NCBI GenBank assembly: GCA_964016885.1
Contig: OZ024743.1
Location: 247,566,001-247,630,000 of the forward strand
DNA length: 64,000 bases
Source: Eledone cirrhosa
Taxonomy: Eukaryota
Reading direction: 5' to 3'
Part shown: positions 1-64,000 of the stretch, in pieces
How positions within the stretch are numbered: position 1 is the stretch's first letter
Layout of the letters: each line of letters opens with the position of its first letter
Made by a program: the position numbers and the translations under genes
The notes under the pieces: model-generated
What the model was told of the DNA's origin: nothing
Databases searched by the model: none
Seen by the model: only the letters and a program-made list of their open reading frames with translations

Positions 1-3000
1 GGCCCGCGATTGAAAAGGTAACTCCGCCGGCAAATCGTCATTTTTGGATTCGTTTTCTTCGAAGCACACCATTCGCCGGCGGACTTTGTTGACGTTTAAC
101 ACGGTTTGGTTCCACAGCCACAACTATTGATTTTACGGAGATATCTTGCTGAAATTCACGCCACACATAGCCAATGAGTGTCTGCACATGTACCAGTAAT
201 TACAGATCGATCCGACCACGGGCGGCCGGCCCGCGATTGAAAAGGTAACTCCGCCGGCAAATCGTCATTTTTGGATTCGTTTTCTTCGAAGCACACCATT
301 CGCCGGCGGACTTTGCTGACGTTTAACACGGTTTGGTTCCACAGCCACAACTATTGATTTTACGGAGATATCTTGCTGAAATTCACGCCACACATAGCCA
401 ATGAGTGTCTGCACATGTACCAGTAATTACAGATCGATCCGACCACGGGCGGCCGGCCCGCGATTGAAAAGGTAACTCCGCCGGCAAATCGTCATTTTTG
501 GATTCGTTTTCTTCGAAGCACACCATTCGCCGGCGGACTTTGTTGACGTTTAACACGGTTTGGTTCCACAGCCACAACTATTGATTTTACGGAGATATCT
601 TGCTGAAATTCACGCCACACATAGCCAATGAGTGTCTGCACATGTACCAGTAATTACAGATCGATCCGACCAGGGGCGGCCGGCCCGCGATTGAAAAGGT
701 AACTCCGCCGGCAAATCGTCATTTTTGGATTCGTTTTCTTCGAAGCACACCATTCGCCGGCGGACTTTGCTGACGTTTAACACGGTTTGGTTCCACAGCC
801 ACAACTATTGATTTTACGGAGATATCTTGCTGAAATTCACGCCACACATAGCCAATGAGTGTCTGCACATGTACCAGTAATTACAGATCGATCCGACCAC
901 GGGCGGCCGGCCCGCGATTGAAAAGGTAACTCCGCCGGCAAATCGTCATTTTTGGATTCGTTTTCTTCGAAGCACACCATTCGCCGGCGGACTTTGCTGA
1001 CGTTTAACACGGTTTGGTTCCACAGCCACAACTATTGATTTTACGGAGATATCTTGCTGAAATTCACGCCACACATAGCCAATGAGTGTCTGCACATGTA
1101 CCAGTAATTACAGATCGATCCGACCACGGGCGGCCGGCCCGCGATTGAAAAGGTAACTCCGCCGGCAAATCGTCATTTTTGGATTCGTTTTCTTCGAAGC
1201 ACACCATTCGCCGGCGGACTTTGTTGACGTTTAACACGGTTTGGTTCCACAGCCACAACTATTGATTTTACGGAGATATCTTGCTGAAATTCACGCCACA
1301 CATAGCCAATGAGTGTCTGCACATGTACCAGTAATTACAGATCGATCCGACCACGGGCGGCCGGCCCGCGATTGAAAAGGTAACTCCGCCGGCAAATCGT
1401 CATTTTTGGATTCGTTTTCTTCGAAGCACACCATTCGCCGGCGGACTTTGCTGACGTTTAACACGGTTTGGTTCCACAGCCACAACTATTGATTTTACGG
1501 AGATATCTTGCTGAAATTCACGCCACACATAGCCAATGAGTGTCTGCACATGTACCAGTAATTACAGATCGATCCGACCACGGGCGGCCGGCCCGCGATT
1601 GAAAAGGTAACTCCGCCGGCAAATCGTCATTTTTGGATTCGTTTTCTTCGAAGCACACCATTCGCCGGCGGACTTTGTTGACGTTTAACACGGTTTGGTT
1701 CCACAGCCACAACTATTGATTTTACGGAGATATCTTGCTGAAATTGACGCCACACATAGCCAATGAGTGTCTGCACATGTACCAGTAATTACAGATCGAT
1801 CCGACCACGGGCGGCCGGCCCGCGATTGAAAAGGTAACTCCGCCGGCAAATCGTCATTTTTGGATTCGTTTTCTTCGAAGCACACCATTCGCCGGCGGAC
1901 TTTGCTGACGTTTAACACGGTTTGGTTCCACAGCCACAACTATTGATTTTACGGAGATATCTTGCTGAAATTGACGCCACACATAGCCAATGAGTGTCTG
2001 CACATGTACCAGTAATTACAGATCGATCCGACCAGGGGCGGCCGGCCCGCGATTGAAAAGGTAACTCCGCCGGCAAATCGCCATTTTTGGATTCGTTTTC
2101 TTCGAAGCACACCATTCGCCGGCGGACTTTGCTGACGTTTAACACGGTTTGGTTCCACAGCCACAACTATTGATTTTACGGAGATATCTTGCTGAAATTG
2201 ACGCCACACATAGCCAATGAGTGTCTGCACATGTACCAGTAATTACAGATCGATCCGACCAGGGGCGGCCGGCCCGCGATTGAAAAGGTAACTCCGCCGG
2301 CAAATCGTCATTTTTGGATTCGTTTTCTTCGAAGCACACCATTCGCCGGCGGACTTTGCTGACGTTTAACACGGTTTGGTTCCACAGCCACAACTATTGA
2401 TTTTACGGAGATATCTTGCTGAAATTCACGCCACACATAGCCAATGAGTGTCTGCACATGTACCAGTAATTACAGATCGATCCGACCACGGGCGGCCGGC
2501 CCGCGATTGAAAAGGTAACTCCGCCGGCAAATCGTCATTTTTGGATTCGTTTTCTTCGAAGCACACCATTCGCCGGCGGACTTTGTTGACGTTTAACACG
2601 GTTTGGTTCCACAGCCACAACTATTGATTTTACGGAGATATCTTGCTGAAATTCACGCCACACATAGCCAATGAGTGTCTGCACATGTACCAGTAATTAC
2701 AGATGGATCCGACCACGGGCGGCCGGCCCGCGATTGAAAAGGTAACTCCGCCGGCAAATCGTCATTTTTGGATTCGTTTTCTTCGAAGCACACCATTCGC
2801 CGGCGGACTTTGCTGACGTTTAACACGGTTTGGTTCCACAGCCACAACTATTGATTTTACGGAGATATCTTGCTGAAATTCACGCCACACATAGCCAATG
2901 AGTGTCTGCACATGTACCAGTAATTACAGATCGATCCGACCACGGGCGGCCGGCCCGCGATTGAAAAGGTAACTCCGCCGGCAAATCGTCATTTTTGGAT

Positions 3001-6000
3001 TCGTTTTCTTCGAAGCACACCATTCGCCGGCGGACTTTGTTGACGTTTAACACGGTTTGGTTCCACAGCCACAACTATTGATTTTACGGAGATATCTTGC
3101 TGAAATTCACGCCACACATAGCCAATGAGTGTCTGCACATGTACCAGTAATTACAGATCGATCCGACCAGGGGCGGCCGGCCCGCGATTGAAAAGGTAAC
3201 TCCGCCGGCAAATCGTCATTTTTGGATTCGTTTTCTTCGAAGCACACCATTCGCCGGCGGACTTTGCTGACGTTTAACACGGTTTGGTTCCACAGCCACA
3301 ACTATTGATTTTACGGAGATATCTTGCTGAAATTCACGCCACACATAGCCAATGAGTGTCTGCACATGTACCAGTAATTACAGATCGATCCGACCACGGG
3401 CGGCCGGCCCGCGATTGAAAAGGTAACTCCGCCGGCAAATCGTCATTTTTGGATTCGTTTTCTTCGAAGCACACCATTCGCCGGCGGACTTTGTTGACGT
3501 TTAACACGGTTTGGTTCCACAGCCACAACTATTGATTTTACGGAGATATCTTGCTGAAATTCACGCCACACATAGCCAATGAGTGTCTGCACATGTACCA
3601 GTAATTACAGATCGATCCGACCACGGGCGGCCGGCCCGCGATTGAAAAGGTAACTCCGCCGGCAAATCGTCATTTTTGGATTCGTTTTCTTCGAAGCACA
3701 CCATTCGCCGGCGGACTTTGCTGACGTTTAACACGGTTTGGTTCCACAGCCACAACTATTGATTTTACGGAGATATCTTGCTGAAATTCACGCCACACAT
3801 AGCCAATGAGTGTCTGCACATGTACCAGTAATTACAGATCGATCCGACCACGGGCGGCCGGCCCGCGATTGAAAAGGTAACTCCGCCGGCAAATCGTCAT
3901 TTTTGGATTCGTTTTCTTCGAAGCACACCATTCGCCGGCGGACTTTGTTGACGTTTAACACGGTTTGGTTCCACAGCCACAACTATTGATTTTACGGAGA
4001 TATCTTGCTGAAATTCACGCCACACATAGCCAATGAGTGTCTGCACATGTACCAGTAATTACAGATCGATCCGACCACGGGCGGCCGGCCCGCGATTGAA
4101 AAGGTAACTCCGCCGGCAAATCGTCATTTTTGGATTCGTTTTCTTCGAAGCACACCATTCGCCGGCGGACTTTGTTGACGTTTAACACGGTTTGGTTCCA
4201 CAGCCACAACTATTGATTTTACGGAGATATCTTGCTGAAATTCACGCCACACATAGCCAATGAGTGTCTGCACATGTACCAGTAATTACAGATCGATCCG
4301 ACCACGGGCGGCCGGCCCGCGATTGAAAAGGTAACTCCGCCGGCAAATCGTCATTTTTGGATTCGTTTTCTTCGAAGCACACCATTCGCCGGCGGACTTT
4401 GCTGACGTTTAACACGGTTTGGTTCCACAGCCACAACTATTGATTTTACGGAGATATCTTGCTGAAATTCACGCCACACATAGCCAATGAGTGTCTGCAC
4501 ATGTACCAGTAATTACAGATCGATCCGACCACGGGCGGCCGGCCCGCGATTGAAAAGGTAACTCCGCCGGCAAATCGTCATTTTTGGATTCGTTTTCTTC
4601 GAAGCACACCATTCGCCGGCGGACTTTGTTGACGTTTAACACGGTTTGGTTCCACAGCCACAACTATTGATTTTACGGAGATATCTTGCTGAAATTCACG
4701 CCACACATAGCCAATGAGTGTCTGCACATGTACCAGTAATTACAGATCGATCCGACCACGGGCGGCCGGCCCGCGATTGAAAAGGTAACTCCGCCGGCAA
4801 ATCGTCATTTTTGGATTCGTTTTCTTCGAAGCACACCATTCGCCGGCGGACTTTGCTGACGTTTAACACGGTTTGGTTCCACAGCCACAACTATTGATTT
4901 TACGGAGATATCTTGCTGAAATTCACGCCACACATAGCCAATGAGTGTCTGCACATGTACCAGTAATTACAGATCGATCCGACCACGGGCGGCCGGCCCG
5001 CGATTGAAAAGGTAACTCCGCCGGCAAATCGTCATTTTTGGATTCGTTTTCTTCGAAGCACACCATTCGCCGGCGGACTTTGTTGACGTTTAACACGGTT
5101 TGGTTCCACAGCCACAACTATTGATTTTACGGAGATATCTTGCTGAAATTCACGCCACACATAGCCAATGAGTGTCTGCACATGTACCAGTAATTACAGA
5201 TCGATCCGACCAGGGGCGGCCGGCCCGCGATTGAAAAGGTAACTCCGCCGGCAAATCGTCATTTTTGGATTCGTTTTCTTCGAAGCACACCATTCGCCGG
5301 CGGACTTTGCTGACGTTTAACACGGTTTGGTTCCACAGCCACAACTATTGATTTTACGGAGATATCTTGCTGAAATTCACGCCACACATAGCCAATGAGT
5401 GTCTGCACATGTACCAGTAATTACAGATCGATCCGACCACGGGCGGCCGGCCCGCGATTGAAAAGGTAACTCCGCCGGCAAATCGTCATTTTTGGATTCG
5501 TTTTCTTCGAAGCACACCATTCGCCGGCGGACTTTGCTGACGTTTAACACGGTTTGGTTCCACAGCCACAACTATTGATTTTACGGAGATATCTTGCTGA
5601 AATTCACGCCACACATAGCCAATGAGTGTCTGCACATGTACCAGTAATTACAGATCGATCCGACCACGGGCGGCCGGCCCGCGATTGAAAAGGTAACTCC
5701 GCCGGCAAATCGTCATTTTTGGATTCGTTTTCTTCGAAGCACACCATTCGCCGGCGGACTTTGTTGACGTTTAACACGGTTTGGTTCCACAGCCACAACT
5801 ATTGATTTTACGGAGATATCTTGCTGAAATTCACGCCACACATAGCCAATGAGTGTCTGCACATGTACCAGTAATTACAGATCGATCCGACCACGGGCGG
5901 CCGGCCCGCGATTGAAAAGGTAACTCCGCCGGCAAATCGTCATTTTTGGATTCGTTTTCTTCGAAGCACACCATTCGCCGGCGGACTTTGCTGACGTTTA

Positions 6001-9000
6001 ACACGGTTTGGTTCCACAGCCACAACTATTGATTTTACGGAGATATCTTGCTGAAATTCACGCCACACATAGCCAATGAGTGTCTGCACATGTACCAGTA
6101 ATTACAGATCGATCCGACCACGGGCGGCCGGCCCGCGATTGAAAAGGTAACTCCGCCGGCAAATCGTCATTTTTGGATTCGTTTTCTTCGAAGCACACCA
6201 TTCGCCGGCGGACTTTGTTGACGTTTAACACGGTTTGGTTCCACAGCCACAACTATTGATTTTACGGAGATATCTTGCTGAAATTGACGCCACACATAGC
6301 CAATGAGTGTCTGCACATGTACCAGTAATTACAGATCGATCCGACCACGGGCGGCCGGCCCGCGATTGAAAAGGTAACTCCGCCGGCAAATCGTCATTTT
6401 TGGATTCGTTTTCTTCGAAGCACACCATTCGCCGGCGGACTTTGCTGACGTTTAACACGGTTTGGTTCCACAGCCACAACTATTGATTTTACGGAGATAT
6501 CTTGCTGAAATTGACGCCACACATAGCCAATGAGTGTCTGCACATGTACCAGTAATTACAGATCGATCCGACCAGGGGCGGCCGGCCCGCGATTGAAAAG
6601 GTAACTCCGCCGGCAAATCGCCATTTTTGGATTCGTTTTCTTCGAAGCACACCATTCGCCGGCGGACTTTGCTGACGTTTAACACGGTTTGGTTCCACAG
6701 CCACAACTATTGATTTTACGGAGATATCTTGCTGAAATTGACGCCACACATAGCCAATGAGTGTCTGCACATGTACCAGTAATTACAGATCGATCCGACC
6801 AGGGGCGGCCGGCCCGCGATTGAAAAGGTAACTCCGCCGGCAAATCGTCATTTTTGGATTCGTTTTCTTCGAAGCACACCATTCGCCGGCGGACTTTGCT
6901 GACGTTTAACACGGTTTGGTTCCACAGCCACAACTATTGATTTTACGGAGATATCTTGCTGAAATTCACGCCACACATAGCCAATGAGTGTCTGCACATG
7001 TACCAGTAATTACAGATCGATCCGACCACGGGCGGCCGGCCCGCGATTGAAAAGGTAACTCCGCCGGCAAATCGTCATTTTTGGATTCGTTTTCTTCGAA
7101 GCACACCATTCGCCGGCGGACTTTGTTGACGTTTAACACGGTTTGGTTCCACAGCCACAACTATTGATTTTACGGAGATATCTTGCTGAAATTCACGCCA
7201 CACATAGCCAATGAGTGTCTGCACATGTACCAGTAATTACAGATGGATCCGACCACGGGCGGCCGGCCCGCGATTGAAAAGGTAACTCCGCCGGCAAATC
7301 GTCATTTTTGGATTCGTTTTCTTCGAAGCACACCATTCGCCGGCGGACTTTGCTGACGTTTAACACGGTTTGGTTCCACAGCCACAACTATTGATTTTAC
7401 GGAGATATCTTGCTGAAATTCACGCCACACATAGCCAATGAGTGTCTGCACATGTACCAGTAATTACAGATCGATCCGACCACGGGCGGCCGGCCCGCGA
7501 TTGAAAAGGTAACTCCGCCGGCAAATCGTCATTTTTGGATTCGTTTTCTTCGAAGCACACCATTCGCCGGCGGACTTTGTTGACGTTTAACACGGTTTGG
7601 TTCCACAGCCACAACTATTGATTTTACGGAGATATCTTGCTGAAATTCACGCCACACATAGCCAATGAGTGTCTGCACATGTACCAGTAATTACAGATCG
7701 ATCCGACCACGGGCGGCCGGCCCGCGATTGAAAAGGTAACTCCGCCGGCAAATCGTCATTTTTGGATTCGTTTTCTTCGAAGCACACCATTCGCCGGCGG
7801 ACTTTGCTGACGTTTAACACGGTTTGGTTCCACAGCCACAACTATTGATTTTACGGAGATATCTTGCTGAAATTCACGCCACACATAGCCAATGAGTGTC
7901 TGCACATGTACCAGTAATTACAGATCGATCCGACCACGGGCGGCCGGCCCGCGATTGAAAAGGTAACTCCGCCGGCAAATCGCCATTTTTGGATTCGTTT
8001 TCTTCGAAGCACACCATTCGCCGGCGGACTTTGCTGACGTTTAACACGGTTTGGTTCCACAGCCACAACTATTGATTTTACGGAGATATCTTGCTGAAAT
8101 TGACGCCACACATAGCCAATGAGTGTCTGCACATGTACCAGTAATTACAGATCGATCCGACCAGGGGCGGCCGGCCCGCGATTGAAAAGGTAACTCCGCC
8201 GGCAAATCGTCATTTTTGGATTCGTTTTCTTCGAAGCACACCATTCGCCGGCGGACTTTGCTGACGTTTAACACGGTTTGGTTCCACAGCCACAACTATT
8301 GATTTTACGGAGATATCTTGCTGAAATTCACGCCACACATAGCCAATGAGTGTCTGCACATGTACCAGTAATTACAGATCGATCCGACCACGGGCGGCCG
8401 GCCCGCGATTGAAAAGGTAACTCCGCCGGCAAATCGTCATTTTTGGATTCGTTTTCTTCGAAGCACACCATTCGCCGGCGGACTTTGCTGACGTTTAACA
8501 CGGTTTGGTTCCACAGCCACAACTATTGATTTTACGGAGATATCTTGCTGAAATTCACGCCACACATAGCCAATGAGTGTCTGCACATGTACCAGTAATT
8601 ACAGATCGATCCGACCACGGGCGGCCGGCCCGCGATTGAAAAGGTAACTCCGCCGGCAAATCGCCATTTTTGGATTCGTTTTCTTCGAAGCACACCATTC
8701 GCCGGCGGACTTTGCTGACGTTTAACACGGTTTGGTTCCACAGCCACAACTATTGATTTTACGGAGATATCTTGCTGAAATTGACGCCACACATAGCCAA
8801 TGAGTGTCTGCACATGTACCAGTAATTACAGATCGATCCGACCAGGGGCGGCCGGCCCGCGATTGAAAAGGTAACTCCGCCGGCAAATCGTCATTTTTGG
8901 ATTCGTTTTCTTCGAAGCACACCATTCGCCGGCGGACTTTGCTGACGTTTAACACGGTTTGGTTCCACAGCCACAACTATTGATTTTACGGAGATATCTT

Positions 9001-12000
9001 GCTGAAATTCACGCCACACATAGCCAATGAGTGTCTGCACATGTACCAGTAATTACAGATCGATCCGACCACGGGCGGCCGGCCCGCGATTGAAAAGGTA
9101 ACTCCGCCGGCAAATCGTCATTTTTGGATTCGTTTTCTTCGAAGCACACCATTCGCCGGCGGACTTTGTTGACGTTTAACACGGTTTGGTTCCACAGCCA
9201 CAACTATTGATTTTACGGAGATATCTTGCTGAAATTCACGCCACACATAGCCAATGAGTGTCTGCACATGTACCAGTAATTACAGATCGATCCGACCACG
9301 GGCGGCCGGCCCGCGATTGAAAAGGTAACTCCGCCGGCAAATCGTCATTTTTGGATTCGTTTTCTTCGAAGCACACCATTCGCCGGCGGACTTTGCTGAC
9401 GTTTAACACGGTTTGGTTCCACAGCCACAACTATTGATTTTACGGAGATATCTTGCTGAAATTGACGCCACACATAGCCAATGAGTGTCTGCACATGTAC
9501 CAGTAATTACAGATCGATCCGACCACGGGCGGCCGGCCCGCGATTGAAAAGGTAACTCCGCCGGCAAATCGTCATTTTTGGATTCGTTTTCTTCGAAGCA
9601 CACCATTCGCCGGCGGACTTTGCTGACGTTTAACACGGTTTGGTTCCACAGCCACAACTATTGATTTTACGGAGATATCTTGCTGAAATTGACGCCACAC
9701 ATAGCCAATGAGTGTCTGCACATGTACCAGTAATTACAGATCGATCCGACCAGGGGCGGCCGGCCCGCGATTGAAAAGGTAACTCCGCCGGCAAATCGCC
9801 ATTTTTGGATTCGTTTTCTTCGAAGCACACCATTCGCCGGCGGACTTTGCTGACGTTTAACACGGTTTGGTTCCACAGCCACAACTATTGATTTTACGGA
9901 GATATCTTGCTGAAATTCACGCCACACATAGCCAATGAGTGTCTGCACATGTACCAGTAATTACAGATCGATCCGACCACGGGCGGCCGGCCCGCGATTG
10001 AAAAGGTAACTCCGCCGGCAAATCGTCATTTTTGGATTCGTTTTCTTCGAAGCACACCATTCGCCGGCGGACTTTGTTGACGTTTAACACGGTTTGGTTC
10101 CACAGCCACAACTATTGATTTTACGGAGATTATCTTGCTGAAATTCACGCCACACATAGCCAATGAGTGTCTGCACATGTACCAGTAATTACAGATCGAT
10201 CCGACCACGGGCGGCCGGCCCGCGATTGAAAAGGTAACTCCGCCGGCAAATCGTCATTTTTGGATTCGTTTTCTTCGAAGCACACCATTCGCCGGCGGAC
10301 TTTGTTGACGTTTAACACGGTTTGGTTCCACAGCCACAACTATTGATTTTACGGAGATATCTTGCTGAAATTCACGCCACACATAGCCAATGAGTGTCTG
10401 CACATGTACCAGTAATTACAGATCGATCCGACCACGGGCGGCCGGCCCGCGATTGAAAAGGTAACTCCGCCGGCAAATCGTCATTTTTGGATTCGTTTTC
10501 TTCGAAGCACACCATTCGCCGGCGGACTTTGTTGACGTTTAACACGGTTTGGTTCCACAGCCACAACTATTGATTTTACGGAGATATCTTGCTGAAATTC
10601 ACGCCACACATAGCCAATGAGTGTCTGCACATGTACCAGTAATTACAGATCGATCCGACCACGGGCGGCCGGCCCGCGATTGAAAAGGTAACTCCGCCGG
10701 CAAATCGTCATTTTTGGATTCGTTTTCTTCGAAGCACACCATTCGCCGGCGGACTTTGTTGACGTTTAACACGGTTTGGTTCCACAGCCACAACTATTGA
10801 TTTTACGGAGATATCTTGCTGAAATTCACGCCACACATAGCCAATGAGTGTCTGCACATGTACCAGTAATTACAGATCGATCCGACCACGGGCGGCCGGC
10901 CCGCGATTGAAAAGGTAACTCCGCCGGCAAATCGTCATTTTTGGATTCGTTTTCTTCGAAGCACACCATTCGCCGGCGGACTTTGTTGACGTTTAACACG
11001 GTTTGGTTCCACAGCCACAACTATTGATTTTACGGAGATATCTTGCTGAAATTCACGCCACACATAGCCAATGAGTGTCTGCACATGTACCAGTAATTAC
11101 AGATCGATCCGACCACGGGCGGCCGGCCCGCGATTGAAAAGGTAACTCCGCCGGCAAATCGTCATTTTTGGATTCGTTTTCTTCGAAGCACACCATTCGC
11201 CGGCGGACTTTGTTGACGTTTAACACGGTTTGGTTCCACAGCCACAACTATTGATTTTACGGAGATATCTTGCTGAAATTCACGCCACACATAGCCAATG
11301 AGTGTCTGCACATGTACCAGTAATTACAGATCGATCCGACCACGGGCGGCCGGCCCGCGATTGAAAAGGTAACTCCGCCGGCAAATCGTCATTTTTGGAT
11401 TCGTTTTCTTCGAAGCACACCATTCGCCGGCGGACTTTGTTGACGTTTAACACGGTTTGGTTCCACAGCCACAACTATTGATTTTACGGAGATATCTTGC
11501 TGAAATTCACGCCACACATAGCCAATGAGTGTCTGCACATGTACCAGTAATTACAGATCGATCCGACCACGGGCGGCCGGCCCGCGATTGAAAAGGTAAC
11601 TCCGCCGGCAAATCGTCATTTTTGGATTCGTTTTCTTCGAAGCACACCATTCGCCGGCGGACTTTGTTGACGTTTAACACGGTTTGGTTCCACAGCCACA
11701 ACTATTGATTTTACGGAGATATCTTGCTGAAATTCACGCCACACATAGCCAATGAGTGTCTGCACATGTACCAGTAATTACAGATCGATCCGACCACGGG
11801 CGGCCGGCCCGCGATTGAAAAGGTAACTCCGCCGGCAAATCGTCATTTTTGGATTCGTTTTCTTCGAAGCACACCATTCGCCGGCGGACTTTGTTGACGT
11901 TTAACACGGTTTGGTTCCACAGCCACAACTATTGATTTTACGGAGATATCTTGCTGAAATTCACGCCACACATAGCCAATGAGTGTCTGCACATGTACCA

Positions 12001-12396
12001 GTAATTACAGATCGATCCGACCACGGGCGGCCGGCCCGCGATTGAAAAGGTAACTCCGCCGGCAAATCGTCATTTTTGGATTCGTTTTCTTCGAAGCACA
12101 CCATTCGCCGGCGGACTTTGTTGACGTTTAACACGGTTTGGTTCCACAGCCACAACTATTGATTTTACGGAGATATCTTGCTGAAATTCACGCCACACAT
12201 AGCCAATGAGTGTCTGCACATGTACCAGTAATTACAGATCGATCCGACCACGGGCGGCCGGCCCGCGATTGAAAAGGTAACTCCGCCGGCAAATCGTCAT
12301 TTTTGGATTCGTTTTCTTCGAAGCACACCATTCGCCGGCGGACTTTGTTGACGTTTAACACGGTTTGGTTCCACAGCCACAACTATTGATTTTACG
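1..12396. repeat. 227-bp tandem satellite array (~54.6 monomers in window, continues to the left)
   Basis: Same unit recurs every 227 bp (ORF track repeats at 156, 383, 610...). I found only five recurrent substitution sites and one 1-bp insertion (~10130). About 19 CpG per monomer. The array stops abruptly at ...gattttacg|ttgaaaaa (12396). Confidence 0.98.
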
Positions 12397-13489
12397 TTGA
12401 AAAAATAATGAGATTGAGGTAGATTTATGTGTCATATATATGTCAAGATGACCTTAGGTATTTCCATCAATAATGCAAAAAAAGTTTATTTACAAACCGA
12501 TAATTGTTGTTCCTGACAACACTTTTGTTTACAAACTAGAGCAAACATACTCAATGCAATAGTCTTTTTGTTTCTTTGTGAATTTATAGATTATTTTATT
12601 TATAAAACAGACTCACTGCTCAATTTACCTTCTGGTGGTGTAATTTTACAAGATTCTTTTATTATGCAAATTACAGATTCTTTTAATCTGTATTCTTTTT
12701 GTTTTCTTTTAATAAATTACTGGTAAAAACCTGTTACAAAGTTGCCAGTAAAAACATTTGTTAATCATGTATGTACCTTCATAAATTGTTCAAATAATGT
12801 TTAGATTGACTTTCTTGGTGAAGATTAATAAGTTTGAATACTGCTGAACAATACCATTTATTTTAAATATTTTGTTTCATATAAGTATATTCGTTGATTA
12901 AAAAAGCAGGAATTTTAAATGCAAGTTTTTCAACATATTAGTTGCCTAGATTATAAACCAGTGTTTCAAACTTCTCGGCAGATCTGTTTTGCGTGAGAAG
13001 GGTTGCAGATGTCATAGTGATACTGCCACCAGATATGATGGTTAGTTGTGATATAAGCGGGCTCCTGCCAGACAAATAAGCAAACCTAGACCAACAGTGG
13101 TAAATTACTAGGGAAGATGGAGCAATGGGTGACACTGTTAACTCCTAAGAAAACTCTCACAACCCAGTGGTGTACCTACAATAAGTCAAGTAATGGCTGC
13201 CTCCAAAAAATCCCAGTCTTCGCGGAAAAAGTACCAGATTGGTGACTGGCATGAATAAGACAACCAAAACTGCAAATTTGTGAGAGGTAACAAAAAGAAT
13301 CATTTCATAGTATGCTTCATATGGGGTAACAAAGGATGCTTTCAGGCCTGCTTGAAAAATATATTACAGTTTCCATATCTAATGCTGTAAGGACTGACAA
13401 TGGGCCTGTGACCTGTCCTGTGAGGCATGGGATGGAAGCACAAAGGTTACATGTCCTAAGACCCTAGAGAGGGTTTGGAGGGAACAAAC

Positions 13490-15520
13490 CTTGAAAAATA
13501 GTAACTGGAATGTTTCAACCCTTACAGGCAAGGAGCAGGCCATATGCTACTGGCTTGATATAGTTGGGGTTTCCTCAACAAAGCCTCATGGCTCTGGTAC
13601 TGTGGATTTGGATGGAGGATGGAAACTCAGGTGTGATGCCAGAAAAGACTGCACAGGTGAGTGGGGTGACTCACAACCACCTGGATCTCATTGGGAGAAG
13701 GATTTGCTTCTTGAACTTAGCTTGAAAGAAAGATATATGTGGGTGGTGCAAGTTTATGCACCAAACAGCAAGCCCAAATACAGATCCTTCCTTTATAAAG
13801 TATTAGATGCAGTTAAGACTGAGTCATATATCCTAATGGGAGGTTTCAATGTATATGTTGGCACTGACTACCTGACATGAAAAGGAATAATTGGAAGGAA
13901 TGGTGATCCTAATCTAAATATGGAGAGGCCTTATTATACTTCTGTTTAGGCTCTCTATTATGAACACCTTCCAGCACAAAGATATCTATAAATACAAATG
14001 GAATAAGGGAACTTATGGACAGAGATCAATAATTGATTTTGTTATTGTCTCTGATCTCTTTGATTCTGTGCTGGATGTTTGTTTTAAGAGAAGGGCTGAG
14101 CTGTCAACTGATCACCATCTAGTCATCTACAATCTGAAGCCAAGGAAACACACAAAATATGCAGGTCGTGTTCAACCTACAGGATAAAGTGAGAAGCGCT
14201 GGCAGATAAGGAAGTCAGGAACAGATTTGTGGATACTATTGCATCCAAATTCAGAGAATTCCCTGAGCAAACAGGATGTTGAAAAGGAGTGTTGACTGTT
14301 CAGCTCAGCAGTTTCTACTTCAGCTGTTAAATGCTGTAGGCTTGGTGTGGCAGGAGGACCACTTTGTTCAATAAAGATGCCATCTGAGTAAAGTTTTACA
14401 AAACTTCAGATTAGCAAAAATGTTCTGACAGACCATCTGCTGACTTTGCAATAAGAAGTCCTCCTCCACACTTGTATCAGGAACGCGTCTGGGGTGCATC
14501 CTCAAGAGGTGAAGAGAATACTTTGCAGATCTCCTAAACCTTGTCGCAACAACATTTATGATATACATGAGATAGATCTTAGAGGCTGAGGTCACAAGAG
14601 CAATTAAACAGCTCAAATGTGGCAAGACATCATGGAGGATGAAATTTAGCTCAAGATGTTAAAGGCCTTAAATAGAGAAGGTAATTTCTGACTGACTCAT
14701 GTGTGCTGGATGGCCTGGATATCTGCAAAGGCACCTAAGCAATGACAATCAGGAGTGATAATCCCAATTTTCAAAAAGGAAAACAAGAGAAATTACTCCA
14801 ATTATAGAGGGACCTCCTTGTTAAGCCTACTCGCTAAATCTATGATAAGTGTCTGGCAAAGAGAATGGGGAGGATTGCTGAGTTCAAGCTAGCTGACGAA
14901 CAGTGTGGTTTTCTCCCTGTACACAGCACAGTCAGCCAAATATTCTCAACGTGAGAAATAGTAGGAGTATTGCCAAGAAGTGTAGTCTTGTTTGGTAAAC
15001 CTTGAAAAGGCATATGACTGTATTCCACAGGAGCTGTGGTGGAAGGTTCTGCAAGAGTATGGGATCAATGGACAGTTTCTTCTTGCCCTGAAGTCTCCAT
15101 ATGACTGCCCTAGTATTTGTGTTCAGATAAATGGTGCGAAGTGCAAACCATTCAATGTGAGTGTCAGACTCATCTCTCCTGTTCATTATCTTCATGGACA
15201 GGATTAACATGAGCAGCCAGGTTGGAAATGGTATCGAAACTGGGGTTGTATGATCAGCCTGCTGGAATTTGCAGACATGGTGATACTTAACTCGACCAAA
15301 AGTGATCTCCAACATACACTTGATAGTTTTGCTGCACGGTGAAGAAGTCCAAGTATCTCGGGGCTATGTTCAATTGTGATGGAAGATAGGAGGCCGAATT
15401 AAGTTTAAAAAATTGCAAGAGCAGGTGCAGTAATGTGCCAGCTTCAACATCTAGTCATCTGAAGAAAGGAGGTAGGTGTAAAAGCCAAACTCGCTATTTC
15501 TAGTTTGGTATTCAATCCAA
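13490..15520 (+). mobile_element. Degenerate RTE-clade (Expander/Rex3-like) LINE, APE endonuclease + RT fragments
   Basis: Fragmented frames contain WNVSTLTGKE, QVYAPN, MGGFN, IIDF, STDHHLV (APE endonuclease) and NLEKAYDCIP (RT). Many stops and frameshifts. Confidence 0.85.
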
Positions 15521-15559
15521 CCTTTAACTATCTATGTGCATCATTACGTTCTCGTGAGC

Positions 15560-16160
15560 TGCAAATGTCTTTTTTGAATAGTCATTCATTACTGAAGAGT
15601 GGCTCAGTTGGGGTAAAGAGCCAGCTCACGAGTCGAGAAGTGGCCTGCATCCAAGAAAAATTCTTCTGAGCGTGTGGTAGGATATGCAGGGAATAATTCA
15701 TCACGAGCTGCCAGGTGATAATCAAACAATAACAGCCAAAGTCTTTTGCCAACAGCTAATACGAAGCAGCAAAAACGCCGATCATTAACATTAAAACAGA
15801 AAAGGAGTCATCCTTCCTCATGATAACACTAGACCACACACTGCACAAAAGACAAGTGATCACCCCCAAAAATATACCTGGAAAATTATGTTTCACCAAC
15901 CATATTCCACGGACCTCGCATCAACAGATTACCATCTTTTTAGAAGCTTGCAAAATCACTTGAGTGGATTAAGAATTACTTCAAGAAAAGTAAAAAATGA
16001 GTTAGTTTCCTTTTTTAGTTCAAAACCTAAAGAATTTTATGAAAGTGGCGTTAAAAAGCTTAATCACAGATACGAATGGTGACCAGATTAACAATTAAAT
16101 AAATCTGATATTGTGTTGTTTTTCTTATTGAGCCTTAAAAAATGGACAACTTTTATTAGA
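15560..16160 (+). mobile_element. Mariner (DD34D) transposase 3' remnant
   Basis: Translates to FLHDNTRPH and QPYSTDLASTDYHLFRSLQNHL, matching the mariner HDNARPH / YSPDLAPSDY motifs. Frameshifted and 5'-truncated. Confidence 0.85.
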
Positions 16161-16204
16161 ATCTTATTCATTTGGGACAACACATTCAAAGTATATAGAA
16201 ACAA

Positions 16205-16399
16205 AACGAATTATGAAGAGGTAAAAACAAGTTGAATTACATGACTTCCTGTTGGCCATGCGCAGTGATGTTTGTAATAATATTATGGGATTGCTTTTGC
16301 GTGGTATAGTCCAAAATGGTAGATACTATTAATTGTTGGAGTCTATCTCTAACACTATTTCATTATACTAATAATTTATTTGTAGACTAAGAAATAAGC
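16205..16399 (+). promoter_or_regulatory. Putative proximal promoter/5' UTR of CK1alpha copy A
   Basis: Block shared with 23885-24110. Contains ACTTCCTG (ETS-like, 16244), CATGCGCA (NRF1/Ewg half-site-like, 16257) and CAAAATGG (YY1-like, 16312). Function is inferred only. Confidence 0.4.
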
Positions 16400-17374
16400 A
16401 TGGATGTAAGCAGCGAAAGATCATCTGGCCGAAATGATTTTTTTGTTGGTGGGAGGTATCAACTACTGCGGAAAATTGGGAGTGGGTCGTTCGGTGATAT
16501 TTACTTAGGAATCAGCACAATGACTGGCTTGAAAGTCGCTGTTAAATTGGAGCCAGTGGATGCTCGCCACCCTCAACTTCTATACGAAGGTAAACTATAT
16601 AGAATCTTACAAGGAGGCTTTGGCATCCCTCGAGTCCACTTTTGTACTCTGGATAGAGATTATTATATCCTTGTCATGGATTTATTAGGGCCGAGCCTTG
16701 AAGAATTGTTCAATTACTGCTCAAGGCGATTTTCTTTGAAAACTGTTTTGATGATTGCGGACCAGATGATAAGGCGTGTTGAATATGTTCATAACAAAGG
16801 TTTTATTCACCGGGATATTAAGCCTGATAATTTCTTGATGGGAAGCGGAGGACACTTTAATAAGGTATTTCTGATAGATTTTGGTTTGGCAAAAATATAT
16901 CGCGACATTAAAACACGCTTACATATTGCCTACCGTGCAAATAAAGATTTAACCGGCACTGCTCGTTATGCTAGCATTAATACTCATTTAGGAATCGAAC
17001 AGAGCCGTAGGGATGACATGGAATCCCTTGGCTTTGTTTTGGTATATTTTAGACGTGGTAGCCTTCCCTGGCAAGGTCTGAAAGCAGCGACCAAAAAACA
17101 GAAGTATGAGAAGATATGCGAAAGAAAAATGTCTACTTGGAATAGAGTTTTGTGTCAAGATTTACCTATAGAATTCGCTAGGTATGTGAATTACTGTCGT
17201 GCATTGCGTTTTACTGAAACACCCGATTATACGTATCTCAGTCAACTTTTCCGCAGACTTTTTCGTACACTCAATTATCAGTACGATTATATATATGACT
17301 GGACAATGTTAAAACAAAATGCTACTAACAATGTACAGCAGCAAACAACCACACAAGCTTCGACTGCTCGTTAA
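16400..17374 (+). CDS. CSNK1A1: Casein kinase I alpha-like kinase, intronless, diverged paralog (324 aa)
   Basis: Intact ORF with [65 protein letters not shown] and a short alpha-type C-terminus (DWTMLKQ). Confidence 0.93.
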
Positions 17375-18619
17375 AAAAGTATTTATGAGAAAACTCCGAA
17401 TGATATGTCTTGATTAAACAACAAAAAAGCACCAACTTTGTTTTTAATACCAGTCTCGTGTGTCATACGTAAGACATTGAAATATAAACTTACTTATCCA
17501 TTGTAAAAATTTAACCAAGGACTGGTTGAAAATTCCTTGTAAATATCAATTAATAATCGGGAGGAATGTATTTTGCATATAAAAAGTCCTAACAGAATTG
17601 GTTGAATATAAATACCATCTTATCCGTCTGTTTCTTTTTACATGTACGCATACATTCTTACTTTCTCTCCCACCCACTCATCCTCTGATGATTATTTCTA
17701 ATCAGACAGTCCAAGTGCTTTGATGTCCAAAGGAATTAATGTGATGATCACATTGTTGTTAACGATAATAGTAATAAAATTCGATGACAAATACATGGTT
17801 TTGTGGATATCAGCATCAAACCAAAACTGTCTTTGAACTTGACATGAATGAGACTGGTTGTTGGAATTTTTAAGCAACCTTCCCCACAGGTATAAAATGG
17901 AAACAAATAAAATATTTTAGAGAATAAGAGAAATGATTGTATCCTTCATGCAGAAAACTGAAACTGAAATAAATCTTAGGGGTTTCTACTTGTTCGTTTG
18001 ATGCTTCTGTTAATGTAACTATTATTTACCGTACTGGGAGCTTTTTTCATGGCATTAGTACTACCACGGGTGTATTTTATCATGTCTCCAGTGGTACCTC
18101 ATTATAATATTTGGGCCTTGTTTGTATCATTGGCCCAGCTGGTGAGGCAATGATGAGAGAAAGATGAAATAGTGTTAGATTATATGTTTGTTAAGTAGGG
18201 TGGAGGTCACAGTGGGAGAGCAATTGACATGTTATGGAGTGGCCTTGAAGTGAGTGACTTGTACTTGGCAGTATATTGTGAACTGTGTCCCACTTTCCAT
18301 GCATACAAGGGCTGGGCAGGAAAGGTTTATCAAGGATGTGACAGAGAGAAGGGGTGTACATCATCATCATTAAACGTCTATTTTCGATGCTTGCCTGAGC
18401 TAGATGAGCTGTCAGTCTCTGAGACTAGGTTGAACATGGTAATCACATCTAGTTTACATGTTCCATTTTGGAATGACCTCCACCACCAGATGCCCTTCCT
18501 GACTCCGTTTGAGCATTTTATCGTAGTGCAAGGTTGGGCTTGCCTGGCATTCTTTGTTGGCATAAGTCGCATGTGTAAGGAGGACGCATCCACCTTTGGG
18601 CTGGACTAGAAAGGAGGCA

Positions 18620-19330
18620 GTCTTTCCATGGAGGAAAGAGTTGGATGGCAAAGGTGACAATGGAGGAAGTTAGTAGAGGAGGGCTAAGGTGGGATACATA
18701 GATAGTGAGGTAGGATGGGTGAGTATTAAGGTTAGGTAGGTAAGGTGTATGAGGGAGATTGGTGTAAATTACTGTCTTATGCATGAAAAGATGGGTCCTC
18801 TGCAGTATGGTTTGTCACCAATAAACTCGATCCTGCTTTATCGCCTTTGTGAGGTTTAATTGCATGAGTTCAGCTTTTACTACAGCATCTCAAGCTTTCC
18901 TAGGTCTTCCTCTTTCATAGTTTTCATCAACTTAAGAGTGCCCTACATTTCTTTGTTTAGATATACTCCATTGCAGTCTTCTCCCCTGCACACTGCATCT
19001 AACCCCTCTCACACCATCTCTCAATTTTTTCCAATCAAAACCCAAGTCTCACTTTCATACAGCATTGTCATTTACACACGAGCATCCTACAATCTGCCTT
19101 TCATTTTGAGGGAAACCCCTTTGTACTCTGTATTGGTAGTAGATCCTTCAACTTTTTCCAACCTGTTCTCATACTCTGACTCTGCTAATTTGGTTACCCA
19201 AGTAACAGAAGCTGTCAACTACTTTGAGGGAACCCTCTGAGCACTTGATAGATCTCGTTTCTTGTAAGCTCTTGATATTTACTGCTCCTGTTTATCAACC
19301 ACATACAAAGCTTATTTTCTTTACTAGCCT
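18620..19330 (-). mobile_element. RTE LINE 3' fragment
   Basis: Similar to the RTE copy at 60820-61440 (gcatcctacaatctgcctttcattttgagggaaa) and the reverse complement of 48700-49550. Confidence 0.65.
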
Positions 19331-20394
19331 ACCTGATATCCTGTTACATCATTTGTGTACTCATAATTTACATTTAGGACATAGAATAGAATGAGCAAGG
19401 CCATTTCCCTGATGGAATCACGGCCCTGTTTTCTTTTCTATTTACTAGAACTTTAGTCTTTGCTAAGTTAACTTTGAGGCATTTCTATTCCAAATTTTGC
19501 TTCCAAGTCTGGAATTTCTTCTTTGTAGCAGTTGATTATGGCTGTTGCTATGCCAGTTATTGGTTATGACACCATTCTGTATTACTTGGTTTACAATATA
19601 GGTGGTTAAAGTGTGACACTTGACAGAAATCATGTGAGGCAGTTGATAGACAAATCTCAAAGAAGTCATGATGAAGATGAAGACAAAGTTCAACTGAAAT
19701 AATCCATACAGGAGGATGCAACAAGACCAATAAAATGCATATATGATGCTCTAGCTTGAAGAAGGCACCAAGGGGGAGGTGACAGAAAAACTTTCAGGTT
19801 TCCAAAATGTATAATCCTATTAACAACTCAGTTGGTGTCACAAATGAGATTAACTGGGCTAATATATAGTCATATAAGAGATTTCTGTTACACTTGGACA
19901 ATAACTGGGCATGTTGCTGCATTTGCCATGGACAAGGATCTAGAGGATTCAACACTCATGGTGTGCACATAGACAATTCATTCCAAATATGTCTTACCTT
20001 ATGAGTAATTCTTCACAGAGAAAAGACATTATCACTCAGGATGTTCCTTCACCCCCAAGAGTGAACCCCAGGTAAACCCGGAGCTTCAAGCTGATGCTAC
20101 GGACAGAGGAGATTCATATCCTACTCACAAAAGAAAGTGGAATCATGGATTTGGTGCCTCAAAAAGTATAAATCAGGAAACAGAACCCTGACTGAGTTTT
20201 AGATGACTCGTACTATAACTCTCTCCATGGACAGCTGAACAGCCAATTAGCTATGAAAAGCAATCTTATGTATTTGTGTACAAAAAGGTAATATTTTTCA
20301 TATTTGTATACATTTTTACAGGGAGGTTTTAAAGTATAGTTATACCAGCATTAATTTTATCTTAGATTTTCATCATACACCGTTGTGAATGTGA

Positions 20395-20434
<40 letters not shown>

Positions 20435-20440
<6 letters not shown>

Positions 20441-21030
20441 ATTGGAAGACTAATTAAAAAAACCGTTTCCTAAACCATATGACCTAGGGATATCTGAAAA
20501 AAAGATCAAACACTAAACTTGCACCCTTACAAACAGTGGCTCTAATTTCTTCATGAAAACTTGAATGATCCCGACCCTTTGTAAATGGCTTGAGAATGTG
20601 CCAGCTGTGTATCACACACAGAAGGCTGGAATATACTGAAAAAGCTACACAACTCCACAAAATGTCTGAACACGTCGACATATTTCTTGAATCACTGCAC
20701 AAATACACCGTAAAGAACTGAAAAACTCCATCATTCCTCGGTGAAAGGAACTCTAATACCATGGATCCCACTCATTTACCACCAATAAACTTATCAATTT
20801 TCTGCATAAACCCTCCTCTACAAACTCATTAATATTTCTTTTTTATATGCATACTCCAAGAGTTAGCTCCCTTTATTTATTTTTGCCCTCCATTGAGTAT
20901 ATTTAACTATCATATTACCTCCCTTACTTTTCCATTACCACTCTATGTTTATTACCGTCAGCTTCTCTATTGGAATTCTTTTGTAGTTGAAGGAAAAGAA
21001 CACAACCATTACAAAACGCTGTCAATATAG
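20435..21030 (+). mobile_element. Highly decayed Penelope-like element (GIY-YIG C-terminus + tail)
   Basis: Reads ...PFVNGLRMCQLC... followed by a LNT...HK-like segment, resembling the Penelope CxLCxxEK...LNxRSE...CxH tail also seen at 62720-62880. Very degenerate. Confidence 0.35.
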
Positions 21031-22484
21031 GGCGAGTATACGAGGCGGGGACTATCTAAGGAAAAATTTGAAATGGACAACCAAAGAAACAATTGTACCC
21101 AGATGACAACATAATATAATAAATTAATAAATATCTATATACCATGAATTTAGTGCTCTCCCAACTTTATATATATATATTGAAAAGAAGTCATCGGATA
21201 TGAGGATATGACCGAAAAATCTATGATATATATGTGTTGTATGTATGTGCCTTCGATACAATCTGTACCTTGTACATTTATCGATGCTGGGATATGTGAC
21301 AATTTCAACATTTATTTTTGCATTTTGTGGAATTTCATAAATAGAATATACGTACAAATACGAATGCCAGAACATAATTGGCTTTTAAAAGTTTGGCCGA
21401 AACCATAATTATTGTAGTGGCTTTGAAAGGATAATTAGTTTGAGGTAGATTTATGTGTAATATATACGTCGACGACTTTAGATGTTATCATCAATAATGC
21501 AAAAAAGTGTATTTACGAACAGACAAATGATTAAATGCAAACTTATAAATAGTTATTAACAAGTTATACTACATAGGTTAGTCGTAAATTAGGTTTTAAC
21601 AGATAAATAGAATGCTGATTTAATATGTTACGTGGTTTTTAGATAGTTAACACTAAAATCATGTGACAACCAGAGTAGGTAATCTATCACAAACATACTC
21701 CCCAAGCAAATGTTCTCTCATTTGTTGTTCCTGACAACACCTTTGTTTACAAACTAGAGCAAACATACTCAATGGAATAGTCTTTTTGTTTCTTTGTGAA
21801 TTTATAGATTATTTTATTTATAAGATAGACTCACTGTTCAACTTTATCTTCTGGTGGTGTAATTTTGTAAGATTCTTTTATAATGCAAATTACATATTCC
21901 CTTAGTTTGTGTTCTCGTTTAATAAATTATTAACCACTAATTTAATTGCTACTATAAACTATAACATTATTATTTTAAACTATTCAGTCTTTTTTTTTCT
22001 TTTGGATGAATATTATAATGGCTTATTAAAAAACAAAACTCTTTTAGCGAATGAAGACTGACATATGATGAATGTGTATATAATAATAATAATGAAATTA
22101 TTGTGTAAAGTGTTCAGGTGCACTACAACTCGTCAAAGGTGCATGTACAGTACATATAATAATACACAAAGTTCAGGGAAGTGAATAGTGTATGAGTAAT
22201 GATGGACATGTGTGTATGTGTATGGAGGGGGAACATTAGGTGTAGTGTTGGCGAATCTCAGGAAGCTGTGTCTCGACAGCTAACAACCGATGCAGGTAGT
22301 TTGTTCCATGCTTCAGCAACTCTGAGCGAAAGTCATGGGAACTGTACTGTTTTCTGACTTTGTGGGCACATCGCAATCAAAAAGGTACTCAGGGTTGTTG
22401 TTGGCAAGATGGTTAACAATGTTCTTTCTAACGCGATAACCAACAAATTACACCTGAACTGACTCTCATCTGTCAATCTAATAT

Positions 22485-22656
22485 GTTTCTACTTTTGGCA
22501 CAAGGCCAGCAATTACGGTACATTGCTGGTACTTTATTTTATCGACCCCGTAAGGATGAAAGGCAAAGTTAACTCCGGCAGGATTTGAACTCAGAATGCC
22601 AAGGGCCGTAACTCTATGCGTCAAAGCATGGCGTCCGACCCTCTACCGCCCTAATA
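22485..22656 (-). mobile_element. tRNA-derived SINE (Nin/Deu-domain type), 5'-truncated
   Basis: Reverse complement is very similar to the SINE at 46116-46300 (B box GAGTTCAAATCC, gcctttcatcct...gggtcgataaaat). Flanked by direct repeat tcaatctaatat (TSD). Confidence 0.8.
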
Positions 22657-22678
22657 TCAATCTAATATTAAACTAAGA

Positions 22679-22771
22679 GGTTGACTTTGCCTTTCATCCT
22701 TACGGGGTCGATAAAATAAAGTACCAGTAATGAACTGGGTTATTGCTGGCCTTATGCCTAAAGTAGAAATA
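22679..22771 (+). mobile_element. SINE 3' half with 15-bp TSD
   Basis: Same family core. aatattaaactaaga is duplicated at 22664-22678 and 22772-22786. Confidence 0.8.
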
Positions 22772-23218
22772 AATATTAAACTAAGACATGGTTTAAGTTA
22801 ATCATCACATCAAGTTTAGGAGTTCGTCCCGTTGTATATGAGGCCGAATAAGTTATCTTAGTTAACTATGAAATTAAGAATTAGGAAAACTTATGATTTT
22901 AGCTAGTTAGTTATTAATTTTTCATTGAATAATATTTCGGTTTGTCAATTTTATTCCCCCTTAAAATATTATTTTCGCAATGGATGGCAGATCTTAATTA
23001 TTAGGATCTCGCTATTGTTGTTTTGCGAAAAATATGAATAAATATTTAAAATTTAAATGTTTTATGAGATAATCATATTGGTTGCCTAATGAAAAAAAAT
23101 CTTTATTATGTTTTTCATTGAATAATATTTTTGTGTTTCAACTTTAAAATATTAGTTTCGCAATGAATAGTTAATCTTAATTATTGAGATCTCGCTATTG
23201 ACGTTTTTCTAAAAATAT

Positions 23219-23813
23219 AGATATTATAGAAAAACATCCTTCTCGATTTCAGAAATAATTATTTTTCCCCGATTTTTTCTTTTTCCCGTGTGCTATGAAA
23301 TAATCTGACCTCCGAACATACCACAAAGGACTTTCTATCCGAGAACGGAGTGTAGTGAGGAGCCTTGGACTTTATTCCGCACCATCATCACTGGATTTTT
23401 CTTTACCATGTTTTGTTTTTCGTATGTTATATTATTCGATTGTTAGTTAGCCGTGCCTCACGATAAATGTCGGAAAGGTTAGGGGTTAGGGTGAGCGTGT
23501 TTGGAGGTCAGATTCATCGACAACATAGAAAAAGAGAACTATGAAAATAAAATGTTCCCACTAAAACACGGGAGGGATGTAGACTTTCGAAACTCTGAAG
23601 GTCTTACTCACTTCTCTTTCTACAAAGGTTTCGATGTCAGATTCGTTAATAACACGGGGCGAAATGGTAAAGAATACATCAAAGGTTCCCTTTTGTTTTT
23701 TTCGGGGAAAAAGTAAACTGCAACATGTTCGGAGGTCAGATTAGTTGGTAGCAGACGAAAAACAAAAAATATTTCTCACTGAAATATAGAGGGGTGTTTT
23801 TTTATAAATTTAC
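23219..23813. mobile_element. Non-autonomous DNA transposon (MITE) with terminal and subterminal inverted repeats
   Basis: Perfect 19-bp inverted repeat taatctgacctccgaacat (23301-23319 / 23725-23743). Imperfect outer inverted repeat aaaaacatccttctcgatttcag / ctgaaatatagaggggtgttttt. aaaatat lies on both sides. Confidence 0.6.
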
Positions 23814-23884
23814 CAAAATATGAACAAATATATAATTATTCATTTTTGAAATTAATAACTATGACAACAAATATAGAAAATAAA

Positions 23885-24110
23885 ACTGAATTATGAAGAG
23901 GTAAAAAAAAAAAGGTTGAATTATATTACTTCCTATTGACTATGCGCAGTGGTGTATGTATTAATATTATGGGATGTTACTTTTGCATGGCATTGTGGGA
24001 TTAAATATTCATTACTGTCAAAATGGAAGATATTCTTTGGCGTAGTTTATCTTTAACACTATTTTAGTAGGAAAATAATTAATAATTTTATTTGTACACT
24101 TAAAATAAGT
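23885..24110 (+). promoter_or_regulatory. Putative proximal promoter/5' UTR of CK1alpha copy B
   Basis: Homologous to 16205-16399: ACTTCCT (23928), ATGCGCAGTG (23942), CAAAATGG (24019). Confidence 0.4.
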
Positions 24111-25082
24111 ATGGAGGTTGGCAGCGAAAAAACATCTGGCCGAAATGTGTATTTCGCCACTGGAAAGTATCGATTAGTGCGGAGAATTGGCAGTGGGTCG
24201 TTCGGTGATATTTACCTAGGAATCAACATAACAAATGGCGAAGAAGTCGCTGTGAAATTGGAGCCATTGGATGCTCGACACCCTCAACTTCTATACGAAA
24301 GTAAACTATATAGAATATTACAAGGAGGTGTTGGCATCCCTCATACCCGCTGTTGTAATCTGGATAGAGATTATTGTTTTCTTGTCATGGATTTATTAGG
24401 GCCGAGCCTTGAAGATTTGTTCAATTTCTGCTCAAGGCGATTTACTATGAAAACTGTTTTGATGATTGCGGACCAGATGATAGGGCGTATCGAATATGTT
24501 CACAACAAAAATTTTATTCACCGAGATATTAAGCCTGACAATTTCTTGATGGGAATCGGACGACACTGTAATAAGGTATTTATGATAGATTTTGGTTTGG
24601 CAAAAAAATATCGTGACATTAAAACACGCGTACATATTACCTACCGTGAAGATAAAAATTTAACTGGAACTGCTCGTTATGCTAGCGTTAATGCTCATTT
24701 GGGAGTCGAACAGAGCCGTAGGGACGATATGGAATCACTTGGCTATGTTTTGATGTATTTCAATCGTGGTAGCCTTCCCTGGCAAGGTCTGAAAGCAATG
24801 ACCAAAAAACAGAAGTATGAGAAGATAAGCGAGAGAAAAATGTCTACTTCCGTAGAAGCTTTGTGTAAAGGTTTTCCTGCAGAATTTGCCATGTATCTGA
24901 ATTATTGCCGTTCATTGCGTTTTACTGAAGTACCCGATTATCTGTATCTCACACAGATTTTCCGCGTACTTTTTCGTACACTCAATTACAAGTATGACTA
25001 TACATATGACTGGACAATGTTGAAACAAAAAGCTACAAGCAACGTACAACCACCACAGACTTCAATTTCGAATGTTCGTTAG
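24111..25082 (+). CDS. CSNK1A1: Casein kinase I alpha, intronless (323 aa)
   Basis: Intact ORF with alpha-diagnostic [51 protein letters not shown] and DWTMLKQK. All catalytic motifs are present. Confidence 0.96.
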
Positions 25083-25959
25083 AATAGCTTGCAATAACTT
25101 TTAAAAGCTTCGAACGATGTCTTGATATGAAAACAAAAAGCACCATTTTTATTAAAATACCAGTCTTATGTGTCATACTGAAGTAATTTGGAGTAAAAAT
25201 ATGCTTACCCACTGAAAATTTAACCAAAGACTGGTTAAAAAGTCCTGTATATATGAAAAGAAAACTACAAATTGGAAGGAATGTATTTTGGATATAAAAG
25301 AAAAATCCTGTTTAGTCTTAACAGAATTGGTTAAATATAAATACCATCTCTTACCCCTGTTTCTTTTTACACGTACGCATACATTCTTACTTTCTCTCCC
25401 ACCCACCTAACCTTTGATAAATATTTCTAACCAGATAGTCCAAGTGCTTTGATGTCCAAACTGAATCAATGTGATGATCATTCACAAAATTCAGTGAGAA
25501 ACATGGCTAGCTTTTGTCGATAGCAGTATCATCAAAACCCAAACTGCCTGAAATGACGATAGTGACTAGTTGTTGGAATCTTTTAGCACCCTTTCCTCAC
25601 TGGTAATAACAAGGAAATATTGTTTTGGAGGGCAGGAGAAATAAAAATAATGTATTCTTCGTGCAGCAAACTAAAACTGAATTAAATCTTAGAAAGATTT
25701 TCACTTGTTAGATGCTTGTATTAAGTGTTGAGTGAAATCAGCTGATGGGGCATGATAAAACTGATTTATTGAAGTTGGATAATAATGAATATTTGGAGTT
25801 TACTCTGAGGATAGACTGGAGTGAACTTACCCTTTGGATTAAAATATTTAACAAACATATATGATATATATGTATATATATATACATATATATAATGTAT
25901 ATATGCATACACAAAAGTGATATGGATTTAAATATTTACCAAACATGTATTGTGTGTGA

Positions 25960-25990
<31 letters not shown>

Positions 25991-27569
25991 CATACGTGTG
26001 TGTATGTATATGTATATTTATAAATATGTAATGATAATCTGTGGAAAAAAATCAACTAGCAGTTGTGAAAGTTGCTTTGTTTTGAAACAGCTTTTGGAGA
26101 TATCTTCAAGTTCCCTTACTCTGTTATCTTTTTTCTTGCTTCCTCTCTTTTTTCTGCTTAATTCTTTTTTTTTTTAAATAAAAAAAAGGTTAAATATAGG
26201 AGAAAAATAACGAAGTGTTAACCTGTTCTATTTAATGTATAACCTGATGTTTTCTGTGTAATATTTTATTTATATCCTCTACTTGCACCATTTCATAGAT
26301 ATTTATCATGATGCCCTGAATCTTCAGCTTAAAGTGAAATGTAAATTGTAGGTGACAAAAATCTTGATTAAATGTTTTTCTTTCTCTTTATTTTGATCGT
26401 TTTATAATTGTTCTGTATATTTGGTGTTTGCCTTTCATGTACACAAATCTACTTCACATTCACTAACACACATTGATACATACTACCTACATAAAGCTGT
26501 GACGAACACAAACTCCAGGTCATATTAAAACTAATCTTCCTAGCATTAATGTTATGTTTCTTAATAGATTATATTTTTCTAATTTTAATATAAGCGTCGT
26601 TTATTGTGTTGTTGGGTGTGGCTAGTTTGTTTTCTTCTCTTTCTCCATCTCTCACACATTCGACTACACAGCCTGTATAGCTGTCTACTAGTTTGGTAAT
26701 TATTGTTCACACTGATCACCTTATATAATCATTAAAAATATCATCGTTAGTTCTTGTTGCATATACGTATAATTAGAGAATATAATGTAATATCAAGCTT
26801 AAATACCTTTTGGAATATTTTACGAATATATCTTAAATGGACGAACCTTTATAGTTCGGGAAAATAATACACAAACAGAAACCAGAATAACGAAACAATA
26901 CCAAACACCTTATTAAATTTTCGTATATTTAATAATGTTTTTAAGTATAAAATATATATTCAGCATTCTATTGTTTGATCCATTATCTATTATTTCTGTA
27001 CATGTTAGAAATGCATTGTGCATAACTCGATTTTTTTACATTGCAGTTTCCAAAATGGAAAGTTATTGACAAGATTTTTATTAATTACAAATAAATTACG
27101 GCCTTCCTCATCTGTTATGCCAGTTGAATTAAATATATATTGTAAAGCTAAATAGACAGAGTAGATTGTTAGTGTTTGTATAGAGTAATTCTTGAATTCT
27201 GCATATAAAGTAAGAGGTAAATGCAAGGCAAAGTTTCCAGCTATGCCCTGTATCTCAGATGCTTTTTTTTTAAGTTACAGGCAGAATACTTTGTTCATTG
27301 TCTGTACAAGAACATTTTAATGCTATCATTACCATATTATGTCAAACAATAGTAATATATTTTATACCTATTAGCTATTATTAAATACATATTTTCGAAG
27401 CATTATTGTTCGGTATTGCGATATTCTTGTTTTTATTTGTTATTTATTCGTTTGGATATTTTCGTTCTTTTAATTAAATGCTTTCTCTAAAGATAACCAC
27501 TTTTTAATACCCAATCATTACCTTGTTAAAATTGTTAGTTATTTCTGCTATTTAAAAATTCTTTCTTAA

Positions 27570-27571
<2 letters not shown>

Positions 27572-27630
<59 letters not shown>
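27572..27630. repeat. (TA)n microsatellite
   Basis: Pure TA run. Confidence 0.95.
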
Positions 27631-27636
<6 letters not shown>

Positions 27637-29910
27637 GTTAGAAATAGAAGCACCGCCGCATTTTTTACTAAAGAAAATTAGCCTGAGAGTGGGGTTTAAT
27701 AACACTCTAAATTGAAAAAGATGAGTAATGACGTACATGAGAGTCGAACCTACATCTTTGATTAATTTCGAACTTCGTTCGTCGTCTTCAAAACAAATCG
27801 CTTGCTTTGATATATATATTAATAGAATTGTAAACATTATTTTCTTTGTCATAATCATAATTTACAACTGCAGCATGCGAAACCTTTTAAATAGTTAGTT
27901 TCCCATCAGACCTCTATCTTTGTGTTTCAAACCACACTTTTTTAGAATTGATTAGAAAGAGCCAAATTTCAATAATTAAGTAGGAAGTGGACCAATCACG
28001 TCTTAAATCCTTTCTACTATTTTAATTTATAACGTGAGTGCCTGTATGTAAAGGGTAGATGTATTTCTGTGGTGAATATATAACATTGCTCAGACTCCAT
28101 CCTTGATAGTTTTAACTTCACTATTTTGTTCACATGTCTATAAGCTTGCAACATATACTAACATTTCCTTGAGCTCTGATCGGACTCACAGCCTTTATTG
28201 TTCTCAACATACTTTCCAGTGCCATTCTATGCAAGGCACTGTCCCATTCTATGCAAGGCACTGTCCCAAACCTTAATGTTTCTGTATTATCCATGAAAAT
28301 GTAGTCACAATTGTGTAAGTTACGTTTAGTATATTGTTAAGCAGCATTGATGAAAGGTAAACAAAATTCTTGATAAATTTATTATTTTCGTTATGAAAAA
28401 ATATAATATTTGAGCAAAACTATGTAGGTTAAGCCTGCTAATTGTTTTCCAAACAAAATGTGTTTTTTTTTTCTTTATAAAGTTGTCATCTATGTTGGTA
28501 AATATTAGATGTGGTAACCTATGATGCTTGTACTTTTTACTGTGGTCACCTATAATGAGTTTTATTTTAAAAAGCTTGTGTTTTTGACAAATTAATATCT
28601 GGAGATTATCTTCATTAAGTTGCAATGTTTTCTGTGCATTATTGTACTACTTCAATGTTTTTGTAATTATTTTTATAACACTTCTTTTATTGAAAAATGT
28701 TTTTAGCAAATATTTCCTGTGTATGTAAGATGAGTTAACAAAAATAACGGAGTATTCAATTGTCTAAATATTTTACACCTGTTTACACTCTTAGTTCGAA
28801 TTCTAACAGCAACTTTGCCTTTTATTCCTCAATAAAATATGTATAAGAAAAATATGGATTTGAAGATATATTTTGCATAGAAAAATTGCCCTTGACAGTA
28901 GTGAAATAAAAATAATCAATATTTGATCTGAACATGACCAATCTAACATTCTTCGAATTAGATTTGCCAACTACTTTTTGCAGTTGTATTCAGTAAATTC
29001 TTCAGGCTCTTCTGCCATAGTTTTTACTCAATTATTTATAATGTCCTATTTAGTAAATATACTTAAAATAGACCATCATTGGTTACTTTGTGCCACATCT
29101 AGCATTATATTCAATACCATTAAACTGTAATGATTGCATAGTCAAAATTAGTCTGTATTTGTTTTCTGTTGCCTGGTTTAACACTATCAACTGGCCATTG
29201 AGTGTTTTTAAAAGAACCTATTGTAAACATTAAGACCAGATCCCTAATTTAAGGATACTTTCCTCTTCTCCCTCTTACCAGTCTTGGGCACTGTTCTTTC
29301 CTCCCTGAGAAAATATTTTAAAGATATTAGATTTAGTTTATGCTTAGCTTCTCATCTTTCAGTGAAGACATGTTTCCTAGTGGTTATGATTGCATTCACA
29401 ATCATAAGGTCATGGAGTAACTCCCAGATTGGGTGGCATGTTGTGTCCTTGAGCAAGTTACCTCATTTCACATTGCTCTAGTCCACTGAGCTGAAAAATG
29501 AGTACCTGCAGTAGTTGGGAGTTAATCTCACAATGTACTGGCATCCCATCTTATACTCTTAGTCCATATGAAACTGGAATAAGCTCTGTTGAGTCTCTGG
29601 GATGTAGAAAAATTAACTCTGATCTTTCATAATTTTAGTTTCTTCTCAATTATAACTTTAGATTGTTGCATGCTTTTTACCCTTTAACATTTTTTTTTCT
29701 TTGAGCTTGATTATATTTTAGTTACTTTTTCTAGTTTCTCCAGGACCTGCTCTGAGCATCTCCAATGAATTGTTATTGAATCATACACAAATTCTTTGGA
29801 CACCTAATATTAAAATGAAATGACTATGGTAGTTTTAAGTATATTGAAATCTTTTTACTCTGTTCTTAAGTGTTATGAATTTTTTTTTTCTGATAAATAA
29901 CACTCTAGGT

Positions 29911-30364
29911 CAGGGATTCCCAACCTTTTTTTCGCCCTGTTTATAGTGTCAACTTTCAAAAGTAAATTTACCCCCATTCTGTTTTGTTCAGTAATTTGAG
30001 TTTACATCTTTACCATAATACAGCAACCAAACAAAGGGGAAATTTTTAAATACTGGTTTTAACATTTTAGGTCCAAATAACAATTATAACACAAAACAAC
30101 GTTATTTCACTTACTTATGAACAATAAATAATCATTGGTTGTTCTTCTCCTTTGAGTTATACTACATTGGCAACACAGTGATTAAGAAGTATAAAATACT
30201 GTTAATTCCAAAATAGTACAAAGAAAACAAATTATTATTTTAATAAACACAATAGGCCTACTCAATTTCAGATTATTTTAAATTAAAATAGAAAAACACT
30301 ATGTACACATAGTAGGCAAAAGTTACCCCTTGGGAGTAAATTTACTCCAGGTTGGAAACCTCTG
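29911..30364. mobile_element. hAT-like MITE
   Basis: Ends cagggattcccaacc / ggttggaaacctctg are imperfect TIRs of hAT (Charlie) type. Flanking 8-mers ctctaggt / ttttatgt match at 5 of 8 positions. Confidence 0.55.
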
Positions 30365-32757
30365 TTTTATGTGATTTTGGCATGACTCAGTGATATTTTA
30401 ACAATATTGTTTGTGAACAGAGGTGTCATCCATATATTTAAAATGTAGATTAAGTTATTGCACTACATTAAGTAGCAGAACACTGGACAGAATGATTTAT
30501 AATATTTAGTTTTCTTTTATTTCTTAACTCTTTCAATATCAACCTGCTTAAAACCTAATTTTATTTTATGATACAAAGCCACATGTTTGACAATGTTTAT
30601 ATTTACATCAAAACATTCCATCATGTGGTAAACTTTCTATTATGCTTTAAACACTAACTTAATAATGAAAATACTTAAATTATTTTCATAAATTGCCCTG
30701 AATTCTTACTTATATTCAAACTTAATTGATACACATAGACTATGTATACAAATATGGATCACGAAAGATTTAACCCTAACGTTATCACATTTCTTGTGAA
30801 ATGCATTGCCTATGTGTTTCAATTAATTATGAAAAAAAATTTAAAGGGATTTAGTGAAATAATTATTTTCATTATTAAGCTGATATTTGGAACATATTAC
30901 TTTACAAAAATCTCTTACATGAAATGATGTTGGAATTTTGTATCATAGAACCAGAGGCGGTATCAGAAGGGTTACACAATCCTACTGCGGTCAACTCTTG
31001 TAAAAGAAGTAACAATAACATTAACCTGGATATACTCCTTTTTAATGATGGTGTTAAACTGTAGATTTATGGTTTTATGGTACCTCATGTATTCCTTGTT
31101 TTTAATTTTTTTCTTCCAGAATTCCATCCTTTTTGTACTGTACAATTTTATTGAAGTTGTTCAGTTAATGTTTTTTATTTATTTATTTATTTATTTATTT
31201 GTAGTTGATCTTGTTTTCAAGTTTCTTAATAGCTTGTATTTCTAGCAATGAAAAACATTATGGTACAGTTCTCAGGATTTCAGAAAAACATAACTCTCCA
31301 CTTTTAAATACCTGGAAAATCTTGTCTTCTATATTGCCATTGTATTTCAAAATCTTGAATTCTTTCTAGGCATGTATCTGCTTCAAAGGGTGCTACATGT
31401 ATCGGAATATAAGAATTGTGATAGTGAGGATTTGTGTTAATGAGAACTGTTTAGCATTATTTAAGGGACAGTAACGTTATCAACAGTTCTTGTAAGCTGT
31501 TGTAAAGCTCTGTAAATGTATTTATTTTGTCATATATGACTTCTTTATGGAGGTTGGAAAAAATGTAATATTCTTGCAATTCCGGCATAACTTTTTTTCA
31601 ATGCAAATTTTAAGTTGAACAACATAATTCATGTTTTAAACTTTATAAAATGATAAACACTCTTTCTTGTTGTTATTTCATTTTGTTTTTATTTCAATTT
31701 AACTTTCATATGCATCTACAATAAACATTTTCTTATTTCATTGTTCAAAATTACAGCTATGTAAACAAGTAATCTCATGTTGCCATAGCTTAGAACAAAT
31801 ACGAGTACTTTCAGGCTATTATCCCTGCTAAAGCAGTGGTTAGGTTTATGGGCCCCATGACAAGCTTTTCCATTTTGCTCTATCCCTGTGTTTCCATATT
31901 CATTTCCATCACTCTGCACATGACATAGCCATCTCATTCAATTTCTCTTCTCTTCATCACTGGTTCTATTCTCATGCTCTACAATTCATTGTTTGTCTTC
32001 CTTTTTCTATGCAAGCATACTCATTTCTGTTCTTTCTAACATAGAACAAATATATTATATTTGCTAGGTATACCGGCATTTTATCTTTTCAGGATGCCCC
32101 CCCTCCACTCCAGTGCAAAGATACCGCATGCCCTCTCAAGTCACATTGTCATTCCGAACTAAATCCATTTTAAGAATACGCCACCTGAGGTCTTTTCGTG
32201 GCATGTATTACGTCTTTGCATGAAACATGATGAAGTAATGAAGCGATCTTACCCTTGCAAAATTAATCATATAAACCTTTAATAATGCTTTTCAGTAAGG
32301 TTATGTGATGATACACATCTGAACTTAAAGTTCCTATCTATGTGGAAATAAACATTTAAGTTTTGAAATTTCTTTAAATTTTCTTCAGTTATCACACATA
32401 AGCATACGAATACACGTAAAGCATTTCCGTTATTAAGATGAAGTAAATACCACTTTAATTTTAAGAAAAGAAAGTCGAAAGTAACTTTAAAATCCAAGAA
32501 GATCGTCGTCGTTATGTAATAGCGCTTATTTTTGAGGACATAAAAAATGTTCCCAGAATATTTTGATTTTTCAGTCGCTAATACCAAAATTCTTATTGAT
32601 TACTGTAGGCAAACAAATATTGATGACAGCCCTGTAACAAATTTGCTCAGAATTGTTCTACTTATGCCCTCTTAAAGATCAGACTCCATTTTGCAAGGAC
32701 CTGTATGGCACATTGATGCTGTAATGCAATGTGGATGCAATCAGCTTATGAACTCAC

Positions 32758-33099
32758 CTGCTGAAATCTGGCTTGTTCTGTCTGTGTTGCTCTCCTGCCT
32801 TCTGCACGGGACCTCAGTTGCTGAAGGCGGGACTGGGTTGATCGAACGGCTCTTGCATGAGTCTTCAGTTGCTGAAGACGAGACTGGCGCTGCTCTTGAG
32901 ATTGGGCTAATCGAATGGCTCTCGCATGAATCCTCAGTTGCTGAAGGCGAGACTGGCGCTGCTCTTGAGGCTGGGTTGATCAAATGGCTGTCGCATGAGT
33001 CCTCATCAGCTGAAGGCGAGACTGGCGCTTCTCTTGAGGCTCTGCTGCTCTTCTGGAAAATCGGATCTTGCAGCCAAACCAGGACTTTTTGGGTGGCAT
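32758..33099 (-). pseudogene. Exon encoding 23-aa STPR-like repeats (Helitron RepHel N-terminus-like), one internal stop
   Basis: MPPKK...EPQEKRQSRLQLMRTHATAI*ST QPQEQRQSRLQQLRIHARAIRLA QSQEQRQSRLQQLKTHARAVRST...; 69-bp DNA period. Ends at CAG|GTGAGT donor. TATATAAA and CCAAT lie upstream. Confidence 0.6.
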
Positions 33100-33674
33100 A
33101 TCGGCAGTAACAATGATTGTTCGAACAGGGTCATGTTTGCTCTTTATATAGGTGTTATTCAGGGGAGGGTGACACATAGAAATCGAATAACTAATCAATT
33201 TATGAGAGGTCAATCATGACTGATAGTGATTGGCTTCAGTTAAAATGTGATTGCACGCGCGTGAGTCAAAAGTTCATAGGGGGCATTATGTTGTTTAGTG
33301 AGATTGGTGGTGTTAATCTGTATGCCGCCTACATGGAAAGATGAGAAAGGCCAGCTCCATCGATTTCATTCAATAAATCCACCATTGGCGTGTTCTACAG
33401 CATCTATATATATATATAGCTGACGTACTTAGCTTCGCTTGGATAAACAGACGATAAGCTGTCTGTGCTTTCGTACAGTCGAACTAAATGTAAACATCGC
33501 GTAGTTAATGAAATAAATACAATGTTTGTTTTTGTAGTTCTGTTTTTCCGATGTATTGTGTGTTTGTGTATGCAAAAATATCTGTACACGAATATATAAT
33601 TATATATATCTAACCCATGCCAACATGGAAAAATGGATGTTAAACAGTGATGATGATGATGTCAATATCCTATT

Positions 33675-33870
33675 GGCAGAGTCATTAGAATGTAGGATAG
33701 AATGCTTTGCGGTATTTATTCTGGCTCTCTAGCTTAAATCCTGCTGAGGTTAACTTTGCCTTTTATTCTTCTGGGTTTGAAGAATTAAAAGTACCAGTCA
33801 TAAACTGGGGTTGATTTAATTGACTTTCCCATATCTTTAAATTGCTGACCTTGTGTTTAAATTAGAAACC
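33675..33870 (+). mobile_element. tRNA-derived SINE
   Basis: tggcagagtcattaga...aaatcctgctgaggttaactttgcctt...gtaccagt...ttgctgaccttgtg, same family as 46116. Confidence 0.7.
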
Positions 33871-33999
33871 ATTATTTTTTGTCTTATTTCTTCACACATT
33901 TTCTTTCTTTCATTCAGACTTTCATTTATTCCCTCAATAAATCATTCTTTAGTCTTTAATTTTTTTCTCTTATAGTTGGTGTTGATGTTGTTAGTACTG

Positions 34000-34180
34000 T
34001 GAACTGGCAGAATCGGTAGAGCATCAGACAAAATGGTTAGCAGCATTTAGTTACAACTTTCTATGTTCTGAGATCCAAATTCTGCCAAGGTCAACTTTGC
34101 CTTTCATCCTTCCAGGGGTCATTAAAATAATGTACCAGTTAAATACTGAGGTTGACATAATTGGCATTCCCCTTCTCCAA
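34000..34180 (+). mobile_element. tRNA-derived SINE
   Basis: A-box-like tggcagaatcgg plus core tcaactttgcctttcatccttccaggggtc. Confidence 0.7.
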
Positions 34181-37100
34181 AATCTGTCCTTTCATTTGTT
34201 CATTTTCCTTCATGTTTACTTATTTACAGCATGGTTGAATGGTTAAGAAGTTCACTTTGCAATCATAAGGTCTATGGTTCAATCCTTCTGCATGGATTCT
34301 TGGGCAAGACCAAGTGTCATTTTCCATAGCTTCATGTCAACCTGTAACTTGTGAGTGAAACCATTTAGATAGAAACTAGTATATATAATTAATTAAAAGT
34401 TGGTTAGAAGCGAAGTCAATGCAGACAGGCAGGCAGATATTATAAGCGCGCGGCGTTATAGCTATGTATCTATCTAAAAAGACAGAGTAAGAAAGAGAGG
34501 AATGTCGTATTATATATAATAAAGTACCAGTAATGTATTCCTCACTTTCTTCCTTGGAAAAAGTTACATCTATGGTGCAAATTTGGTGCCGTTTGGCCAA
34601 AATTTTGTTACATACATTGATACATACATACGGCCATCAGCTTTAATAATATAGATAGATAATGTGAAATAAAGTGTCTTGTGTTTCCTTGAGCAAGACA
34701 CTTTATTTCATGTTGCTCCAGTTTACTCAGCTGTAGAAATTAGATGATAGGACTGGGGTCCCTATCATTAAATTACCCAAGACACCAACAAGATATACCT
34801 TGGAGGGGGCCAGCTAAAAAAAAAAATGTATTTGTCCAAACTCGCAGCTTTCTTAGTAATTTTGGTCAACCTTCGTGTTAAAACAACCGTGTATGATATT
34901 TTACTAATGAACATCTGTTATCAGGATTTTAAACCTTTTTTCTTTCTGATTCTCTATTCTATTCTGATGGCATTAACCAAGCAAGTACTAATGCAAGATA
35001 CATATTACACATAAGTGTTTTATGGCCATTTTACTTGTTAACACAAGATAGCCTTGTGGATACCATAACAGGCTTTATATTCACCCTTGGATCATTTTTG
35101 AGGCAGTTTTAAGCATGGATACCTTTTTGACACAGACTTTTACTTGCCTCGTATGACACGCAGGTATATAATGTACTTATTCTAAAGTGGTTACACACAG
35201 CATATATATATATGCTGTTAATGTGCATGGATGAACTGAGAGAGAAAATGTGGTGTGCAAGCGAGAAGTCTATTCTGATATGGCCATGTGATGTGTATGG
35301 ATAATTATCATTAGACGAAGTGCCAGGAATTCCAAGTTGATGGAAACTGCAGTAAAGGAAAACCTGGGCAGAAGTGGTGAGAGTGGATCTCAAAACAGTA
35401 AAGTGGTGCAATGAGTGGAGGCAGGCTATGGTAGAATAAACTTGTCCAACTCACTCATACAAGCATGGAAAAATGGATATTTATACAGCCACTTTCCATA
35501 CTTGCATGCATTAGACATGATATGTATGTATCAATTATAAAATATATTTTCAGTTTTTTATATATTCTATTCATCATTTTAATCATTTTTTTATGCTGGC
35601 ATAGGTTAGCTCAATCTGCTGTACAGCCTATTTCCAATCGTCTGTCTCTATCTCAGAAGTTTTCTTCTGACCAACAAATGTTGAATAGTTATTTTCTATT
35701 TTTTTCCTTAGCTAAAATTTTTTTATCTCACTAGTAATGCGGCATTAGCCCAAACTTTAAGCTAACCTTATCCTCAATGAACTAAAATTTTCTAAGCTAC
35801 TGTCAAGACTTGTTCATTAGTCTGATTCCTCTATAATTGCTCCTTTTCTGTTCATCTACTTTGCTTCTGTAGCAGTTGATGCATCAATCATTTGTATACC
35901 GCTTTGCACTAGCTGATTAATTAATTGATTAAATAATATAGCTTCATGCTATCACCATCTCAGCTACTATCTATGATGGATCTGTTGTTTCCCTGTCTCC
36001 ATAGCTTTACTAACCATACTGAAGCTAATCTTGATGGTTCGACTTGGAGTAATCCTTTACTAACCCATTTACACTTCTCACTTTATAAACTACTAGCAGA
36101 ATACCCAGCAGTGCCTAGAATATGCACTCAATATGAGTAGTATATTTCATAATTTAAATGAGTAAATATCATATAGCTAATTTATGCATATTAGATATGC
36201 AGACATGATTAAGTGAAAGTGGAAATAGTTTAAAATTCATGTGAAAGTATTATTTTACTTGAAATTCTGTTGTAGCTATTCATCCTTCACTGATCCTTAA
36301 TGTCCCATAAACAGACACCATGTATATGTACCACTGACACTTCATAAACAGACATGGAAAAAATATTTCAATGTGATGACCTCAACTCGATATTTACTGT
36401 TCATAAAATCATTGGTTTAATGCATGGACTGGATGACATATTGAACAAGACACTTTCTTTCTCATTGCTCTAATTCACTCAGAAGAAAAAAATGCATACC
36501 AGTAGTGGCAGGGAGCTGACCTTGCTGTAGGCTGGTGTCTCATCTTGTACTTTCAGTTGCTTAATGCTACTCGAAACCAGACAAGCTTTGGCCTGATCAG
36601 CCTCTAGGCCCAAGAAAAACTTTAATACTTTTCAAGTACATTTTATACTGTAAGTGGATATTTCCAGTTAATCTGTCTTATCTTGGTTAACTCTGAATAA
36701 ATAATACTTGCGTCTATTATCAATAAATATTTGATAAGCCATTGTTAGAGGCTTAGTAACTGCTTTCTAACCCTTTGGTTTTAGACAAACTCAGTTGAGC
36801 TGTGATTTTTTTTAATTAGACATCATTTTACATCAATTTTTTTTTTATGTTCGCATAAGTTGGATTGGTCAACATGGTCTGAGACTAGATTAGTTGGAGA
36901 ACTGTATCTTGCTTATATGTTCCATATTTGTCTGGTTTCTATAGCTGGATGCTCATAACACCAACTACTTTACAGGCATATATCTTATTTCCACCACATA
37001 ACTGACAATTTATAACAAAATACTATACATAGACTTTTGATATAAATAATTTAGTTTTTATTGATTTAAATTGGCCTTTAATGTAATTTGTATGATTATC

Positions 37101-38169
37101 AATAGATTATTAGTCATGATAAACTAGCTATTATGTACTAAATAGTAGATCCATGCCATCAATAATGATGGCAATAGCATTAAACATATTAAATTTAGGG
37201 AGTTCAGGATTATTTGATATATAAACAATCAGTACAAACTTGCAAATTTGCTTTTTGATAAATCAACAGTTTACATAAGAGAAATCTAATAGTTAATATT
37301 GATTATTGACACAGAAGTGATTGAAGATAAGAATATTTTAATAATTTATTTCTTTGATGTAATTACATAAATGTTCTATTTGTAGAACTAGAACCTAGGA
37401 CCTCATTGGAAAGCAAATTTCTTATTGTAACAATATAAATAAGACAAGAAATGCATTGTATGTATGTTTGTGTGTAACTTTTGAAACGTTACGTACAAGG
37501 AAACACATGGCAATATTATGGTTGATGGTTAAATGTAAATAATTACAATTTACTTTGTGGCCATTCTCAACAAGAAAATCATAATCTCCATGAAAGTACT
37601 AAGGGATAGAAGACAAAATCTTATAGAATTTTGTAAAAGCAAAATATTGTGAATGTTTATATTTAGTGAAACTTGACCAGTTAGTTTTAATTAATGTTAG
37701 CAGTAATACAGCATGATTCAGAAAGCATATATGAATCCATATGCATTGTGTCAATATGTTAAAATTATTATAAACATTAGTAAACATTTATCTTTCTGAC
37801 ATAGGGTTTGCCACTTTCTCACAACAAAATACTACTTTGAACATTTTGTATTTATTATTTGCCAACAAAGAATGTCAGACAAAATATTTTGCAGTATTTG
37901 TTCCAAGTCTTTACATTGTGTTCAAATCTTTCTGGTGTTGATAAAATAAAGCAACTGTCAAATACTGGAATCAGTTTAATTGACTTTCCTATCTCACCAA
38001 ATTGCTGGCCTTATGCTTAAATTATAAACCATTATTTGCTGATGCAAACCACCATTCCTTTCCTAAGACCTTATTATTTCACTTGTTTATAATCATGGAT
38101 AACTTGTTGGTGCCACAACATCCAGGCCGAAACAAACGAGATCGTGTAGGTGTCACAACAAAAAAACAC

Positions 38170-38512
38170 ACAGTCCACGCTGTAATGTGACCGTGTAGGC
38201 AACACGGTAAAAACCTCCCAGTCCCACACTGTAAATGTGGTTGGTGTTAGGAAGGGCATCCAGCTGTAGAAAACCCGCCAGACAGTCCACGCTGTAATGT
38301 GGCCGTGTAGGCAACACAGTAAAAACCTCCCAGACCCACACTGTAAATGTGGTTGGTGTTAGGAAGGGCATCCAACTGTAGAAAACCTGCCAGACAGTCC
38401 ACGCTGTAATGTGGCCGTGTAGGCAACACGGTAAAAACCTCCCAGTCCCACACTGTAAATGTGGTTGGTGTTAGGAAGGGCATCCAACTAGAAAACCCGC
38501 CAGACAGTCCTA
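38170..38512 (+). repeat. 112-bp unit x3 inside a retroelement 3' tail ending in (TGA)n at ~38610
   Basis: cagtccacgctgtaatgtg...ttaggaagggcatcc repeated at ~38171, 38283 and 38395. The same motif occurs singly in RTE tails at ~50120 and ~59630. Confidence 0.85.
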
Positions 38513-39371
38513 TGCGAGCAAGACAACCACTCTTGCCTCAAGTGGGAAAGCCCCCGTCCAAACCCATGCAAGCGTGGAACAGGGACGTTAAATGATGATG
38601 ATGATGATGAACTTATTGCTTGTTGCATAAATAAAGGCAATGTTTCAATTAAAACTGGTCCAAATTTTATTGAATAGTTATTCTTTTAATTTCTAAACCA
38701 CTAAATCAATATTGTTTTCTAATTATTTCAATTGTTGCTAATCTGTATTCAGTGGCTTATACTCTTATTGATTCTGTAGATGTACATATCAATAACACAA
38801 ACTTATTACATTTTTTTCACGCCGTACAGAATTCATTGTCCACCTAATAAAAGGATATGAGACACAACCAAACACATCACATATTTCTCTTTATTGCTAT
38901 CAACACCATAACAGCATTATTTCATGCCCCCACCCCAGCATTGTACCAGAACTGTCAAGTGAGTTGAAGTAATGCTAACAAATATGGTTTTATGTTATGG
39001 AGCATGTGAGATACATGCACATGTAGTTGCAGAGATGACTGGTACTGAATCAAAGGCGAATGACAATGTTCATTTATCATAAATATTAACATTGATATTG
39101 TTCATTATCTTTAGTAAAATACATATTAAATATGCATTTTCCAATAAATATTTTGGAAAGGCATCCAGCCATACAAACAGAACCTATAACCAAAACATGG
39201 TCACCTGACCAGTTTAGCTGCAGGAGTAGACACATCTAAACCAGGCAAGCATGGAACATAGAAAACAGTGATGATATAGTATAGTATTATGTTTATTGAC
39301 AGCAATTCACAAAATCCATAGATTAGCTTGGGGCCCATGCATTAAGTCAGCCCTGCACTTTGTCTAAGGAG

Positions 39372-39512
39372 TTGACCACTGACCATTGATTTACTGGTAG
39401 ATCACTGACTACAGTGTACAGGTAATCCACTTACCACTGATATACAGGTAGATCACTAACCACTGGTGTACAGGTAATCCACTGACCACTGATATACAGG
39501 TAAATTATTGAC
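39372..39512. repeat. ~26-27-bp minisatellite
   Basis: accactgatatacaggtagatcact-like unit repeated about 5 times. Confidence 0.75.
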
Positions 39513-39589
39513 CATTCGTTTACCAACAACTGATAGTCTGGAAACTCTTATTTCTGGATATAATTTTGTGCAGATACTTGAATGTCTTG

Positions 39590-39810
39590 TGAGTGGATTG
39601 GCAGTATCAGTAGAGCATTGGACAAAAGGTTTTGTGGCATATAGTTACAGTCCTTTATGTTCTGAGTTCAAATCTCACCCCGAGGTTTGCTTTGCCTTTC
39701 ATCCTTATGGGATTGATTAAATAAAACACCAGTAATGCACTGGGGTCAATTCAATTGATTTTTTTCCCCTTCCCTTCAAATTGCTGGCCTTGTGCCAAAT
39801 GTAGAAACAG
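39590..39810 (+). mobile_element. tRNA-derived SINE
   Basis: tggcagtatcagtagagc A box, gagttcaaatc B box, gcctttcatcct core, ttgctggccttgtgccaaa tail. Confidence 0.75.
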
Positions 39811-40860
39811 TTATTAATAACAATGGAAGCACCATGACAAAACAGTTAATAGGTTTACTTGGCAGTCATTATTACATCCTGGGTTTAATTCCCTGCATGT
39901 CATCTTAGACGGTTGAAACAATGCTTTGTGAATGAAATTGGATAGACGGAAGCATTGCGAATGGATTGTATGTGTAATTCAATGGGCAACCTTATCCCAC
40001 ATGGTGTCTTGCTGAATCTCCCTGAGAATTAAGTTAAGCGTGCACATATCTCACATATCTGAGGAGTGTTCAGCTACTGCCGCATTAATTTCATGAGCAT
40101 GCTGCCCAATTGATTGAACAACTGGAACACTCATTGTTAAAACTGATGGAGATTCATTGTATTTACATTTTCATTCCAATCCATCATGACACACCTTGGT
40201 TTATTCAGTAGAAACTTATGACGAAGATGGAAACACCCTCTCTATACCTCAACAATAACACAATGCCACTTAAAAAACATCCAAATTAACACACTTTATA
40301 CAAGTACAGTTTGCTTATCCAAACAACAAAACAAAAATATTCAGTAAAGATTAAAAAAAAATTACCTGTACATACAAAGGACACAGCTTGAGCTGTAGAA
40401 AGCTCCGACTTTCCAGTACTACATGCACAATCACTCCCCAAACCATGGCTCATCTTGAAAACCCTAGAACAGTACTACAATAGTATCCTGTCTATTCAGT
40501 GCAGACACATTATTATCATCATCATTTAACTGTTTTCCCTGCTAGAAAGAAGACATACAAAAATCACAATCATGTCCATTATCTCATCATAAAAATTGTG
40601 CTGGAATACACCCGTCCAGGGATACATGCAGAAAATAACTGCTGTTGTTGACTTACTGAGTCATCTTACCTGCAACTACCTGAACCTTCTAGCACAGACA
40701 GTGGAAGGATATAACCTGCTCAAAGTTTTCCACACTGCATCCCATATGATAAACGACTATATCAGTGTGCATTGTGATCTTGAATTAGCTGGTATATCTG
40801 AAGCAATGGATCTAAGGATCTTTGTAGTTGTTCAATCTACATACAGGCCCATGCAAAGGT

Positions 40861-41150
40861 GGTAATAGTCTCAGGCTAGATGTAATATGTATGCAGTCAA
40901 AGATGGTAATAGGTCCAGGTCTCGTGTGAAATGTAGGCAGTCAAAGATGGTAATAGGTCCAGGTCTGATGTGAAATGTAGGCAGTCAAAGACGGTAATAG
41001 GTTCAGGTCAGATGTAAAATGTAGGCAGTCAAAGACGGTAATAGGTCCAGGTCAGGTGTGAAATGTAGGCAGTCGAAGCTGGTAGTGGGTTCAGGTCAGA
41101 TGTAAAATGTAGACAGTCAAAGACGGTAATAGGTTCAGGTCAGGTGTAAA
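40861..41150. repeat. 44-bp minisatellite (~6.5 copies)
   Basis: ggtaataggtccaggtcagatgtgaaatgtaggcagtcaaagat recurs at 40861, 40905, 40949... Confidence 0.9.
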
Positions 41151-41769
41151 ATATTGACCCCCCTTTTCAAATTAATTAAATTCTTTCAATAATTAGTGCT
41201 AAATACGTAATGTATGTATGGGTTATCGATATGTGTGGCTTGGTTATTAAAGTGTTTGGTTCACAATCTTAGGCTGCAACACATGTCATTAAGCAAGTCA
41301 CTTTTTTTCATGTTGCTCCAGTTCACACAGCAGGCAAAAATGACTTATACCTGCACTTCAAAAGGCCAGCCTTATCACACCCTGTGTCATGCTGAATCTC
41401 CTTGAGAACTGTGTCTCTATGATCAGTCACTTGCATGTTAATTTCACAAGCAGGCTCTCTCATTGATCAAACGACAGCAACACCCACCATCAGAACCAAC
41501 AAGAAGTCCAACATATGGACATATACATGTACATTTCATGTACTTGTTCTTACAATTAACAGAACAGAATAAAAAACAAAATAGAAAACGAGAACTTGAA
41601 GTGAGTAAATTCCTTCAAATTCTTGGGCCCATGCCAACTGACTTATCTACTCTTCCCCATCCCTCTGGTTTGGCCTGCTTACGTGTCTTAGGTCTGCACG
41701 TGCAGGGCTTATACTTGGTGCTGCATATAAGAAATATGACATGAAGATAAAAAAAATAAGCAAAGGTGA

Positions 41770-42101
41770 CTATATAAACGTATGTACAATTATATAGGGC
41801 AATAAACATATAATTATATAAGGCAGCATACATATACACCATTATATATAGTACCAAACATACAATTATATAGGGCAACACAGAAATACGTACAACATAA
41901 TATATAGTAACACACAAACATCTATACCTTAATATAGAGCAACACACAAATATATACACCTTATTATAGAACAACACACAAATATATACAACATGATATC
42001 TACTAACACATATATATACCATAATATATATAGTAACACACAAACATATATATCATAATATATATAGTAACACAAACATATATATCATAATATATATAGT
42101 A

Positions 42102-42138
<37 letters not shown>

Positions 42139-42935
42139 ATAATATATATAGTAACACACAAACATATATATCATAATATACATAGTAACACAGAAACATA
42201 TATAACATAATATAGAGCAATACACATATATACAAGATAATATATACACCTTAATATAGATAGAGCAACACACAAATATATACAACATAATATAGAGCAA
42301 CACACAAATATATACAACATAATATATAGCAACGCAAACATATACACCTTAATATATAGCTACACTCAAATATATACACCTTATTATATAGCAACACAGA
42401 TATATGCACCTTAATATAGAGCAACACACAAATGTATACACCTTAATATATAGCAACACTTAAATATATACAGCATAATATATAGCAACACAAACATATA
42501 CACCTTAATATATAGCAAGACTCAAATATATATAGATAGAGGTACTCCGTCACTTACAATGACAAGTATCCCATTTGATCCGATCAATGGAACAGCCTGC
42601 TTGTGAAATTAACGTGCGAGGGGCCAAGCATTCCACAAACACATGTGCCTTTAACATAGTTCTCAGGGAGATTCGGTATCACACAAAATGTGACAAGGCT
42701 CTTTGAATTACAGGTACAGCTCATTTTTGCCAGCTGAGTGTACTGGAACAACGTGAAAATAATGTCTTGCTCAAGGACACAGAGCACTGCTGGGAATTGA
42801 ACTCACAGCCATACGATTGTGAGACAAATTCCCTAACCACAAAGCCACGCGCTCTCACAAATATATACAACATAATATATAGTAACACACAAACATATAG
42901 ACCAACACAAATATATAGAACAATATTCAGAACAA
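41770..42935. repeat. AT/AC-rich ~30-bp minisatellite interrupted by a minus-strand SINE (~42540-42850)
   Basis: acacacaaatatatacaacataatatatagca-like units. The interruption carries tcttgctcaaggacaca...ccctaaccac, the reverse complement of the SINE head at 58820-58930. Confidence 0.8.
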
Positions 42936-45823
42936 CACATGATACTATCTGCTGGGTACAACTTTTGGCAGAAAGAATAATGTAAAATGAAGTAACTTGC
43001 TCAAGAACACAACATACTGCCTGGTAAAGGAATTCAACCCACAACCTTATTATCATGAGTCTCAACACCCTAACCACTATGCTACATGGTGGAGGGGTGG
43101 GGTGTAATATTATTGATAAAATATTAACATAAGACTCATTGCTGTCTAATATGGCCAATATGTCATCAAAGAAAATTATGAAGAACTTTTTTTAACAAAA
43201 CAGACAAAAATCTCTATAAAATGTCATCAACATCATTATTATAAAATGTTGTTATCATCATCAAATGTTAACACCATTACCACCACCATCATACTCAAAA
43301 GTCATCATCATCAAATGACATCATCATACTTAAATGTCATCTTCAAATATCATCATCATCATAATTCTACGGCTCTCTACCTTGCTGGCATGGGTTGGAC
43401 AGGTTATCATGAGCCAGGTCAATTCTTATTCAGAGTAATTGCCCCTCTAGATGAGTTTGATAACCATGTCTCACTCAGACATTCCAATTTTAGGCATAGT
43501 TTCAATGAGTAGATGCCCTGCCTATCATCAATCACTATACAGAATATATTGGATGCATTTCATCATGACATACTTTTGTTATTTTTTCCTCCTGTCTTTT
43601 ATTCTCTAACTGGTTTCAGTAATTAGAGTGCAACTATGCTGAGCTTCCAGCATAAAAAGATTTAGTTGATTCTATCAACCACAGTAGTTATTTTTTTAAG
43701 TTGGTACTTATTGAACCACTAAGTTACATTAAATATATACAGTAAATGTAAGCATGGACACCTCTTCCCCCTACTATATATATATATAACCCATGTTAGC
43801 GTGGAAGATGGATGTTAAATGATGATGATGATGATATATATACAAGTATATATATACATATATGTTTCCAATCGTTGGATATCAACACACACTGACCTTT
43901 AACCTCGTCAAATGTTTGAGCTCACATGTCATTTGAATTACTGCTTTTGTTTAAAAGAAAAAGCCATATTTAATTCTGTTATATGTTTTCTGTGGACCCA
44001 ACGATTATAAAGACAAGAAGTTTGGACCCCAGAAGTACAGTCTACTTCTTTGCTCTGGCCAAGTAGTCCCGACCTATGTGGTCAGCTGTTCTAGCCATGC
44101 ATACCCAAATCAATAAAAGGTTAGTAGAATTCACTACTTTGAAATTCTACATTCACCCACAATTCAACCAATCTAACACACCACGATTATGTGTACCCTT
44201 TTCCATTATTTATTATTACTGCACATGATTTGGGAGTATCATGCAATCAATAGAAGCATAAAAATTAGTGGTGTCTTGTTATTTTTAAATTCATATCAAT
44301 GTGATTAATGAAAATCATCTTCCCCATGGCAATATCACATCACCACAACTATTAGTTTCATTGACTATGGCAAGACTTCACAGCAACAATTCTCTCAACT
44401 CACTGAGACACATTTAACCCTTTAACTTTTACATTACTCTATATTTACTATTGTATTTTTGCAGTAAAGGCTTTAGCTCAAGTAGTTATCTCACATAATA
44501 TCGAATCTATGAGATTTTGATATCATTTGTTTTGAAAACAATACCTTAACATCAATATGAGTGGCCAGTTACAGCTGGTTTGAACAGAAAGAGGTGAGAG
44601 AATTCTGGCTGGGTATGGCCAGTTTAAATGCCAAAGGGTTAACTCACCTGCTATGGAGTCGACCAACAAACCAACCACTCATTCAACTCATCTCAAAACT
44701 TCTACTACAATCAAACAAATGAATCAAGCAATCAACTAACAAACAAACATCCACTAACACACTCACTAAATATACATGATGGGTTTCTTTATAGTATCTG
44801 TCTACCATATTTCACTTACAACGTATTGGCAAACTTGAGGCAATAATAGAGATATTTGCCATTTGCCCAAAGGGTCAACCAATGGGACTGAACCTAGAAC
44901 TATGTGATTGCAAAGTGATCTCCTTAACCACAAAGCCATGTCTGCATCTGTATATTACATATTTCTTTCTTTTATATGAAAATTATTTTATTATTATCAT
45001 TTCATAAAGAACTGTTTTTTTTTATTCCATTGTGTCATATTCCTGGCAATTACACCTGTTAATCCCTTCCAGTCCCTTCTTTAACTATAGTCAGCTAGGG
45101 TTTAGTTTTGGAAAAAAATAGTTTTCTTTTTTTAAGTGTCTCCTCAACTTTATATTGTCTCCATTTGTTCAACCACTTTACTACTTCTATGCATTTGCTA
45201 CCTAGCAACTCTATCTTCTGTGACAGTCTGCCTGAGATCCCACATCTTTTATACCCTACTACACATCTTGCATATCCATAGAATGCGCTGAGTATGCCAT
45301 ATGGAATTCATTCACTATATTTACATTATCAAATGAAAATTGTGATTTTCACACTTTTCTCACTTACTCTTTTAAAATCAGTAGAATTAATCACCACTAG
45401 ATACTTCTGATTAGGAAACGTTTAGCAGAAAGCATTTTATGTTTTGATTCTATTAATCACATTTTTTTCTTGATAACTTAGTCAGAAGAAAAAGAGCAGG
45501 GCTAGTCTTGTGACCCTTTTCCAGGACCCCTGAGACTAGAGGGAGGAAGAGAGGATGTTCTCCTCAGACTGGAGACCTGACCTGAATGCTTGCAACAGAG
45601 TGGTCTTTACTAAAGACGTCCAAGCGTCAGGTGGTGTTGTTAAACCAAATGATTGATTAAGTTCCAAAACAAATTCAGCTTCTAAAACCAATTCAAGCAA
45701 GCAATCTGTAATTTCCAACTAATGGACCTTTCCTTTTATCCATCATTATCAAAGTTGTCTTTCCTTCAACCATTCAACTTGGAACTTCTTGTACTACACA
45801 ATCATTTAGGTGCTTCCCTTGCC

Positions 45824-46113
45824 TTGAATGAACACTTTTAAATCTTTTCAATCAGATTCCTTGGATCCCATCCAGTACAGGAGATTTCCATTTGGGCATT
45901 TTCCTAACTTGCTCTTGAATGTCTTCCTTTGAAATTCTTTTACATCTCTGTTTATCGTTATTTCATCGACTTTCCCCCTCCCACCAAAATTGTTGACCTT
46001 GTACCTAAATCAGAAACTATTATTATTATTATTTGGGAAAATGCCCAAATGGAAATCTGCACTGGATGGGATCCAAGGAATCTGATTGAAAAGATTTAAA
46101 AGTGTTCATTCAA
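45824..46113. repeat. ~82-bp near-perfect inverted duplication, ~125-bp spacer
   Basis: 45824-45907 is the reverse complement of 46033-46113, with two substitutions and one 3-bp indel. Confidence 0.9.
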
Positions 46114-46115
46114 AG

Positions 46116-46325
46116 GCCGTGAATTGGCAGTATCGGTAGAGGGTCGGACGCCATGCTTTACAGCATAGAGTTACGGCCCTTTATGATCTGAGTTCAAATC
46201 CTGTCGAGGTTAACTTTGCCTTTCATCCTCACAGGGTCGATAAAATAAAGTACCAGTAATGCACCGGGGTATTTGCTGGCCTTGTGCCAAAAGTAGAAAC
46301 AATTATTATTATTATTGTTATTATT
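46116..46325 (+). mobile_element. Full-length tRNA-derived SINE with (ATT)n tail
   Basis: A box TGGCAGTATCGG, B box GAGTTCAAATCC, Nin/Deu-like core gcctttcatcct...gggtcgataaaataaagtaccag, (att)n tail. Confidence 0.85.
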
Positions 46326-48699
46326 GATGTTTCTCACATATTTCTTCTTATACCATATGTTTTTGGTTTATTTTTTAGTTGAATGTTTGTTATTAGTATT
46401 TATCTTTTTATTATATGCTTATTCTCATCCCTAATTTATTAGCTCCTGTTTCATCTTAGCACAGGTTGGTAGGGTCTATGTAACAGACTCTTGTCATTCT
46501 TCCTTATATGTTGCTGTTTTGTTTTTGTCTGTAACTTATCTTTCTAATATCTGTAGCAACTATTTTGGTACCAGTCAGCTTTGTGCTGTAGTTGTATCTC
46601 TCATACCTACCATCAACTATATTTTCATTGAACTTTTCAAACATTCAGTTGCTTTGCCTACTCTCTTTAATTAAGTCTATCTCTCAAGTTCACATTTATA
46701 TCTCACCCCTTTTTAATACCAAACTGCCTGAAACCACTCTGGATTTATTATACAGAACTGCTAATTTAAAAATGTTTATACTTATATTATTAAAACCTTC
46801 CAGCATAATTTTATTTTAGAAATGTTTGTTAATGAATGTTCTAAATAGCTTATTAATGAAAAAACTTAGTTATTTTATTAAATTCTGACAAATTTTGGGC
46901 TATTTTCAAAATTAATTGAAACACACAGGGAGTGCATTTCATTAAAAAATCAGTAATGAAAGGGTTAAATAAATCACATATACACCTCATTCCTTTCTAC
47001 TGGGAGAAAGAGAGAGGTGAGGTGAAAACCTCCTTGCCATAAAGAAATGTTGTAGCTCACATTATGCCTTCTACTCACTTCTTCATACTTTAGACACTGC
47101 TTTTACTGGTTCCACCTCAGCATGCTTTCAGTTGTTTAAGTAACAGAAGTTATTTACCACTTCCTGTGAACCACTAAAGCATAGTCTTCAGTCCTTGAAA
47201 GTGCACTATCAATTACTCCAGTACATTTTGACCACTTTAAATATTTGTCATCAGCATAGCTTCTTGTCTTTCAAGCTATATATATCGAGAATTATATTCA
47301 TAGTTAACCCTTTCATAACTACACTGCTTTTGATTAGGGCTGGCACTTTTATTAGGCTAACTAGGCAATTACCAAGGGCGCAGACCTCAGAGGGGCACAT
47401 TACTGAACATTAAAGGAGCACAATTTCATGCAAATTTGTTTATTTAAATGAAATATAAAAGAATTTCATGCAATCAATGAATTAACTTGTAGAATGGGGT
47501 GCACACTTTAGGAGTAGCTTAGGGCACTAAATACCCTGTCCATGATTTTCAATTAACTTTGAAAATAATCAAAAATTATGAGGAGTTTAGAAAAAGCACT
47601 GACTTTTTTATTTTTAAGCTATTTGAAACATATCAAAATTTTCTTACAGAAAAATTATGACAGAAGGTTTATAAATAAATGTAACATTTTAAACAACTTT
47701 ATATCATAGAACCAGGGGCGATTTCAGGTGGTTTTCTATCAAAAGGGTTAAGATGACACATATTTATTTGTTTTAGGGAAGTCTTCGCTACTCTTTTAAC
47801 AGTTCAAGTAACTTTCAAATTCTATGTTCTAATAAAAGTAAAGTAGAAATTTATATGCCAGTACTTTTAGTAAGTGTAATGATTTATTATAGTTGAAATT
47901 ATTTGTTTAGAAATACTTCAGGACTGACGCAATTTATATTCCTTCTCAAAAAAAAAAAAAAAAAATTACTAACATAGCACAAAGACATGATGGTAGATAA
48001 TTATTTAATAAACAAAACAATTGATGAGCAATTCTGTGATTAACACCTATATGTTTTAATTGTAACAGACTGACTTTATTTTATTCAGTCAATGAAATAA
48101 GTTCCAGCCAGCCAACTCATTAGGTGTTGGCCAACAGCCATGGGCTGACAGCTTATATTAGGTCAGTAACATTGTCATGCATTTATGATTGAAACTCTGA
48201 ACTCTTAACTTTCACAGATTAGAGTCTAAATAGCAGTAAATAGTTACCATGGGAATTAGTGTTAACACTGTAAGTAGCAGGAGGATTGTATAAGTGACAT
48301 GCAGTGCTTGTTAGCCTGCAGTGCTGAGTTCAAATCCATCCATGGACTTGAGAAAGATAATGGAAAACCAGTCCAGTATATTTTGGTTTGAAGGGCCTAA
48401 AAGAGCAGTGTAGAGGGTCTGGTGAGCCAGAGAGAGTACTATGAACATCTGAGGGCTCTTAAAATATTAAAAAAACAAACCTCTTATATCCTTTTTTGCA
48501 CCGAAATGGTACAATAGTTAGTGTAATAAATATCTATATACAACAACTCTTTCCACAAATTGAGTGCTCTTCCAACCTTTGATACATTTTACCAAATTAC
48601 ACTATACAACATCATAATCATCATTTAACATATATTTTTCAGAATTGTGTGTGTATATATATATATATATATATACATATATATTTATATATATATATA

Positions 48700-50285
48700 G
48701 CATAGCTGAATCTATGGTACAAATAGAGAAAAATTTCCTGACCTGGAACCATAACTTGGAATCAAAAGGTCTTAAAGTCAACTTGGCAAAGACTAAAGCC
48801 CTGGTAAGTTGAAAGGAAAATAAGGCCCTGATCCCTTCAGGGAAATAGTCCTGCTCAATATGTAGGAAAGGGTTGGTAGAATTCCATCCACTGTTCCAAA
48901 TGCAAACTATGGATACATAGCAAAGAATGTAGGCTTTACATGTGGGCGTTGCACAGGAGCAGTAAGCAGCAAATGCTCACAGGAAACAAACAGTTGACAG
49001 CTTCTGGCAGCCAAATTAGCAGTGGAGGTGGGTGTTCCAAAATTACTGCAACCAGGGTGAGAACAGGGTAGAGAAAGTTCAGGGAGCTACTACCACTGCT
49101 AGCTACAAAAGGTTTTTCTTTTAAAATGAAGGGCAGATTGTATGATGCTTGTATATGAACAACAATGCTGCATGGTAGTGAGACCTGAGTGATGGGTGCA
49201 GAGGACCTACGAAGACTGGACAGAAATGAAGCTTGCATGCTCTGGTGGATGTGTAATAGTAATATACGAATGGCAAAATGTAAATGAACTGAGAGAGAAA
49301 CTGGGCATAAGAGGAATCAAATGCAGTGTGCAGGAGAGGAGATTGTGGCAGTATAGACGTGTGATGCATATGAAGGATGACAGCTGTATAAAAAGGTGCA
49401 AGGGTGCTCAAAATTGATGGAAGCTATGGAAGAGGAAGACCTAAGAAGGTTTGGGATGAGGTGATAAAAGCTGACCTCTTACAATTGCACTTCTCAAAGG
49501 TGATGGCACAGGATCAAGAGCTCTGGCACTATGCAGTACTGCAGAAGATGCACTTTCCCATGTGTACTGGTTGAAGCAAACATCTAATGGTCTCTTGTAT
49601 GCACCACTTCTCCCCTTCCCCTTCCATACACCTCCAATGCCTTAACCCTCCACACTTCACCAGCTAAGTACCCTACTCTAAACACACCTCTCCAATCTCC
49701 ACCATACAGACACACCCCATCTCACCTCCTTTCCTCATCAGGCGCACCTTTCTTGACAACCCTGCATACAAGTATGGAAAGCTGAATATGCTCTCCCACA
49801 ATGCTGCTGAAATGGTTAAAAGCTCTCAGTTCACACTGTAAGGTGGTCATACTGGTGACACAACAAAAGCCACTAGACGACCATGTAAAGTGCTCATGTT
49901 GGTGTCTTGACAAAAGAGCAGCTTGTTCTCCCTGTAAGGTGGTCATGATGGTGATATGACAGGAGGCATACGTTACTTCATAAAGTGATCATGTTGGTGG
50001 CACAACAGAAGGTGTCCAATTCACCCTGTAAAGTGGTCGTATTGGTGATATGAGAAAAGGCGCTCAGTCCACACTGTAAAGTGGTTGTTTTGATGCCATC
50101 ATAAAAAGCACTTGAGTCCACACTGTAAATGTGGTTGACATTAGGAAGGGCATCCAGCCATAGAAACCAAGCCAGAAACAGTTCTGTATGAACAAAATCA
50201 TCTGATCTGATTTGCCTCACAATGAGACAACTTGTCTAACTCATGCAAACAGAAAAACAGACGTTAAACAGTGATGGTGATGATG
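48700..50285 (+). mobile_element. 5'-truncated RTE LINE with 3' UTR ending (TGA)n
   Basis: Decayed LESKGLKVNLAKTK, CSICRKG...CSKCKLWIH zinc motif, LHGSET, GRGRPKKVW. Tail ttaggaagggcatccagcc...gacgttaaacagtgatggtgatgatg. Confidence 0.8.
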
Positions 50286-51354
50286 TTATATATATATATG
50301 TTTGCCCAACCCATGCATACAAGTTTGAAAGCTGGACATGCTCTACATTTAATCTCCCACAATGCTGTTGCCATGACAAAAACACTAAGTCTACCCTGTA
50401 TGCTGATCTGGTGTCACAACAAGTCCACCTTGTAAGTTAGTTGTGCTAGTGACATGACAAAAAGCACCCAGTCCACCCTGTTAGGTGGTGCTTTTGCTGA
50501 CCTGATAAAAAGCACCTAGTCCACACTATAATGTGAAAGGGCATCCAGCAGTAGAAACCAAGCCAAAATACAGATCAGTATGAGCATGATGTAGTTTCTG
50601 GACCTGAGCTCATTTTTGTGACCTCCAGGTCTGAAAAGAAATCTTGCCCCATGCCAAATTTCTCGGAGGCCTTACTCCTTTGACTCACAAGAGAACGATG
50701 AAGTCTCTGGTGGTCAGTAGTGTAGCTATGAGTGTGGGGAACTACCTCAGGTAACACTTTTATGGTGTAGAGAGGGGGCAGAATTTTTGGGTATATGTGT
50801 GAAGGTGGGGGTGGGGGAAAACTCAAGGGCTACCCCGGGCAACACACACTTTAGCTCTGCCACTAATAGTGGTGATTGAACAACACTATCGTAACTGAGA
50901 GAAACTAACAAACAAAACTTTTTTTGTACTGATATTGGAAGACATAACTCTGTTTTGTAAGTTGAACAAATGAATTGATAGCTATAATTTCATTAGCTGC
51001 TACCCTATTATTTGGAGCGGTCTTACATAACGGAAAGTATGTGGCTAGCAATTGTTGCAATACCAGTTTACACACAATAACAACTCTCACATTAATATAT
51101 TTAACTGATAGGCGATCATACATCATTCAAAACAAAAGCCAGCAATTTATATTTTAATTAGCTGTTATAATTAAGGTACAATTTATTTGATCTGAATGTG
51201 ACTAGATTTGTTCAAGGAAATTTTTTCTCTCTCTGGAGTACAAAGCATCAAAAAGTAAACATGAATTTGTTGAAATTTCTCGTTGATAATTCTATTTTTA
51301 TTTTCTCGGCTTTTGCTGTCTTTATTCTTTCGTACAATTGAATAAAAATTATGA

Positions 51355-53105
51355 GCACTACAACGCTATTAGCTGTCAGTCCAAGCAGCCGATGGAAACA
51401 GGCGAAGGTGACGTCACTCGTCAAACATCGTTTATTTCCGTATTACTACCACGCGTAAGTGGAGTTTTCACCCGTTTTTTGGAGAGAGAGAGAGGGGGAA
51501 GACTTAAAAGGGCCAAATTAGAAAACAAGTCATGGTTATATTGATGTAAGTGGAGTTACTTAAATGAAAATATAGGTGGCCCTTAAAAGGGCCAAATTAG
51601 AAAACAAATTTAAGTTAATTAGAAAACAAGTCATGGTTATCAAATAAATTTGATTTATTCATTTATATTTTCATTATTCACCAACCTTATTCAAATGCAT
51701 GAATCAGATGACGGATATGTTCTAATAACTTTTGGAAAATTTCTCCTTTAAATTCATACCGCCACATGAATTCAATGAGATGGGTTTGAAGCAAATTTCT
51801 GGCTGTCCCGTTTTCCCTTTTATTCCTATTTTTTACGTGTTTCCACAAGCATTCTATGTGATTCGTTGTGGCAAATGTTACTGGATCAACAAAAATGATC
51901 GAATGGTTCACCGTCAAATGTTGATAGCCTAGCTGATCGATCGTATTATAGGAACGCCATAGATCAGATATTATGGTTGTCCCTGGCAATATACGATCCT
52001 GTATAATGGTTAAAAGTGTCTCCGCTGTCCTGTCTTCTACTGCTACTAAAATACATCTTCTGGTACTTCTTTCCAAAGCACCAAAAACCCACTGTGTTTT
52101 CACAGAATGGCCACGATGGTATTTCCTTCTCACGAATGCGCTTTCATCAATCTCGACAATTCGGTTTGGCCCGCCAAGCTTAATGTTTTGTGCCACATAG
52201 TACTCTGCACATACATCACAGCAAACATTTCGCCAATCTGCTACCGCCACATTCGCGATACGACATTCCTCTGAAATCTTCTTGGCTAAATCTTCTTTTG
52301 CCCAAAAATATAATATATCAACTATTTGTTCATACTTCAAGTTGCTATTTTCTAAAAATGTGCCTTTTCTAATAGAAACCTGTTTTCTACATGGTCTTTT
52401 ACACGACCAGATAATCCCATCTGACACATTTTGTTTCGCTACTTCCAACATACGTTGACCACATGAAGGGCAGACCTTTTGTGTATTCAGAAGTCCTTGA
52501 ATTTTCAACCAATTGACTGTAGTAGCGGTAGCGATGGAAAGATCGCGATGGTTAATTCCCTTAATATAGATATATTATAGAACTCATTTTTCATTATATG
52601 GATATATTATAGAACTCATTTTTCAACTTGCAGATGCGTGTATTATCACAAAGTGAAGATTAAAGTTTATTTATTTACACGTGGTGTTGGTGATGATTGT
52701 TGCTGATTGGTGGGGATTGTTTCCATGGGGACTGTCCCTTGTCTCCATGGGAACTATCCATGCTTTTGAATAAGGTTGGTGAAAATAATTTGTTTTCTAA
52801 ACATTTCATAAATATATAGGGTTGGTGAAAATAATTTGATAACCATAATTTTGCCCTTTTAAGGGCCACCTATATTTTCACTTAAGTAACTCAACTTACA
52901 TCGATATAACCATGACTTGTTTTCTAATTTGGCCCTTTTAAGTCTTCCTCCTCTCTCTCTCTTCCCCTCTCTCTCTCCAAAAAACGCGTGAAAACTCCAC
53001 TTACGCGTGGTAGTAATACGGAAATAAACGATGTTTGACGAGTGACGTCACCTTCGCCTGTTTCCATCGGCTGCTTGGACTGACAGCTAATAGCGTTGTA
53101 GTGCC
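51355..53105 (-). mobile_element. Merlin (IS1016/IS1595-like) DNA transposon with ~245-bp TIRs
   Basis: 51355-51600 is the near-perfect reverse complement of 52846-53104 (gcactacaacgctattagctgtcagtcc...) and flanks a transposase ORF. No TSD is recognisable. Confidence 0.92.
51687..52508 (-). CDS. Merlin/ISXO2-like DDE transposase (N-terminus probably frameshifted)
   Basis: Zinc ribbon CPSC...WSCKRPC. Catalytic VEIDES, IISDLWRSY, TNHIECLW and the HLTVNHS motif are typical of DDE_Tnp_IS1595. The ORF starts at TTG; the nearest upstream ATGs (~52585-52595) are out of frame. Confidence 0.8.
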   Translation of the reverse strand: MKIQGLLNTQKVCPSCGQRMLEVAKQNVSDGIIWSCKRPCRKQVSIRKGTFLENSNLKYEQIVDILYFWAKEDLAKKISEECRIANVAVADWRNVCCDVCAEYYVAQNIKLGGPNRIVEIDESAFVRRKYHRGHSVKTQWVFGALERSTRRCILVAVEDRTAETLLTIIQDRILPGTTIISDLWRSYNTIDQLGYQHLTVNHSIIFVDPVTFATTNHIECLWKHVKNRNKRENGTARNLLQTHLIEFMWRYEFKGEIFQKLLEHIRHLIHAFE

Positions 53106-53156
53106 GATCATTCTAATGTTTTATTTATAAGTTTTTGCATTTGTGTTTGTCTTGTA

Positions 53157-53331
<175 letters not shown>

Positions 53332-54110
53332 CAGAAATAATATATCCAGTACTTAAACTGAACAAATGAGTGAAACTACTAAAATGCAATATTTTATTTC
53401 GAATTTGAAGATAAATGATTTTCGTACAACGTACATTTAAAATTATTTGGCACCACCCCAGCCACTTTCTCTCTCGTAACCGTACACTCACACATACACA
53501 GATACGACAACTTTAATATAACAGATAGATGATAGATGATTATTCTAACCTTGACTTCTTCCCTCGATGAAATCTTCTGCTAAATATAGATTAACAGTTT
53601 GTAAATAATCTGTCAAATATTACATAACCTTTTATTTGCCCTCGCCCAGTTTAGGAAATGTGAGACCAGTTAGTGTCGTGTCGTTGGGTCAGTCGTCTGA
53701 TGAGTTGAAGTTTTTATCGTGTTTATAAATTTGTCTGTTTTTCTCGAATTGGTGGAGCATTCCGTCTCATATTTCCAGGTCTAATTTATGTAACACCCTT
53801 CTCATTACCTTTCATTCTCAGTCACTACCTTTCTTTCTCCATTGTGTTGGAAATTATCCCCCCCCCCTCTCTCTTTCACTCTGTCTATGTTTCCCCCTGC
53901 AGGTATGTCCACACACACCTACAATGTAGTGTAATTTGGTAAAGAATATCCAAAGTTTGGAAGGCACACAATCTGAGGAAATAATTGTAGACATAGATAT
54001 TTATTACACCACCTATAGGGTCATTTAAGTACAATTCCTTCTCTGGTCGCCTGTTTTATGGTTAACGTAATAAACCCCTCTCTTTGTCTCTCTCTCTGAC
54101 CGTGTATATA

Positions 54111-57052
<2,942 letters not shown>

Positions 57053-57389
57053 TATATATATATATGTGTTTCGTCAACCCCCAATGAATATATTTTTTCT
57101 CCCCAAACTACCAAAACACACATCACATTTGTATATGCTCTACAATTTATGTACATGTTATATTTATCGCATATCAATGTTTTCTGACAATTTTAGAGTG
57201 CAAAAAGCTAAACTAATCACTAGAATTAAATTAACCAAATTTGCCCCCTCCCCCCTCGCCAATTCAGAAATGCTTCCACCACCGCTAATATATATTCCTT
57301 TCTTGTAGAAATATATGAAATGCATATGTACTTTTTCTATTAATATAGAAATATTAATAGTACATTTTAAGTTTAGTTCCCCCTCATTC

Positions 57390-59808
57390 TGTATATGGGG
57401 AGAAGAGTGACTTGGTGATGAAACAGTAGGATGGAGGAGACAATTAAGGCCAAAAGACAGGTATATAAAGAATGGCGGGATGGAGGAAGTAAAGAACAAT
57501 TTCAGGAGGCTAGCAGAGAAGCTAGGTGACAAGTGTACTTTGCAAGAAGGGAAGCAGAAGATAAAAAATGTAAGCATGTTCTGCAACGTGATGTCCAAAG
57601 GTGTGAGGTGTTCAGGAATGCTAGGCAATGTATCAGGGAAAATTGTGGTATTGTTGGGAAGAAGTGTGTCTGAGATGATAACATTACTTGCCCTCACTGA
57701 TGCTGAAAAGAAGGTAGCATGGTAAATGAAGGTAGAAGGTAAATGGTGAAAATGAATAGGATGAAGATAGTTTGCCCCAAGTTGACCCACCAGAGGGATC
57801 AGCTGTGCAAGTTAGTAAGGCAATCAAAGATATGAAGACAGGCAAGGCAAATGAACCTTCGAGGATAGTTGCCGAGATGCTGAAAGCGTCTGGGATGGTG
57901 GGGCACACCATAGTCACGCGTATTGTAAACCAAGAAATACAAATGGTGTCATACCTAATGATATAGCAGCAGCATTGGCAACTACTGCAAGGGAAAAGGT
58001 GATGCTCTAGAGAGAGAGCATTAAGTTGGTTGACCAGGTCATGAAGGTCACAGAAAGAGTTATCGCACAGCTGACTAGGGACCAAGTTAAACTAGATGAA
58101 ATGTAGCTTGGATTTGTTCCAGGTAAAAGTACCATGGCTATTCTCTTCCTCGTGAGGCAATTCCAGGAGAAGTATCTAGCTAAAAGTAAACCCCTCTACT
58201 TAGTTTTTGTTGCCTGGAGAAAGTCTTTGACAGAGTACCCCGTTCCATTATTTGGTAGGCTCTTAGAAAACTAAGAGTTGATGAGTGGCTTGTGAAAAGT
58301 GTACAAGCCATGTATAGAGGAACAGTCAGCAAGGTTAGAATCAATGACTATAGTGAAGAATTTAGTGTGCTGGTAGGTGTTCATCAGGGCTCTGTCCTTA
58401 GCCCTTTCCTGTTTATTATTGCCCCACAGGCTATAACAGAAGAGTTTAAGATTGGCTATCCATGGGAACTTCTGTAAGTAGATGATCTAACCTTCATAGC
58501 TGAGTCTATGGCAGAATTAGAGAAGAAATTCCAATCCTGGAAGCATGGCCTAGAATCAAAAGTTAACTTGTCTAAGACTAAAGTCCTAGTATGTAGAAAG
58601 GAAAATAGGGCCCAGATTCCCGCAGGGAAATAGCCTTGCTCAGTGTGCAGGAAAGGGGTAGGTAGCAAACACAAAAATGGGATGAAGAAAGTTCAGGGAG
58701 CTACTATCGCTGCTAGCTACAAAAGGTTTTTCCCTTAAAATAACAGACAGATTGTAAGATGCATGTATATGAACAGCAATGTAGTGAGACCTGGGCACAT
58801 GGCTTAGTGAAGGCACATGGCTTAGTGGTTAGAGCATTGGGCTTGCAATCAAAAGATTGTGAGTTCAATTCTTGGATCGGGTGTTGTTTCCTTGAGCAAG
58901 ACACTTTATTTCACATTGCTCCAGTTTACTCAGCTGTAGAAATGAGATGATAGGACTGGGGTCCCTATCATTAAATTACCCAAGACACCTCCAACAAGAT
59001 ATACTTTGGAGGAGGCCAGCTAAACCTGCATAGGTGTGAGCTGTCACACACACACACACTGTGTAGAGAGGAGATTGCATTGGTATGGTCATGTGATGTG
59101 TATGAAGGATGACTATATAAAAAGGTGTAGGGCGATCAAAGTTGATGGAAATTATAAAGTAGGAAGACCCAAGAAGACTTGGGATGAGGTGATAAAAGTT
59201 GATCTTGCACAACTGCACTTCTCAAAGACAATGACTCAGGATCGAGATCTTTGGCATTATGCAGTAATACAGAAGACCCACGTTCCCATGCATACAGATT
59301 GAAACATACATCTAGTACACACCTCTTAACCACTATACAACCTTCAATACATCTCCCACTGCCCAACACCTACCCACCCACTTTTGTTCACACCACCCTT
59401 ACACTGTTAAGTTGTCGTGTGGGTTTCACAACAAAAAAACCTAGCCCACACTATAAAGTGGTCATGATAAAAAGCACCCAGTCCACACTGTAAAGTGGGT
59501 GTGTAGATATCACGACAAAAAGCACCCAGTCCACACTGTAAAGTGGGTGTGTGGATATGATGATAAAAAGCACCCTGCACACACTGTAAAGTGGGTGAGT
59601 GGATATCACTACAGAAAGCACTCAGCACACACTGCAAATGTGGTTGGCGTTAGGAAGGGCATCCAGGCATAGAAACCAAGCCAGAAAAAGTTCTGTATGA
59701 GCAAGACATAGTCATCTGACCCAGCTTGCCTCAAATGGGACAACCCGTCTAACCCATGCCATTGTGGAAAATGGACGTTAAACAATCATGATGATGATGA
59801 TGATGATG
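57390..59808 (+). mobile_element. Degenerate RTE LINE (RT domain + 3' UTR), interrupted by a SINE at ~58800-59025
   Basis: AIKDMKTGKA, GFVPGKST, EKSLTEYP/FDRVPR region, GVHQGSVLSPFLF, PWELL*VDDL, VGRPKKTWDEVIK. The 3' UTR has ~48-bp tandem units and a (TGA)n tail. Confidence 0.88.
58805..59025 (+). mobile_element. tRNA-derived SINE (second family)
   Basis: tggcttagtggttagagc A box, gagttcaatt B box, tccttgagcaagacactttatttcac core. The 3' half is nearly identical to 34682-34818. Confidence 0.8.
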
Positions 59809-60819
59809 ATACATAATGGATGCATCTCGATTTCGATAATTGCCATCCCTTGACCTTTCTCCTAGATGGGTGGCACAAACATGACCTTTTAGCCCTTCCA
59901 AAGACTTAGATTCTTCCTTTTTTAAGTGAAGAAAAGCCTTGCACTGGACCAATCCCACTCTCTGAACAATGGTGACAGGTATCCAAAAAGAAGAACAGGT
60001 CAACATCGTTGGCTGCTATCGAATCGCAAGTTTTACAACAGAGTTTTCCTTCTCTTAGAATCATGTCCTAACAAGAACTAGGGGTCTCACACTCCCAGTG
60101 GTCTAACTGCATGTCTAGGCACCACACCAAGTAAGTCCATGTCTCCATGCATACATGATGATGGCTGTAACTCGAATTTCGAGTAATACCATCACTTGAT
60201 ATTTAATGAGCATCATGGACATGGCTTTTTAGTCCTGCTAGGGACTTGCCTATGGCCAGCAATGCCATGAATTGCAAAAAAATGTCACATATCAAGCGAT
60301 GCCTGTGCTTGAAGTTATTTTAAGTGAGGAAAGGCTTTGCATGGGGCCAATCCCACTCTCTGAACATTGAATGCATTTACCCAAAAAGTGAAACTGGTCT
60401 ACATCTTTAGATGCAAACGGTGTTGCAGGTTTTAGACCAGAGTGACCTTCTCCGAGAGAGATGTCTTCATGAAGACTAGGAGTCTCTCACTCCACAAAAA
60501 AAAAACATACATACATAGACACATACATATATACAAACATACATACACATTTGGGGCCAAGGGTCAGTATGTCTGAGATGGCCAGTGGGGTGGGTTCCCG
60601 CTGGCCTATAAAATGGCTCAAATAGGTTGTGTTTATAACCTCTTCTGGCATAACTCCCTGTCATGCATCCCTGTCATGGCACTAGCACCACCAAATTGGG
60701 TTGGATGTGAAAGCGAGAGCTTGGCACTATAACCAATGCAATACTTGCTTTTTTGCCTTGGCACCTCCACGACTACTTTGCAGTGGGAGGGGGTGGGGGC
60801 ATATTGTCTACATGCTTCA

Positions 60820-61440
60820 GCTTCGACTTGTACCCGTGGGGAGTCGAGTCTTCTCTATTACTGCATGATGCCAGAGGTCACAGTCATGTGTCATTGCCCT
60901 TGAGAGGTGCAATTGGGTAAGGTCAACTTTTATCACCTCATCCCAGGTCATCTTGGGTCTCCCCACTCTGCGGCTTCCATCGACTTCTAGTGTTCTGCAC
61001 CTTTTTATACAGCTGTCATCCTTCATATGCATCACATGTCCCTACCAACACAACCTCCTCTCCTGCACATGGCATTTGATTCCTCTTATGCTCAGTTTCT
61101 CTCTCAATTCGTTTATGCTTTGCCGTTCACGTATATTACTATTACACATCCATCAGAACATGCAGGCTTCGTTTCTTTCTAATTTACACAAGTCTTCCAC
61201 AGTCAGCGCCCAGGTCTCACTACCATGTAACATTGCTGTTCATATACACGCATCATACAGTCTGCCTTTCATTTTGAGGGAAAAGTCTTTTGTAGCTAGT
61301 AGTGGCAGTAGCTCCCTGAACTTCTTCCATCCCGTTCTTACCCTAGTTATTGTACTTTCCGAACATCCACCTCCGCTGCTAATTCAGTCACCTAGGTAGC
61401 AGAATCTGTCTACTGTTTCTACAGAGCCCTCCCAGAGTTT
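60820..61440 (-). mobile_element. RTE LINE fragment
   Basis: Minus frame MHMKDDSCIKRCRTLEVDGSRRVGRPKMTWDEVIKVDL, homologous to 49360-49550 and 59090-59280. Confidence 0.85.
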
Positions 61441-61485
61441 GGTGGTGGTTGTTTCCTGTGGCTGTTTGCTGCTTGCAGCAATATA

Positions 61486-61625
<140 letters not shown>

Positions 61626-61629
61626 AGAT

Positions 61630-62880
61630 CAAAAGATGGTTAAAAGAGGTCCATGTATTTTATTATGTGCATTTCAAAAACAAATATCATTATGGGGTGA
61701 TATTTGCGTTCTCATCAGATAAAATAGGGAGACATGATATGAAGCTTAAAAAACACTTGCGAGCAGTGAAGTGTTAAATCAACATATGAAAAATAAAGTA
61801 AGATGGATATATGAGATTGGGAAAAAAAAAGGAGGAGGGGGGAAGGAAAAGGTAAGGAAGAGGAAGAAAGAAAATAAAGGGTGACGGGGGAGGAGTATAA
61901 TAAGGAAGGATGAGAGAGGAGGAGAAATGAGTGAGAGAGAGAGAGAGATAGCCTTTAATACTGAGAAACACTGTCTCACAGAGAAAATAAAAAAAACCGT
62001 TGTAAGATAACACATAATTAAAAAAAAATTTTTTGAAATTAAAAGTTAATGAGGTTTATGAATGGTGATGTTTATGATTAAAGAAAAAGGAATTAAGAAT
62101 AGTATTTATTTAAGGTTTATATATTGAAGGGTTTAATAATATATGCGAAAAGGAATTTATTAATATGTATTATTAAAATAAAAATATTAAGGAGATAAGG
62201 TGAATGAAGAAGAGATTAAATGAATTATGAACTTAGAGGAATTAGTCAGGGTTTAAGTTTGTTTTTATGTATTGTAATATGAACAAGTAAATAATACGTT
62301 TAATACGAGCACCGAAGGAGAGAAGAAAGAAGAAAATTTAAGGAAGAAAAAATATAACGTCAAAAAATATATATGTTTACAAAATTTCCTAATGGTAATA
62401 TTAGTATATATTAAAAATATAGTTTGTATGGCCAAGAATATAAGGAAAATGCTATAGTGAGTAATAATATGAATTAAGAAGTAATTGAGAAGTAAAAGTT
62501 ACAGATTAAAGATTAGAAATTAAAAAAGAAAAAAGGAAGAAAGGAAAAAAGAAGAAAAAAAGAAGAAAAATAGAGGACCGCTAACGACATAGAATGAGTA
62601 AATTGTATAATATAATATACTGAAATAAGGTAGAAAGATGGGTATATTTGTAAAAGATATAAACGCGTTTGAGAAAAAAAGATTTTAAACTAATTAGGTA
62701 TTGAGATATTAGCTGCATACTTTATGGAAAGTTCTATGGGATTTATGCAAGCAGAGCGAAAATAAATCCGTACGTCTATTTATTATAGAATTAAAATTAG
62801 AGATAATGGTAAATTTCTCGGCTAGGCAGAGATTACATGTTCTGGATAGGGAAGAATTCTAGTAAGGAGAAGCGTTGCAA
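61630..62880 (-). mobile_element. Penelope-like element 3' remnant (GIY-YIG C-terminus, AT-rich UTR, hammerhead)
   Basis: Minus strand 62880-62720 translates ...SRTCNLCLAEKFTIISNFNSIINRRTDLFSLCLHK, matching the PLE CxLCLxEK...LNxRxE...CxH tail. A hammerhead lies downstream on the same strand. Confidence 0.7.
61656..61726 (-). ncRNA. Minimal type I hammerhead ribozyme (Penelope-associated)
   Basis: Minus strand: tattttat CTGATGA gaacgcaaatatca ccccataa tgatatttgttttt GAAA T gcac A TA ataaaata. Stem I is 8 bp, stem II 14 bp with one mismatch, stem III 1 bp with a tetraloop; AUA cleavage triplet. Confidence 0.8.
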
Positions 62881-64000
62881 ACCTTCCTCTAAGAGATGTT
62901 GTAGTTAATATTTTTGTTTCTAATTTTGGCACAAGGCCAGCAAATAAAGGGACGTATACATAATTTATGTGCTAAATTTCGTAAACAAATAATTTCGTAA
63001 AAATAAATAATTTAAAATTGACTTCTTTTCAAAGTTGCACTTCCGGTATATCGTCAGCACCACCTGCCATATATATATATATAGAAAGAGAGAGTGTGTG
63101 ATGAGAGAGATAGAGATTTTCTACACACTGACGCGTATGAGTGTGCACATACATACATCTATATGTATGAGTATATAACTATTATGAGTATATAACTATA
63201 ATCGCGCAAACACAAACTTATAAAAATACACACTCACCGACATAATTCACACAAAACACATACATTCACACATATTTTCACACAAACATACATACATTTA
63301 CACATATACATTTACACAAACACACACATACAGTCATGATAGTGTTCAGTTTAATTGGAAATGGGAGGGTAAAACAAGTATAACGTTTTATTTATTTATT
63401 AACTATTTTTTTTTAACTCATTTAATATAATGGTTACAGAACGAAAACACTAACAAATATAATATATACAAAGGAAAGGGAAAGGAAAAAAAGAAAGAGA
63501 AAAAATACACAAGCAGGTAATACACACATCTTAGACCACAGAACAAATACAGGCGAAAGAGTGGAAAAGAGCCGCTACTAGAGCAAAAGATAACAATATA
63601 GCGAGGAGCACTGGGAAACCTCTCTAATAATTTTTGAGGCAAGCCAGCACGCTCGCAGCGTTACCTGGGGTGATGGCGAGGCTGAGGTGGTCCAATATGC
63701 ACACTACATATGCTAGCAAAAAACCGCCTGAATGGCGGTTTTTCTGCTAGTTGTTATAAATAATTTAGTGTTAAAAAGCATGAAAAAATATATATAGCCT
63801 CGAAAAAAGCCATAAAAAATTGCAGAAGGTATTAACAATTCTGCAAATATGCTGTGGTTTCCATGATTATTAGTTTCTAAGGAAAATTCCGCAAATGGCA
63901 GGACCAAGAATGCCAGTGGTACACTGTACAATACTTAATTACATAAATATTTTACATAAAAATATAAAATCAAAACAAAGGAAAATATTAATTCAACACT

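Follow-up and report, generated by a model that had tools for sequence, protein, structure and literature searches.

The specificity of CK1 isoforms is attributed more to their docking partners than to the active site. Mammals carry CSNK1A1L, a testis-biased retrocopy of CK1alpha that resembles the genes described below in being an intronless duplicate with faster change but differs from them in that it is dispersed rather than in tandem and that its parent CSNK1A1 has been retained. The most similar genes are those of other octopods, since Octopus and Argonauta possess two old CK1alpha paralogs of 323-324 amino acids, for which we coin the labels T1 (the faster one) and T2 (the conserved one). 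T1 is represented by O. bimaculoides XP_052822313.1 and Argonauta GAB1600107.1, and T2 by XP_014779447.1 of O. bimaculoides, XP_029632993.1/CAI9720038.1 of O. sinensis/vulgaris and GAB1598785.1 of Argonauta. Each of three octopods has two CK1alpha genes per genome among the matches listed, and a single residue separates the T2 proteins of different Octopus species. Beyond the two T1 proteins named here, no T1 orthologue was present among the best 120 of 504, 1014 and 158 matches, that of O. vulgaris/sinensis included. Our search of the open-access literature returned no paper on this pair of octopod genes or on exchange between T1 and T2, and casein kinase goes unmentioned in an O. sinensis gonad study (PMC11202624, main text plus one supplement) and in 7 supplements of PMC8384421.

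Two further situations are comparable. In Drosophila, an excerpt of PMC9794997 presents CKIalpha-like I and II, CG9962 and CG2577 as Drosophila-specific, lineage-restricted extra CK1 genes near CK1alpha, with no function established in that excerpt and with the canonical CK1alpha retained beside them. Orphan retrogenes consist of one coding exon in a genome that lacks a multi-exon parent; as portrayed in extracts of two reports, the human examples are under very strong purifying selection (PMC3548309), and amphioxus SYCP1 is a case of an orphan retrogene or of retrogene replacement (PMC5803294).

The window analyzed here, 64,000 nucleotides of the Eledone cirrhosa assembly, contains two tandem CK1alpha genes on the plus strand. 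Copy A (16400-17374; 324 amino acids) is the fast copy and copy B (24111-25082; 323 amino acids) the slower one. Our overall reading, to which we assign a probability of roughly one half, is that these are the only CK1alpha genes found in the assembly, that they are tandem mosaics duplicated at the DNA level, that copy B likely performs general CK1alpha work, and that copy A is likely an active kinase with altered partners, its partner- and substrate-facing positions having been remodelled. A first-pass annotation of this DNA had described two intact single-exon reading frames, which we confirm from ATG to stop with coding sequence free of introns, and our alignment contains all six of the motif changes that it listed for copy A as well as the retained K49, HRD, DFG, TARY and KKQK. 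All 25 residues on a list of catalytic and anion-site positions, which covers K/E/HRD/DFG, the gatekeeper and the basic residues for phosphate binding, are retained in both copies. The best named protein matches of both are CK1 or CK1alpha among the matches listed, and their best solved relatives are CK1alpha rather than delta, epsilon or gamma (510 vs 462 bits). By similarity and catalytic residues, A and B are thus members of the CK1alpha (CSNK1A1) subfamily. A structure model (pLDDT 92; first match 5fqd_C, rmsd 0.8) confirms the fold only, as it is built on CK1 relatives and is no evidence of activity.

Although A and B share with octopod T1 and T2 their length, their heads and tails and their number per genome, they are arranged differently, with both cores of T1 type, exchanged ends and no plain T2 found. 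A tree of whole proteins separates A, B and both T1 sequences from all else (support 100/99). With the core only, the T1 grouping is at 80/97 and A+B at 79/66, with A on a long branch, and AU tests reject the placement of A with T2 (p 0.001) and of B with T2 (p 0.003). We assign the cores of both copies to T1 and not to T2 on the basis of these trees. Diagnostic sites in the head (16, 17 and 23) are those of T1 in A and of T2 in B, core sites 52, 54 and 58 are T1 in both copies, and among tail sites 314-323 copy A matches T2 at 6/8 and copy B matches T1 at 8/8; two core diagnostic sites lean toward T2, namely 79 in A and 83 in B. Read from these sites, A and B are mosaics in which copy A has a T1-type head and core with a T2-like tail (314-324) and copy B has a T2-like head (residues 2-23) with a T1-type core and tail. 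Silent divergence between A and B in codons 281-313, a region chosen after looking, is 0.38 vs 0.17 (P 0.03). When departures from the majority of 20 non-octopod sequences are scored over 292 core columns, Octopus T2 has 19, Argonauta T2 32, copy B 38 and copy A 70, which makes A more derived than any octopod T1 or T2. Copy B also changes at columns invariant in the 20 outgroups (K25R, I193V and I199V). The earlier use of copy B as a conserved reference is not supported, as B is itself T1-type and derived, while the description of the pair as lineage-specific holds.

Searches of the 3.0-Gb assembly with copy B, Octopus T2 and DNA queries recovered A and B as the only CK1alpha genes. Protein and DNA searches of its 1796 contigs yielded no intron-bearing CK1alpha parent, no conserved CK1alpha copy and no remnant of T2, either of its coding sequence or of its flanks, and within 464 kb around the locus there is no T2 or CK1 remnant in the 300 kb upstream or the 100 kb downstream. 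In contrast to Drosophila as portrayed in that excerpt, no canonical gene was thus found beside the extra ones. Multi-exon CK1delta/epsilon, gamma and TTBK-like genes were recovered exon by exon. Exon-wise matches on three contigs were considered as the CK1alpha parent and rejected, being CK1delta/epsilon, gamma-like and TTBK-like instead (we presume the latter two labels from motifs). One CK1delta exon is identical to human at 73/76 positions, indicating that this lineage is not fast at every CK1. The pair therefore resembles orphan retrogenes in having a single coding exon and no multi-exon parent, with other CK1 genes keeping their introns, but differs from the human orphan retrogenes in that excerpt in being tandem, mosaic and relaxed.

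We somewhat favor a true loss of canonical T2 over its lack of assembly. The competing possibility, which we judge unlikely though not negligible, is that the animal still has T2 and the assembly lacks it or renders it unreadable, with A and B being specialist T1 duplicates that acquired T2 patches by conversion. The missing gene could sit in a 200-N gap 216 kb upstream of the locus or in the 169-kb satellite that abuts it, and an old order of T2-A-B would put T2 at the point at which the A unit is today cut by the satellite. The relaxed rate and unusual residues of B, the upstream regions of A and B being recent duplicates of each other, the satellite edge with its internal strand switch and upstream gap, and the many core roles attributed to CK1alpha in an excerpt of PMC5968562 all agree with such a gene. 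However, it would require an additional duplication as well as an assembly miss, it left no coding or flanking trace in the contigs or around the locus, and the T2 of Argonauta is derived to much the same extent as B, with 27 vs 30 departures over codons 24-280.

The duplication extends well beyond the reading frames. Copy A is flanked by duplicated proximal 5' DNA (16193-16399) and by a duplicated 3' flank (17375-18013) that is likely a 3' UTR and ends without a poly(A) tract, and the counterparts in B are 23871-24110 and 25083-25724, the latter again a likely 3' UTR; all lie on the plus strand. Homology between the two units, which are ~9 kb apart, continues through unique DNA up to 4 kb upstream, where the region upstream of A is interrupted by a repeat insertion and the satellite. 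A far-upstream block of the A unit (12397-12719, plus strand), its 5' end cut by the satellite, is homologous at 82% and 88% to a block of the B unit (21423-21929, plus strand) that holds an extra ~190 bp inside, and these are the only two copies found in the genome. The 12504-12719 segment of the A block, paired with 21722-21929 in the B unit and showing 16 differences in 207, is the least diverged stretch of the whole duplication and as such a candidate for a regulatory element or a 5' UTR. Per silent site, the two units differ by about 0.16-0.22 in cores and flanks. An attempt to infer an old gene order from 3' flanks older than 5' flanks was not decisive, with divergence of 0.20 in the former and 0.08-0.21 in the 5' blocks. 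Since the flanks were duplicated as well, the pair arose as DNA and not by fresh retroposition, and we classify it as a DNA-level tandem duplication on this pattern of homology. The earlier proposal of a retrogene-derived pair is thus not supported in that form; a recent origin of copy A by retroposition, whether from B or from an intron-bearing parent, is almost certainly wrong, for the single coding exon of A is offset by unique-DNA homology reaching 4 kb upstream, by a 3' homology that ends without poly(A) and by the failure to find a parent in the assembly. The co-duplicated upstream block refutes such a retrocopy unless it represents a spliced 5' exon, and it lies too far from both reading frames for this to be likely. 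Retroposition would be conceivable only further back, in an ancestor that both genes share.

The asymmetric, replacement-rich divergence that had been ascribed to copy A is well borne out. Polarized replacements in codons 24-280 (58 in all, with codons 81, 177 and 268 counted on both branches) number 44 on A vs 14 on B (binomial P 1e-4). Among 150 diverse CK1 proteins, 73 columns reach at least 90% conservation; none of the 44 falls on them, vs 12.3 expected as the null mean (0/4000 simulations), and at the 80% level there are 3 vs 20.2 expected. The replacements cluster in the beta2-beta3 hairpin (39-45), strand 78-83, loop 149-153, the activation segment (166-183) and helices 247-263, and A is changed at 26/182 columns invariant in 20 other animal CK1alpha. 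One could take copy A for an incipient pseudogene evolving neutrally, given its overall dN/dS near 1 and its upstream region broken by repeat insertion and satellite. However, its replacements spare the core, which excludes neutral decay; absence of a stop codon has by itself a chance of 2-7%; and A has no uncompensated frameshift, though the 3' flanks show 25 gaps in 594 aligned bases. Silencing would have to be very recent, and a decaying pseudogene is, from these patterns, nearly refuted and quite improbable. The first-pass annotation had itself opposed to its reading an ancestrally intronless CK1alpha with a decaying A; the lack of an intron-bearing CK1alpha and the dN/dS near 1 agree with that case, whereas the sparing of the core does not.

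The dN/dS of A depends on the assumed split of silent changes, as these are not assignable to a branch. With an equal split it is 0.77-1.04 over all core codons (about 1 overall), and it is about 1.1-2.4 at variable sites. At the 137 least conserved codons an equal split gives 1.88 (1.19-3.10) to 2.38 (1.51-3.88), and conservative counting 1.40-1.75, with intervals at variable sites that include 1 in 7/8 settings. Giving two thirds of the silent changes to A lowers the variable-site ratio to 1.05-1.31, although base composition gives no sign of lopsided silent changes (10 vs 11). At codons 44-45 and 247-249 the differences have the look of small compensated frameshifts, and these inflate both counts and clusters. 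Of the positive or relaxed selection proposed earlier, a ratio of about 1 overall stands, while positive selection hinges on these counting assumptions and is suggestive only. A substantial minority of our confidence goes to relaxation alone, whereby A would be catalytically intact with a dosage or narrow-tissue role and no new function, and positions important just to canonical CK1alpha would drift freely, an account compatible with either T2 loss or an unassembled T2. The all-codon ratio, the two-thirds split and the compensated frameshifts agree with relaxation, but the raised ratios at the least conserved codons under both ways of counting, together with a base composition that gives no sign of lopsided silent changes, do not. 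Copy B, with a dN/dS of about 0.40 (0.18-0.74), is by this estimate not under housekeeping-level constraint either. A near-identical segment said to differ only by codons that change the amino acid (16670-16780 / 24381-24491) in fact has 6 replacement and 1 silent differences, a ratio that would arise without selection (P 0.42-0.54), and its identity is at chance level (P 0.55). A recent conversion tract over codons 91-127 was likewise rejected (P 0.55; longest identical run 35 nt, P 0.62).

The history that we propose begins with an octopod ancestor that would have swapped its multi-exon CK1alpha for a single-coding-exon copy, probably via mRNA; snail and bivalve CK1alpha proteins are named isoform X1/X2, which concerns protein names only. 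Protein comparison shows that this gene had divided into T1 and T2 by the time Octopus and Argonauta diverged. In the present lineage, tandem units may then have exchanged unequally or converted one another to leave two units, the pattern being seen and the mechanism inferred, with T1 cores in both, a T2-like head on B, a T2-like tail on A and no separate T2 found. Copy A subsequently gained three times the replacements of B, none at family-conserved columns. Freed by B, it may keep catalysis and primed-phosphate binding while altering docking and substrate preference. A bolder version, which we regard as rather doubtful, is that the conserved CK1alpha is truly lost, overwritten by recombination inside the tandem pair, so that Wnt, Hedgehog and clock phosphorylation would depend on B as a T2-head/T1-body chimera while positive selection rebuilt the docking surfaces of A. 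If true, nature would have run the experiment of replacing, in every genomic copy, CK1alpha residues that do not vary from cnidarians to vertebrates, and if T2 is really gone, a highly conserved signalling kinase would be replaceable by a relaxed paralog through tandem recombination. As A keeps every family-wide residue and changes 26/182 of the invariant ones, comparing it with B would map which surfaces make a CK1 an "alpha". For cephalopod work, "CK1alpha" would mean two genes, T1 and T2, with orthology scrambled by exchange. The pair does not open a new kind of system.

A satellite does lie beside the genes, as annotated, with a 227-bp unit at 99% occupying 1-12396 of the window and stopping 4.0 kb before A. 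Stellate, as given in an excerpt of PMC9741089, is present as 12-20 tandem copies coding for a CK2 beta-like subunit, and Su(Ste) acts on it through about 90% identity. The analogy drawn earlier would make this a conflict locus in which the array silences or counters a kinase copy via small RNAs, which we consider most improbable. Adjacency apart, the final ~50 bp of the array show a likeness to the corresponding position upstream of B (0/2000 shuffles when anchored, P 0.25 unanchored), but the best match of the satellite unit to either gene with its flanks is 10 nt (E 1.3) vs the about 90% of Su(Ste), and the satellite family occurs genome-wide, a 29-mer having 11,586 exact matches in a pattern search. 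There are two genes here and they are CK1 catalytic kinases, not an amplified CK2 beta-like subunit, multicopy on the X and silenced by homologous Y repeats as in that excerpt; the likeness amounts to a casein-kinase-named gene near repeats and nothing more. We view the satellite, from its distribution and alignment, as a genome-wide repeat and a bystander free of CK1 homology, a neighbor rather than a functional part, whose edge cuts the A unit. The idea of a ribozyme array was discarded, as an Rfam search of 11000-26000 brought up nothing but 4 matches below threshold, to TA repeats. The array measures ~169 kb in all (contig ~247,409,600-247,578,396). Its last 47.5 kb consist of 209 copies of the 227-bp unit at 99%, and the remainder, in which 196- and 227-bp units are mixed, is older and switches strand about 79.5 kb ahead of the window.

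The two casein kinase genes lie on the forward strand as uninterrupted open reading frames, a fast copy A (16400-17374, 324 aa) and a slower copy B (24111-25082, 323 aa), and they are a real, asymmetrically diverged and probably functional tandem pair. Human CK1alpha is the best solved relative of both, and A is numbered as human CK1alpha plus 3. Among named proteins the nearest are two CK1 genes of Octopus bimaculoides, which match B at 89% and 86% and A at 80% and 76%; two from Argonauta hians come lower in the same list, which marks the genome as that of an octopod. Every motif change quoted for A in the first-pass annotation was found in the A/B alignment. Before A, 16377-16399 holds an acceptor-like pyrimidine run whose AG ends 13 bases before the ATG, and in B (24088-24110) the corresponding bases are AC. 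The 5' UTR may contain an intron, so "intronless" holds for the coding part only.

The main point beyond the first-pass annotation is that the pair appears to be a mosaic of two older octopod CK1alpha paralogs, and that the assembly holds no conserved CK1alpha. Octopus and Argonauta each have one faster paralog, here labeled T1 (P0002, P0006), and one more conserved paralog, T2 (P0003, P0030); the O. vulgaris/sinensis T2 protein P0151 differs from P0003 by one residue. A 27-protein tree separates A, B and both T1 proteins from all others (support 100/99) and recovers a T2 clade (95/92), with branch lengths of 0.81 for A and 0.18 for B. The core tree (residues 24-256, 12 rows) supports the T1 side at 80/97 and A+B at 79/66, and core tests reject forcing either A (p-AU 0.001) or B (p-AU 0.003) with T2. 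At diagnostic head sites 16, 17 and 23, A has the T1 state and B the T2 state; core sites 52, 54 and 58 are T1 in both; and in the tail A follows T2 at 6 of 8 columns and B follows T1 at all 8. Exceptions are site 79 in A and site 83 in B, which lean to T2, and sites 158 and 257, where A has third states. Silent divergence reaches 0.38 vs 0.17 in codons 281-313 (P 0.03, a region picked after looking) and 0.32 in codons 1-23 (P 0.10), an elevation expected if the ends retain the older T1/T2 split. Either old gene order requires more than one event, and flank divergence did not decide between the possible orders. In columns 178-307 T1 and T2 differ at only 2 positions in O. bimaculoides but at many in Argonauta, which suggests that T1/T2 exchange recurs. 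In O. bimaculoides the T1 and T2 genes sit on a single contig of 168 Mb and their UniRef ids are almost consecutive, which is only a hint of linkage; those of Argonauta are on different contigs. At position 58 (A numbering) the T2 proteins P0003, P0030 and P0151 have Q in place of the P that is invariant in other CK1alpha and kept in A, B and T1.

The pair had been proposed to be retrogene-derived, but protein and DNA searches of the genome (3.0 Gb, 1796 contigs, in an assembly that may be incomplete and whose withheld stretches appear as N) found no intron-bearing parent. B as query gave 24 matches out of 73 scored candidates, and the conserved protein of Octopus gave 66 scored candidates; the CK1alpha matches were A and B only in both cases (B at 86% and A at 76% in the latter). 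DNA queries with the B 3' flank, and with its 5' flank plus ORF, each returned two matches, A and B. Exon-wise series were found for CK1delta/epsilon (contig C20, one exon 73/76 identical to human) and for what we take to be CK1gamma and TTBK (contigs C5 and C6). Since A and B are the sole CK1alpha found and the other CK1 genes are exon-wise, intron loss is CK1alpha-specific among these CK1 genes. Neither the upstream 300 kb nor the downstream 100 kb showed a CK1 remnant; they contain a single gap of 200 N, which lies 216 kb ahead of the window.

Because both kinds of search return A and B only, a conserved CK1alpha copy is absent from the assembly. We judge the probability that T2 is truly lost from the genome to be about 0.6; that it exists and was missed by the assembly is somewhat less probable. 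Against the majority of 20 non-octopod CK1alpha over 292 core columns, departures number 38 in B, 70 in A, 55 and 32 in Argonauta T1 and T2, 24 and 19 in Octopus T1 and T2, and 5-28 in outgroups; at 182 outgroup-invariant columns there are 26 changes in A, 11 in B and 7-8 in T2. These counts do not bear out the use of B as a conserved reference copy. Being about as derived as the best copy of Argonauta, B can be the general CK1alpha enzyme, but it has lately evolved fast for such an enzyme.

Homology between the two units is not confined to the genes. They align at 78% over 16193-18013 and 23871-25724. A further pair of blocks, 12397-12719 at 4 kb before A and 21423-21929 before B, is 82-88% alike and had no other copy in the genome search. 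Spacing between the units is 9.0 kb, and dispersed repeats lie within 21930-23870. At silent sites the two genes diverge by 0.22 across codons 1-313 and by 0.16-0.19 in the core, and flank divergence is 0.20 on the 3' side and 0.08-0.21 in the 5' blocks. Since the flanks were co-duplicated and the 3' homology ends without poly(A), A is not a retrocopy of B. Origin through an mRNA is plausible for their common ancestor alone, with the indirect support that snail and bivalve proteins are listed as splice isoforms. Orphan retrogenes (PMC3548309; PMC5803294) are a known case of single-exon genes without a parent. A unique non-coding block (12504-12719 / 21722-21929) has half the silent-site divergence (16/207, P 3e-4) and may be a regulatory element common to both units, or a 5' exon. 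The stretch from the upstream block to A includes a decayed repeat (~13000-15500) with reverse-transcriptase-like remnants by eye, of which 14980-15497 matches another copy at 73-81%; upstream of B, a common short interspersed repeat occurs twice back to back, forming an imperfect palindrome (22476-22789).

Pairwise dN/dS between A and B is 0.60 (0.40-0.89). Replacements in codons 24-280, polarised with octopod and outgroup proteins, number 44 for A against 14 for B (P 1e-4), in agreement with the asymmetry first noted. If the silent changes are divided evenly between the two, dN/dS comes to 1.04 (0.65-1.68) for A and 0.40 (0.18-0.74) for B. Judged against 150 diverse CK1 representatives, none of the 44 changes in A hits any of the 73 columns with at least 90% conservation (neutral simulation mean 12.3, 0/4000 as low) and 3 fall in the 120 columns conserved at 80% (neutral mean 20.2). 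Moreover, the new residues are closer to the CK1 family than random replacements, and all 25 of the residues listed for catalysis and phosphate binding are retained. Because replacements spare family-conserved columns and catalytic residues are kept, neutral decay of A, the alternative raised earlier, is excluded. Positive selection is another matter, as dN/dS above 1 at the variable codons of A is a fragile figure. Over the 137 least conserved codons it is 1.88-2.38, or 0.94-1.19 if every silent change is assigned to A. Codons 44-45 and 247-249 look like compensated small frameshifts; dropping these 5 and counting each changed codon once gives 1.40 (0.85-2.45) to 1.75 (1.09-3.03); assigning two thirds of the silent changes to A lowers this to 1.05-1.31. 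In 7 of the 8 settings for variable sites the interval includes 1. Replacement clusters in A (6 in 7, 8 in 11 and 10 in 17 codons; P 0.006-0.018) are weakened by the same codons. A 111-bp segment, previously described as almost identical and read as a sign of selection, has 6 replacement to 1 silent change (P 0.42-0.54) and no more identity than expected (P 0.55), and does not count as evidence of selection.

On a structure model of A (pLDDT 92; rmsd 0.8 to 5fqd_C) the changes map to the hairpin that joins strand 32-39 to strand 45-52, to strand 79-85 and loop 149-153, and also to the activation segment and two helices, 248-251 and 257-268. The hairpin overlaps residues 35-41 of human CK1alpha, which bind cereblon according to PMC5968562. 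From these model positions and low family-wide conservation, the changed positions may be partner-facing.

The satellite array beside the pair covers ~169 kb (~247,409,600-247,578,396 of the contig; window 1-12396, also pieces L025-L040). Units of 227 bp, 209 in number and 99% alike, make up its final 47.5 kb; the rest is an older 196/227-bp mix, in which the strand flips head to head near 247,486,450. The array also shows higher-order periods, and upstream of it are a 25-bp repeat array and the 200-N gap, at 247,349,572. Genome-wide there are 11,586 exact matches to a 29-mer taken from the unit, and ~300 full units lie at this locus; the first 100 matches listed are all on contig C1, where the family forms large arrays. 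The array is possibly centromere-associated. The suggested analogy to Stellate/Su(Ste) lacks the defining features. According to PMC9741089, Su(Ste) acts via ~90% identity to silence Stellate, a CK2 beta-like gene in multiple copies, whereas this satellite is genome-wide and without CK1 homology: its closest match to A or B, flanks included, is 10 nt (E 1.3). CK1alpha-like genes restricted to one lineage have been described in Drosophila (PMC9794997); no paper on octopod CK1alpha duplicates was found in the open literature, as judged from listings. The A unit is cut at 12396 by the array edge, and the last ~50 bp of the array (12348-12396) are ~70% like 21378-21422, the matching place before B. 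This likeness (0/2000 shuffles when anchored, P 0.25 unanchored) may be a satellite relic or reflect a junction guided by chance likeness.

VRK-type kinases, with three genes that have long open frames, are a second kind of CK1-superfamily gene with intron-free copies in this genome. A 413 aa single-exon ORF with VRK1 as best match occupies 1198-2439 (minus strand) of piece L005 (contig C7, ~27.50 Mb), a nearly identical long open frame (L006, ~26.95 Mb) lies 554 kb away, and a 359 aa single-exon ORF occupies 1426-2505 (minus strand) of L008 (contig C9, ~36.88 Mb). Within the window, ORFs at 51687-52451 (minus strand) and 56558-56986 (plus strand) read like DDE transposases, presumably IS1595/Merlin-like and mariner-like.
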